DNA from: a virus | IMG/VR virus record: IMGVR_UViG_3300045988_113040 | Location: 1-32,972 of that record | Reading direction: 5' to 3' (one strand) | DNA: 32,972 bases | Shown: one piece after another, positions 1-32,972 of the stretch | Numbering within the stretch: position 1 is the first letter of the stretch | How the letters are laid out: each line of letters opens with the position of its first letter | Notes under the pieces: model-generated | Database searches by the model: none | Seen by the model: only the letters and a program-made list of their open reading frames with translations | What the model was told of the DNA's origin: nothing | Translations under genes and position numbers: made by a program

Positions 1-55
1 CTAGTGGAAGGAACAGACCCGAATGCGACCGGTACCGGAATGGGAGGCTCTGAAG
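1..55. repeat. Assembly overlap. Bases 1..55 are identical to 32918..32972 (circular contig closure)
   Basis: Direct comparison of the first and last 55 nt. The length equals a common de Bruijn k-mer. Confidence 0.9.
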
Positions 56-441
56 GCTCGACTGGAAGCGGAGCGCAGGAGCCGACAATCACCCAAGCCC
101 AGCTTGACGCCATCATCAGCCGAAAGCTCGCCAAGGAACGAGAAAAGCTCGAAGCGGCCCAGAAGGAAGCCGAAGACGCACGAAAGCTAGCCGAAGAGAA
201 CGAGAAGAAGCTGAAGGAAGCTCAGGAGAAGGGCATCACCATCGGACTGCTTCAGGCGAAACGCAACCGCATCGCCGAACAGTACGGGCTGAGCGCCGAC
301 CTGCTGCCAGCCGAGGAAGACAAGCTCGACGCCTTCGAAAAGCAGCTCACCACAAGTATCAACAGCCGCACGCGCGTCACCCCCGTGACCGTCGAGCCGA
401 CGAACGCCGCACCAGACTGGCTGGGAGCCGCCCATGCGTGA
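1..441 (+). CDS. Scaffolding-like coiled-coil protein, 3' part of a gene that starts at ATG 32885 and crosses the circular junction
   Basis: ORF track 4..441. The frame is open from base 1 and continuous with 32885..32972. The coiled coil AQLDAIISRKLAKEREKLEAAQKEAEDARKLAEENEKKLKE resembles DUF4355-type phage scaffolds. Confidence 0.5.
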   Translation, partial: LVEGTDPNATGTGMGGSEGSTGSGAQEPTITQAQLDAIISRKLAKEREKLEAAQKEAEDARKLAEENEKKLKEAQEKGITIGLLQAKRNRIAEQYGLSADLLPAEEDKLDAFEKQLTTSINSRTRVTPVTVEPTNAAPDWLGAAHA

Positions 442-631
442 CATCCGAATCCTCAGCATGGTGATGCGCGACGAAAACATTCCGGCGACCCTTTCAATCA
501 TCGACGATGACGTGGTGGTAGACTCACCCATGGAATTGGACAAGAACGCGAAAGACAAGCTGGTAAAGCGTTTTGCCGAGCATCTGTTGCAGCTAGGACT
601 CGCACTGCACGACTGGAAGGAAAAGGATTGA
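434..631 (+). CDS. Hypothetical protein (65 aa)
   Basis: ORF track. ATG overlaps the upstream stop, consistent with translational coupling in a packed operon. Confidence 0.5.
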   Translation: MRDIRILSMVMRDENIPATLSIIDDDVVVDSPMELDKNAKDKLVKRFAEHLLQLGLALHDWKEKD

Positions 632-1047
632 CCGACGAACTGAAGCCGCTCGCCACCGTTGAAGACACCGAAGCATACCTGCGGCACACGGTGCCAGCAG
701 ACCTCGTGGACTATGAGGAACGCAAACGCGGAGCCGCATCCAACGTGCTACGCATGATGTACCGCAACCAAGGCGACGATTTGGACAAGCAGGTAACGGA
801 AGACCCGCTCACCCGCCAAATGGTCGCCGACATCATCGGCGTCAGCGTCGCACAGGACGTAAGCCGCAAAGAGTCCATGTCCGAAAGCGACACCGACCTG
901 AGCGTGTTTAAAACATTCACGCAGACGGCTGGCGGCTACAGTTTCACCGGCGAATGGCGAGGCAACACGGATGACGTGTTCTTCACCAACAACCAGCTCA
1001 AACAGCTGGGCGTCGGACGCGCCACCATATCGAGGTTCCAGCTCTGA
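628..1047 (+). CDS. Head-tail connector/adaptor-like protein
   Basis: TTG start overlaps the upstream TGA, with GGAAAAGGA just upstream. The N-terminal ATVEDTEAYLRH motif is typical of gp6/Gp15-like connectors. Confidence 0.45.
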   Translation: MTDELKPLATVEDTEAYLRHTVPADLVDYEERKRGAASNVLRMMYRNQGDDLDKQVTEDPLTRQMVADIIGVSVAQDVSRKESMSESDTDLSVFKTFTQTAGGYSFTGEWRGNTDDVFFTNNQLKQLGVGRATISRFQL

Positions 1048-1355
1048 TGCACTACGGACTCAAAACGCACGAAATCACCGTCACCACCGGAGACAGCCAA
1101 CACACGGTCAAAGGCATCGTGACCGCGAACACCACAAGCGAAGACACCGGCACCTACGACAACATGACCGAAGTGTCCTCGCTCACCGTCCACGTCACCG
1201 CACCCGACACGCCGCCCGAAATCGTCGGCGGCGAACTCGAATACTGCGGAACGCCATACCACGTCACCTCAATAAAACCACCAATCGACTCCGGAAACAG
1301 GGTCATGTTCAACCCGTTCAAATGGAGCTTCAACGCGAAGCAGGTGCAATACTGA
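1047..1355 (+). CDS. Small neck protein (head-tail joining/head closure-like, 102 aa)
   Basis: ORF track. ATG overlaps the upstream TGA by 1 nt. Call rests on size and position in the run of neck genes. Confidence 0.35.
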   Translation: MHYGLKTHEITVTTGDSQHTVKGIVTANTTSEDTGTYDNMTEVSSLTVHVTAPDTPPEIVGGELEYCGTPYHVTSIKPPIDSGNRVMFNPFKWSFNAKQVQY

Positions 1356-1630
1356 TGGCACAGCTCAGAGGCGCGAAAATCATGGTCGCCGCACCGAACG
1401 CGACAACCAATCTCGTACTGCAATCGCCGGGATTCCAGCAGGAGTCCCGGCGCGTCGCATCACAAATGATGCCACAACTCCAAATGGACGCCTACAGGGA
1501 CAGAAAAAAACCATCCATGACCACATACCGCACGCTCAGCAGCTTCAAAGGCACGCTCCGCGCGGGAACGGAAATCAAATACTACAAGACGCAACATTCA
1601 GGCGACACGCTGAAAGGATTCGGACTGTGA
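1355..1630 (+). CDS. Hypothetical neck/tail-completion candidate (91 aa)
   Basis: ATG 1355 overlaps TGA 1353..1355, with AGGTG 8 nt upstream. It is the inner part of track ORF 971..1630. Confidence 0.4.
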   Translation: MAQLRGAKIMVAAPNATTNLVLQSPGFQQESRRVASQMMPQLQMDAYRDRKKPSMTTYRTLSSFKGTLRAGTEIKYYKTQHSGDTLKGFGL

Positions 1631-2004
1631 GCAAAGACATGGAAATCATCACGGACATCATCGGCGGACTCGCACAGCAGCTCAACATGCGCGTCTACGA
1701 CAAGTATCCGCAAGTCAAAAACGCCGAACAGTATCCGCTGGTAATCGTCACCCGCCAAAACGCCTCCGACACCACCCCATACATCAGGCACTTGGACATC
1801 TCCATTACCGTCGTTACACGGGAAAAGGCCGGAGACGAAACCGACACGCTCAGCGCCGAAATCGGGGACGCCCTCACCGACTGGTACAACAAAAGCCTGT
1901 GGGACATCATGGGAGCGCCACTGCTCAACACCACCAACGTCCAACCCACCAAGGACGGACGCTTGGCGACCGTCTACGACTACCAGCTGGAGTATCTGAC
2001 TTGA
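1627..2004 (+). CDS. Tail completion/terminator-like protein (125 aa)
   Basis: GTG start overlaps the upstream TGA, with GAAAGGA upstream. Size and position resemble DUF3168-like tail-completion proteins. Confidence 0.35.
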   Translation: MSKDMEIITDIIGGLAQQLNMRVYDKYPQVKNAEQYPLVIVTRQNASDTTPYIRHLDISITVVTREKAGDETDTLSAEIGDALTDWYNKSLWDIMGAPLLNTTNVQPTKDGRLATVYDYQLEYLT

Positions 2005-2504
2005 AGAGCACACAGGAGTCCGTCGACGACCTCATGGAAATACTTTCACCGGCAGCAAAAGACATCATCACCGACGAGCAGGTCAAGCAAGCCCAAGCCG
2101 CCGCCAGCAGCGGAGACAAGCATCTGGCCGGAAAAGTCTTGGGAGACATCTGGAAGCAGGTCGCGGAAAAATCCGCTGGATTGGAGCTAGAACGGCTCGA
2201 CTCCGACGCCTTCGGCAAAAAAGTCGGATGGTTGACCGGAGAACAGCGTTCCGACAAGACAGTCCGCAACTTCCTCGCCAAATACAAGCGGGAACTGGCC
2301 GTCAAACCAATGCAACAGGCCACCATGAACCTGTTCGCACTCGACTCCACCACCGAAGTGGTGCGCGAAGCGGTGGGCGAAACCTGCTCGTGGTGTCTCG
2401 AACGATGCGGCATCTGGCATCCCTACGACGCCAACCATTACGGCGTCTGGGTGCGGCACGCCGGATGCGACTGCAAAATCTACGTAAGGGACAGCCTCAC
2501 ATGA
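2001..2504 (+). CDS. Minor capsid protein, Mu F / SPP1 gp7-like
   Basis: TTG 2001 overlaps TGA 2002..2004, with GGAG 8 nt upstream (alternative ATG 2034). The C-terminal motif ETCSWCLERCG...RHAGCDCKIY matches the C-x-x-C ... H-x-x-C-x-C signature of this family. Confidence 0.5.
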   Translation: MKSTQESVDDLMEILSPAAKDIITDEQVKQAQAAASSGDKHLAGKVLGDIWKQVAEKSAGLELERLDSDAFGKKVGWLTGEQRSDKTVRNFLAKYKRELAVKPMQQATMNLFALDSTTEVVREAVGETCSWCLERCGIWHPYDANHYGVWVRHAGCDCKIYVRDSLT

Positions 2505-2650
2505 ACCCCACCATCAACAACACCGACCCCCAATACGTCGAAAGCCCAACACGGCGCACCAAGGCGAAAGCCGAAATGGTACGCTGGTATCGCCAACAAC
2601 GCCGCCAAATGGCCGAACAGTTAAGGAGAATCTATGGCAGGAAAGACTGA
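2501..2650 (+). CDS. Small basic protein (49 aa)
   Basis: ATG 2501 overlaps TGA 2502..2504. It is the inner part of track ORF 2228..2650 and is Arg/Lys/Gln-rich. Confidence 0.4.
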   Translation: MNPTINNTDPQYVESPTRRTKAKAEMVRWYRQQRRQMAEQLRRIYGRKD

Positions 2651-2945
2651 AGAAGCCCTCTCAAGCCGCATGGAACAAGTCAACAGACTCATAGACAAAG
2701 CCTATGCTGACATGGAGGAATACGCGCGAAGAGCCGAAACGGATGACGACGACCGCGAATACAACATGAGCATGGCCGTCAACGCGCAAAGAAGCTACGT
2801 CAGCTTCATGAACCTGCTCATGACCATGACCAAAAACTTCGACGAAGCGGTCAAAGTGGACTCGCACAAAAGCAAAGCCACCGCAGCCAAAACCTCCAAA
2901 ACCACCCTCCAGAAACTCGTAGCGAAAGAAGCGAAACGCCCATGA
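2634..2945 (+). CDS. Helical acidic/basic protein (103 aa), function unknown (small terminase not excluded)
   Basis: ORF track. Strong AAGGAG sits 5 nt upstream of the ATG. Confidence 0.5.
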   Translation: MAGKTEEALSSRMEQVNRLIDKAYADMEEYARRAETDDDDREYNMSMAVNAQRSYVSFMNLLMTMTKNFDEAVKVDSHKSKATAAKTSKTTLQKLVAKEAKRP

Positions 2946-3808
2946 CACTCACCACAGTAGACGAACAGACCATATCCTTCCCATGGATTGAACTCGTCAA
3001 AAACGCATACGCCATGCGCGCGCGCGTCACCAACTTCAGCGCGGTCGGCAAACGCAGCTTCACCCGCATACTCTCCAAAGCTGTCGGCGGCGTCAACTCC
3101 TACTTCCTCATGCAGGACGGCGACCCGCTCAGCACCGACTACCTCCCATCCGAAGACCTCCACTTGGACAAGGTAGCCGCAGTAGGTTTGGACGGACGCT
3201 GCTACGACGAAAACGCCGAGGAAATCAACGAAAACCTCCGATGCCTCACCCTCAGCCACGCGCCAGTCACCGACCAAGCCGTGCTCTTGGCGCAGCGCGC
3301 CATGGTCATCGAAGGACTCATCTCCCAAAACCTCGAACATCTCATGCTGCCAGAACCCGTCGTGGTCGGCACGTCGCCCGACGTGGTAATCAAAACGGAC
3401 CCGACCAAGAACCCATCCGATTGGACGAAATTCGACGCCAACGATGACCACGACACCATCGTGCGCCCCGAAGTCAAACGACTCAGCCAATGGGATAACG
3501 GACAGCTCAAAACACTCCTGCAAAACACGGCGCTCAGCTTCCAGATGGAAACCGGACTCCCACCGCAGGACGCGCAGATACTCGACACGCTCGGAGCGAC
3601 AACCCAGTCGCTCGTATCCAACAGGGAAAGCTTCGTCAGCCGAATCTACGTCATCAAACAGGATTTGAACGCCGTCTTCGAGCCGATGGGCATCACCCTC
3701 GACTATGAACTCACGTTCCCGCAGACCGCGCAGGACATCGCATCCATCGGCGACGCCTACGGCAAGGGCGCTGACGCCGACATCCTCAAGAAGTATCAGG
3801 TGGTGTGA
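2942..3808 (+). CDS. Packaging/structural protein of unknown family (288 aa). Only candidate for a (very short) portal
   Basis: ORF track. ATGA overlap upstream, and it lies directly upstream of terL. No portal motif could be verified by eye. Confidence 0.5.
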   Translation: MTLTTVDEQTISFPWIELVKNAYAMRARVTNFSAVGKRSFTRILSKAVGGVNSYFLMQDGDPLSTDYLPSEDLHLDKVAAVGLDGRCYDENAEEINENLRCLTLSHAPVTDQAVLLAQRAMVIEGLISQNLEHLMLPEPVVVGTSPDVVIKTDPTKNPSDWTKFDANDDHDTIVRPEVKRLSQWDNGQLKTLLQNTALSFQMETGLPPQDAQILDTLGATTQSLVSNRESFVSRIYVIKQDLNAVFEPMGITLDYELTFPQTAQDIASIGDAYGKGADADILKKYQVV

Positions 3809-3809
3809 C

Positions 3810-5258
3810 ATGCTGGTGAAGAATCCAAACTGGAGGGCGAACGTCCGGCCAACATCCGACGTGGCAATCATGGCCGCCGAGTACGTGAACTGGGGTCGAG
3901 GCAACGCAATCCTCCCGTTTCAGGTCGAATTCCTCAACAACGCCTTCCAACGCAAGAAGGACGGCACTTGGAAATACAAGCGCGTCGCGTTGAACATGCC
4001 GCGTCAGAACGGCAAGACGAAAATCCTCACAGCCCCAATCCTCTACTACCTGTTCGTGCTCGGATTGAACGTGCTCGTCACCGCGCATGAGCAGATTGCG
4101 GCGAACAAAATCATGGAGGATTTGAAGGACGCCATCGATTCGAATCCAGAACTGAAGGCCGAGGTCACGCATTTCAGCACCACCATGGGACGCGAGCGCC
4201 TACAGTTGAGGAACGGCGCGTTCGTCCGGTTCCGTTCCCGCAAGAGCGCTTCCGCTGGCATGGGCGGCACGTTCGATTTGGTCATCTTCGACGAGGCGCA
4301 GGAACTCCGCTCCGAATACGAGGCGATGATTACCAAGACGTTGAAGACGCGCCGCATGGCGATGATAATCTATACTGGCACGCCGTTCCTCCCCTCGTCC
4401 ATCGGAGACACGTTCAACGTGTTCCTCGACAATGCCGAAGAGGATGACATGTCATACGCTGTGCGCTACGGCATCGATGACGAGACGGCGGACATCGAAG
4501 ACGAGCAATTGTGGGCACTCACCAACCCGCTCTACCCGGACGTGATTCCACGCGAAGCGTTCCTCACCGACGTGGCGATAGCCAAACAGGGCGGCGCGGA
4601 CGGACTCATCGACTTCCGCATCCAAGACTTGGGCCTGTGGTGGGCTGACAGCATCCCTCCAGCAATCCCGATGGACTTGTGGGACAGTGCATACTCCGAC
4701 CTCCAACATGACCGCGATACGCTCGTCTACGCGCTCACCTTCGACCCGGCAACCAGCACCCTCGCCCTGTCCGTGGCAGCAAGCACCGAAGAGGTGACGG
4801 TCGGCTCCCAGCATTACGACAAGTGGGCGTACATCATAGGCGAAATCGTAGACGAACGCCCAACCACCGAATCATGGCAGTGGGTGGTTGACGAACTGAA
4901 GACCCGCCCCCGCAAGACCACGCTCATACTGGATGCCGGAGGATTGAACAATCCAATCAGGGACATGCTGCCGCGCGGATTGAACGTCATCCAATTGACC
5001 GGCACCGAATTCCTCGCCTCTCAGCAGGGATTCCTCGACCTGCTGAACGAAGGACGGTTCAAGCATACGAACAACCCCCAGCTGACCGCCGAGGTGCAGA
5101 ACGCGCAGAAGCTCAAATCCGGTTCGGATGACCAGTGGAAGTTCGCGCCGATACGCAAGACCGAAACCACGGCCGGCTTGAAGGGAGTGTCAATCGCCGC
5201 ATGGTATCGCGGCGTCAACCGTCCGAAGGAACGCAAGGTCAGGGAGGTGATAGCGTAA
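3810..5258 (+). CDS. terL: Terminase large subunit
   Basis: ATG 3810 with AGGTGG 6 nt upstream (the track ORF starts earlier at 3705). Walker A is MPRQNGKT and Walker B is FDLVIFDEAQE. A C-terminal nuclease-type region is present. Confidence 0.85.
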   Translation: MLVKNPNWRANVRPTSDVAIMAAEYVNWGRGNAILPFQVEFLNNAFQRKKDGTWKYKRVALNMPRQNGKTKILTAPILYYLFVLGLNVLVTAHEQIAANKIMEDLKDAIDSNPELKAEVTHFSTTMGRERLQLRNGAFVRFRSRKSASAGMGGTFDLVIFDEAQELRSEYEAMITKTLKTRRMAMIIYTGTPFLPSSIGDTFNVFLDNAEEDDMSYAVRYGIDDETADIEDEQLWALTNPLYPDVIPREAFLTDVAIAKQGGADGLIDFRIQDLGLWWADSIPPAIPMDLWDSAYSDLQHDRDTLVYALTFDPATSTLALSVAASTEEVTVGSQHYDKWAYIIGEIVDERPTTESWQWVVDELKTRPRKTTLILDAGGLNNPIRDMLPRGLNVIQLTGTEFLASQQGFLDLLNEGRFKHTNNPQLTAEVQNAQKLKSGSDDQWKFAPIRKTETTAGLKGVSIAAWYRGVNRPKERKVREVIA

Positions 5259-5543
5259 ATGGGCAAGGACACCGGACTATACCACCGCAACCGCGCCATC
5301 CTCCGCGAACGCACCAAACGGACGGGAGCGCCCTGCTACTATTGCGGCGCACCTTTCTACTGGGGCCGCAACGCCGCGCATCCGTTGGCGTTCACCGCAG
5401 ACCATGTGATACCGCGTGCCGCTGGCGGAAGCGACAGGATGGATAATCTTGTGCCCGCCCACATGCAATGCAACAGGGCGAAATCGGACCACATAGCAAG
5501 TCCGGCGACACGCCGAACACGCACCGCCACGAGAAGATGGTAG
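5259..5543 (+). CDS. HNH endonuclease
   Basis: ORF track. Motif is CYYCG...ADHVIPRAAGGSDRMDNLVPAHMQCNRAKSD. Confidence 0.85.
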   Translation: MGKDTGLYHRNRAILRERTKRTGAPCYYCGAPFYWGRNAAHPLAFTADHVIPRAAGGSDRMDNLVPAHMQCNRAKSDHIASPATRRTRTATRRW

Positions 5544-5594
5544 AATGGAAACCGCTATGCAGCAATGTGTAGTTCCTCTCTTGTGATTCTGGTT

Positions 5595-5636
5595 GCATAA
5601 CACCCCATTTGACGAAAGTCAAGTGGGGTGTTATGC
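5595..5636 (+). terminator. Long hairpin (19-bp stem, GAAA loop) after the HNH gene. Likely end of the rightward middle operon
   Basis: GCATAACACCCCATTTGAC-GAAA-GTCAAGTGGGGTGTTATGC with one U.G pair and no clear U-tract. Confidence 0.45.
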
Positions 5637-5716
5637 TATGTCTTGGAAATGGTCGGTAGACAATCGGAGCTTCGTTACCATGCCAAAACCGACCGTCTCC
5701 CTTAAAATGTACTGAC

Positions 5717-5746
5717 TTGAACCGCCCGGCACAGTCGTTAAATAAT
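5717..5746 (+). promoter_or_regulatory. Candidate late promoter upstream of the capsid gene
   Basis: TTGAAC (5717..5722), 18 nt spacer, AATAAT (5741..5746). Confidence 0.35.
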
Positions 5747-5878
5747 GCACGGGCATACCCACTGGGCGACCGTGGGGTCGAGGCGCACACAGCCGACAAG
5801 AATGTGGTCGAGGCAGGTCGGAGCCGCAGAGACAGAAGCCGACGCACGCAACATCCAACCACGTCAGAAAGGCAAACA

Positions 5879-6922
5879 GTGTCTCTCGCAACAATCGACC
5901 TGAAGCCGGGCTTCGTTGACCGCAAGCTGATTTCCGAACAGCCAGCGGCAGGTGCGCTCGCAAAGATTTCCAACAGCACTCCAATCGACCTTATCGGCAC
6001 GCAGATGCAGACCATCGACTTCACGGGCGAAATGGGCATCTTCGGCGAAGGCGCGTCCAACGCAGTGGAAGCCGAAAAGAAGAAGTCTTCCAACGACGCC
6101 ACCAACGGTGTCGTGACCATCAACCCCATCACCTTCTACATCTCCTATCGCTTCCCGAAGAAGTTCCTCCAACTGTTCGGCGTCAACGGGACATACAATC
6201 CGACCGACGCGACCTTCCGAGCCGGTTCCCCGCAGACTATGCTCCAAAGCATCGTCGCGCAGCCGTATCAGGCCGGAATTCTCGACCAGTACCGCACCTA
6301 CGTGAACCGCGCCATCAGCCGCGCCCTCGACTTCGCCGCCATCTTCGGCGTCAACCCGGCAACCAAGGCCGCATCCAACGTCGCCCGCACCAACGGCTAC
6401 GTGCTCGACAAGGCCGGAAACATCGACTACACGCCGGGCACTGGAGCGGAAGCCGCCACCGCGTTCAAACAGGCCGTCCGTCAGGTCGCCGCACAGGGCG
6501 ACGCATCCGCACAGGGCGTCACCACCTCCGCCTACCTTTCCGACATCGGCGACGGCCTCACCACCGTTGGCACGCCGACCCAGTATGCCGCGGAAGTTCC
6601 GCTTATCGGCAACATAGTCAACCTTGGCGGCGTCACCCTCGCGGCATCCAACACCGTGTCCGATACCGCCGCGGCCACCGGCTCCGGCAAGCTGACCAAG
6701 AAGGTTCTCGATGCGGTCATCGGCGACTTCGCTAACCGTTTCGTGTGGGGCGCTGTCCCGCTGTCTGGCATCGAAGTGTTCGACTCCGGCAATCCGGACA
6801 ACTCTTCCGATGGCGACTTGGGTGCATCCAACAAGGTGCTGCTCCGCACCGAAGTAGCAATCGGCTGGGGCTTCATCGGCGGAACCGGCAAGTTCTACGC
6901 CATCAACCACGCCACCGAGTGA
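5879..6922 (+). CDS. Major capsid protein (HK97-fold type, no delta domain)
   Basis: GTG 5879 with AGAAAGG 6 nt upstream (the track ORF starts at 5717 inside non-coding sequence). 347 aa, Ala/Gly/Thr-rich, typical capsid composition. Confidence 0.65.
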   Translation: MSLATIDLKPGFVDRKLISEQPAAGALAKISNSTPIDLIGTQMQTIDFTGEMGIFGEGASNAVEAEKKKSSNDATNGVVTINPITFYISYRFPKKFLQLFGVNGTYNPTDATFRAGSPQTMLQSIVAQPYQAGILDQYRTYVNRAISRALDFAAIFGVNPATKAASNVARTNGYVLDKAGNIDYTPGTGAEAATAFKQAVRQVAAQGDASAQGVTTSAYLSDIGDGLTTVGTPTQYAAEVPLIGNIVNLGGVTLAASNTVSDTAAATGSGKLTKKVLDAVIGDFANRFVWGAVPLSGIEVFDSGNPDNSSDGDLGASNKVLLRTEVAIGWGFIGGTGKFYAINHATE

Positions 6923-6994
6923 CACCATCCACACATATGGGCGGCGGCAACGCCGTCCATCCACTGATTGAACGTAACAACGAAAGGAATTGAG

Positions 6995-7591
6995 ATGGGT
7001 GCAAAGCAGTCTTCCGCAAACGTAACATTCTCCAAGCCGGGCACCAGTGCCAACAAGTCCGGTTATATTTGGGTCGCCCCATTGGGCACCGCCCTCCCCA
7101 CCAACGCCACTACCGAACTGGATGCGGCGTTCGTCGGCCTTGGCTATCTGTCCGAAGACGGTCTGACCGAACCGGCATCCCTCACCGCAGGAGACGATAT
7201 TGTGGCCGCTGGTGGCGATACGGTCGCACAGGCCGACCCGACGTTCTCCAAGACGTGGACGGGCACTTGCATCGAAGCCCTGAACGAAGACCTGATTAAG
7301 GTCGCCTACGGTTCAGCCAACGTGACGGTCGAACAGGCGTCCTCGGCAAAGGATGGCTCTATCACCGTCAAGGAGCAGGCTGGCGAACTGGAGCATCACG
7401 TCATCGTCATCGACGAAATGCTCAAGGGCGGCCGCAAGCGCCGTAACGTGATGACCGATGCTACCTTCCTCCTCACCGGCGACATCAGCCACGTGCATAC
7501 GGCTCTCGTGAACTTCGAGTTCACCATCAACGCCTATCCGACCGCCACCCAACCGGCACAGACCCAGTACATCACCATCCCAAAAGCGTAA
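6995..7591 (+). CDS. Major tail (tube) protein
   Basis: ATG 6995 with GAAAGGAA upstream. The sequence WVAPLGTALPT...FVGLGYLSEDGL is typical of TP901/phi13-type tail tube proteins. Confidence 0.75.
   Translation: MGAKQSSANVTFSKPGTSANKSGYIWVAPLGTALPTNATTELDAAFVGLGYLSEDGLTEPASLTAGDDIVAAGGDTVAQADPTFSKTWTGTCIEALNEDLIKVAYGSANVTVEQASSAKDGSITVKEQAGELEHHVIVIDEMLKGGRKRRNVMTDATFLLTGDISHVHTALVNFEFTINAYPTATQPAQTQYITIPKA
7579..7585 (+). promoter_or_regulatory. -1 programmed frameshift slippery heptamer C CCA AAA
   Basis: Fits X XXY YYZ in the tube protein frame (ATC CCA AAA GCG TAA). The -1 frame is open to 7944. Confidence 0.55.
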
Positions 7592-7944
7592 GCTCTCCGA
7601 ATTCGACGCTGACAGTCACCGTATCCGATAGTACGGTGGCTGAAGGCGGAGCGATGTGGGTGGTCGGAGACTGGGGACAAGCCGCACCATGGACGCGTGC
7701 TGCAGGCGTGAAGATGGTCAAGGGCGCGAATGATGTCTATACCGGCGAACTACTCCTCACAAGGGACACCAAGTTCGACATCAAGATTCTGAAGTCCACG
7801 GTCTCTACGACGAGCGGCGGCGATAATACTTGGTCTGCGGTCAGGTATGCCAGCACTCTGAACAAGTCCGCGTCGCATGATTTCGGAGAGTTCACCGACA
7901 ATCTGATTCCCAACGGTAACTTCGACGAAGGAAAGGTGAAATAG
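7585..7944 (+). CDS. -1 frame C-terminal extension of the tail tube protein with a CBM20-like beta-sandwich domain
   Basis: After the slip it reads SVSSPNSTLTVTVSDSTVAEGGAMWVVGDWGQAAPWTRAAGVKM...FDIKILK. The track lists only 7636..7944 (GTG start). Confidence 0.5.
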   Translation, partial: SVSSPNSTLTVTVSDSTVAEGGAMWVVGDWGQAAPWTRAAGVKMVKGANDVYTGELLLTRDTKFDIKILKSTVSTTSGGDNTWSAVRYASTLNKSASHDFGEFTDNLIPNGNFDEGKVK

Positions 7945-8310
7945 ACACCTGCTGACCTAATTAGCGAACGTAATAATGCTAACAGTAAGCCGAATGTCAT
8001 GCGGCTTGCCGAATCGACATCAGTAATATCCGACGTGTTCGTCATTCCGCCTAACCAGACGTTGCGACTCACTGGATATTGCATGGGCTGGAATACTGGG
8101 AAATCTGGCACGCTCTTGATACAAGTTGTCTCACCGCAACAGAAAGTGTTGTCTGAGTTCGAGTGTGAGGTAGGCTCCCCGAAAACTTGGGGTTCATTTA
8201 GTCGGACGTTTACAACAGACGGAATACCGTTGGAATGCAGTGTCAAACTGACGAACAATGATTCCCCAGCAGCCTTGCTGTTCGACTCGCTCAGTCTTGT
8301 CAGTCCGTGA
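7945..8310 (+). pseudogene. CBM4_9-like jelly-roll segment in the same frame as 7585..7944, separated only by TAG 7942..7944. Either a readthrough module or a nonsense-truncated remnant
   Basis: NLIPNGNFDEGKVK-TAG-TPADLISER...TLRLTGYCMGW...WGSFSRTFTT...LLFDSLSLV reads as one domain. There is no SD before ATG 7999. Confidence 0.4.
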
Positions 8311-8318
8311 CCAACATA

Positions 8319-8342
8319 CCCCATGCCGACCACGGCGTGGGG
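8319..8342 (+). terminator. GC-rich hairpin, possible attenuator between the tube gene region and the chaperone genes
   Basis: CCCCATGCCG-ACCA-CGGCGTGGGG followed by a T/A-rich stretch. Confidence 0.3.
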
Positions 8343-8381
8343 TATACTTATATGGAAAAACGTTTCACGAAAGGAAGGCCA

Positions 8382-8666
8382 ATGGCAAAACGCAAGCCCA
8401 CCATCACCGCAGAAGACTTCAACGACAATTGGGGCGACGCCTACGCGAAACTCCTCCGCAACCGCAAATTCCAACAGGCCATCCACTCCGAAAAAGTCGA
8501 AGACGGCGTGGAAACCATCTGGCTTGTAGACAAGCTCATGCGCGGCGTGCTGAAGGAAAACAAGTACGAAGCGGTCATGAACGCATTCGATGATGACGTG
8601 CTCGACGCATGGGAATACCTCTCGGGAAAATTGCCAGCGCTTTTGGATTCACAGTCGAAAAACTGA
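8382..8666 (+). CDS. Tail assembly chaperone (gpG-like)
   Basis: ATG 8382 with GAAAGGAAGG upstream. It lies between the tube protein and the TMP and contains the slippery site. Confidence 0.7.
   Translation: MAKRKPTITAEDFNDNWGDAYAKLLRNRKFQQAIHSEKVEDGVETIWLVDKLMRGVLKENKYEAVMNAFDDDVLDAWEYLSGKLPALLDSQSKN
8624..8630 (+). promoter_or_regulatory. -1 programmed frameshift slippery heptamer G GGA AAA (G/GT)
   Basis: Zero frame is TCG GGA AAA TTG. The -1 frame continues IASAFGFTVEKL, matching track ORF 8609..8968. Confidence 0.75.
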
Positions 8667-8968
8667 CTTACGCGATAAACCCAGACAAGTGGGATAGCCA
8701 AATCTTGGCAGATTTCGCAAGCCAATACGGCAGTCCCAAAAACTACACCATCATAGAGAGAGCCAAACTCATAGGCACGTTCGGAGCGACGGCACGACTC
8801 TTGGACATCATCCAACAGTCAACCCTAGCCCCCTACAGCGGCAAGGGACGGAAACCGAAAAGCGTATTGCCGGAAAACCGGAAGAACACCAAGAAGGAGG
8901 ATTACGAACTCGATTCGATGAACACCGAAGACATCAACAAGGCGTTGGGTCTTCACCGAAAGGAATAG
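8630..8968 (+). CDS. Frameshift extension of the tail assembly chaperone (gpT-like part of GT)
   Basis: The -1 frame relative to 8382..8666 is open to TAG 8966..8968, immediately before the TMP start. Confidence 0.7.
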   Translation: MASAFGFTVEKLTYAINPDKWDSQILADFASQYGSPKNYTIIERAKLIGTFGATARLLDIIQQSTLAPYSGKGRKPKSVLPENRKNTKKEDYELDSMNTEDINKALGLHRKE

Positions 8969-8969
8969 G

Positions 8970-11900
8970 ATGGCAAAGGGCAGCATCGCAACCGCATGGA
9001 TACGGGTACTCCCATCATTGGAAGGCCTACAATCCGCATTGGTGAAAGCCAGCAAGGGCGCGGTGCTCACCCCCACCGTCCAACCAAAAATGTCAGGGAC
9101 GGAAAGCCGCATGTTCAAAGACAGCGGCACCGGCCTGTCATCCATCTTCTCAGGCTCGTTCGCCAAGAACCTCAACCTGCAAGGCGGTGTGAAGGGTGCG
9201 CTCAACGGCGTGTTCGCATCCTTCACCACAGGCGGACAGCGTTCCGCCAACGCCTTCGGCAACAGTTTCAGCAACCTCGACATCGGCAAATACCTGAACA
9301 CGGCGGCAGCCGTCGCCGGAATCGTATCAGTCTCCCACGCCGTCAAGAACGTGACCTCCAACGTCATCGAACTCGGCAACCAGTGGGGTCAAACCACCGC
9401 CATGCTGAAGAACGCGGTAGGCGACGCGGGCGACTATAAGACCTCTCTCGAAGATTCGCTGAAATATGCGAACGAGGTCGGCGTATCCACGGATGATTTC
9501 GTCCAGTCGGCATCCCGACTGCGCACGCTCGCGCCAGAAGTCGTAACCAATTACGGCGATGCGGCCAAGTTCACGAAACTGCTCGACATGAACATGGTCA
9601 GCACTGGCGCGTCCACTCAGGAAGCGTCCAGTGCCATGCGCCAGATTACACAGGCATTGGGCAAAGGCATCGTGAACGGCGATGAGTTGAATTCCATCAT
9701 GGAGAACTCGCCGCAAATCGCCCGAATGCTCGCCAAGCATCTCAACGTGTCCGTAGGCGAACTGAAACAGTTGGGCAAGGAAGGCTCCATCAGCGGCCAA
9801 GCCCTCTACGATACGGTGCTTGAAAACGCGGACGCCATCGAAAAGCAGTTCGACGCCATGCCCGTAACCGCAGACCGCGCATGGAACAGCATCAAGAACA
9901 CGGTCGGCGCAAGGTCGGCGGAAGCCGCCACGGCATTGTCCGCGAACCTCGGCAAAGCGCTGACCGCAATCTCCGATTCCGGCATGGCCGCCACCATAGG
10001 CGAAATGCTCGCAGGATTCGTGCCATTGTCGAACGCGGCCGCCACGTTGGCCTCGACGTTCGTCAACCAGCTCACACCAGCCGTCAACAAGGCATTCGAC
10101 CCGCAGCAGATAGAACGGTTCCTCGCACCGTTGACGAACCTTATCAGCGCCAACTCGCAGAATGTCAACATGCTGTCCAGTCTGGGAGATGTCCTCAACA
10201 CGGTAGGAACCATCGGAACCACCGTCTTCAGCCTCATGGTCGCTACGAACGACAGGTTCGCCTCCCGAATCCCGTTCATCGGCACCGCACTGGTCGGCGT
10301 GAAGAACGTGCTTATCGGATTGGGTTCGTCCTTCACGAACGCCTTCGGCAACGCCATATCCGCATCCTCCATCGTCATCGACAAGCTTGCCAGCGTGGCG
10401 GACGCCATGTCGAAAAGCGTCGACGAATCCATTAAGGTCGAAAACGCGCTCGGAAGGTTCAACGTCGCATACATTGACCTGCAGGATGATGCTCTCGGCT
10501 TCGGAGCCGACGCGGCCAAAGGATTCGCCATGGTGCAGGGCGCGGCAGAAAACCTGCGCAACGGCGTCGGACAGGTGTCCGGTAACATTTCCCTGCTGCG
10601 TTCCGGCCTGAACCAGATGGGCGATGCGGCAGAATCGTTGCCGCCCGAATTCCTGAAAGCCTTCGAAACGTTGAGTACGCAGGTGGACGTGGCGTCCGGC
10701 CAGAAGGCTCCGAAGCTCATTCAGGCGTTCAGGGACATTCGCATGGCCGCGGACGCCATCATAGTGGACTCCACTGCGTACAAGACGCTGGACTTGGCCG
10801 CACGGGACGCCGACATCTACCGCGACAAGCTCACGCAGGTCGGACGCGAACTCAAAGACCTCACCGGCCTGAACATTCCGAACGTGTTCCTCCCCTTGGT
10901 CGGCTCTGCAGTACAGGCGTCAGACCAAGCGATGATGGCATTCGGCAACCTGAAAACGGGACTCGCGAACATGGGTCACGATTTTACGAATGCTTGGAGT
11001 TTCGTCGGCGACGATTTCAAGGCGCTCGCCAACAGCATTTCCGACTCGTTCGCAACGAGGATTGAAGTGTTGAAGGCGGATGTCGAATCCGGGTTCGCCA
11101 TCATGGTGTCGAATGTGAAAGGCAAGGCGTCCGAATTCAAGACGGCGTTCGCGGAAATGATGGACACGACTGGCATCGGCGACGTCGTATCGAAGGTTTC
11201 AGGCGCATTCGACACCATGGTGGAAGGCGTGAAGTCGAAGGCGTCCGCCCTTGGCTCCATCCTGTACGAACCGTTGCAGGGAATGTCGGAAATCATTTCC
11301 AATGAGTTCGGCGGCAAGAATCCGTTCGCCCCGCTGGCCTCCGCCGCGAAGACGGTCAGCACCGGATTGAAGAGCACGTTCGGCGGAGCCGTCTCACGTC
11401 TCACGGGACGTTTCGCACCGTTCGCCGCCTCAGGAAAGGCCGCGTTCAATGCGGTCGGCTCCGCGGCGCTGAAAGTGTCTTCCGGCGCGTTGAAAGGTTT
11501 CGGCGCAGTCATGAATGGAGTCGGCGCGGCAATCGGCAAGATTGGCGGCATCGCATCATCCTTGGGCGTGACGGGCGCATTGTTCACCGGCCTGACTACA
11601 GGCTTCCAAACCCTATTCAAGCTCGACCCGTCCCAGATGACAGGCAAGTTCGACGAATGGCAGAAAAACCTCGACAATACGCTTACCGGCATCCAAACGA
11701 AACTGCCAGCCATGGCGAGCGCGTTCGCCGCAGCCCTACCGCAGATGGTGGCGAGCATCACCGCCGCATTGCCGGGCATCGCCAACGCGTTCATGAGCGT
11801 CGGACAGACGCTCGCACCAGCGTTGATGACGATACTGCCGCAAATCACCCAAGCGTTCTCCGACATGTTCGCCCAACTGCCCGCTTTCATCGCCACCTAC

Positions 11901-12971
11901 GGCCAGCCGATGCTGGAATCGTTCGGCACGCTGTTCGCCACACTCGCCGGACAGATTCCGTCGCTCATGACCTCACTCGGTCAGTCGTTGGTGGCCGGTA
12001 TTCAGGCCGCATTCAGCGCCATCAGCGACAATAGCGCGGCGATTGCCGGATTCGTCAGCGGATTCGGCGCATCATTGGCTTCCGGCATCCAAACGTTGGG
12101 TTCCACCGTGGTGGCCGCGCTACCGTCCATCGGACAGAGCATCGCCACCGCACTGCCGACGCTGATTCCAGCCTTGATGTCCGCCATCACCAGCGTGATA
12201 ACCTCACTGGCCGCAGCACTGCCGGGCATCGCCGTAGCCATCATCAACCAGCTGCCAGCCGTCATCGGCGGCTTGGTGACCGGCATCATCAACGGTCTGC
12301 CGATGCTGTTGAACGCCTTCGTCAGCATTGTGACCAGCATCGCCGCGAACTTCCCGAGCATTTTCATGGCCGTCGTTCGCGCGATTCCGGCGATTATCTC
12401 TAACATCGCCCAACCGTTCGCCGGATTGGGTGGTCAGATTCTTGGCTTCATCAGAAGCATTCCGGACAAAATCATGGACCTGTTCGCCGATGCCGGCTCG
12501 TGGCTGCTGGACTCCGGCGCGGCGTTGATGGACGGTTTCAAACAGGGTATTCTCAACGCGGTCGAAAACGTGAAGAGCGCGGTGAAGGGCGCGTTGCAGA
12601 AGGTTCGAGACTTCTTCCCGTTCTCTCCTGCTAAGGTCGGCCCGTTCTCCGGCTCCGGCTACACGTCCGTGTCTGGCGAGCATCTTATGCGTGACTTCGG
12701 CAAGGCCATCGGCGCTCAAGGCACGTTCGTGCGCGGTCAGGTCGATGACGTGCTGAGTTCGTTGGATTTCGACCAAATCAGTCCATACGACTTTGGCGTG
12801 GTGTCGAAGCCGCGGCTTACCGACTATACTGGTAAGGTAGCGGCGGCACAGCCCACTGGCGGCGTCCACATCGACAATGTGGTCGCAAGCCCGTTGAGCG
12901 ACGTGGAACTGGTGGCCCGCCGATTCGGATACGCTTTGAACAATGAGATGATTGGAAGTGTCAGACCTTGA
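8970..12971 (+). CDS. Tape measure protein
   Basis: 1333 aa, Ala/Gly/Ser-rich. Contains the tape-measure motif NGDELNSIMENSPQIARMLAKHLNVSVGELKQLGKEGSISG. Confidence 0.9.
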   Translation: MAKGSIATAWIRVLPSLEGLQSALVKASKGAVLTPTVQPKMSGTESRMFKDSGTGLSSIFSGSFAKNLNLQGGVKGALNGVFASFTTGGQRSANAFGNSFSNLDIGKYLNTAAAVAGIVSVSHAVKNVTSNVIELGNQWGQTTAMLKNAVGDAGDYKTSLEDSLKYANEVGVSTDDFVQSASRLRTLAPEVVTNYGDAAKFTKLLDMNMVSTGASTQEASSAMRQITQALGKGIVNGDELNSIMENSPQIARMLAKHLNVSVGELKQLGKEGSISGQALYDTVLENADAIEKQFDAMPVTADRAWNSIKNTVGARSAEAATALSANLGKALTAISDSGMAATIGEMLAGFVPLSNAAATLASTFVNQLTPAVNKAFDPQQIERFLAPLTNLISANSQNVNMLSSLGDVLNTVGTIGTTVFSLMVATNDRFASRIPFIGTALVGVKNVLIGLGSSFTNAFGNAISASSIVIDKLASVADAMSKSVDESIKVENALGRFNVAYIDLQDDALGFGADAAKGFAMVQGAAENLRNGVGQVSGNISLLRSGLNQMGDAAESLPPEFLKAFETLSTQVDVASGQKAPKLIQAFRDIRMAADAIIVDSTAYKTLDLAARDADIYRDKLTQVGRELKDLTGLNIPNVFLPLVGSAVQASDQAMMAFGNLKTGLANMGHDFTNAWSFVGDDFKALANSISDSFATRIEVLKADVESGFAIMVSNVKGKASEFKTAFAEMMDTTGIGDVVSKVSGAFDTMVEGVKSKASALGSILYEPLQGMSEIISNEFGGKNPFAPLASAAKTVSTGLKSTFGGAVSRLTGRFAPFAASGKAAFNAVGSAALKVSSGALKGFGAVMNGVGAAIGKIGGIASSLGVTGALFTGLTTGFQTLFKLDPSQMTGKFDEWQKNLDNTLTGIQTKLPAMASAFAAALPQMVASITAALPGIANAFMSVGQTLAPALMTILPQITQAFSDMFAQLPAFIATYGQPMLESFGTLFATLAGQIPSLMTSLGQSLVAGIQAAFSAISDNSAAIAGFVSGFGASLASGIQTLGSTVVAALPSIGQSIATALPTLIPALMSAITSVITSLAAALPGIAVAIINQLPAVIGGLVTGIINGLPMLLNAFVSIVTSIAANFPSIFMAVVRAIPAIISNIAQPFAGLGGQILGFIRSIPDKIMDLFADAGSWLLDSGAALMDGFKQGILNAVENVKSAVKGALQKVRDFFPFSPAKVGPFSGSGYTSVSGEHLMRDFGKAIGAQGTFVRGQVDDVLSSLDFDQISPYDFGVVSKPRLTDYTGKVAAAQPTGGVHIDNVVASPLSDVELVARRFGYALNNEMIGSVRP

Positions 12972-13801
12972 GCACCATAACCGTCACCGTGGGCGACATC
13001 ACCTTACATGGCGACGCAGGATATGATTTCACGCTAACCTCCATCAGCGGGTTCGATGACCTGCCGTCCGCCAAAACCGAGCAGGACGCTTGGCCTAGGG
13101 CAGACGGCAACGCCATGCCCGGCACCACCTATTATGACGGGCGCACCATCACCGTCGAAGGCTATTATGCTACGTCTTCGGTGGAAGACACCGATTTGAT
13201 GATGCGCCGCCTCCGTGGCATGGCCGGACGTTTGGTGACGGTGACGGTGCAGAAAGGCAACGCAACCGCCTTGCATTGCGACGCGGAAGTACGGTCCATG
13301 ACCGTGGACGAATACCGGTATCGTGGCAAGGCTGCGTTTCAAATCGGCCTTCTGGCACCATCCCCATATCTGCTCGCACCATTACGGGCGGCCACCACTG
13401 GCGTGCCGACCGATGGCGTCGGCATTCTCGACCCGCTGACCGCCCCGTTGACGGAAGGCGAAGTGGGCAATCCGGGACGAGTCGCCATCACCGGCTCCGG
13501 TTTCGCGCCGACGCATCTTGTCGTGAAAATCGGAGGCGGACTGTCCGAAGGTGTACGCATCCACTGCGTCGAAACCGGCGAAGCCATCGAATTCCACCGT
13601 CAAATCAACCCCGACGAAACGATGGTGTTCGACTTCGACGATGAGCGAGTCCTGTTTCAGAACCAGTCGGATTTGAGCATGTTCCTGACCGAAGAGAACT
13701 GGTTCCGCCCAACCGGAGACTGCACCATCCAGTTCACGCCATTGGGCGTCCAATCCGGTACACCTACCATGACTGTCGAATGGAATGAGGCGTGGCGATG
13801 A
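12968..13801 (+). CDS. Distal tail protein (Dit-like)
   Basis: It lies directly after the TMP. TTG overlaps the TGA. 277 aa, beta-rich. Confidence 0.6.
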   Translation: MSTITVTVGDITLHGDAGYDFTLTSISGFDDLPSAKTEQDAWPRADGNAMPGTTYYDGRTITVEGYYATSSVEDTDLMMRRLRGMAGRLVTVTVQKGNATALHCDAEVRSMTVDEYRYRGKAAFQIGLLAPSPYLLAPLRAATTGVPTDGVGILDPLTAPLTEGEVGNPGRVAITGSGFAPTHLVVKIGGGLSEGVRIHCVETGEAIEFHRQINPDETMVFDFDDERVLFQNQSDLSMFLTEENWFRPTGDCTIQFTPLGVQSGTPTMTVEWNEAWR

Positions 13802-14985
13802 AAGTGTATCTTGCCGACCTGCTGACCGGACGCCGCATCATCCCATTGCCGCATGTTTCCGCAGAGTGGGAGATGAAGCTGAACGATACGGATTCACTGA
13901 CTGTGAAGGTGCCGATTTACGCAAGCTCGGATGACACGAGGTTGCAGTATGTCGCGAACGACGCCCGTATGCTTGACCTGCGCAATACCGCCGCCATCGG
14001 CAAGACGGTCATGGTGGCTGAGGATGACGGGCTTGCCGTGGGCGGCGTGCTCATGCGCCGCGAATATGACGCTGATTCGGGAACGCTCACCCTCGTCGCG
14101 TCGGGCATGTGGACGTATTTTGACCATAGGACGATACTGCCGGCGAAGGCGAAAGGCAAGAGCCTTATCAGACCGGACGGTTCGCCCGACCCTCAATATG
14201 ACACTTCCTATAGGAACGTGACTTGGAATACGGTCGCACGCAATCTCGTCGAACAGGCGATGAGCTGGCCCCATAGCAGCGTGCCAGTCGTGTTGGAGGC
14301 TCCTGAAACCGGCAAGTCCGAAGCGAACTATCAGGCGGTTGACCTCAACTATGTTGGCGAAGTGCTGACGAACATCACGAACCATCAGAACGGCTGCGAC
14401 ATCGGATTCTTCCCCATGCGCACCGCTGACGGATTGGGTTACGAATGGCATATGAAGACCGGGCATCCGCTGCTTGGCAGCGAAACCCACTATTTCAGCG
14501 CTTCAGCCATGCAACCGGGCATCGCCTCGTTGTCCGCCACTGATGACGGCGACAAGCTCGCCTCCCTGCAATGGTTCACGTCGGGCAAGTCGGACGATAA
14601 GACGCTCGTCGCTTCAGCCTATACGGACATTCTGGAGAAGGCCGGAGCGCCAGTCTGGGAGAGCGTGGATTCCAGCCATTCGACGGTCAAATTGCAGAAC
14701 ACGCTTCAGGCGTATGCGAACGAGGCTGCTGCTATCTACTGGCAGCCGGTGTCGTCCACTGAGGCGAAAGTGCATCGCGGATATCTGCATTCCGTGAATC
14801 AGACGCTCGCCAACTATACGGTAGGTGATTACATTCGGTTCACGACGAAAGGCGACTGGTATTATGTGGATGGCGCGCACACGCGGCGCATCACCGGCAT
14901 CAAAGCCGATGAAAGCTCGAATTGGATTACGTTCACGTTGGGTGACGTGTTCGACGGTGTGAAAGTGACGGTGGACAATGGTTGA
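13798..14985 (+). CDS. Tail tip/minor tail protein (Tal-like)
   Basis: ATGA overlap with the Dit stop. Call rests on position and size (395 aa). Confidence 0.5.
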   Translation: MKVYLADLLTGRRIIPLPHVSAEWEMKLNDTDSLTVKVPIYASSDDTRLQYVANDARMLDLRNTAAIGKTVMVAEDDGLAVGGVLMRREYDADSGTLTLVASGMWTYFDHRTILPAKAKGKSLIRPDGSPDPQYDTSYRNVTWNTVARNLVEQAMSWPHSSVPVVLEAPETGKSEANYQAVDLNYVGEVLTNITNHQNGCDIGFFPMRTADGLGYEWHMKTGHPLLGSETHYFSASAMQPGIASLSATDDGDKLASLQWFTSGKSDDKTLVASAYTDILEKAGAPVWESVDSSHSTVKLQNTLQAYANEAAAIYWQPVSSTEAKVHRGYLHSVNQTLANYTVGDYIRFTTKGDWYYVDGAHTRRITGIKADESSNWITFTLGDVFDGVKVTVDNG

Positions 14986-15739
14986 CGAGATTGTCGTGCA
15001 TCAGGGAGAGTCGGCTGACGGCATCGCTCCAGTGGCCGAAGACGACGAAATGGTCATCGACGTGAAGAATCCAGCTCAGGCCACCAACAAGCTCGTAGCC
15101 ACGTTGAACGAGTATGGTCGCCGGTTGCGTGAACTGGAAAGGCCGTCAGGCTCCCAGCTTACTCAGGCTATTCAGAAGGTGTTGGACATCAGTGAGAACA
15201 TCGACCAGACGGTGACCGCATCAATCAACAGGAACTCGTATGACCGTGCGACCATCGACCAAAAGTGCAATGCGTGGAATTGGGGCGTCCTATCGCAGGG
15301 ACGCGGCGGCACGAATACGACGAACGCCTATGCCAACCTGTTTTCCGTAGGCTCGTGGCGTGCCGTGTGGGCATTGTCCGATGGCACGTTGGGAACGGCC
15401 CAGTCATCCCGCAAGGTGAAGCAGGATTTCATGATGCCGGACATCACGTTGGAACAGATGCGTGCCGTCGATTGGACTCTCTACCGTTACATCGACGACG
15501 TGAACCAGCGCGGCGATAGTGCGAACGTGCATTTGGGCATGATTGCCGAAGATTTGGACGATAACGGCTTGGGCTTGTTCGTCGAGTATAATGATGATTA
15601 CGAGCCGTGCGGCATCAACTATCCGATGCTCGGCGTGTGGGCGATACATGAGGCCCATCTCGCCCATGACCGTATCGACGAATTGGAATCGCGCCTGAAG
15701 GCGCTGGAAGGAAAGATTGATAATGGCATTGAGGAATAG
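14978..15739 (+). CDS. Tail fibre protein with a C-terminal intramolecular chaperone (peptidase S74-like) domain
   Basis: SSRKVKQDF...HLGMIAEDL...INYPMLGVWAIHEAHLAHDRIDELESRLKALE follows the S74 autoproteolytic chaperone pattern. Confidence 0.65.
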   Translation: MVDEIVVHQGESADGIAPVAEDDEMVIDVKNPAQATNKLVATLNEYGRRLRELERPSGSQLTQAIQKVLDISENIDQTVTASINRNSYDRATIDQKCNAWNWGVLSQGRGGTNTTNAYANLFSVGSWRAVWALSDGTLGTAQSSRKVKQDFMMPDITLEQMRAVDWTLYRYIDDVNQRGDSANVHLGMIAEDLDDNGLGLFVEYNDDYEPCGINYPMLGVWAIHEAHLAHDRIDELESRLKALEGKIDNGIEE

Positions 15740-16673
15740 TATCTTCGCAGTGTCCGGGAAAGCGTCGTTTATGGATGCGCGACGCGACATGAGCGGCCTG
15801 TTCGTCTGCGATAAGACCACGATGCTGCCGATTGCCGGCATTCTCGACCGTTCGCAGGACAATCTCGTCACCGGTAACAGTAATTCCATGAGCGTGACGG
15901 TGCATCCGTTCAACGCGATATTGAACCGTTATGGCGCGCTGCTTATCCAGAATGATGGAAACGTGAACGTGCAGCTGGCTGCGGCTCCGTCCGCTAACTC
16001 GCGTATCGACGTCGTGTATGTGAAGCAGAACGAGACGCGCTCGCCAATGTCGGATAGTTCGGACGTTCCGGCGTTCGGTGTGGTTAAGGGTACGGCTGCC
16101 GCCGTGCCGGTCGCACCGGCTGTTCCGGCTGGCGCTTTGGCTTTGGCACAGGTGCTGCTTCCGGCTGGCGTGTCGAACACGGCTGCGTCCGGCGTGGTCA
16201 TCACGCAGACGTATATTGGTGCGGCCATGAAGGGCGACATGCTGCGGGTACAGACTTCCGACCAGCGTGACGCTCTGACTGGTGTGCCTGAAGGCACGCT
16301 GCTGCATAATGTGGCCGATAATTGCGATTATGTCAGAAAAGGTGGTAAGTGGCGTGGGTGGAACATGCCGTGGAGGGATATTCACCTCGACAAGAATACC
16401 GCGAACGTGTGGGCTTCCAATGGTACTGCGCACATCTACGTTCAGACTACTGACATCGACCTTACCGGCTGGGGGTCGTATGTGACCGTCGCGCATGTGA
16501 GCAACAGCGCCTTCTGTCCAGACATCCAACAAGGCATTAATGCGTGTACTGGAAATAGCTATTTCCCGACGTTTTTGGGCATCTACCCCGATGGAGATGT
16601 GAAAATCGGATACGCTGGCGGTCAGGTTGGAAAACGTTCCGTATTGTCCGTGCTCACTTACAATATCGGCTAG
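15723..16673 (+). CDS. Receptor-binding/minor tail protein, with a constant part to 16338 and the current variable C-terminus at 16339..16673
   Basis: ATG 15723 with GGAAGGAAAG 7 nt upstream. It is the last tail gene and contains the left inverted repeat in frame (ADNCDYVR). Confidence 0.55.
   Translation: MALRNSIFAVSGKASFMDARRDMSGLFVCDKTTMLPIAGILDRSQDNLVTGNSNSMSVTVHPFNAILNRYGALLIQNDGNVNVQLAAAPSANSRIDVVYVKQNETRSPMSDSSDVPAFGVVKGTAAAVPVAPAVPAGALALAQVLLPAGVSNTAASGVVITQTYIGAAMKGDMLRVQTSDQRDALTGVPEGTLLHNVADNCDYVRKGGKWRGWNMPWRDIHLDKNTANVWASNGTAHIYVQTTDIDLTGWGSYVTVAHVSNSAFCPDIQQGINACTGNSYFPTFLGIYPDGDVKIGYAGGQVGKRSVLSVLTYNIG
16314..16338 (+). repeat. Left arm of a perfect 25-bp inverted repeat, GCCGATAATTGCGATTATGTCAGAA
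   Basis: Exact reverse complement occurs at 17020..17044. Internal dyad is ATAAT-TGCG-ATTAT. Confidence 0.9.
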
Positions 16674-17019
16674 GCTCTCCACTCCCTGCACTGCCATCCT
16701 CCGGTCACGCCGGAGTATATGCTGTTAGTGTTGCCCAGCATGATGATTTCACCATTGGGGCGTACGAAATTGCACCAGTTGGCGTTGACTGCAGCCACTA
16801 CACCAAAGTTGATGGCGGTGGGACTATCCCCGTAGGGTCGCCATCCGGCCGGAACGGTTTCATTCGCAAGAGCGTGATTCTGTTGGTTTGAACTATCGTA
16901 TTTTACACTGCCGCCCACGATGACCGTATCCCATTCGCGTGAGAGCCACCACGTATCCTTGGTGAATGGCGCCTTCACGCTAATGATGTCCCTCGTCTTG
17001 GCCCACTTGCCGCTTGGAG
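16339..17019. mobile_element. Putative invertible segment (G-segment-like) carrying two convergent alternative RBP C-termini
   Basis: Bounded by the 25-bp inverted repeats. Both cassettes are in the same codon phase relative to the repeat, and their stops overlap in CTAG at 16670..16673. Confidence 0.5.
16670..17019 (-). CDS. Startless alternative RBP C-terminal cassette (about 116 codons) on the opposite strand
   Basis: Minus frame reads ADNCDYVR-TPSGKWAKTRDIISVKAPFTKDTWW... The track starts it at GTG 16978. No start codon or SD lies at or before the repeat. Confidence 0.5.
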
Positions 17020-17044
17020 TTCTGACATAATCGCAATTATCGGC
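17020..17044 (-). repeat. Right arm of the 25-bp inverted repeat
   Basis: The plus strand TTCTGACATAATCGCAATTATCGGC is the reverse complement of 16314..16338. Confidence 0.9.
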
Positions 17045-17050
17045 TATAAT
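17022..17050 (+). promoter_or_regulatory. Candidate promoter for the lysis cassette giving a leaderless or near-leaderless mRNA
   Basis: CTGACA, 17 nt spacer, TATAAT. ATG 17059 lies 8 nt after the -10 with no SD. Confidence 0.4.
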
Positions 17051-17058
17051 AGTGCCAT

Positions 17059-17424
17059 ATGAGCACCGACATCATCGTCGCCCTAGTGACCGGATTATGC
17101 GCCATCGCGGTCGCGGCGGTCACTTGGGCGCAAAACAGACGCGGCGACCTGAGCGAAGCCTACAGACGACTCTCGGAAGCCCAATTGAACATGCAGCGGG
17201 AAGTCGACAGGCAGGACGAGAAGCTGGCCGCATTCATTCATGAACGCGACGCACTCCGCTATCAGGACGATTTGAAAACCTCCTACATTCGGGCAATGGG
17301 ACATTGGCTTGGCAAACTCTGCCAAGTGTTGGACCCAGAGTTTTTGAAACAGCATCCGAAGCCACGACTGCCGGACGGTCTTCGCGATACAATAGAACCG
17401 TTGGACATCAACGAAAGGACATGA
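17059..17424 (+). CDS. Membrane-anchored coiled-coil protein (lysis-associated, 121 aa)
   Basis: ORF track. N-terminal TM helix IIVALVTGLCAIAVAAVTWA followed by a charged helical region. It lies directly upstream of the holin. Confidence 0.55.
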   Translation: MSTDIIVALVTGLCAIAVAAVTWAQNRRGDLSEAYRRLSEAQLNMQREVDRQDEKLAAFIHERDALRYQDDLKTSYIRAMGHWLGKLCQVLDPEFLKQHPKPRLPDGLRDTIEPLDINERT

Positions 17425-17427
17425 TTC

Positions 17428-17709
17428 ATGTTTGAAAAGGATTTTTGGGTTGACACGCTTGAACGTGCAATCCGCACCGCATGTCAGGCGGCATTGTCGG
17501 CTGGCGTGGTCGGTGGCGTCGGCCTGTTTCAGGTCGATTGGCTGAACGTAGCTGGTATCGCGCTTGTCGCAGCCGTCGCGTCCGTGTTGACGTGCGTGGC
17601 GTCCTCCGGCAAGACGGATGCCATCAGTCCGGCTTCGCTCGCCACTCCATCCAAGAGTCTGGTGACGGGCAAGCATGTTGCAGGCAATGAAACGGAGGTT
17701 TCTGAATGA
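17428..17709 (+). CDS. Holin (r1t-like)
   Basis: MFEKDFWVDTLERAIRTACQAAL...VDWLNVAGIALVAAVASVLTCVAS matches the r1t-holin pattern. It lies directly upstream of the endolysin. Confidence 0.6.
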   Translation: MFEKDFWVDTLERAIRTACQAALSAGVVGGVGLFQVDWLNVAGIALVAAVASVLTCVASSGKTDAISPASLATPSKSLVTGKHVAGNETEVSE

Positions 17710-18629
17710 GGTTTGTGGATATCAGCAATTGGAAGGCTGACATTGACGTTTCCAAGATTGACGCCGATGGCGTGGTAGTCCAGTGTACTTGGGGTGCTGG
17801 CGAACTGACGACGGACAATGGTCTGGTCGAGTCCGTGTGGACTGGTGCGGATGCGAAGATTCAGGCCGCTGCCAAGCGTGGCCTTGCGGTCGGCTACATG
17901 CATTACATTCGTGGCGTTGGCGCTTCGGAGGAGGCGTATTTCTTCGCCGGGAACACCAAGGGCTATCTTGGCAAGTTCGTGCCGTGCGTTGACTGGGAGC
18001 AGGCCGATAACGCCGCTTGGGGCAATCGAGCCTATTTGGATGAATTTCTCTACCAGTATATTCGACTGACCGGCGTGAAACCGCTCGTGTACGCGCAGCG
18101 TTCCGAAATCCCGTTCGTCAAGGACATTTGCACCAAGCATGATTGTGGTATTTGGGAGGCGTGCTATGCTTCCATGGATGCGGTCGGCTGGCAGGATGCG
18201 GATTCCATTTGGTCGTATGTGGCGTATCCGATGCGCCAGTACACGTCGAACGGTCATATCGGCGGTTATGCCGGTTCGCTTGATTTGAATTATTTCGCCG
18301 GTGACAAGGCTGCATGGGACAAGTATGCGTGTGTCGGCGCGAACACTCCGGTGAATCCGGCTCCGTCCATCATCGAATCTCCCGCTCCGACCGTAGTGGC
18401 GTGCACGTATGATGTGGCCGTGGATGCAATGAACGTGCGTACCGCACCGTCCGTGAACGCTGATGTTGCAGCCCAGTATGGGCGTGGACAGCAGGTTGTG
18501 CTCGACGGTTGGGGTGCTTATGCTGACGGCTATCTGTGGGGACGCTATGTGGGCGCTTCTTCGGGCGAATACCGTTATGTGGCCGTTGGCACCGAGTCCG
18601 GTGACGAATGGTATTTGATAATTCGCTGA
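17706..18629 (+). CDS. Endolysin with an N-terminal GH25 muramidase and a C-terminal SH3b-like wall-binding domain
   Basis: MRFVDISNWKADID...VGYMHY...VDWE is the GH25 pattern. The C-terminus VAVDAMNVRTAPSVNADVAAQYGRGQQV is SH3-like. Confidence 0.75.
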   Translation: MRFVDISNWKADIDVSKIDADGVVVQCTWGAGELTTDNGLVESVWTGADAKIQAAAKRGLAVGYMHYIRGVGASEEAYFFAGNTKGYLGKFVPCVDWEQADNAAWGNRAYLDEFLYQYIRLTGVKPLVYAQRSEIPFVKDICTKHDCGIWEACYASMDAVGWQDADSIWSYVAYPMRQYTSNGHIGGYAGSLDLNYFAGDKAAWDKYACVGANTPVNPAPSIIESPAPTVVACTYDVAVDAMNVRTAPSVNADVAAQYGRGQQVVLDGWGAYADGYLWGRYVGASSGEYRYVAVGTESGDEWYLIIR

Positions 18630-18644
18630 CCTTATAGTAGAATT

Positions 18645-18674
18645 GGGCTGTTGGTGGTTTTTCACCATCAGCCC
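18645..18674. terminator. Hairpin in the convergent termination zone
   Basis: GGGCTGTTGGTG-GTTTTT-CACCATCAGCCC (12-bp stem, one mismatch). Confidence 0.4.
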
Positions 18675-18690
18675 TCCTTTGGTTTCTCCG

Positions 18691-18737
18691 CTCCCAGCAA
18701 GGTTTTTCACCTCTTCCTTGCTGGGAGTCTCTTTTTT
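18691..18737 (+). terminator. Rho-independent terminator of the late operon
   Basis: Perfect 12-bp stem CTCCCAGCAAGG / CCTTGCTGGGAG followed by TCTCTTTTTT. Confidence 0.7.
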
Positions 18738-18891
18738 AGTCATCCAGCCATATGCAAGCCACTATCGCCATGGCCGCTATCGCCACATACATGATGAAGA
18801 TGCGGTCGTCCCATGCGTTGCAACCCCACATGATGGCTGCTACGAATGCGAGCAGGATGATGGTGCAGACGATAAGTTTCAGAATATCCAT
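18736..18891 (-). CDS. Small membrane protein (51 aa), last gene of the leftward operon
   Basis: Hand translation gives MDILKLIVCTIILLAFVAAIMWGCNAWDDRIFIMYVAIAAMAIVACIWLDD. ATG overlaps the upstream TGA. It is below the track size cut-off. Confidence 0.5.
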   Translation of the reverse strand: MDILKLIVCTIILLAFVAAIMWGCNAWDDRIFIMYVAIAAMAIVACIWLDD

Positions 18892-19259
18892 CAGAATCTT
18901 TCACCCTGCTCTTCCATTTTCTGCTTCATGCGCCACACCTTATGGTCTATCATGCGCCGCAGGTCAGATGGTTTCAGCTCGTATATTTCGACCAGCAGAT
19001 TGAAGCATATCTGCACATCGGCCATTTCCTCATACAGGTTTTCGATAAGCTCGTTGCGGCTGACCGTATTGTCGGGGTCTTCCGGATTGAAGCGTTTGAG
19101 CTTGCTGATTGCCTGAATGAGTTCGGCGCATTCCTCCATGCAGACGGTGGTCTGCGCGTCGGCACCATACCGTACGATGCTTCGCGTTTCCACGGTGCTT
19201 TCCTGCTCCGGGCTTAGATAGCATTTGCTGCTGTTACGCCAGTCTCGTTCAATTGCCAC
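18891..19259 (-). CDS. MazG-like nucleotide pyrophosphohydrolase
   Basis: GTG 19259 with GGAGG 7 nt upstream (the track starts at 19292). Motifs are MEECAELIQAISK and YEEMADVQICF. Confidence 0.6.
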   Translation of the reverse strand: MAIERDWRNSSKCYLSPEQESTVETRSIVRYGADAQTTVCMEECAELIQAISKLKRFNPEDPDNTVSRNELIENLYEEMADVQICFNLLVEIYELKPSDLRRMIDHKVWRMKQKMEEQGERF

Positions 19260-19383
19260 CGCGCAACCTCCAACATTCGGTGCAGAGTCCACGATATAGG
19301 ACGCTTTCTTTCGTGGTGAGTTTTTTCATGCAGTGATAGCAGCGTTGCGTGACGCCTGCGACCATTTTCCTAATAGCATTCAT
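19249..19383 (-). CDS. Zinc-ribbon protein (44 aa)
   Basis: Hand translation gives MNAIRKMVAGVTQRCYHCMKKLTTKESVLYRGLCTECWRLRGGN, with two CxxC pairs. Confidence 0.4.
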   Translation of the reverse strand: MNAIRKMVAGVTQRCYHCMKKLTTKESVLYRGLCTECWRLRGGN

Positions 19384-19537
19384 CTGGATACTCCAATCCT
19401 TCCTGCCTGTTCTCGTCCGTCAATGCCGAATCGATGTCCTGCTTGCAGGTTTCGCACAGCATTTCCGGATACCATTCTTTTAATGTCATATGGCATCCGC
19501 AGTTGAGGCATTGGCGAGGCATTTTAACATCCTTCAT
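19370..19537 (-). CDS. Zinc-ribbon protein (55 aa)
   Basis: Hand translation gives MKDVKMPRQCLNCGCHMTLKEWYPEMLCETCKQDIDSALTDENRQEGLEYPDECY. GGAGG lies 7 nt upstream, and there is an ATGA overlap with the dcd stop. Confidence 0.5.
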   Translation of the reverse strand: MKDVKMPRQCLNCGCHMTLKEWYPEMLCETCKQDIDSALTDENRQEGLEYPDECY

Positions 19538-20088
19538 GGCAAAACCTCCACAGCCGGTTGCGGAGCCTTCTGGTTCTGGTAGTGTCCGACCATGCCGTAG
19601 GGTTTCCTCGTCGCATCGTTCAGATATTCGAACGACACTTGCCCGATTCTCATGCCGGGTTTCAACAGGATGGGGAAACTGTTTTCGTTCTTCAGTTCGA
19701 CGGTGATGGTTCCGATGAATCCGGCGTCGATGAATCCTGCTGTCACGTGCGTGCAGAGTCCGAGTCGGCCAAGGCTGCTTTTCCCGTCGAACCGTGCCAT
19801 CATGTTGTCCGGTAGGCTGATTTTCTCCACTGTCGCGCCTAGTACGAACTGTCCCGGCTGAAGCGTGTAATACCCGTCGATTCTTACCGGTTTGGTGTGG
19901 ACGCCGTGCAATGTGTGGTCGCCGCCGTCCGCGTAGCCTACAACATTCTGTGCAGAGTCAATGGTGAAGATGACGATGGTGTCCTGCAATGTCACGTCAT
20001 ACGAGTTGGGGTTCAACTGTTTTTCAGTGTATGGCATGATAAGGTCTTGATGGTCCACGCACTGTTCGATGGTGATGTCGTTCAGCAT
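19534..20088 (-). CDS. dcd: dCTP deaminase (dUTPase superfamily)
   Basis: ORF track. Motif is FDGKSSLGRLGLCTHVTAGFIDAGFIGTITVELKN. Confidence 0.8.
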   Translation of the reverse strand: MLNDITIEQCVDHQDLIMPYTEKQLNPNSYDVTLQDTIVIFTIDSAQNVVGYADGGDHTLHGVHTKPVRIDGYYTLQPGQFVLGATVEKISLPDNMMARFDGKSSLGRLGLCTHVTAGFIDAGFIGTITVELKNENSFPILLKPGMRIGQVSFEYLNDATRKPYGMVGHYQNQKAPQPAVEVLP

Positions 20089-20531
20089 TTCTTTTCTCCC
20101 TCCTGCATGAACGCCAATGCCATGGTAAGGTAGGCGATTGCGTCCAAATACGAGTCTTCTTTACTGTGGTCGTATTTGATGCGTTCGATTTTCAGTTCGG
20201 CCATCATGATGGCGACATCCACTTCCGCATCGTCGCAGCCGAACCATCGTTTGGAAATGTTCTGGAACATGATGCGCGGATTGCCGTATTCTTCGGCCTT
20301 CTCCCCGTTGAGCATGTTTTCCACATGGTAGAGGTTGTCGGCGATGCGCGTGTAGATGCTTGGCTCAATGTTTTCGAGCGCGTTTTTCACTGTCGGCGGC
20401 TCCGGTGGGTCGATGATTATGTCGCTCGGGCCTTTCAGTCCGTCCACGAGATTGTTGGCGGCTTTGGTGGGGAGCGCCTTGTTGACGCCTTCCATCACTT
20501 CATCCCAATTGTTTTTCCTTGATGATGTCAT
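20082..20531 (-). CDS. Conserved phage helical protein (DUF6378-like by recollection), function unknown
   Basis: ORF track. The pattern GNPRIMFQNISKRW...VDVAIMMAELKIERIKYD...DSYLDAIAYLTMA resembles a family often found next to nucleotide-metabolism genes. Confidence 0.45.
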   Translation of the reverse strand: MTSSRKNNWDEVMEGVNKALPTKAANNLVDGLKGPSDIIIDPPEPPTVKNALENIEPSIYTRIADNLYHVENMLNGEKAEEYGNPRIMFQNISKRWFGCDDAEVDVAIMMAELKIERIKYDHSKEDSYLDAIAYLTMALAFMQEGEKKC

Positions 20532-21753
20532 CTAGTGTTTTCCTTCCTTCTATCACGTCCATGACCTTGCGGTTCCATGGCGTGTCCGGCACGAGTATGC
20601 GTTGTTGTCCCTGATAGGGGCTGCCGCGTCGTACCAGTCTTCTGTTGGCTTGCTCCCAGTCGGCGTATGTCCATGGGAGGTCGAGCCATATCTGGTCTTT
20701 TATGAGGTGCTGTAGGCCGTCGACGCCGGTGCCCATGGATTGCGGGTTGGCGACTATGAGCCGGTATCCTTCCCGTTCTTGAGCGGTCATGGTGAGGAAT
20801 GTTTTCGCGTCGGTGCATGGCGTCCAAACGCGGTAGATTTCGTCTCTTACCGCTTTGAACCGTGTCCATACGAGCAGTGGTGTCTGGTCTTCGCGTCTCT
20901 TGGCTTCACTGTAGACGGTTTCGAGTTTGGACACGCCGAACCGGTATGATTCTCCACGGTCTTCGGTCTTGTAGGCGAAGCCGTCGTCGAGTTGGGCGAG
21001 TTTGACCGCTGCGGCGCTCGCGCTTGCCGCGTACACGTCTTCGGCCAATTGGTGGGTGTTCGTCCACTGTTCTAACGCCATGTCCTCCTGTTCGGTTTTC
21101 GGCGATGGAAGCCATTCGACTTGCGGCAGAGGGTTGCCGCCGCGTCGTATGTCCAATACGAGCTTCTGCAACTGCTGGCACGCTTCCTCGACCATGGGCT
21201 TGGAGTACGTGTATTTGACCACGAGACGTCCTTGCACGCTCATAGTGTATGGCTTGCCGTATCGCACTCTGAAAGCCCCTATGGTGCGCCAAGAATCGCC
21301 CAACAGGTCCATCCTGTCCTTGGCGTGCGGGTACATGACCACGACCTGACCGTATAGGTCTTCCAAATCCTTCGGAGCGGGCGTGCCGGTCAGCATCAGC
21401 ACGTCCTTGGCAAGGTCGCTGATGCACTTCACGACTTTGGAACGTCCGCTCCTAGGATTCTTCACCATGTGGCTTTCATCCACGATAAGGCTAAAACCGT
21501 CCGGTACTTCGCCCAGCTTGGCGGCCATATTGTAGGATACTACGAGGAAACGATAGTCTTCCGGCCATCCAATCCTCCGGTAGTCTTCGATGGTCAGCGC
21601 CTTGCCGTGCGACCATTGTGTGATTTGCGGCAGCCATGCGGTTTTCACGACGCTTGCCGGACAGATGACGAGAATATGTTCCGCACCGTCCAGTAGGTCC
21701 ATGCTGCGTTTCGTCTTGCCTGTTCCGGCTTCGTCGAAGATGAAAGCCCTCAT
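20500..21753 (-). CDS. SNF2-family helicase
   Basis: Motif I is DEAGTGKT, motif II is IVDESHMVKN, followed by LTGTP. 417 aa. Confidence 0.8.
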   Translation of the reverse strand: MRAFIFDEAGTGKTKRSMDLLDGAEHILVICPASVVKTAWLPQITQWSHGKALTIEDYRRIGWPEDYRFLVVSYNMAAKLGEVPDGFSLIVDESHMVKNPRSGRSKVVKCISDLAKDVLMLTGTPAPKDLEDLYGQVVVMYPHAKDRMDLLGDSWRTIGAFRVRYGKPYTMSVQGRLVVKYTYSKPMVEEACQQLQKLVLDIRRGGNPLPQVEWLPSPKTEQEDMALEQWTNTHQLAEDVYAASASAAAVKLAQLDDGFAYKTEDRGESYRFGVSKLETVYSEAKRREDQTPLLVWTRFKAVRDEIYRVWTPCTDAKTFLTMTAQEREGYRLIVANPQSMGTGVDGLQHLIKDQIWLDLPWTYADWEQANRRLVRRGSPYQGQQRILVPDTPWNRKVMDVIEGRKTLDDIIKEKQLG

Positions 21754-22136
21754 GATTCCTCCTTATGTGCTGCCTCCCATGCGGCTATGCGTTCGCGGCC
21801 TTCCGGCGTTTTACGCCAGTTGCGCCAAGTCTGATAGCTAACGCCATGCTCCAGTTTGAATTTCTTCTGCCATTTGCGACATGCTGCTTGGGTTTCCTCG
21901 CGATGCTGTTTCCGGTATCGCACCCAATAGTCGAGCATCTTCTCGTGGTTTTCGTTTATCCACTTCTTTTTGAGCTTCCGCTTGTGGGCGGCTTTTTCGG
22001 GCGTCATGTCCTTGTATTGGGTGACGGTCTTCTTCTTCTTGGCGGGGGGCATGGGCTTGGGTTGGCGCATCCGTTCGATGGCCTCCCAAGCCTCGGCGTC
22101 GAGATGGCTGTACAGGTCAGTCGTTTTCTTCGTCAT
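21750..22136 (-). CDS. Highly basic Trp/Lys-rich protein (128 aa), possibly nucleic-acid binding
   Basis: ORF track. ATGA-type coupling to the helicase gene. Confidence 0.5.
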   Translation of the reverse strand: MTKKTTDLYSHLDAEAWEAIERMRQPKPMPPAKKKKTVTQYKDMTPEKAAHKRKLKKKWINENHEKMLDYWVRYRKQHREETQAACRKWQKKFKLEHGVSYQTWRNWRKTPEGRERIAAWEAAHKEES

Positions 22137-22278
22137 GATTGTCTGTCTTCACGGCGTCTTCCACCATGCCGACGATGCCCTTCACCATGCCGATAATGAT
22201 AAGGATTACCGCCGTGCCTCCCATGACCGACAGGCAGATGACGAGCATATACAGGAAGTTCATCATCAGTTCATGCAT
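22117..22278 (-). CDS. Small membrane protein (53 aa)
   Basis: Hand translation gives MHELMMNFLYMLVICLSVMGGTAVILIIIGMVKGIVGMVEDAVKTDNHDEEND. GGAG lies 8 nt upstream. It overlaps both neighbours. Confidence 0.4.
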   Translation of the reverse strand: MHELMMNFLYMLVICLSVMGGTAVILIIIGMVKGIVGMVEDAVKTDNHDEEND

Positions 22279-23173
22279 TCTTCTTCTCCTTCACGATGCT
22301 CAATCTGATGGCTTTCGAGGTTTTCTGGAATGGTTTCAGGTCGATTTCCGGATGCTGGCCGAACAGTGTCGCATAGTCGGTTGTCGTGCGTGACGTTTCG
22401 ACGAGCCGTGCGACATGGCCGTCACAGTGGATGCGCTCGCCGGGATGGTCTGACAGCCACATGGCGAGCCGTTCCTTGGCTCTCTCGTACCGTTCCTTCG
22501 CCTCCAACACTTCTGACATCAGCGGAAGGCCTTCTTCCGAATCATTGTCATTCTTGTAGGCGTCGTACCACTTGTCCACCACGTCCTGTTCCATGATGTC
22601 GCTGACGAATACGATGTCCAATGTTTTCTTGATTTGTTCGGTGATGGCTTCTGGGGATAGTCGCTCCCAGTCGGTCGGACGTTGCGCGTAGATGATTTCG
22701 GCGAATTTCGCTCCGACCATGCGTGCTTCGAGTTGTGCCTGTGCCGAATACTGGCGGTGCTGCATTGCCGATAGGAAAGCGTATGACGGTTTGCTCCCGG
22801 TTTTCACTTCCACCGTATGCAGTACGCCGTTGCGGTCACGGTAGGAGGCGTCCAATGAGACGTGCATTCTGCCGTCCGTGTAGAAGCTGTTGTCATACCA
22901 TGCGAGCTGTCCTGCCGCGAGGTCGGCGAGTGGCGTGTTCTTCGACGCCACGTCGAGTTGCAGGTGTTCGGCATACAGTTTGACCACCATCGGCTCCCAT
23001 ATGCTGCCGAATTGGATGGCGCTCTGCACAGCCGGAACGTCTGGCGGGGGGGAGGGCAGTTCGCCGGATGCGATGAAATGCGCGAGACTGGATGCGCCGA
23101 CCGTGTTTTTGCGGGCTTCGAGCCATTGTTCGCGCGTGTCGTAAACGTGGTATTCTAGATTCTTTTCACCCAT
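22271..23173 (-). CDS. YqaJ/lambda-Exo-like recombination exonuclease (PD-(D/E)XK)
   Basis: ATG 23173 with GGAG 7 nt upstream (the track starts at 23212). Motifs are VGASSLAHF and LDASYRD...VEVKTG. Confidence 0.6.
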   Translation of the reverse strand: MGEKNLEYHVYDTREQWLEARKNTVGASSLAHFIASGELPSPPPDVPAVQSAIQFGSIWEPMVVKLYAEHLQLDVASKNTPLADLAAGQLAWYDNSFYTDGRMHVSLDASYRDRNGVLHTVEVKTGSKPSYAFLSAMQHRQYSAQAQLEARMVGAKFAEIIYAQRPTDWERLSPEAITEQIKKTLDIVFVSDIMEQDVVDKWYDAYKNDNDSEEGLPLMSEVLEAKERYERAKERLAMWLSDHPGERIHCDGHVARLVETSRTTTDYATLFGQHPEIDLKPFQKTSKAIRLSIVKEKKNA

Positions 23174-23535
23174 TTCGGTTCTCCTTCGGAATTGATTGTG
23201 AGTAGTTTGCACTGCCTGTTGGTCATGTCCCGCCAGTCTTTGACGGAAAGCAGCCAGTCAACGCCTTTCAGCCCGTAGACGAGCATGATGTTGGCGTTGT
23301 GTGCGGCCAGTTGCGCGAGTTCCCTGCGCTGGTCTTCGCTTGGCCGTCCTACGGTGCGTTTTAGTTCGATGAACCATGTGTTGCCGAACATGTCAACGAC
23401 GGTGATGTCGGGGAATCCGTTGCGGGAGCGGCCTTCGGTTTTCTGTACGTACCAGCCGCGTTTTTCCAAGCCTTTTATGAGGCGGGCTTGAATGTCGGCT
23501 TCCAACGGTTCCTGTTTTCTACTGTTCAGGCGCAT
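23155..23535 (-). CDS. VRR-NUC domain nuclease
   Basis: EADIQARLIKGLEKRGWYV...GFPDITVV...FIELKRTVGRPSEDQ. Confidence 0.75.
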   Translation of the reverse strand: MRLNSRKQEPLEADIQARLIKGLEKRGWYVQKTEGRSRNGFPDITVVDMFGNTWFIELKRTVGRPSEDQRRELAQLAAHNANIMLVYGLKGVDWLLSVKDWRDMTNRQCKLLTINSEGEPKWVKRI

Positions 23536-23776
23536 CGACGGCCCTCACCCACACTTCGTACCGTTGTGCCATCGTACGGCATGTGCGTGACTCGTATGTC
23601 CAGTCGGGTTTTGTCCAGCTGAGACGGTTTTTTCTGACGCTCCATGCGACGGTGTATGCGGTGTTGGGTGAGCTGTAGGTTTTGTATAGCGCCCATTTGC
23701 CTAAATGTTCTCCCAGCGCCTTGTTGAACCTGTTCGGCTTCCTATAGCCGGTGGGGGGGGTGTCTTGGAATTTCAT
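23519..23776 (-). CDS. Hypothetical protein (85 aa)
   Basis: ORF track. Coupled overlaps on both sides. Confidence 0.55.
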   Translation of the reverse strand: MKFQDTPPTGYRKPNRFNKALGEHLGKWALYKTYSSPNTAYTVAWSVRKNRLSWTKPDWTYESRTCRTMAQRYEVWVRAVDAPEQ

Positions 23777-23973
23777 CGTTCGGTCTCCTTTGGTTTGAAA
23801 TATGCTGGCATGATTGATTTCGGCAGTATCCTGCCTTCGCGTTCCAACCGTTTCGCGTGCGGGAACAGCCAGCCGCGCGACACTCCAAGTGCCTTCGCGG
23901 CTTGGCTGATGTTCAGGCAGGTAGTGAGCGCGTCAATCATGTCTTCGTCACTGTAGTGGATTGGCGCGTTCAC
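23773..23973 (-). CDS. Small helix-turn-helix DNA-binding protein (66 aa)
   Basis: LNISQAAKALGVSRGWLF is an HTH-like segment. Confidence 0.55.
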   Translation of the reverse strand: MNAPIHYSDEDMIDALTTCLNISQAAKALGVSRGWLFPHAKRLEREGRILPKSIMPAYFKPKETER

Positions 23974-23976
23974 GGT

Positions 23977-24513
23977 TTAGAACTCCGGTTCCTCTTCGAC
24001 CACACCCTTGTCGCTTAGGTGGAGCTGCGTGTAGGCTCCGAACTTGTGGGGGGATGGGGTGGTGTTCGCTTCGATTTTCAAAAGCTGCACGCCGGTCAGG
24101 AAGTATGTGAGCTTGCCTTCCTTGGTGGAGCCGATTTTGAATGCGACATTGGCCAGCGTGCCGTCGCCCGGCTCTTCCTTCAATTCCAAATCGTTGGCGT
24201 TCTGGTCCACGATGGACGGCCTCCACTTGGATGATAGGTTGATAAGCCACTTGCCGCGTTGCGGCTGTGTTCCATCCTTGAGGGTGATTAAATCGCCGTC
24301 CTTGTAACGCAGGTTGTCGCCGTTGGCGCGGACGCCCAACTGTTTGGCGGACGCGACGAGTTCCTTATGCACGTCGCCGTTCTTGGGGAACGAGAGCTGC
24401 AACTGGTAGTTCGGTTCGATGCTGCGCTGTTTTGCGGCGTCCGACTGGTATTTGTCTTTGATGTGGACGAATCGGATTTCGCCTACCGCTTCGATTTCGA
24501 GCATGTCTGCCAT
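23977..24513 (-). CDS. ssDNA-binding protein, gp2.5/DUF2815-like
   Basis: Acidic C-terminal tail VVEEEPEF. The core pattern RYKDGD...GKWLINLSSKWRPSIVD...GVQLLK resembles DUF2815. It lies next to ERF. Confidence 0.5.
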   Translation of the reverse strand: MADMLEIEAVGEIRFVHIKDKYQSDAAKQRSIEPNYQLQLSFPKNGDVHKELVASAKQLGVRANGDNLRYKDGDLITLKDGTQPQRGKWLINLSSKWRPSIVDQNANDLELKEEPGDGTLANVAFKIGSTKEGKLTYFLTGVQLLKIEANTTPSPHKFGAYTQLHLSDKGVVEEEPEF

Positions 24514-24531
24514 GATGTTTTTCCTTTCTGG

Positions 24532-24990
24532 TTACTTGAATTCTTCGGTGAGGGAAGGGGAGGGGAGGGGGGAGGATGATTTTCCATCATCGTCGGCAAT
24601 GGTTGTCAGGCCGAGCAGGTGAATCAGCCCGTAACGCCTGTAGTAGGTTTCGAAGCTACCAACTTGTTGGGCTGCCGCAGCCGGATACGTGTAGCTGCTG
24701 CTCAACGCTTCACCGTTTTTCACCATTTCCATGAGGTTCGTGCCATCATGGTCTATTTCGTAGACAGCTACGGTGAGCGTGTTGTACACTGTCGGCATGT
24801 CGGTTTCCGCGCCGACAATCTCGCTCGCTCCCGCCGCGGTCCATCCCAGTCCGTTGTCGGCCATGGCCTGTTTGACCAGTGTCCAAATGTCGTTCAACGT
24901 GGCGTACTTGTACCCGTAGCCTTCGGTGGACCGTTTGGCCGCGCCTACCGCCTGTTGCACTGCCGCTATGCTGGTGAGTATGTCACTCAT
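24532..24990 (-). CDS. ERF-family single-strand annealing protein
   Basis: YGYKYATLNDIW...QQVGSFETYYRRYGLIHLLGL...DDDG. ATG 24990 is preferred over the track GTG 24999 on SD spacing. Confidence 0.6.
   Translation of the reverse strand: MSDILTSIAAVQQAVGAAKRSTEGYGYKYATLNDIWTLVKQAMADNGLGWTAAGASEIVGAETDMPTVYNTLTVAVYEIDHDGTNLMEMVKNGEALSSSYTYPAAAAQQVGSFETYYRRYGLIHLLGLTTIADDDGKSSSPLPSPSLTEEFK
24552..24572 (+). other. G-quadruplex-type motif GGGAAGGGGAGGGGAGGGGGG on the template strand of the ERF gene 3' end
   Basis: Four G-runs of at least 3 with 1-2 nt loops, read directly. Confidence 0.5.
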
Positions 24991-25354
24991 AATATCCACG
25001 CTCCTTCAGTTCGTTGTCGATTGCTTCGTCGGTCACGCACATGCATATGGCCTCCACCACCATTTTGTTGAAGTCCGAATGTGTTTGCGGCAACCATTCG
25101 TCGCGAACATTGCGTAGAATTTCATCAGCGCGTTCCAAACCGATTTTTCCGCCCAAATCTTTAACGGTATCGGCCATACATGAGGCGCGGCCTTTCAAAT
25201 ACGCCTCGAACGCGTAACGGTAGTCCGTATCGTTCAATTCTGCGGTTATGGCTACGATGGCGGGTACCGATTCACGGTATTCGGTGAGAGTGTAGGTGTT
25301 CACATCATGCAAGAGCTCTTTGGCTCTTTTGTCAAAATATTCGAATGGTTTCAT
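24983..25354 (-). CDS. Hypothetical protein (123 aa)
   Basis: ORF track. AAGAGG upstream of the ATG. Confidence 0.6.
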   Translation of the reverse strand: MKPFEYFDKRAKELLHDVNTYTLTEYRESVPAIVAITAELNDTDYRYAFEAYLKGRASCMADTVKDLGGKIGLERADEILRNVRDEWLPQTHSDFNKMVVEAICMCVTDEAIDNELKERGYYE

Positions 25355-25395
25355 TTATCAACCTCTTTTCTTGATTGTTTTCATCTATCATATCA

Positions 25396-25417
25396 GGGCG
25401 TGCCTTGCGACACGCCC
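25396..25417 (-). terminator. GC hairpin between the amidotransferase gene and the downstream operon (weak or I-shaped terminator, or a processing site)
   Basis: GGGCGTG-CCTTGCGA-CACGCCC. No U-tract on the minus-strand RNA. Confidence 0.25.
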
Positions 25418-25431
25418 GAAAAACCAATGAT

Positions 25432-25932
25432 TCATACCAACCAATACATATTAGATACCATGACGCCCTGTTTGAGCAGAACGGGTTCCCCTTCAAGCCA
25501 TTTCAGGCAACCGTGGGGGGTAATCAGCGCCACATGTCCCTGACCGCTAAAAACACGGTTGTCGTATCCGCTGCCAATCCATGCACGCACCATGTTTTTA
25601 GTGTCGCACTCATATGGGCCGTCTTCAAAATCGTAGGCAATGCCGTTGTGCGCCACGTACCCACGTTCCGTGCGGAACGGGTGACAATTTTCCGGAACGA
25701 CACTACCATGTGTGGCGTATCTGAAATGAATCAGGCACGGTGCGTATTTGAGCCTATCCCAATGACTGAAGATGAAGCCCACCACTTTCAACGGGTCAAC
25801 ATTCTTGAATACCCTCAACCGTTCGCCATCCCACCAACTGACACCGCCCCCATCCGGGTTCGCCTCACTCATGGCTAGGATATCTTCGGGTTCCGGCATT
25901 GCACCGGGTACTGCTGTTACAATGACACACAT
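25432..25932 (-). CDS. Class II (Ntn-type) glutamine amidotransferase-like protein
   Basis: N-terminal Met-Cys nucleophile (MCVIV). LIHFRYATHGSVVPENCHPF matches the H-x-R-x-A-T-x-G...N-x-H-P-F signature. Confidence 0.65.
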   Translation of the reverse strand: MCVIVTAVPGAMPEPEDILAMSEANPDGGGVSWWDGERLRVFKNVDPLKVVGFIFSHWDRLKYAPCLIHFRYATHGSVVPENCHPFRTERGYVAHNGIAYDFEDGPYECDTKNMVRAWIGSGYDNRVFSGQGHVALITPHGCLKWLEGEPVLLKQGVMVSNMYWLV

Positions 25933-25991
25933 TGTTGTTTTTCTCTTTCCATAATGGCGGGGGCCGGAACGTCCAGCCCTCGAAGATTTTT

Positions 25992-27602
25992 TCAGTCGTC
26001 AACGCGCGTGGCGGCAAGCCGCTTACGAATATGCGCGTAACGCTCGTTCAGTTCGGGACGCCCGGCACGCTTGTACAGGCGCAACGCGGTACGTTCCAAC
26101 GGTTCCACAGTCGGCTTGCCGTGGGATGCGCGTGCGATACGACTGCGGATGATATTCTCGACTACCCGCATGGCCGCCACGTCATGAAGGCGCAGATATT
26201 CGTAGCCAGCCCAAATGTCCCCACAACTGTGCGCGTGGTATAGGTGGAAAGAGTTGAAAGCGGGGGCCCTGTCGCCCGTCATAATCATGGTTGTAGCTAT
26301 CTGTACGTAGCGGTGCAATGGGCGTAGGTTGCGGGACGGGAGCGCGTAGCAGAGTTCCGGGGCCGACAAACGCTCCTCAACAAGCTTGCGGACACGCTCG
26401 CGGCGTTCCTCATGCCTACGGTATTCAAGCGTGGCGAGAGTCGTGTCGCCATGACTGTAGCGTGCGATACGCGAAGCCTCAACGTTGGCTTTGACGTTAC
26501 GACGGATTTCTGCCGCGCGCTTCTGACGTTCCCGTTCCTCTTCGGCTTTCCGTGCCGCCTTGACGCTACGTGCGGCGGCGAGTCGTTCGTCAAGCGTGCG
26601 AAGGGGTGTATCGGTCACGTTGTCGGCCATGCATGAGGCATACCGTCCAATGAGACTCGCCGATACCGTGCCGCGGGGGTGCTTCTCGAAAAACCGCCAC
26701 ATGGCGCGTATCCACTTGACGGCCGGAACAAGCTTATTAGCGGTACCTTCATACCAACAATCGAACGTGCGCAATTCAATGGTATCCGTATGTTCGTCGT
26801 TGACGGCAGTGTGCTTGCCGGTGTAATCCCCGTGGTTGAGAGAGCACCAATAGTCGTCGCCGAGATGGCGCATGTTGAGTAGGCGGCATTGAGCCGCGTC
26901 CAGCCCACGTAGCGCCCAATACCAACGGCTCGCACATTGGTTTGGCGTGCGCGCCACGTGGATATGACCGCCCGAGTTCTCGCCATATTCACGGATGTCT
27001 TCGACAATTCGTTGCAAGTCGGGCAGCATGGACATGTTAAGGATATTGGTTTGTAGTTCCACCCCGTTCCGCTCTAGCGATTGGTCTTTGTCCCAACCGG
27101 CGATAATGTCAGAGTCTATGACGTTTCCCACGAAGTCATCGGACAGTTCTGACTCAAGTTCAATCTCAACGCCAAACGTGAACTGACTGCCGCCCACAAA
27201 CGTGTAAGGGTAGGTGTATTCGTCGTCCTTGCCCGTTGCAAACATTTCATTGACACGGTGACGTGGGCAGTAGTAAGAGTTTTCCGAACCGCCGCAATAC
27301 TCGCACAGCACAGCGTTACAACTGTAGTTGTCACAGCTATAGTAGTCGCTGCCGTCTAGGTCAATCGGCGTGCCGCATTGCGCGCACCATTCTGACTCGT
27401 AGTCAAAATCGGCGGCGGTATCGACGTGGCGCAGCTCACCGTTATGTAAACTGATATAGAAGTCGCTGCCGATTGCAACGCACTTGGCGGTTCCATCGGG
27501 CCACTTGGAACGGTATGCCTTAAACAGGCGCTGCGCTTGTCCATTACGTTCAATCCACTCGCAATATGGTTCGCCGCCGAGTATCGCTATCCTGTCAGCC
27601 AT
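25992..27602 (-). CDS. Amidoligase_2-like (glutamine-synthetase-type) ligase with an N-terminal Cys-rich zinc module and a long charged helical C-terminal extension
   Basis: FTFGVEIELES...DKDQSLERNGVELQT...ENSGGHIHVAR. Cys cluster is CAQCG...CDNYSCNAVLCEYCG...YYCPRH. GAGGTGA lies upstream of the ATG. Confidence 0.6.
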   Translation of the reverse strand: MADRIAILGGEPYCEWIERNGQAQRLFKAYRSKWPDGTAKCVAIGSDFYISLHNGELRHVDTAADFDYESEWCAQCGTPIDLDGSDYYSCDNYSCNAVLCEYCGGSENSYYCPRHRVNEMFATGKDDEYTYPYTFVGGSQFTFGVEIELESELSDDFVGNVIDSDIIAGWDKDQSLERNGVELQTNILNMSMLPDLQRIVEDIREYGENSGGHIHVARTPNQCASRWYWALRGLDAAQCRLLNMRHLGDDYWCSLNHGDYTGKHTAVNDEHTDTIELRTFDCWYEGTANKLVPAVKWIRAMWRFFEKHPRGTVSASLIGRYASCMADNVTDTPLRTLDERLAAARSVKAARKAEEERERQKRAAEIRRNVKANVEASRIARYSHGDTTLATLEYRRHEERRERVRKLVEERLSAPELCYALPSRNLRPLHRYVQIATTMIMTGDRAPAFNSFHLYHAHSCGDIWAGYEYLRLHDVAAMRVVENIIRSRIARASHGKPTVEPLERTALRLYKRAGRPELNERYAHIRKRLAATRVDD

Positions 27603-27676
27603 TGTAAATCACCTCGTTTAATAGATGGCCGATATGTTTTCGTGCCCTTGCGGGACTTGCACCCGCATGTATGCTG

Positions 27677-27902
27677 TCAGGGCTGGACTAGACAGTCCAA
27701 GAGTCGAAACGTTTCCGTGTCAGAGATTTTCGGCGATATCAACGTCTTGATACCGGGCGTTTCGACGTATATTTTTTCGTGGTCTGTGCACAACCACCGC
27801 ACAAGGGTCTCCCCCTTGGTTGCCGTGACGTTGCCGGTCCGTGAGATGGCCGTTTCGTACCCGCGTGCCGCCTTGTTGTCAATGAACGTTTGTTTTTTTC
27901 AT
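27677..27902 (-). CDS. Small early protein needing a +1 shift in an A7 run (or A6 in the true sequence) right after its ATG
   Basis: GAGGTGA-N5-ATG AAAAAAA. Frame 0 stops after 7 codons. The +1 frame encodes 68 clean codons, IDNKAARGYETAISRTGNVTATKGETLVRWLCTDHEKIYVETPGIKTLISPKISDTETFRLLDCLVQP. Confidence 0.4.
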
Positions 27903-27931
27903 TTCAATCACCTCTTTTTTGTGTTGTTTAT

Positions 27932-27961
27932 AATATACATCAATACGACTCTGCGAGTCAA
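27932..27961 (-). promoter_or_regulatory. Early leftward promoter P2
   Basis: Minus strand reads TTGACT, 18 nt spacer, TATATT, preceded by CGACACGCCGAC as at P1. Confidence 0.5.
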
Positions 27962-27975
27962 GTCGGCGTGTCGCG

Positions 27976-28347
27976 TCACAGTTCATTGAGTACATACACT
28001 TTGCGCCATGCCGACTCGGCGCCGTCAATCTCACGCCCGTCCTTGATTGCCTTGCGCAGCCACGGCAACGTGACCCCCTTGAACGCGTCGTCGGTCTGCG
28101 CTAGAAACTCCTTGACGTGCCGCAACGTCGTGGCGCTCAAGTACCGCATACCGATTTCAACGCAGTAAACTTCGGTGTCGTCGTCCGTCTTGCCAACCGG
28201 CGTGACTACCGCCGCAATTGTGCCGTACGACTTAAGCACGAGCTTGGTGCCCCCGCTAGCCACGTAGCGTTCCACGAGCGCCTTTCCATAAAAAGACTGA
28301 TGCCCGTCATACAGCGGTTGAAGTTCGAACGTTCCCTGATACTCCAT
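27976..28347 (-). CDS. Hypothetical early protein (123 aa)
   Basis: ATG 28347 with AGGAG 8 nt upstream (the track starts at GTG 28356, inside the SD). Confidence 0.6.
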   Translation of the reverse strand: MEYQGTFELQPLYDGHQSFYGKALVERYVASGGTKLVLKSYGTIAAVVTPVGKTDDDTEVYCVEIGMRYLSATTLRHVKEFLAQTDDAFKGVTLPWLRKAIKDGREIDGAESAWRKVYVLNEL

Positions 28348-28382
28348 TTTAATCACTCCTTTTGGTTTGTTATGGTTTTGGT

Positions 28383-28547
28383 TCAGGCTATCCAGCTGCT
28401 CGTGATGTCCGCGTAGCCCTTCGGGTCATCGGTCACGGTCAGTGGCGTCAGCTCCCCGTCGCGGTAGGCGTAGACCTCTCCCGCGCCGGTGACGAACACG
28501 CCCTCGCCGTTCTTGATGTATCCTTTGCCGTTCAGTGTCTTGTGCAT
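28383..28547 (-). CDS. Hypothetical early protein (54 aa)
   Basis: ATG 28547 with AAAGGAG upstream. It is the inner part of track ORF 28383..28601. Confidence 0.5.
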   Translation of the reverse strand: MHKTLNGKGYIKNGEGVFVTGAGEVYAYRDGELTPLTVTDDPKGYADITSSWIA

Positions 28548-28572
28548 TTGTTCTCCTTTGGTTGACACTTTT

Positions 28573-28601
28573 AATATACCGCACTTAGCACTATGCGTCA
28601 A
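28573..28601 (-). promoter_or_regulatory. Early leftward promoter P1
   Basis: Minus strand reads TTGACG, 17 nt spacer, TATATT, about 25 nt upstream of the first early ATG. Confidence 0.6.
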
Positions 28602-28647
28602 GTCCGGCGTGTCGTGAGAATGGTTCTCAATCCCAACAGCACAAGTA

Positions 28648-28834
28648 AACCGCGTTAACTAATGAACATGGTCAACACGTTAACCAAGTGAACAGATGAA
28701 CCGCGTCAACACATGAACACGGTTAACATATTAACCACGTCAATGAATGAACCGCGTTAATGAATAAACCGCGTCAACAAGTAAACACGGTTAACACATC
28801 AACGCAGTAAACAGATAAACACAGTTAACAAAAC
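28648..28834. repeat. Eleven tandem 17-bp iterons (12-bp core AACCGCGTYAAC-like plus a 5-nt variable spacer)
   Basis: Units start at 28648, 28665, 28682, 28699, 28716, 28733, 28750, 28767, 28784, 28801 and 28818, an exact 17-bp period. Confidence 0.9.
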
Positions 28835-29214
28835 ACAACAGCAGGGGGAGCACACCCCAACACCCCGGGGGGGGCACCCGAAAACAACACGCGCGGGGCC
28901 TCACCGCACGCCTCGCCAATTGCGCCGACGAGGGCGATGGGACTGGGCACCATCTGAGAGCCATTCTTTGGGGTCTTATACGGTCTTTCACGCCGAACCC
29001 TAGTACTTTTACCTTTCCACGCTGAAAGGCCCTCAGATGCGCCTTTATTCGATTCGGACGCATTCAGCAGCTGCGGCCATGCGACACGTCTCCTTGGATG
29101 GATTATCACTGCTCACTGTAATTCTCTTGGGACAATCCCTTGTTGTCTTCGACCAATTGGACGCCCCCCCACCAACCCACCGCATCACAGGCACCGCGAA
29201 GTTGTGTGCGAAAA

Positions 29215-29364
29215 TCAGGCTTCGACCAGCTCGTACCTGTCTCCAGTCGCTTCATCGAACCTGCCGAGCCTCAATCCATATGCGGCGAGCGGTTCGTTCG
29301 CCAGTTTCTCCCACTCTTCTTCGCCATCGCCGTACACATCCTCGACCACTTCAGCCTCCTGCAT
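29215..29364 (-). CDS. Very acidic small protein (49 aa, about 15 Asp/Glu vs 4 Lys/Arg)
   Basis: MQEAEVVEDVYGDGEEEWEKLANEPLAAYGLRLGRFDEATGDRYELVEA. It is the inner ATG of track ORF 29215..29529. The SD is weak. Confidence 0.35.
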   Translation of the reverse strand: MQEAEVVEDVYGDGEEEWEKLANEPLAAYGLRLGRFDEATGDRYELVEA

Positions 29365-29393
29365 GAGATTGCCGTCGACACGCCGAGGATACG

Positions 29394-29425
29394 AAAAAAA
29401 GGCGGCACGCCTAGAACATGCCGCC
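29394..29425 (-). terminator. Rho-independent terminator/attenuator on the minus strand
   Basis: Minus-strand RNA GGCGGCA-11 nt-UGCCGCC followed by U7 (plus-strand A7 at 29394..29400). Confidence 0.55.
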
Positions 29426-29515
29426 CGTGCATCATTCGCCGGCGCCCCGGCACGGTTGGTGCTCCCGCTAGCAGAGGGTGGTGCGCATCCTTGGAGAGGC
29501 GTTCTGCTTTGTAAA
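29394..29515 (-). ncRNA. Candidate ~120-nt leader or small RNA ending at the terminator
   Basis: TACAAT -10 on the minus strand at 29526..29521 (poor -35). The region is not protein-like in any frame. Confidence 0.2.
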
Positions 29516-29564
29516 TACCGATTGTACACGCTGAGCCTGTGGACAACTCAAGTTAGTGGCAATA

Positions 29565-29624
29565 AATTCTGTGAAAGAATTGTGACGGTTTAGTCGAAGT
29601 TGACACAAAATCAGCATCACAATT
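29565..29624. promoter_or_regulatory. Operator-like AATT(C)TGTGA motifs, two direct and one inverted
   Basis: AATTCTGTGA at 29565..29574, AATTGTGA at 29578..29585, TCACAATT at 29617..29624, all between the divergent promoter candidates. Confidence 0.3.
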
Positions 29625-29626
29625 TC

Positions 29627-29653
29627 TTGACTTTTGGCGTGCCATGGTATATC
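29627..29653 (+). promoter_or_regulatory. Candidate rightward promoter (extended -10 type)
   Basis: TTGACT at 29627..29632, and TGgTATATC at 29645..29653 (spacer only 15 nt). Confidence 0.3.
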
Positions 29654-29693
29654 ACGCGCGCGCACGAGAATGACCCTCCCAAAACCCAATAAA

Positions 29694-29712
29694 TGTAGTA
29701 TGTAGGTGTAGG
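29694..29712 (+). repeat. Three TGTAG(G) repeats, left half of an inverted iteron set
   Basis: TGTAG at 29694, TGTAGG at 29701 and 29707. Confidence 0.8.
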
Positions 29713-29748
29713 TAATAAGGGTATATAGGTTTTTTCCGAAGGACTATT

Positions 29749-29776
29749 TATATATATACGCGCGCGCGCGCGTACA
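29749..29776. repeat. Alternating pyrimidine-purine tract (TA)5(CG)7TACA containing the palindrome TA(CG)7TA
   Basis: Read directly. It is Z-DNA- or cruciform-prone. Confidence 0.85.
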
Positions 29777-29807
29777 GCCATCGGGATGCGAGCGTCAGGT
29801 CGAATCG

Positions 29808-29827
29808 AAAAAAATGCAAAAAAAAAA
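29808..29827 (+). other. A-tracts (A7, TGC, A10)
   Basis: Read directly. An easily melted or bent segment. Confidence 0.85.
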
Positions 29828-29841
29828 TCCCAGAACACCAG

Positions 29842-29864
29842 CCTACATTTCCTACATCCTACAT
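29842..29864 (+). repeat. Three CCTACAT repeats, right half of the inverted iteron set
   Basis: CCTACAT at 29842, 29851 and 29858. An extra TGTAGG lies at 29896..29901. Confidence 0.8.
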
Positions 29865-29967
29865 TTCCTGTGGAAACCAACGATTTCCGACACGCTGTAG
29901 GAGAAGGCTCGTAGCGAGTGTGCTAGGATTGAACCTGTTGAAATCCAGCATACCACAGGAGAAGACC

Positions 29968-32223
29968 ATGAGCCACACATTCCGCAAGCCGCAGGACCCG
30001 CCCACGCTCGACATCAGACCATACCGGAACATCCCCAACGGCCTCGCACGCGAAGTCAACGGCCTCACCATGGCCGCCCAGACCAGCGAATACACGTTCA
30101 CCGACGCACGACTCCAAACCATCGCCATGCCCGTCATGGACGGCACCGGAAAGCCACGCTGGGAAAACGCCTACTACGACGCCTTCTGGTCGCTCAGAAA
30201 CGGCGACCTGCGCCTCGGCGAAGACGGCGACACCATGTACGCCCGAGACACCGACTGGCTCGGCGGCGACATGCCAAACACATGGCATCCAATCAGCAGC
30301 CTGTCCGAAGAATTCGGCTTCCCCACCGGCAGCCACGCAGTCCGCAACCTCGAACCCATGTTCCGCGCCGAAACGCTCAAACTCCCACGCCTCACACGCG
30401 GAATGCTGTTCGGCAGCACCGCCTTCCAAACCCAAGGCAAGCACGCCGTCACGGTCGGAGAAGCCGACGAAAACGGAGCATACCTGTTCGTTGACAACAC
30501 CCCATGGCTGAACGACCGCAGGAAAACCGCCGAACTCGTAGAACAGGCCAACCGGTTCATCGCCCAGCTCACCGCCGACGATGCGAGCCGCGAAAACCTC
30601 CTACGCATGTTCGCAACCCCGTTCCTAGAACCATACAAGCATCTCTTCTACGTGTTCTACGGACACGGCGGCGACGGCAAAAGCTTCCTACTCGGACGCT
30701 TGGGCGACTCCTACCCGGACAAGGCCGGAGGCATCAGCATCAAAGCCCTCAACTCGCCCAGCGTGTTCGAAAGCGGCAATGAAGCATTGAAACTCGACGG
30801 ACGCTATTGGACGTACGACGAGGAAGGCGACATGCTCACCGACAAGGACATGGGCATCATCAAACGCATCGCCACCGGCGACACCATCCACGCCAGAGGC
30901 GTCGGCCGTAACAGCGTCAACGTGCGCTCGCAGGCAACGCTCGTCATCGCAAGCAATCATCCGCTCGCCATCAGCAACGGCGACGCCAACATGCGTCGCC
31001 TCGTGCCCGTCATGTTCGCCGGACGCAAAACCCCGCAGCAGATGCAGCCGCTCGCCGACTTCATCGACCAGTACGGCATGACCCCGTTCATGCTCGCGAG
31101 CGCCATCCTTTGGGCCGACAAGCCGTTGGACGACGACATCCACCGCGACATCAGCTTCAACGACAGCGAACAGGAGCTGGACGAACGCGCCATGTGGATT
31201 GTCAACGAAATCTGTGAAAACGGATACGCCGACACGCGCCTCTGCCCATACATCGGCCACACAAGCGGCGACACGTACAAGATGCTCGGCGTCGGACTGC
31301 GCAGCAAGCGCATCGACGGAAAGGTCTGCTCCGTCCGCGTCGTCATCGACGAAGACCGTTTCGCACCATACCGCGAACGCTACGAACAGGAGCTCGAGGT
31401 AAGCCAACTTCCACTGCTCGAAGACCTGCCCGTACCAGAAATGCAGACCGACATGGAACGGCGCGTCACCGAATACGGCGAAATGGTCGACGTCAAAGCG
31501 CCCGAAGGCTTCAAACTCCACAAGGAGCCAACCGACCCGTCCAATCCGAAAGCCGTCCGCAACTGGAAGAACGGCAAGCAGGAGGATATTGTGGAAATCG
31601 GCCAAGGAGACGTGTACGCCGTCATCCCCCAACCCGGCAGCATCATCATCGACATGGACGCTCCAAAGGACGAGCACAGCCGCCACGGATACGACATCCT
31701 CCGACCAATGCTCGCACCGACCTTCATGGTGCATACGCCGACCCACGGTGGCATCCACGCCTACTACCGGCTTCCAGAAGGCTGGACCGGCAAGCTCAAG
31801 AACACCAACCATGCGGACGGCATTCCGGTCGATGTGAAGGTGGACGGACGCGGATACGTGCTCGGACCCGGTTCCAACATCGACGGCATCGGCTTCTACC
31901 GGCTCGTAGGAGACGAACTCGACGTGCAGGAAGCGCCGCTCGCACTCCTCAACTGGCTGGTCGAACACGGCTACGGCGTAAAACCCATGCCGAAGGCGAC
32001 GCCAGTACCGTCCGGCTCGCCACGCAACGGTCATCCCGACCTCACGTCAGTGCCAGAAGGACGCCGAAACGACACGCTCTACCGGTGGGCTTGGGGACGC
32101 CTCCACAACCACGAGGACAACGAAGCCAACATCCACGACGAACTCAGGCTACGCGGACACGTCAGCGGGCTTGGAGACACAGAAATCGAACGCATCTGGC
32201 AGAGCGTGAAGGAGACGGCATGA
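29968..32223 (+). CDS. Replication protein with an SF3 (P4/D5-type) helicase followed by an AEP primase-polymerase and a PriCT-1-like domain
   Basis: ATG 29968 with AGGAG 6 nt upstream. Walker A is YGHGGDGKS, Walker B is WTYDEEGD, then LVIASNH. AEP motifs are IIIDMDAP, HTPTHGGIHAYY and VDVKVDGRGYVLGPGS. The C-terminus is VPEGRRNDTLYRWAWG. Confidence 0.8.
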   Translation: MSHTFRKPQDPPTLDIRPYRNIPNGLAREVNGLTMAAQTSEYTFTDARLQTIAMPVMDGTGKPRWENAYYDAFWSLRNGDLRLGEDGDTMYARDTDWLGGDMPNTWHPISSLSEEFGFPTGSHAVRNLEPMFRAETLKLPRLTRGMLFGSTAFQTQGKHAVTVGEADENGAYLFVDNTPWLNDRRKTAELVEQANRFIAQLTADDASRENLLRMFATPFLEPYKHLFYVFYGHGGDGKSFLLGRLGDSYPDKAGGISIKALNSPSVFESGNEALKLDGRYWTYDEEGDMLTDKDMGIIKRIATGDTIHARGVGRNSVNVRSQATLVIASNHPLAISNGDANMRRLVPVMFAGRKTPQQMQPLADFIDQYGMTPFMLASAILWADKPLDDDIHRDISFNDSEQELDERAMWIVNEICENGYADTRLCPYIGHTSGDTYKMLGVGLRSKRIDGKVCSVRVVIDEDRFAPYRERYEQELEVSQLPLLEDLPVPEMQTDMERRVTEYGEMVDVKAPEGFKLHKEPTDPSNPKAVRNWKNGKQEDIVEIGQGDVYAVIPQPGSIIIDMDAPKDEHSRHGYDILRPMLAPTFMVHTPTHGGIHAYYRLPEGWTGKLKNTNHADGIPVDVKVDGRGYVLGPGSNIDGIGFYRLVGDELDVQEAPLALLNWLVEHGYGVKPMPKATPVPSGSPRNGHPDLTSVPEGRRNDTLYRWAWGRLHNHEDNEANIHDELRLRGHVSGLGDTEIERIWQSVKETA

Positions 32224-32558
32224 ACCGGCTGACAGGACTGAGAATGGACATGCTCGCACCTCCGACCGGAAAGCTGATGGAAGCCGCGAAACCATACGAT
32301 GTGGACATCATGATGCGGGCGAGCGAAACGTTCAAAGGCGGAGTTCTATGCGAGTTCGACTGCGCCGTCTGCGCCCGCACGCTCGCCATCGTGGACACTT
32401 ATCGCAAACGCTACCGCGTGTTCGACGATTGGACGCGCGTCTGCAAAGCCAAAGACATCGACGAAGCGTGCAAGGCGCTTCAGGAAATATTGGAAAGGAA
32501 GAAAACATGCGAGACACATATCTGGGCGTCTCATACGGAATCATCGTCATCACGCTGA
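32220..32558 (+). CDS. Hypothetical protein (112 aa)
   Basis: ATG 32220 overlaps the upstream TGA, with GGAG 5 nt upstream. It is the inner part of track ORF 32085..32558. Confidence 0.6.
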   Translation: MNRLTGLRMDMLAPPTGKLMEAAKPYDVDIMMRASETFKGGVLCEFDCAVCARTLAIVDTYRKRYRVFDDWTRVCKAKDIDEACKALQEILERKKTCETHIWASHTESSSSR

Positions 32559-32716
32559 CCGCCATGCTCGCATGGGCATGGTACTGTGAATATGCGAACA
32601 CGCCCGTGCACTACACGACGATACAGACCGTCGACGAAGGCGGCTACGAGCACGACTGCCTTGTCGCCACCTACAAGAAAGACATGGCAATTGACTGCAT
32701 CCATCCAAACGATTGA
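32507..32716 (+). CDS. Small membrane protein (69 aa)
   Basis: ATG 32507 with GGAAAGGAAG upstream. TM segment is GIIVITLTAMLAWAWY. Confidence 0.5.
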   Translation: MRDTYLGVSYGIIVITLTAMLAWAWYCEYANTPVHYTTIQTVDEGGYEHDCLVATYKKDMAIDCIHPND

Positions 32717-32888
32717 AAACCAAGCCCGCTCCATGCAAGGCTCCCTCGGACATCTCCTACAAGGAATCCCAACGGACTCCGAAGACCCGAAGACCATCAA
32801 GGCGAGGATAGACCTGCGCAGGGCGTATAATGCTGCTACGGACATCGTGGAACTCGCGATGCGGCTCAGACTGGAAAGGCTGATATGA
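32691..32888 (+). CDS. Hypothetical small protein (start uncertain, TTG 32691 or ATG 32733)
   Basis: It is the 3' part of track ORF 32586..32888. Its stop overlaps ATG 32885 of the scaffold-like gene. Confidence 0.35.
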   Translation: MTASIQTIENQARSMQGSLGHLLQGIPTDSEDPKTIKARIDLRRAYNAATDIVELAMRLRLERLI

Positions 32889-32972
32889 ATTTTCGTACAC
32901 GATACAACCACATCCGACTAGTGGAAGGAACAGACCCGAATGCGACCGGTACCGGAATGGGAGGCTCTGAAG
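32885..32972 (+). CDS. 5' part of the scaffolding-like gene that continues at base 1
   Basis: ATG 32885 with GGAAAGG 5 nt upstream. 32918..32972 duplicates 1..55 in frame. Confidence 0.5.
   Translation, partial: MNFRTRYNHIRLVEGTDPNATGTGMGGSE
32918..32972. repeat. Assembly overlap copy of bases 1..55
   Basis: Exact identity over 55 nt. Confidence 0.9.

Follow-up and report, generated by a model that had tools for sequence, protein, structure and literature searches.

The tail tube gene and the frame behind its stop codon

The window analysed here is the whole 32,972-nucleotide stretch of the virus record IMGVR_UViG_3300045988_113040. Its zero-frame gene at 6995..7591 encodes a siphovirus tube protein, and an extension in another reading frame starts at the 3′ end of that gene. 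The locus contains the following features.

6995..7591, + strand: major tail (tube) protein gene, from ATG 6995 to TAA, 198 aa, zero frame
7579..7585, + strand: slippery heptamer C CCA AAA, of the form X XXY YYZ, two codons before the tube stop, as read from the sequence
7585..7944, + strand: extension in the −1 frame, 119 codons and TAG, from translation
7596..7599/7657..7660, + strand: possible closing helix of the stem-loop, 10 nt from the heptamer, without covariation
7600..7893, + strand: CBM20-like beta-sandwich domain, extension residues ~6–103, predicted from AF2, Foldseek and profile matches
7607..7648, + strand: RNA stem-loop, a 12-bp stem (7613..7624/7631..7642) plus 4 outer bp (7607..7610/7645..7648)
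7942..7944, + strand: TAG in place of a conserved Trp codon (TGG), a nonsense mutation between two domains; relatives read ..GxVKWTP..
7945..8310, + strand: orphaned rest of a predicted CBM_4_9-type beta-jelly-roll, 121 open codons in the same frame behind the TAG

The identity of the tube gene is supported by matches to Pfam PF25681 Phage_TTP_17 (E=5e-8) and to PHROG 117 ‘major tail protein' (E=8e-33), and by the gene order, which runs capsid, tube, extension, chaperones, TMP. Its product is ~40% identical to proteins annotated as major tail proteins in phages of Streptococcus and Lactococcus, and the gene is undamaged in 69 of 69 relatives. The relatives compared throughout are non-independent samples, the majority of them coming from one IMG metagenome. 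The best 120 tube homologues are all 192–219 aa long, with no in-frame tube–CBM fusion among them, and no prophage copies were found in GTDB species-representative genomes.

The tube gene closes with the codons ATC CCA AAA GCG TAA. A prior reading made from the letters alone (hereafter the sequence-only reading) had placed a phased X XXY YYZ slippery site, C CCA AAA, at 7579..7585, and the zero-frame codons ATC CCA AAA bear this out. It had also described the −1 frame as open from 7447 to TAG 7942; indeed, no stop intervenes before TAG 7942..7944, and the translation runs ...PK SVSSPNSTLTVTVSDSTVAEGGAMWVVGDWGQ... as quoted there. The first ATG, GTG or TTG in this frame is GTG 7636, followed by ATG 7654, and the window contains none between 7447 and 7636. 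The predicted trans-frame product would comprise tube residues 1–197 followed by SVSSPNSTL...GKVK, 316 aa in total, with ...TQYITIPKSVSSPN as the predicted residues spanning the junction between tube and extension. The predicted masses are ~21 kDa for the tube protein, ~34 kDa for this fusion and ~47 kDa for the fusion made from an intact allele.

From the slip site to the annotated ATG, a stretch of 69 nt has changed in the manner of −1 frame coding sequence. Variability summed by codon position from the tube stop to the annotated ATG is 1.7 / 2.3 / 4.7, and the bias towards third positions spans extension codons 3–23. At codons 9–13, 15, 17, 18 and 22, all of which precede ATG 7654, the amino acid is kept while third positions vary by 5–45% among 42 distinct relatives, with L9, T10, V11, T12, V13, D15, T17, V18 and G22 invariant or nearly so. 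The predicted −1 frame residues encoded before ATG 7654 include SVSSPNSTLTVTVSDSTVAEGGA and SVSSPNSTLTVTVSDSTVAEGGAMW.... Three relatives carry a Big_2-type module instead, in the same −1 frame and beginning directly at the slip site. Intact copies of the extension are under purifying selection (dN/dS of 0.26 for domain 1 and 0.38 for domain 2, with 0.15 for the tube).

This coding signature bears on the possibility that the downstream ORF is a separate gene begun at ATG 7654 (or GTG 7636), possibly by re-initiation after the tube stop, in which case a free protein of 96–102 aa would be made and the heptamer would be incidental. Gene callers and the GenBank records of relatives do place the ORF start at ATG 7654, as a gene of its own, and this ATG has an SD-like sequence, GAAGGCGGAG, with a dG of −7.9 (background mean −2.9, with 13% of positions at or below −6). 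The median in relatives is −7.5, near the range of genuine gene starts (−8 to −13). Because of this SD-like sequence we leave a small probability to a separately initiated product. The separate gene itself we judge improbable, given that 23 codons ahead of the ATG have a clear coding signature and no start codon in the window to serve them, that the ATG sits within the CBM20 fold, past the first strand, and that a protein initiated there models poorly over that domain. The SD-like bases are, moreover, unconserved (GAAGG, GACGG, GAAGA, TCAGG), shifting with E/D and G codons, and the stretch is partly paired in the outer stem at 7645..7648. In one relative ATA replaces the ATG; the extension ORF of that relative also has an in-frame stop.

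The slippery heptamer and the RNA downstream

The sequence-only reading had made conservation of the heptamer a stake of its proposal, and CCCAAAA is kept in 70 of 72 relatives; one of the two exceptions has A AAA AAA and the other has lost the site. The CCA is constant in 60 of 60 distinct tube genes and the AAA in 62 of 62, yet AAA makes up just 12% of the Lys codons in distinct tube genes. The codon before the CCA is ATC, CTC or GTC (encoding I, L or V), and its final C is retained. These patterns suggest that relatives hold the heptamer more constant than the encoded protein would demand. By itself it is unremarkable against chance: CCCAAAA occurs six times in the window, with 3.9 occurrences expected, a frequency that counts in favour of a downstream ORF that is a gene of its own. 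The significance of the heptamer derives from its position and phase, from the coding −1 frame behind it and from the comparative data. The heptamer also persists in lineages whose extension remnant evolves neutrally (pN/pS about 1), and synonymous diversity is low along the entire 3′ part of the gene for the tube; for these reasons, and because the relatives are not independent, the counts overstate the weight of its conservation as evidence. Inspection by eye of the sequence 5′ of the heptamer revealed no SD-like element.

Downstream, a 7-bp hairpin noted in the sequence-only reading (7617..7623/7632..7638) exists, but it is only the core of the longer 12+4-bp stem. The 80 nt that hold this stem-loop (7586..7665) have an MFE of −34.3 kcal/mol (z=−3.2). 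We tested the pairing with an explicit structure across relatives, and 87.9% of the cells of the stem are paired over 43 relatives, with slid controls reaching at most 58%; four base pairs show changes in both partners. In the outer helix pairing reaches 98.8%, and the changes are confined to one side. One subgroup of relatives (L002/L050) has a weak stem or none, and RNAalifold did not recover the hairpin, proposing a weak alternative without covariation. A search of Rfam returned no known RNA family near the slip site. The stem-loop starts 21–27 nt 3′ of the heptamer, beyond the classic spacing of 5–9 nt. Either the stem-loop or its possible base, 10 nt downstream of the heptamer, may perhaps stimulate the slip.

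The CBM20-like domain and the predicted fusion

HMM and structure searches of the 119-aa extension, as the sequence-only reading had proposed, return a fold resembling that of CBM20 carbohydrate-binding modules. The AF2 model of the extension (pLDDT 77) has strands at residues 6–14, 23–29, 51–59, 62–71, 88–92 and 96–102. A Foldseek search against the PDB gave 27 matches at E<=1e-3, nearly all of them CBM20 starch-binding domains, with TM-scores of 0.60–0.76 normalised to isolated CBM20 chains. A profile search against the PDB found 7czj_A CBM20 (E=1.9e-5), and phmmer matched a genuine double-CBM20 protein (E=1e-4). The CBM20 assignment made from the sequence pattern is upheld by these fold and profile matches, but it misses the Pfam gathering score, the window scoring 16.6 bits against CBM_20 (PF00686) and two relatives 20.5 and 17.3, with a threshold of 23.3. 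Fold and profile together support a CBM20-like classification of the modelled extension. The beta-sandwich fold is held in common with the CBM20 domains of glucoamylase, CGTase (domain E), beta-amylase, STBD1 and GDE5, to which profile and phmmer searches link the extension at an identity of only ~13–18%; here the domain would sit on a virion protein and not on an enzyme.

The first strand of this fold lies ahead of every candidate start. As had been claimed, TLTVTVS, upstream of the earliest start codon, belongs to the predicted domain, where it falls in the AF2 strand at residues 6–14, with a pLDDT of ~92 for residues 11–20. When a relative's protein is begun at the ATG, the same domain models at a pLDDT of 41–58. 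In the profile alignment with 7czj, the ATG equates to residue 18 of the 97-residue CBM20. The same alignment matches only the Trp of ..PW.. to the LGNW Trp, and the second site-1 Trp position is not clearly conserved. The ligand predicted from these models could be an alpha-glucan or starch, or else a glycan of the host cell wall or an exopolysaccharide. BFVD contains no viral structural analogue of the CBM20 model at E<=1e-3, that is, no CBM20-type fold on other viral proteins at that cutoff, and no relevant paper emerged when the literature was searched for phage-borne CBM20 and for the isolate names.

Heptamer conservation, the coding signature before the ATG, the CBM20 fold and profile matches and the AF2 strand encoded before the ATG all back the frameshift interpretation. 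A −1 slip where the tube gene ends very probably adds a CBM20-like domain to some tube subunits of this gut Bifidobacterium phage. The mechanism that we infer from the sequence is as follows. The majority of ribosomes would stop at TAA 7589 and release the 198-aa tube protein, while a minority would step back one base on C CCA AAA (7579..7585), with the P-site tRNA-Pro re-pairing from CCA to CCC and the A-site tRNA-Lys from AAA to AAA. Slipped ribosomes would read AGC GTA AGC... and produce the 316-aa fusion, in which tube residues 1–197 are followed by a linker, SVSSPN, and the CBM20-like beta-sandwich. Fusion subunits would then co-assemble into the tail tube, so that a carbohydrate-binding module would be displayed along the tail. 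That a −1 slip at C CCA AAA fuses this module to a fraction of the tube subunits we regard as likely.

Truncation, lesions in relatives and known tube extensions

The sequence-only reading had treated the 119-aa extension as the complete unit. It is not the native unit, being a truncated allele of a ~241-aa extension made up of a CBM20-like and a CBM_4_9 domain. The −1 frame continues for 121 codons beyond TAG 7942, to TGA 8310, a continuation that was overlooked. Relatives have a conserved TGG where the TAG stands, so the two-domain extension is present in this genome as a truncated allele, and the TGG>TAG change at 7942 ends the predicted product after its first domain. The ancestral, still common form of the extension, as read from the relatives, has a second, predicted CBM_4_9-type module. 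An intact homologue (L001) passes Pfam CBM_4_9 (PF02018) with 27.4 bits against a cutoff of 25.9, and the second domain of another relative (P0001) models in AF2 at a pLDDT of 77–93, with Foldseek matches to CBM16, CBM4 and CBM61 modules. The window's own fragment behind the TAG has no Pfam match, and ATG 7999 lacks an SD-like sequence (dG −0.9).

Twelve contigs encode this 96-aa product; six of them, from six different assembly/run accessions, were checked and are identical over 747 nt. We rejected a sequencing or assembly error on account of this identity; it is also countered by the relatives, in which the capsid, tube and N-terminal part of the TMP are free of lesions and the extension has many. 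Readthrough of the TAG, or reassignment of this stop, is unsupported, as the genome has no tRNA genes and TAG ends the tube gene in many relatives.

Among relatives, the extension is intact in just 26 of 70, against 66 of 66 for the capsid and 69 of 69 for the tube. At least 20 different extension lesions occur, including TGG>TAG/TGA at four Trp codons, CAG/CAA>TAG/TAA, TAC>TAG and indels of 1–19 nt. A diversity-generating retroelement or targeted hypermutation was considered and rejected: no template-like repeat involves 7585..8310, and, apart from indels, the lesions are transitions of an ordinary kind in TGG and CAR codons.

Lesions of such diversity beside intact capsid and tube genes, one remnant class that evolves neutrally and, in this genome, a nonsense mutation at a conserved Trp codon could together mean that the extension here is a decaying pseudogene, irrelevant in function; a shift may occur, but the truncated product would be unstable or unincorporated and nothing would be displayed. 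Domain 2 leans the same way, with a dN/dS of about 0.66 between the window and its closest intact relative, over the median of 0.38. Domain 1, by contrast, is still constrained (window against relatives, dN 0.07–0.09 and dS 0.27–0.42), and the stop comes after a complete CBM20-like domain that is undamaged and confidently modelled. The 121 downstream codons contain no further lesion, which argues that the TAG mutation is recent, and SPP1 shows that a tube decoration of one domain is viable (PMC6316719). We therefore consider it unlikely that the extension is a dead remnant in this genome.

A broader and rather doubtful idea is that tube decoration constitutes a population-level on/off locus, tandem CBM display having been lost repeatedly in natural gut populations. 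If true, this would imply fluctuating selection on virion stickiness. In one possible form, the CBM20 would tether virions to dietary resistant-starch granules or to other alpha-glucans on which Bifidobacterium adolescentis and B. pseudocatenulatum, both starch degraders, feed. This would parallel, on food particles, the adherence of phages to mucus, and loss of the module would be favoured when free diffusion matters. With the extension broken in most genomes and its essential neighbours intact, the relatives offer natural data for weighing what tail decoration costs against what it brings.

The frameshift-added tube extension is a fresh example of a trick already known from phages. SPP1 gp17.1*, which the sequence-only reading had invoked as precedent, is apt as a frameshift-extended tube protein, but the shift there is +1 at CCC_UAA and not −1 (PMC6316719). 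In that phage gp17.1 and gp17.1* occur at a ratio of about 3:1, with an FN3 cargo of 87 aa (PMC6316719). The predicted arrangement here resembles it in having two tube proteins with a common N-terminus and a shift right after the tube core, the SPP1 extension being a non-essential adhesion-type domain exposed on the tail; it differs in the direction of the shift and in adding a CBM rather than FN3.

In the lactococcal 936 group, experiments have shown that TpeX arises when ribosomes shift +1 on a ‘shifty stop', CCC.UAG (PMC4759559, PMC6669499). There, as predicted here, some of the tube subunits acquire a carbohydrate-binding module through a programmed frameshift late in their gene and go on to decorate the tail; some related phages have the extension and others lack it, and it varies from phage to phage. 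The differences are several: +1 at CCC.UAG there against −1 on a canonical X XXY YYZ heptamer here; another kind of CBM (HHpred; PMC4759559, PMC6669499) against CBM20-like and CBM_4_9-type modules; a position behind an in-frame Ig-like adhesin domain against one directly after the tube core; and a shift demonstrated by experiment against one deduced from sequence. Listeria Tsh (A118/A500) likewise shifts +1, at CCC_UGA (PMC5009743). The documented tube extensions that we found (SPP1, 936 TpeX and Listeria Tsh) are thus all +1 shifts at CCC_stop. The extension frame described here is −1 relative to the tube frame, with no CCC_stop at the site, and would be a −1 heptamer example. The isolated Bifidobacterium phages of this group, BP742P1, BP677P1–P8, BA720P3 and BA746P1 annotate the ORF as a separate hypothetical protein; the frameshift reading would correct this annotation and assign a likely virion-surface glycan-binding module to phages of a key gut genus.

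The −1 frameshift of the phage lambda gpG/gpGT type (G GGA AAG) is conserved in long-tailed phages (PMC5009743). The recoding chemistry would be the same, a −1 shift on X XXA AAZ in a tail-module gene, whereas the products differ, gpGT being an assembly chaperone absent from virions and the fusion proposed here a structural subunit with a binding module. In this genome, too, the position expected for gpG/gpGT holds an X XXA AAA site, the second of its kind (G GGA AAA, 8624..8630), which speaks for the frameshift reading.

Genome and gene order

The window (32,972 bp) carries an exact 55-bp direct terminal repeat at 1..55 and 32918..32972, and is therefore a complete, circularly closed phage genome assembly. 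An ENA gut-metagenome scaffold (LOOM17-1_SAMN06328441_METAG-scaffold_156) is identical to it, and the nearest isolates, obtained from sewage and ~80% identical in DNA over the region, are lytic-type phages of Bifidobacterium pseudocatenulatum and B. adolescentis. A search of 185,579 GTDB species-representative genomes found no prophage copy of the tube gene, which fits a virulent, or at least rarely integrated, lifestyle. The local gene order is:

Capsid gene: first in the local order, before the tube gene
6995..7591: tube gene (Pfam Phage_TTP_17, PHROG 117; ~40% identity to annotated major tail proteins)
7579..8310: slip site and extension ORF, between the tube gene and the tail chaperones
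8382..8666 and 8609..8968: tail chaperones
8970..12971: tape measure protein gene

Judged by homology, the assignment of 6995..7591 as the tube (major tail protein) gene is solid. Elsewhere in the genome, 28648..28847 contains some twelve tandem repeats of 17 nt (AACCGCGTTAACnnnTG-like), which resemble iterons and could point to a replication origin. A 32-nt inverted repeat (16307..16338/17020..17051, 91% complementary) encloses 681 nt, in which a 318-aa ORF (15717..16673) has its 3' end and a 102-aa ORF (16670..16978) runs on the opposite strand. The enclosed segment sits just behind a tail-fibre gene whose product has a Peptidase_S74 chaperone domain; it looks like an invertible receptor-binding cassette, but no recombinase was identified.

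Probable frameshifting at the end of the tube gene

The tube gene ends ATC CCA AAA GCG TAA, placing C CCA AAA (7579..7585) in X XXY YYZ phase, and no stop interrupts the -1 frame between 7447 and TAG 7942; both the site and the translation agree with the sequence-only reading. By itself CCCAAAA is unremarkable (six copies in the window vs 3.9 expected). Our comparison set comprised three isolate loci and 71 IMG/VR loci, all encoding the same tube protein; because most come from one IMG metagenome, the relatives are not independent. The phased heptamer is conserved in 70 of 72 usable relatives, the exceptions being one with GCA AAA AAA (A AAA AAA) and one that lost it via a duplication. Its codons are invariant among 62 distinct tube genes (CCA 60/60, AAA 62/62), yet AAA makes up only 12% of the Lys codons in these genes; the preceding codon is ATC, CTC or GTC, with a variable amino acid and a constant final C. 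CCCAAAA persists also beside dead extensions, which weakens its conservation as evidence.

From the slip site to ATG 7654, the annotated start in GenBank relatives, 23 codons display coding-type evolution in the -1 frame of the relatives' alignment: L9, T10, V11, T12, V13, D15, T17, V18 and G22 (counted from the slip site) are constant as amino acids, with third positions varying by 5-45%. The window has no ATG, GTG or TTG in this frame upstream of GTG 7636, and in one relative ATA replaces the ATG. In three relatives (L040, L047 and L060) the -1 frame encodes a Big_2 Ig-like module directly from the slip site, and a second, similarly built heptamer, G GGA AAA (8624..8630), occupies the canonical gpG/gpGT position. 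Together, heptamer conservation, coding signature, missing start, Big_2 slot and second heptamer point to a -1 programmed frameshift at C CCA AAA as the best explanation. Separate initiation of the extension at ATG 7654 is quite improbable: an SD-like GAAGGCGGAG precedes this codon (dG -7.9 kcal/mol vs the anti-SD), but such initiation would leave unexplained both the coding signature upstream of it and the fold's need for the residues encoded there. The second heptamer lies inside the 58-nt overlap of the tail assembly chaperone pair (8382..8968), which GenBank relatives annotate as two separate genes, and is the expected candidate for a gpG/gpGT-type -1 frameshift site.

The 7-bp hairpin noted earlier is present, but as only the core of a 12-bp stem (7613..7624/7631..7642) with four further outer base pairs; beginning 21-27 nt after the heptamer, it is indeed too distant for a classic stimulator. 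In the window (z=-3.2) and most relatives (z as low as -6) the stem sits in an 80-nt stretch of significant stability; one subgroup of relatives is the exception. Pairing holds for 88% of cells in the 43 sequences compared, against at most 58% in slid controls; four pairs change on both sides, and third positions are less variable inside the stem than outside. The data also allow a candidate closing helix 10 nt after the heptamer, without covariation.

Among known systems, lactococcal MTP-TpeX and SPP1 gp17.1* come closest. For TpeX, western blot and immunogold labelling show that frameshifting adds a CBM to the tube (PMC4759559, PMC6669499). In TpeX, SPP1 gp17.1* and Listeria Tsh the shift is +1, at CCC_stop (PMC4759559, PMC6669499, PMC6316719, PMC5009743), whereas the one proposed here is -1 at a heptamer, as in gpG/gpGT and in capsid Ig-like extensions. 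Since shift direction has been regarded as incidental to how modules land (PMC5009743), the present case belongs with the known frameshift-extended proteins, and we file it as a known type of tube extension with unusual cargo and a population pattern of interest.

The CBM20-like domain and its truncated partner

The proposed CBM20 pattern finds a consistent Pfam CBM_20 match, but one below the cutoff of 23.3 bits (16.6 bits in the window, 20.5 and 17.3 in relatives). Searched exhaustively with phmmer, 1.84 billion representatives yielded only 23 proteins at E<=0.001, the majority being members or fragments of the same extension ORF, along with one genuine double-CBM20 protein (E=1e-4). The family profile matches the isolated CBM20 of maltotetraohydrolase (7czj_A, E=1.9e-5), and the glucoamylase SBD more weakly; ATG 7654 aligns to residue 18 of the 97-residue CBM20 of 7czj_A. 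In the AF2 model of the 119-aa extension (pLDDT 77), TLTVTVS (residues 6-14, upstream of the ATG) forms a confident first strand, and Foldseek against the PDB gave 27 matches at E<=1e-3, nearly all CBM20 domains. In line with the expectation that independent initiation would truncate the fold, a relative's ATG-started protein reached only pLDDT 41-58 over the domain. A search of BFVD yielded no viral structure comparable to the model. On fold and profile evidence the extension is CBM20-like, with predicted glycan binding.

The -1 frame continues for 121 codons past TAG 7942, to 8310. This codon is TGG in relatives (..VKWTP..), and their ORF extends through a second domain, which exceeds the Pfam CBM_4_9 threshold in one relative (L001) and is modelled as a confident jelly-roll like CBM16, CBM4 and CBM61. 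Given that TGG and second domain, the window carries a nonsense allele that retains the CBM20-like domain with the second CBM cut off. We rejected an error as the source of the TAG: of 12 contigs that encode this 96-aa product, the six checked carry the identical 747 nt, and they belong to six different assembly or run accessions. The window genome contains no suppressor tRNA for this TAG, and ATG 7999, the start of the orphaned second-domain ORF, has no SD-like sequence (dG -0.9). In this genome the truncated allele may lack function, but its CBM20-like domain is undamaged and still appears constrained.

Loss of the extension across relatives

We sorted 70 informative relatives by what follows their tube gene.

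Slot after the tube gene, by state
Intact two-domain extension: 26 loci
Two-domain extension, disrupted: 32 loci
Short remnant of the extension: 9 loci
Broken Big_2 module: 3 loci

Four different Trp codons are hit by TGG>TAG/TGA; the other lesions include CAG/CAA>TAG/TAA, TAC>TAG, 1-2-nt indels and 10-19-nt deletions; the Trp codon at the window's 7942 is TAG in two backgrounds and TGA in two others. Because the capsid (66/66) and tube (69/69) genes are intact in the same loci, disruption is specific to the extension. Intact copies evolve under purifying selection, with dN/dS of 0.26 (domain 1, CBM20-like) and 0.38 (domain 2, CBM_4_9-type), against 0.15 for the tube, and the short remnants evolve neutrally (pN/pS about 1). 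No DGR-like repeat was found in the window. The simplest reading is that the extension is a dispensable decoration, often lost, as is known of SPP1 gp17.1* (PMC6316719).

The remnants, of 49-83 codons, occur in L023, L039, L051, L054, L061 and L063 (3590..3850) and in L062, L064 and L069. They have substituted hydrophobic core residues and a deleted domain 2, and retain the slippery site, which is expanded to CCCAAAAAAA in L051 and L054; L063 has GCAAAAAAA instead. The Big_2 module replaces the CBMs in the -1 slot at about 3590..3900 of L040, L047 and L060. All three share a TGA after '..KAKAVY', with a further in-frame stop in L040; in L040 and L060 what remains of the module has moved to another frame. 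It is followed by a different, unrelated ORF.

Follow-up and report, generated by a model that had tools for sequence, protein, structure and literature searches.

It seems rather probable that virulent phages of gut bifidobacteria, in at least two distant lineages and more than 100 metagenomic genomes, carry a programmed switch for the head domain of their receptor-binding protein (RBP), in which sites copied in frame from the host's dif serve as crossover points and the host recombinases XerC and XerD as the invertase; in some genomes the arrangement would form a multi-cassette shufflon. We consider it likely that XerC and XerD invert the cassette in trans and that the phage needs no invertase of its own. 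Both flip sites are copies of the dif of the host chromosome, which makes these the enzymes most likely borrowed. The locus described here lies in a window (the whole stretch of DNA analyzed, 32,972 nucleotides) that is a complete, ~33-kb genome of a virulent-type gut Bifidobacterium siphophage. Its features are as follows, in window coordinates.

15723..16313, plus strand: constant N-terminal part of the receptor-binding/minor tail protein gene, 197 codons (ATG 15723, alternative TTG 15717)
16311..16338, plus strand: left pseudo-dif site, 28 bp, with the 25-bp perfect repeat 16314-16338 inside it; codes ADNCDYVR
16311-16321, plus strand: putative XerC arm of the left site, GTGGCCGATAA
16322-16327, plus strand: putative central region of the left site, TTGCGA
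16328-16338, plus strand: putative XerD arm of the left site, TTATGTCAGAA
16339..17019, no strand assigned: 681-bp invertible segment enclosed by the repeat arms; reversed relative to BP742P1
16339..16673, plus strand: cassette A, expressed C-terminal head domain, 111 codons and TAG, in frame after the left repeat
16670..17019, minus strand: cassette B, silent alternative C-terminal domain, 116 codons and TAG, in frame with the right site
17020..17047, minus strand: right pseudo-dif site, inverted; its parts follow in plus-strand reading
17020-17030: putative XerD arm of the right site, TTCTGACATAA
17031-17036: putative central region of the right site, TCGCAA
17037-17047: putative XerC arm of the right site, TTATCGGCTAT
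17022..17050, plus strand: promoter-like CTGACA-17-TATAAT, an 11/12 consensus match only
17059-17424, plus strand: gene downstream of the right site, start ATG 17059
22271-23212: YqaJ-type exonuclease
24532-24999: ERF annealase

Matches of the RBP open reading frame (15717-16673) include PHROG 3398 and minor tail proteins, and its N-terminal part is 86 to 94% identical across 73 IMG/VR relatives; sequence searches of Pfam and the PDB with the RBP gave no match. The gene follows those for TMP (8970-12971), Dit, Tal, and a fiber with a Peptidase_S74 chaperone. We regard its product as RBP-like because of this gene order and because the model of cassette A resembles the heads of the p2 and TP901-1 RBPs. 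In the AF2 model, residues 225-316 reach a pLDDT of ~80, while the N-terminal 220 residues have low confidence. The best Foldseek matches of the cassette A model are the heads of the lactococcal p2 and TP901-1 RBPs (probability 0.96 to 1.0, E value 2e-3 to 1e-2), which the cassette is thus predicted to resemble in fold. A single-sequence AF2 model of cassette B has a pLDDT of 33, too low for use.

A first-pass annotation of this DNA had read the locus as an invertible cassette inside the RBP gene, and the anatomical details that it gave hold up. A perfect 25-bp repeat, GCCGATAATTGCGATTATGTCAGAA, lies at 16314-16338 on the plus strand, with its exact reverse complement at 17020-17044; our sequence check agrees with the annotation on both copies, on their common in-frame reading as Ala-Asp-Asn-Cys-Asp-Tyr-Val-Arg, and on the dyad ATAAT-TGCG-ATTAT inside the repeat. 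The inverted repeat reaches 32 nt at 91% identity, and its arms are 681 nt apart. As also claimed, the left copy lies inside the RBP gene and is followed by 111 codons up to the TAG at 16671-16673, the right copy is followed on the minus strand by 116 codons up to a TAG within the common CTAG at 16670-16673, and both variants keep G-K-W. The two cassettes therefore lie tail to tail, in the same frame from their respective repeat copies. Cassette B was described as start-less at and upstream of the repeat, and this is correct: the minus-strand frame opens just 9 codons upstream of the right arm (a stop, then CRCSYGTII-ADNCDYVR) with no ATG, GTG, or TTG there, and the first possible start, GTG 16978, yields a 102-amino-acid ORF. 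Automated annotation gives a 102-amino-acid CDS on the silent cassette in isolates.

Each copy of the repeat has the 11+6+11 layout expected of a dif-type (tyrosine-recombinase) site, with a XerC arm, a 6-bp central region, and a XerD arm; the central region TTGCGA is identical in both phage sites, and what had been called an internal dyad reads as the inner palindrome of such a XerC/XerD site. Our comparison with dif rests on computational predictions, namely, GCCGATAA-TGTACG-TTATGTCAGA-T for B. adolescentis and B. longum and TCCGATAA-TGTACG-TTATGTCAGA-T for B. animalis and B. longum subsp. infantis (Kono et al. 2011, PMC3025954 supplement). The phage counterpart reads GCCGATAA-TTGCGA-TTATGTCAGA-A, with A where predicted dif ends in T. 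Compared with predicted Bifidobacterium dif (GCCGATAA-TGTACG-TTATGTCAGAT), the phage arms are identical at 8/8 and 10/10 (10/11) positions, six synonymous codon positions included, whereas the spacer is identical at only 1/6 (TTGCGA versus TGTACG). High-GC contigs contain chromosomal-type sites, TTAGCCGATAA-TGTAnn-TTATGTCAGAT, that the arms match as well. Within the window, the 17-nt repeat core occurs exactly twice, even when up to three mismatches are allowed (0.03 expected from shuffles), and so does the arm pattern CCGATAA-N6-TTATGTCAGA (0.00 in shuffles). A serine-invertase (gix/hix) site model was rejected on architecture, which is the 11+6+11 of dif, with no ..AAACC half-site consensus in the repeat. 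The promoter-like element overlaps the right site, with the XerD arm as its -35 and its end 8 nt before ATG 17059, and may be coupled to the switch.

Comparison with related phages indicates that inversion of the cassette is real and recurrent. Window positions 16314-17044 align in reverse to positions 24964-24234 of the cultured relative BP742P1 (83.9% over 731 nt), while the flanks, 14900-16338 and 17020-17500, align to it forward, and BP742P1 has the same repeat at the same 681-nt spacing. This reversed segment between collinear flanks supports the original proposal of an invertible cassette within the RBP gene. The system is present in cultured isolates (BP677P1-P8 and BP742P1). In BP742P1 and BP677P1, among others, it is the cassette A family that occupies the silent position, and six cultured phages of B. 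pseudocatenulatum have an 82%-identical homologue of cassette B joined, on the coding strand, to the RBP N terminus. The opposite orientation, which the annotation had suggested looking for in related genomes, was found and recurs in the family. The 28 two-cassette relatives (expressed/silent) comprise 9 A/B, 8 B/A, 6 A/C, and 5 C/A arrangements, giving both orientations for two cassette pairs (A/B and A/C), and orientation is interleaved (polyphyletic) on a tree of the flanks. L156 and L159 have opposite orientations despite 98.6% identity over 8.65 kb upstream, and even in the closest opposite-orientation pair the upstream flanks still differ by ~1.4%.

Selection appears to act on both the silent cassettes and the sites. 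Silent cassettes are intact, full-length, and in frame with the site, and their dN/dS of 0.29 to 0.42 is about the same as that of expressed cassettes (~0.3); cassette B has a dN/dS of ~0.29 when silent, equal to its expressed state. Among the 69 classified relatives, 28 have two cassettes, and in 41 the second has been lost or degraded. Mismatches at positions 4-22 of the left site average 0.36 in the two-cassette genomes (n = 28) versus 2.02 in the single-cassette genomes (n = 41; Mann-Whitney p = 1e-5), where the drift is centered on the XerC-arm ATAA and the spacer. AT-rich codons are held at the site in a genome with a GC3 of ~0.7 and go to GC-rich synonyms after the second cassette is lost. 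The site thus decays once the switch is gone, its sequence being kept only in two-cassette genomes. Protein constraint also preserves some of the XerD arm (DYVR), which persists in single-cassette genomes. A homologue in the honeybee phage BlindUri1 has DN..DYV at the corresponding place, and neither a dif-like site nor an inverted partner was found for that homologue.

A second lineage (group 2) has the same kind of locus, although its RBP N terminus is only ~24% identical to that of the lineage described so far (group 1). The group-2 site is GCCGATAA-TGCCCA-TTATGTCAGAA (ADNAHYVR), and it has an inverted partner and silent cassettes. Six spacer variants occur in group 2, and spacers are identical within partners in 17/24 pairs versus 4.1 expected (permutation, P < 1e-5), while the longest identical run between partner sites is often only 14 to 19 bp. 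Identity this short, with matched spacers, would not suffice for homologous recombination but agrees with the overlap-identity rule that tyrosine recombinases follow. Group 1 spacers are identical in 25 of 28 pairs, so in both groups the sites that would recombine share their central region; counting against Xer action, the spacers are mismatched, though the silent cassette is intact, in 3/28 group 1 pairs and 7/24 group 2 pairs. XerC-arm variants adjoin cassette A in 11 of 13 cases (small numbers), whichever side it is on, and this counts against frequent flipping with crossover in the central region, a model that does not predict it. Mapping of the crossover by repeat polymorphism gave no significant association with cassette or side; the anecdotal pairs L156/L159 (position 18) and L178/L147 (position 24) place the crossover left of position 18.

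These data bear first on homology-driven inversion, in which the 25-bp repeat would be merely the shortest usable homology for the ERF/exonuclease module, host RecA, or replication template switching, and the likeness to dif would be incidental. The phage encodes ERF, a YqaJ-like exonuclease, a VRR-NUC nuclease, and an SSB-like protein, as do 47/47 relatives with enough flank. Some derived synonymous states are common to both arms (e.g., in L144, L184, and L196), as from gene conversion, and flipping of a 30-kb segment in a cyanophage has been proposed to rely on long inverted repeats, with no dedicated recombinase (bioRxiv 10.64898/2026.02.14.705889). Homology alone, however, gives no account of arms that equal host dif at 18/18 arm positions, synonymous sites included, of the recurrence of the same arms in a second lineage with other spacers, or of intact partners that have only 14 bp of uninterrupted identity and yet an identical spacer. 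Nor does it explain AT-rich codons that are kept against the base composition of the genome and drift only after cassette loss. We consider this explanation improbable.

It is about as doubtful that a dedicated Xer-like or other invertase, rather than the housekeeping XerC/XerD, acts in trans from a prophage (Rin type), from another host locus, or as an unrecognized phage protein. Rin, an armless XerC/D-like tyrosine invertase, occurs in bifidoprophages, and trans service has been proposed for an orphan inverted locus that has no flanking recombinase (Mavrich et al. 2018, PMC6109161). Several ORFs of our window are without annotation. Pfam and PHROGs searches of plausible and antisense ORFs of at least 100 amino acids detected neither a serine or tyrosine recombinase nor a transposase in the window, in line with the first-pass annotation, and no Phage_integrase-type protein was found there either. 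The accessory ORFs of about 75 to 77 related loci, three complete isolate genomes among them, also yielded no recombinase; Pfam returned only Bro-N/ANT and a GDSL hydrolase. Counting against this rival, phyletic profiling of the window genes against the two-cassette state turned up no co-occurring gene and no candidate enzyme, and a 536-amino-acid orphan ORF is present in only 4/47 relatives. The window lacks the Rin crossover site TTCCCTAACCC, even with one mismatch allowed, whereas the phage sites match dif, the natural substrate of XerC/XerD. In 185,579 species-representative genomes, the 17-mer core has 94 single, scattered matches, a chance-level number, and none of them is in Bifidobacterium.

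That there is no working switch at all is very improbable. The locus would then be the relic of a rare ancient rearrangement, or of cassette swapping at a conserved linker during co-infection, and the minus-strand cassette a decaying remnant or a small independent gene. The frequent loss or degradation of the second cassette (41/69) and the automated CDS call would fit such a history. The polyphyletic orientation does not, and neither do silent cassettes that are full-length, in frame, and subject to purifying selection just as expressed cassettes are, nor sites maintained solely where two cassettes are present; moreover, the putative internal start is not conserved, with V, M, L, or F there among B cassettes. 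Hardly credible, finally, is that the sites serve another Xer function (IMEX-type integration at chromosomal dif, or multimer resolution of the phage genome) with inversion as a by-product: phage use of Xer for integration (CTXphi-type IMEX) is well established and chromosomal-looking contigs (L233, L246, and L252) have IMEX-like direct pairs of dif-like sites, but the sites here are inverted, in frame within coding sequence, and around alternative C termini, their spacer differs from host dif at 5/6 positions, and the 17-mer core scan revealed no integrated copy.

In the reading that we prefer, inversion by host XerC/XerD, the RBP gene has a constant N-terminal part with a choice of two head-domain cassettes, of which A is expressed and B silent, and an inverted pair of dif-like sites, each of 28 bp, lies in frame where neck meets head. 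The XerC-binding arm of each site would face outward and the XerD-binding arm toward the cassette, with the 6-bp central region between them. During infection, the XerC and XerD tyrosine recombinases of the host would bind both sites and then synapse them, and strand exchange would occur inside the two central regions. The 681-bp segment would invert, so that cassette B would be fused in frame to the constant part and cassette A silenced, and the progeny would have two receptor specificities with no phage invertase. The foreign central region would block productive recombination with chromosomal dif. We infer that XerC and XerD perform the catalysis and that host range would change with the head domain. 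The annotation had left the choice between a host enzyme, the ERF/exonuclease module, and a new arrangement; the dif-type site favors the host enzyme. A point against is that FtsK at the septum is normally required to activate Xer recombination at dif, and Pfam recognized no FtsK-independent activator (e.g., XafT/DUF3653) in the phage.

For the strain itself, the predicted flipped junctions are GCACGCTGCTGCATAATGTGGCCGATAATTGCGATTATGTCAGAACTCCAAGCGGCAAGTGGGCC and CCCACGCCACTTACCACCTTTTCTGACATAATCGCAATTATCGGCTATAATAGTGCCATATGAGC. An exact search of JGI metagenome contigs with the 65-nt flipped left junction gave no matches, which says little because the strain itself is absent from that collection; a 45-nt search of the same contigs (N-terminal flank plus repeat) found only a ~85%-identical single-cassette relative. 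Exact look-up in a collection of 15 billion proteins returned neither the predicted flipped protein (321 amino acids) nor the predicted silent-A ORF. Fusion of the N-terminal part to cassette B is seen in P0123, which belongs to the same 90% cluster but to another strain, on a 1.66-kb contig with no repeat at its end.

To our knowledge, host-range switching of phages by DNA inversion is known only with a dedicated phage-encoded invertase, and Xer hijacking is known for integration (IMEX) and for the shuffling of plasmid modules. If our reading is correct, this locus joins the two: it would be the first example in which Xer recombination drives phase variation of a phage host-range determinant and the first invertase-free phage inversion switch with a nameable enzyme. 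A small lytic phage would gain phase-variable receptor binding at the cost of two 28-bp sites, using a recombinase pair that is essential for the host and therefore always present for the phage to parasitize. XerC/XerD can now be proposed as an answer to the question of what flips the orphan invertible loci of bifidophages (Mavrich et al. 2018). For genome mining, the results suggest that the lack of an invertase nearby is a poor ground on which to dismiss cassettes flanked by inverted repeats and that searches for look-alikes of host dif could reveal further such switches. The host range of BP677P1-P8, BP742P1, and Bifidobacterium phages engineered for microbiome editing may be bistable, and the switch could be locked via spacer mutation or widened with extra cassettes.

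Phages Mu (G segment/Gin), P1 (C segment/Cin), and p15B (Min) switch tail fiber C termini with an adjacent serine invertase, at gix/cix/hix-type sites of 26 bp in which two 12-bp half-sites (..AAACC) surround a 2-bp crossover. What our locus has in common with them is that inversion between short inverted sites gives one constant N-terminal exon a choice of in-frame C-terminal cassettes; the predicted outcome, alternative host range, is also alike. The earlier label "G-segment-like" thus suits the switch logic but not the enzyme class or the site type: Gin, Cin, and Min are encoded in cis, act at 26-bp sites with a Fis-dependent enhancer, and belong to temperate phages or plasmids, whereas the present phage has neither an invertase gene nor an integrase, and its sites are dif-type.

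Nearer in host is the Rin shufflon (PMC6109161), with the same host genus, TP901-1-type RBP head cassettes, inversion, and proposed tyrosine-recombinase chemistry; a TP901-1/p2-like head in the variable cassettes is what Foldseek finds for cassette A. The rin gene, however, lies beside its cassettes and its product uses the 11-bp rix, whereas our window has neither rin nor rix (up to one mismatch). The orphan locus of Bb423phi2/689b-1 is likewise without a flanking recombinase, and a trans-acting enzyme has been suggested for it; it recombines at CAGGGTTA, and its enzyme was not identified (PMC6109161). Both the Rin and the orphan loci are in integrated prophages and their sites are not dif-like, unlike those of the present phage. 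Lytic Anabaena cyanophages isomerize a 30-kb segment, with both orientations in close relatives and no dedicated invertase (bioRxiv 10.64898/2026.02.14.705889), but their inverted repeats are 400 to 700 bp, long enough for homologous recombination, and not dif-like, and the segment of tens of kilobases has no in-frame switch.

IMEX elements (CTXphi, VGJphi, TLCphi, and the gonococcal GGI) also use dif-like sites and host XerC/XerD instead of a recombinase of their own; they integrate at chromosomal dif through a single site, whereas here two inverted sites have a dif-incompatible spacer and no integrated copies were found. In Acinetobacter plasmids, oppositely oriented pXerC/D sites (pdif) with identical spacers mediate reversible inversions (PMC9947245), and there, too, host XerC/XerD act on dif-like sites of a mobile replicon that has no recombinase of its own. 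Those sites shuffle resistance modules as whole genes on plasmids, whereas the phage sites would act as an in-frame domain splice point inside a structural ORF.

The window (metagenomic scaffold, ENA ERZ28602646) holds a siphophage genome of 56% GC whose late genes lie on the plus strand:

3705-5258, plus strand: large terminase
6968-7591, plus strand: tail tube
8970-12971, plus strand: tape measure
12968-13801, plus strand: Dit
13792-14985, plus strand: Tal-like protein
14978-15739, plus strand: fibre with Peptidase_S74 chaperone
15723-16673, plus strand: gene under study (RBP-like)
17428-17709, plus strand: holin
17706-18629, plus strand: GH25 endolysin

Early genes, on the minus strand, include those for a dCTP deaminase, an SNF2 helicase, a YqaJ-type exonuclease, a VRR-NUC nuclease, an SSB-like protein, and an ERF annealase, and the genome has a primase-polymerase as well. 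No Pfam or PHROG family matches a 536-aa early-region ORF (25992-27602, minus strand), an accessory gene present in 4 of the 47 relatives with enough flank. The DNA is ~82% identical to that of cultured sewage phages of Bifidobacterium adolescentis (BA720P3 and BA746P1) and B. pseudocatenulatum (BP677P1-P8 and BP742P1). The fibre gene 5' of the RBP-like gene has at its end a Peptidase_S74 intramolecular chaperone domain and then a coiled coil, a domain order that points to a self-cleaving trimeric fibre.

The RBP-like gene itself has no match in Pfam or PDB sequence searches. The label of receptor-binding protein (RBP) is reasonable but not proven, because the gene's PHROG matches are to "virion structural / minor tail protein" families, it occupies the usual RBP place in the tail module, and it contains a C-terminal part, cassette A, with a telling predicted fold. 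Taken whole, the AlphaFold model is poor (pLDDT 52); pLDDT rises to ~80 at residues 225 to 316, which are cassette A, and the top Foldseek matches of this part are the RBP head domains of lactococcal phages p2 and TP901-1 and of Listeria phage PSA (prob 0.96 to 1.0, E of 2e-3 to 1e-2, ~95 residues aligned).

The first-pass annotation had described an inverted repeat here, with its frames, codon counts, shared CTAG, and start-less minus-strand frame. All of these statements were correct on re-check, and the observed arrangement is confirmed:

16314-16338, plus strand: left 25-bp arm, GCCGATAATTGCGATTATGTCAGAA
17020-17044, minus strand: right arm, exact reverse complement of GCCGATAATTGCGATTATGTCAGAA
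15717/15723-16673, plus strand: ORF holding the left arm, with 111 codons after it

The repeat reaches 32 nt at 91% identity, with arms 681 nt apart, and its 17-nt core occurs at only two places in the window even with 3 mismatches (0.03 expected). Both arms translate in frame as ADNCDYVR. On the minus strand, 116 codons follow the right arm as cassette B, and the two cassette frames converge tail to tail, with their stops in CTAG 16670-16673. Ahead of the right arm the minus-strand frame stays open over just nine codons, none of them a start; the earliest possible start within the cassette is GTG 16978, and the start that annotators use for a 102-aa "gene" on this silent cassette is not conserved, its codon varying among V, M, L, and F.

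Inversion of this segment is almost certainly real and recurrent in the phage family. Against BP742P1, 14900-16338 and 17020-17500 of the window align forward while 16314-17044 aligns reversed (83.9% over 731 nt), and BP742P1 has the same 32-nt repeat at the same 681-nt spacing. Each of the six B. pseudocatenulatum isolates has its RBP N terminus joined to a homologue of the cassette that is silent in the window (82% amino acid identity), and the silent cassette is a homologue of the one that the window expresses. Gathering relatives through the N-terminal domain gave a set free of ascertainment (73 IMG/VR loci plus isolates). Two intact cassettes were present in 28 genomes, drawn from families A (...WRGWNMPW...TYNIG), B (TPSGKWAKTRD...GGWQCREWRA), and C (KWKFEGLFTE...SFSFQLA), in the expressed/silent combinations A/B (9 genomes), B/A (8), A/C (6), and C/A (5). 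The opposite orientation that the first-pass annotation had proposed to look for is thus present in relatives. A neighbour-joining tree built from 4.5 kb of flanking sequence interleaves the orientations, and the two members of the nearest opposite pair (L156, L159) share 98.6% identity across 8.65 kb upstream, with a 756-bp segment bounded by the inverted repeat reversed. The dN/dS ratio of all three families is ~0.3 in silent and expressed copies alike, and therefore silent cassettes meet selection often enough, i.e., are expressed from time to time. Taken together, these observations argue for inversion many times in the family. The rate could be low, with flips arising over evolutionary time and not in each infection. 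The window strain's flipped junction and flipped protein had no match in the scanned collections, and the strain itself was absent from the scanned metagenomes.

The switch has also been lost repeatedly among relatives. BA720P3 (L005, 18711-19160) no longer has a second cassette, and decay has reached both arms of its repeat. In this phage and in many other relatives (L139, L167, L171, L179, L181, L183, L189, L199, and L206), the second cassette is deleted and what is left of the right site runs into an immediate stop (ADG*/ADNCD*).

The phage gene content offers no candidate for the inverting enzyme. No window ORF, including antisense ORFs of ≥200 aa, matched a transposase, an integrase, or a recombinase of the serine or tyrosine type, which, with the reversed segment in BP742P1, supports the original proposal of an invertible RBP cassette without a phage invertase. 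The accessory ORFs of 77 related loci comprise just a Bro-N/ANT protein, a GDSL hydrolase, and unknowns, and no phage gene correlates with the two-cassette state.

We infer that the host recombinases XerC and XerD probably flip the cassette by acting on in-frame pseudo-dif sites. Written as GCCGATAA / TTGCGA / TTATGTCAGAA, the repeat has the architecture of dif: XerC arm, 6-bp central region, and XerD arm. The dif site of E. coli is GGTGCGCATAA-TGTATA-TTATGTTAAAT. The phage arms are identical to the predicted host dif at 8 of 8 positions in one arm and 10 of 10 in the other (10 of 11 if the final base is counted), six of these being third-codon positions, and the spacer matches at 1/6. Predicted sites are GCCGATAATGTACGTTATGTCAGATTTC in B. 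adolescentis ATCC 15703, GCCGATAATGTACGTTATGTCAGATTAG in B. longum NCC2705 and DJO10A, TCCGATAATGTACGTTATGTCAGATTAG in B. longum subsp. infantis and three B. animalis genomes, and, as the seed, CACGCCGATAA-TGCACA-TTATGTCAAGT in Frankia (Kono et al. 2011, PMC3025954). A search of the window for the arm pattern CCGATAA-N6-TTATGTCAGA gives exactly two sites, against 0.00 in shuffles (≤2 mismatches). Chromosome-like high-GC IMG/VR contigs carry TTAGCCGATAA-TGTA(CG/GA/CA/TC)-TTATGTCAGAT, in agreement with the predicted host consensus and with the outer bases of the XerC arm in the right-hand phage site (ATAGCCGATAA). Three large contigs of 58 to 59% GC (L233, L246, and L252) have two direct dif-like sites 2.3 to 4.6 kb apart, CCGATAA-TGTACA-TTATGTCAGA and CCGATGA-TGTAGA-TTATGTCAGA; by sequence, these pairs look like an IMEX-type insert at the chromosomal dif of a gut actinobacterium.

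The right pseudo-dif site also overlaps a near-consensus promoter-like element (CTGACA-17-TATAAT, 11/12 match; 17022-17050, plus strand), whose -35 hexamer is the XerD arm. The element ends 8 nt before the ATG of gene 17059-17424, which suggests a possible leaderless-type arrangement, and reads CTGACA...TAGAAT in L156, L159, and BP742P1.

Among the window phage's relatives (group 1), left-site mismatches at positions 4 to 22 averaged 0.36 in two-cassette genomes (perfect in 20/28) and 2.02 in single-cassette genomes (perfect in 11/41; Mann-Whitney p=1e-5, genomes being counted as independent despite their relatedness). Drift in the latter falls on the XerC-arm ATAA and the spacer, towards GC-rich synonyms, while the DYVR part persists. 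What is conserved is therefore the DNA sequence, not the peptide alone, and only in genomes that still have something to flip. Spacers are identical in 25 of 28 partner pairs. The Xer model does not predict one pattern, which came from a low-powered attempt to map the crossover by polymorphisms: XerC-arm (outer) variants adjoin cassette A, expressed or silent, in 11 of 13 cases among two-cassette group-1 loci, a small sample.

A scan of viral contigs in which the arms were fixed and the spacer left free revealed a second, distant lineage (group 2) of uncultured phages with genomes of ~30 kb and 54% GC, 49% identical to the window phage in the fibre, 36% in the lysin, and ~24% in the RBP N terminus; among isolates, honeybee phages of B. 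asteroides come nearest, at 40%. Their RBP has a 188-aa constant part, then ADNAHYVR, encoded by GCCGATAA-TGCCCA-TTATGTCAGAA, and then one of at least 10 C-terminal families, and start-less cassettes stand behind the inverted partner site. Where the silent cassette is intact, the spacer is identical in 17 of 24 pairs, with six variants circulating (4.1 expected by permutation, P<1e-5), and the longest unbroken identity between partners is often just 14 to 19 bp. Spacers are mismatched despite intact cassettes in 3/28 group-1 and 7/24 group-2 pairs.

Group 2 also shows variations on the layout. L288 (IMGVR_UViG_3300014802_000010) has three pseudo-dif sites sharing the spacer TGCTCA, of which one is direct and one inverted relative to the RBP-gene site, a multi-cassette, shufflon-like version. 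In L237/L276 (IMGVR_UViG_3300045988_016536; L237 8255-9704), a homologue of window gene 17059-17424, whose product is a TM and coiled-coil protein of PHROG 1397, is located within the invertible segment and is co-oriented with the silent cassette, so that flipping would reverse it too. A 100-aa cassette family (...KLKRKTITF...) is invariably silent in the eight genomes that have it (L280, L283, L295, L314, L325, L330, L332, and L335). The honeybee phage BlindUri1 (L275, MT006234; 4040-4075) has TDNDGDYVF at the equivalent neck position, with no dif-like DNA and no inverted partner in that region; the peptide motif may be older than its recruitment as an Xer site.

An unlikely alternative is homologous recombination between the arms, which predicts neither conserved arms, nor a pair-matched 6-bp overlap, nor identity too short for homologous recombination. 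Conserved arms, a free but pairwise-matched overlap, and short identity are the predictions of a tyrosine-recombinase site. Tyrosine recombinases follow an overlap-identity rule, by which the foreign spacer of these phages, always different from host spacers, should block recombination with the chromosome; as expected, species-representative genomes yielded no integrated copy. Xer recombination at dif normally depends on FtsK, and no Xer activator was found encoded in the phage. Precedent for Xer-site inversion comes from Acinetobacter plasmids, which undergo reversible inversions via oppositely oriented pXerC/D sites with identical spacers (PMC9947245). The pseudo-dif RBP switch appears widespread in gut Bifidobacterium phages, and a testable enzyme can now be named for invertase-less phage switches.

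The window locus shares its switch logic with the G segment of phage Mu but lacks the defining features of that family, a serine invertase and a gix-type site. The Rin shufflon of bifidoprophages was rejected as a match, there being neither a rin gene nor a rix site. The locus answers the type of case reported by Mavrich et al. 2018 (PMC6109161), an inverted bifidophage locus without a nearby recombinase. In the full-text literature outside subscription-only papers, there was no account of phages that invert an RBP segment between flanking Xer sites. In enzymology the locus would belong with Xer-exploiting elements such as IMEX and pdif modules; unlike in those, its sites sit in frame inside a lytic phage's structural gene, where they serve to splice protein domains.

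Follow-up and report, generated by a model that had tools for sequence, protein, structure and literature searches.

The 32,972-bp stretch of phage DNA analysed here (the window) carries an array of eleven contiguous 17-bp units upstream of its early promoter. From the comparisons below, this array is probably an accessory control element, not an essential origin or centromere, and its units are probable protein-binding sites. As the best explanation, which we put forward tentatively, the array would be a non-essential multi-site binding platform that, once coated with protein, modulates the flanking early promoter or promoters or buffers a regulator. Tandem arrays of binding sites are already known. 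Literature searches turned up no description of this one, nor anything on DUF8033 or on the cos sites of phages in this group. What sets the array apart from the known classes is the combination of a strict contiguous 17-bp period with palindromic boundaries, natural dispensability and a location that separates the early promoter from the genome end. How virulent Bifidobacterium phages regulate their genes is, to our knowledge, nearly unexplored. The natural range of 0 to about 20 copies provides a clean experimental handle on the control of the first transcription unit, in a phage family that is very common in human gut metagenomes and is tractable because its hosts are cultivable Bifidobacterium strains.

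Genome context of the array

The window represents the complete or near-complete genome, about 33 kb in length, of a Bifidobacterium siphophage from a human gut metagenome. Relatives in GenBank comprised only eight Bifidobacterium siphophages, sewage isolates obtained on B. adolescentis and B. pseudocatenulatum. Homologs of the early protein DUF8033 numbered 828, most of them on contigs of 30-34 kb.

The + strand block begins with the primase-helicase gene, followed by structural, terminase, HNH and lysis genes. The early operon is encoded on the − strand and runs leftward from 28547 to about 19534. Its products are, in this order, a 54-aa protein, DUF8033, a 536-aa protein with a GATase_4 neighbour, ERF, an SSB-like protein, a 66-aa HTH protein (HTH66), VRR-NUC, a YqaJ-like exonuclease, SNF2 and a dCTP deaminase. 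The array is located in the 1.37-kb non-coding region that separates the divergent early and primase blocks (Table 1). The primase-helicase had been listed beside the early proteins in an earlier note on this DNA, which missed that the gene is on the + strand and outside the early operon. The domain order of the encoded protein is unusual, with the SF3 P-loop (DUF5906, residues ~190-380) preceding PrimPol (~540-690).

Table 1 Coordinates of the array and of the features discussed in the text (a dot marks features without strand)
Feature	Position	Strand	Remarks
Terminase (TerL)	3705..5258	+	phrog_9, E 1e-43
HNH endonuclease	5259..5543	+	adjoins TerL
First early gene, 54 aa	28383..28547	−	family restricted to this phage group
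Early promoter P1	28573..28601	−	TTGACG-17-TATATT, 10/12 consensus matches; leftward into early operon
Conserved extended promoter element ACGACACGCCGGACTTGAC	28597..28615	−	takes in the −35
pal, perfect 13-bp palindrome GAGAATGGTTCTC	28616..28628	.	promoter-side array boundary; unique in window
Array, 11 tandem 17-bp units	28648..28834	+	single orientation; consensus AAC-nnn-GTTAAY-Rn-ATG
G-rich hairpin and G8 run	28843..28879	.	between array and genome end; structure kept in all relatives
Imperfect dyad ACGCGCGG-GGCCTCA-CCGCACGC	28889..28911	.	centre 28900; inferred right end after 28899
Highly conserved non-coding block	28900..29060	.	inferred left end; candidate terminase-recognition region
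Primase-helicase, 767 aa	29920..32223	+	SF3-helicase (DUF5906) and PrimPol

The units combine a conserved core with free spacers

All 11 head-to-tail units that had been described before were found, with a start-to-start spacing of exactly 17 bp. Tandem Repeats Finder reported this period together with higher-order periods of 34, 51 and 68. The pattern AACNNNGTNAAY produced 14 matches in the window versus 1.73 expected, a number that none of 100 shuffles reached, and 11 of the 14 matches were the array units, every one on the + strand. The GC content was 39.6% in the array as compared to 56.4% in the genome, and GTTAAC, with five sites in the genome, was confined to the array. Moreover, the + strand of the array was strongly A-rich (80 A vs. 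33 T); the unit is thus directional and not a clean dyad. The previous description of the region as free of ORFs stood insofar as only two mechanical ORFs were present, both unconserved, but these touch the right edge of the array. With regard to coding potential, 17 is not a multiple of 3.

When 195 units from 21 genomes were placed in register, the repeat core suggested earlier, AAC-N3/4-GTYAAC with a partial dyad, turned out to be real and was refined to AAC nnn GTTAAY Rn ATG. Information content was about 0.8-1.8 bits each for positions 1-3 (AAC), 7-11 (GTTAA) and 15-17 (ATG), and just 0.2-0.4 bits for positions 4-6 and 14. Pairwise identity within arrays was 0.82 at core positions versus 0.45 at spacer positions, which implies that the units are old and were randomised wherever they are free to vary. 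As judged from the alignment, this pattern of conservation indicates selection for sequence-specific recognition and not recent slippage. The array could also be a neutral minisatellite, generated by slippage or unequal crossing-over and devoid of function, and its variation in copy number, the higher-order periods and a deletion between flanking direct repeats (see below) are in line with this; the position-specific conservation over 195 diverged units, the family-wide retention at one site and the fixed period, however, render it improbable.

Read as one continuous sequence, the array is a succession of two alternating hexamers, ATGAAC and GTTAAY, spaced 9 and 8 bp apart in turn (spacing counts 237 and 216). 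An equivalent description of the unit is the 15-bp pseudo-dyad ATGAAC-N3-GTTAAY with a linker of 2 bp. Units came in three flavours: type A, to which this window belongs; type B, in which ATGAAC is often replaced by ATGTCA or ATGGAC; and a C-rich type, CCCCCTAATGRAT. The core common to all three was TTAAYRNATG.

Some other identities for the repeats were considered and rejected. A known RNA was dismissed because an Rfam scan of 28400-30000 gave only a chance match to SgrS below threshold. Folding of the array as a single strand yielded z = -0.65 for the + strand and z = -3.0 for the − strand, a one-sided effect that is accounted for by the pseudo-palindromic units and was not counted as a sign of structure. 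Avoidance of GTTAAC as a restriction site was not supported, since it occurred 80 times versus a Markov expectation of 78 in 1.07 Mb of family sequence. The motifs of ECF-sigma, LexA, GlnR, PhoP and parS have spacings that do not match the array.

Retention at one site and natural loss of the array

The earlier note had proposed to look for similar arrays in related phages. Of the 21 relatives whose upstream flank was long enough, 20 had the array in the same place, as did 13 additional IMG/VR contigs, so that nearly all relatives keep it at one site with a period of 17. A pattern scan of IMG/VR showed the array to be confined to this phage family (25 contigs). The 17-bp period was maintained almost throughout, with an extra half-unit step of 7-8 bp in two relatives, and copy number ranged from 3 to about 20 where the array was present. 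No similarity to plasmids in PLSDB was seen, and among species-representative bacterial genomes no Bifidobacterium contained a similar array or motif cluster. Propionibacterium phage PA6 has a similar genome layout without a comparable regular array. A metagenome scan for left-end contigs, for which the pattern was unspecific, returned only 3 relevant loci, none of them informative.

One lineage, to which at least six near-complete contigs of different sample origin belong, has no array. At the junction GAGAACGGTTCCCAATACCA is directly followed by TGGGGAGG, as expected, on the basis of the flanking sequences, from recombination between the direct repeats that border the array in relatives. Five further contigs (30.7-31.0 kb; different ENA samples) and several short ones showed the identical junction; given its occurrence in multiple samples, the lack of the array cannot be put down to faulty assembly. 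The genes for the 54-aa protein, DUF8033 and HTH66 are all retained in this lineage. Taking its full-length contigs as a sign of viability, the array is naturally dispensable.

An origin-like structure next to the primase gene

Dispensability bears directly on a role in replication, which had been considered in the earlier note. The units would then be iterons bound by the SF3-helicase/PrimPol protein encoded 1.1 kb away, and the array would serve as origin or, like crr of phage P4, as an auxiliary replication site in cis. Iteron origins are known from phages and islands that encode SF3 helicase-primases. In length and number the units resemble the 17-22 bp direct repeats in lambda ori, P1 oriR/incA, RK2 oriV, P4 ori/crr and SaPI ori, which are likewise non-coding and near a replication gene, and the array, with its GC content below the genome average, is placed in the only large non-coding region, between early operon and primase-helicase gene. 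Unlike classical iterons, however, the units are contiguous, and a period of 17 bp does not keep them in helical phase. An AT-rich unwinding element next to the array is missing as well; instead, the array is neighboured by a promoter on one side and the G-rich hairpin on the other, and the nearest strongly AT-rich stretch (29690-29755) is about 850 bp off. Primase identity (85-94%) does not track the repeat flavour. Finally, the natural array-less contigs, together with copy numbers from 0 to about 20, argue against a requirement in cis.

A separate structure directly upstream of the primase-helicase gene, conserved and origin-like (29627-29870), appears to be a better candidate for the origin, especially its part from 29650 to 29870. 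There, a (CG)n inverted repeat (29654-29671 and 29756-29773) encloses a 70-bp AT-rich core, and three copies of TGTAGG (29693-29713) face three copies of CCTACA (29842-29863). A + strand promoter with TTGACT and an extended -10 is also part of the whole structure. This structure, the array-less lineage and the copy-number range disfavour the array as an essential origin, and we regard a replication element of any kind as unlikely, although it comes first among the alternatives.

As a separate observation, an inverted repeat (GTGAAAGAATTGTGA and TCACAATTTCTTGAC, 29571-29631) overlaps the -35 of the primase promoter and is possibly a separate operator for the rightward operon. The segment from 29075 to 29520 had no counterpart in any of 20 relatives, which hold unrelated sequence there; it contains a strong terminator on the − strand (29426..29400) and, on the same strand, a short acidic ORF that ends at 29215.

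Promoters and palindromes flanking the array

P1 is a near-consensus promoter, and the previously reported distance of 46 bp between its -35 and the array was confirmed. Relative to the P1 start, the array spans about -82 to -268 and does not overlap the -35 or the -10. The extended -35 element (ACGACACGCCGACTTGAC) also precedes other early genes in the family, in these cases without a palindrome; accordingly, the palindrome belongs to the boundary of the array and not to the promoter as such. The centre of pal is located some 56 bp ahead of the inferred start of transcription. In most relatives a second pal stands on the other side, so that their array is bracketed by GAGAAYGGTTCTC, a feature that was lost in this window. 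GAAC/GTTC half-sites are shared by pal and the units, with a half-site spacing of 1 in pal and 3 in the units. In the GenBank record of BP742P1 (2719-3200), the cassette of palindrome, array and palindrome occurs twice, separated by an N run, which could mean a genuine tandem duplication or an assembly that was not resolved.

Between pal and the array there were 19, 29 or 32 nt, and the phase of the array relative to the promoter was not fixed among relatives, which argues against a direct stereospecific contact with RNA polymerase. Fixed internal phasing at 17 bp with flexible distances to the outside agrees with a binding module that is complete in itself. Type B phages have, behind the far-side pal, the complete promoter a second time in inverted orientation (P2), which drives a gene for a 104-aa protein with its own terminator. 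The type B array is thereby located exactly between two mirror-image divergent promoters, each with a pal at equal offset, and by orientation it is not transcribed from the flanking promoters because both point away from it.

The array lies close to the inferred genome end

Eight contigs, drawn from IMG/VR, ENA and Logan, shared one end nucleotide, behind ACACGCSCGRRGC, equivalent to the step from 28899 to 28900 in the window, and in two of the eight the Illumina adapter AGATCGGAA directly followed the shared end. Together with the HNH endonuclease gene adjacent to TerL, the shared contig end indicates cos-type ends, as far as can be read from the assemblies, and the analysis places the physical genome end. 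Neither this end nor the palindromes beside the array had been noticed in the earlier note. The block from 28900 to 29060 is the most conserved non-coding sequence of the region. A degenerate copy of pal, TGAGAGCCATTCT, was found at 28955-28967, 55 bp beyond the cut, and relatives have pal copies on both sides of the cos region. In addition, one contig ended at the equivalent of 28954 and another started at the equivalent of 28955; this coincidence may reflect a terminal offset of ~55 bp.

With only 65 bp between array and inferred end in this window, a function at the genome end has to be weighed. The array would then belong to the DNA that is packaged last and injected first, and would help to terminate packaging, hold the DNA end within connector or tail, or shield the incoming end from host exonuclease. 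The gene order of TerL and HNH endonuclease points to cos-type packaging, the pal copies flank the cos region, and short repeated sites at most a few hundred bp from the mature end are known from the R sites of lambda cosB and from phage T7, which has repeat arrays beside its terminal repeats. Yet in type B the array is about 500 bp away from the end because an extra promoter and gene intervene; it remained with the promoters, while a pal-like sequence remained beside the genome end. Unlike the lambda and T7 repeats, the array therefore has no conserved distance to the end, and the array-less lineage, which keeps the cos block and is viable to judge from its full-length contigs, does not seem to need it for packaging. 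The variable distance to the cut and the dispensability disfavour a cosB-like site, and a genome-end function in general is unlikely, in our estimate behind both a replication element and the capture of a host protein considered below.

Dozens of IMG/VR entries of the family start at or just after the primase stop codon or at the next gene start. A reading of these starts as another physical end or as part of a long terminal repeat was rejected since they coincide with gene boundaries, and they are most simply explained by database trimming. The trimmed entries are without the left ~3.3 kb, which comprise the cos block, the origin-like region and the primase gene.

Search for proteins that could bind the array

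The AF2 model of the 54-aa protein (pLDDT 71) consisted of a four-strand beta meander and one helix and had no fold match; that of DUF8033 (pLDDT 86) showed a five-strand sheet with two helices and a weak GNAT-like similarity. A PDB fold search with both models gave no match reaching E 0.001. The products of 28383..28547 and 27976..28347, named as possible binders in the earlier note, hence lost ground, because their predicted structures lack a DNA-binding fold. Pfam scans of 45 further ORFs revealed a DNA-binding domain solely in HTH66 (23773..23973). This protein is 88-91% identical between type A and type B phages, and checks for co-variation with the repeat type and for co-loss with the array gave no signal; it is a candidate binder of the invariant palindrome. 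Altogether, no binder of the array emerged among the phage proteins from Pfam scans, structure models, or the co-variation and co-loss checks of HTH66.

The same searches bear on a plasmid-type centromere, another suggestion of the earlier note, which would serve an episomal carrier state. Like parC/ParR of R1 and pSK41 and like tubC/TubR, the array is a tandem repeat directly upstream of an operon promoter, and its period is out of helical phase. In contrast to these systems, a partition NTPase and an adaptor are missing: Pfam scans of 60+ ORFs found no ParA, ParM, TubZ or ParB domain, in agreement with the earlier statement that no ParA/ParB-like gene is present, and the proteins encoded next to the array are, according to the models, neither RHH nor winged-helix proteins. 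The phage is virulent-looking and has cos ends, its relatives are sewage isolates whose GenBank records have no annotated integrase or partition gene, and PLSDB and the species-representative bacterial assemblies yielded no similar plasmid or array, respectively. For practical purposes a centromere is excluded, and we consider it very improbable.

Outside the phage family, two actinomycete chromosomes contained ATGAAC-N3-GTTAAC twice at 17-bp spacing between genes for a TetR regulator and an MMPL transporter (1393-1440 and 346-400, respectively). These sites imply that a dimeric HTH protein can use such a motif. Unlike the phage array, however, this operator is chromosomal, has two copies only and is accompanied by the gene for its TetR regulator. 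No TetR-like gene was found in the phage, which leaves room for a host protein as the binder. An Acidimicrobiales genome contained four tandem 17-bp copies of ATGAACACGGTCAACTG (4929-4995), which duplicate the start of a response-regulator gene.

If a host protein were the binder, the array could act as a decoy or sink for it, the target being a regulator or a defence sensor. An array useful in some hosts only would be gained, expanded and lost quickly, and the rapid turnover, the higher-order repeats and the lineage-specific motif flavours correspond to this; besides, one lineage lost the array without losing any candidate phage gene, and the phage candidates examined did not include a binder. 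On the other hand, the motif cluster has no parallel in any Bifidobacterium of the species-representative collection, no host protein is implicated, and the argument works by exclusion. We rate a sink of this kind as unlikely, next in order after the replication element. In a related version, to which we assign a lower probability than to any of the readings named so far except the minisatellite and the centromere, the array would be a decoy or cap, made up of high-affinity sites in tandem, on the DNA that enters the cell first: it would capture a DNA-binding protein of the host (defence sensor, nuclease or silencer) or a protein delivered with the virion, thereby protect or license the genome end and the early promoter, and evolve in copy number and motif flavour through an arms race between host and phage. 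Should the binder prove to be a host protein, the array would exemplify a decoy at the DNA level.

A model for the function of the array

The earlier claim of a high-density binding site stands in one part: the array is a real and conserved DNA element whose core is kept and whose spacers are free, as predicted, but the phage candidates examined provided no binder. Of the roles listed at that time, operator and decoy are live options. The reading that we favour, tentatively as stated above, is the platform modulating the early promoter or buffering a regulator. Each 17-bp unit would offer the conserved core TTAAYRNATG, in most lineages together with AAC, which amounts to the 15-bp pseudo-dyad. 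A sequence-specific DNA-binding protein, probably as one dimer per unit, would coat the units side by side, and the flanking palindromes would bound or nucleate the coating. The resulting nucleoprotein filament might tune or shut off P1 and, where present, the mirror promoter P2; alternatively, the array might buffer the free concentration of the regulator. What we infer here comprises the binding of protein, the kind of binder, the cooperative coating and the effect on transcription.

Several features support the platform, namely that the array stays with the promoters, that type B phages have mirror promoters and that transcription does not cross the array. Its dispensability fits the site of an accessory regulator. 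The platform is weakened by the candidate phage proteins, which are not DNA-binder-like, and by the position of the array upstream of the core promoter.

The closest parallels are multi-site operators such as the omega heptads of pSM19035, the MetJ metboxes, the ParG boxes and the EthR multimer sites. As in these, the units are short and contiguous, with the core kept and the spacers free, a sub-period of 8-9 bp and a promoter nearby, and cooperative coating would be expected. Unlike these operators, the array is upstream of both -35 and -10, is dispensable and can reach about 20 units, and no RHH protein or other cognate regulator was found, the sole HTH protein being without co-variation or co-loss. 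Its sites begin 46 bp from the -35, with only pal near the promoter (at about -56), and in type B it has a promoter on either side.

Further features of the phage genome

The 536-aa early protein (25992-27602, − strand) had no match in Pfam or PHROG. Its sequence contains motifs that may be amidoligase-like, and the neighbouring gene (25432-25932, − strand) encodes a class-II glutamine amidotransferase-like protein (GATase_4). This gene pair is missing in the smaller family members of 29.6-30.8 kb.

The tetranucleotide GATC does not occur in the window, versus about 117 sites expected in 32,972 bp, and in 1.07 Mb of family sequence it was depleted ~30-fold (130 vs. 4268 expected). GTCGAC was depleted in the same sequences, too (100 vs. 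744). Judged by these counts, the depletion of both sites looks like restriction avoidance.
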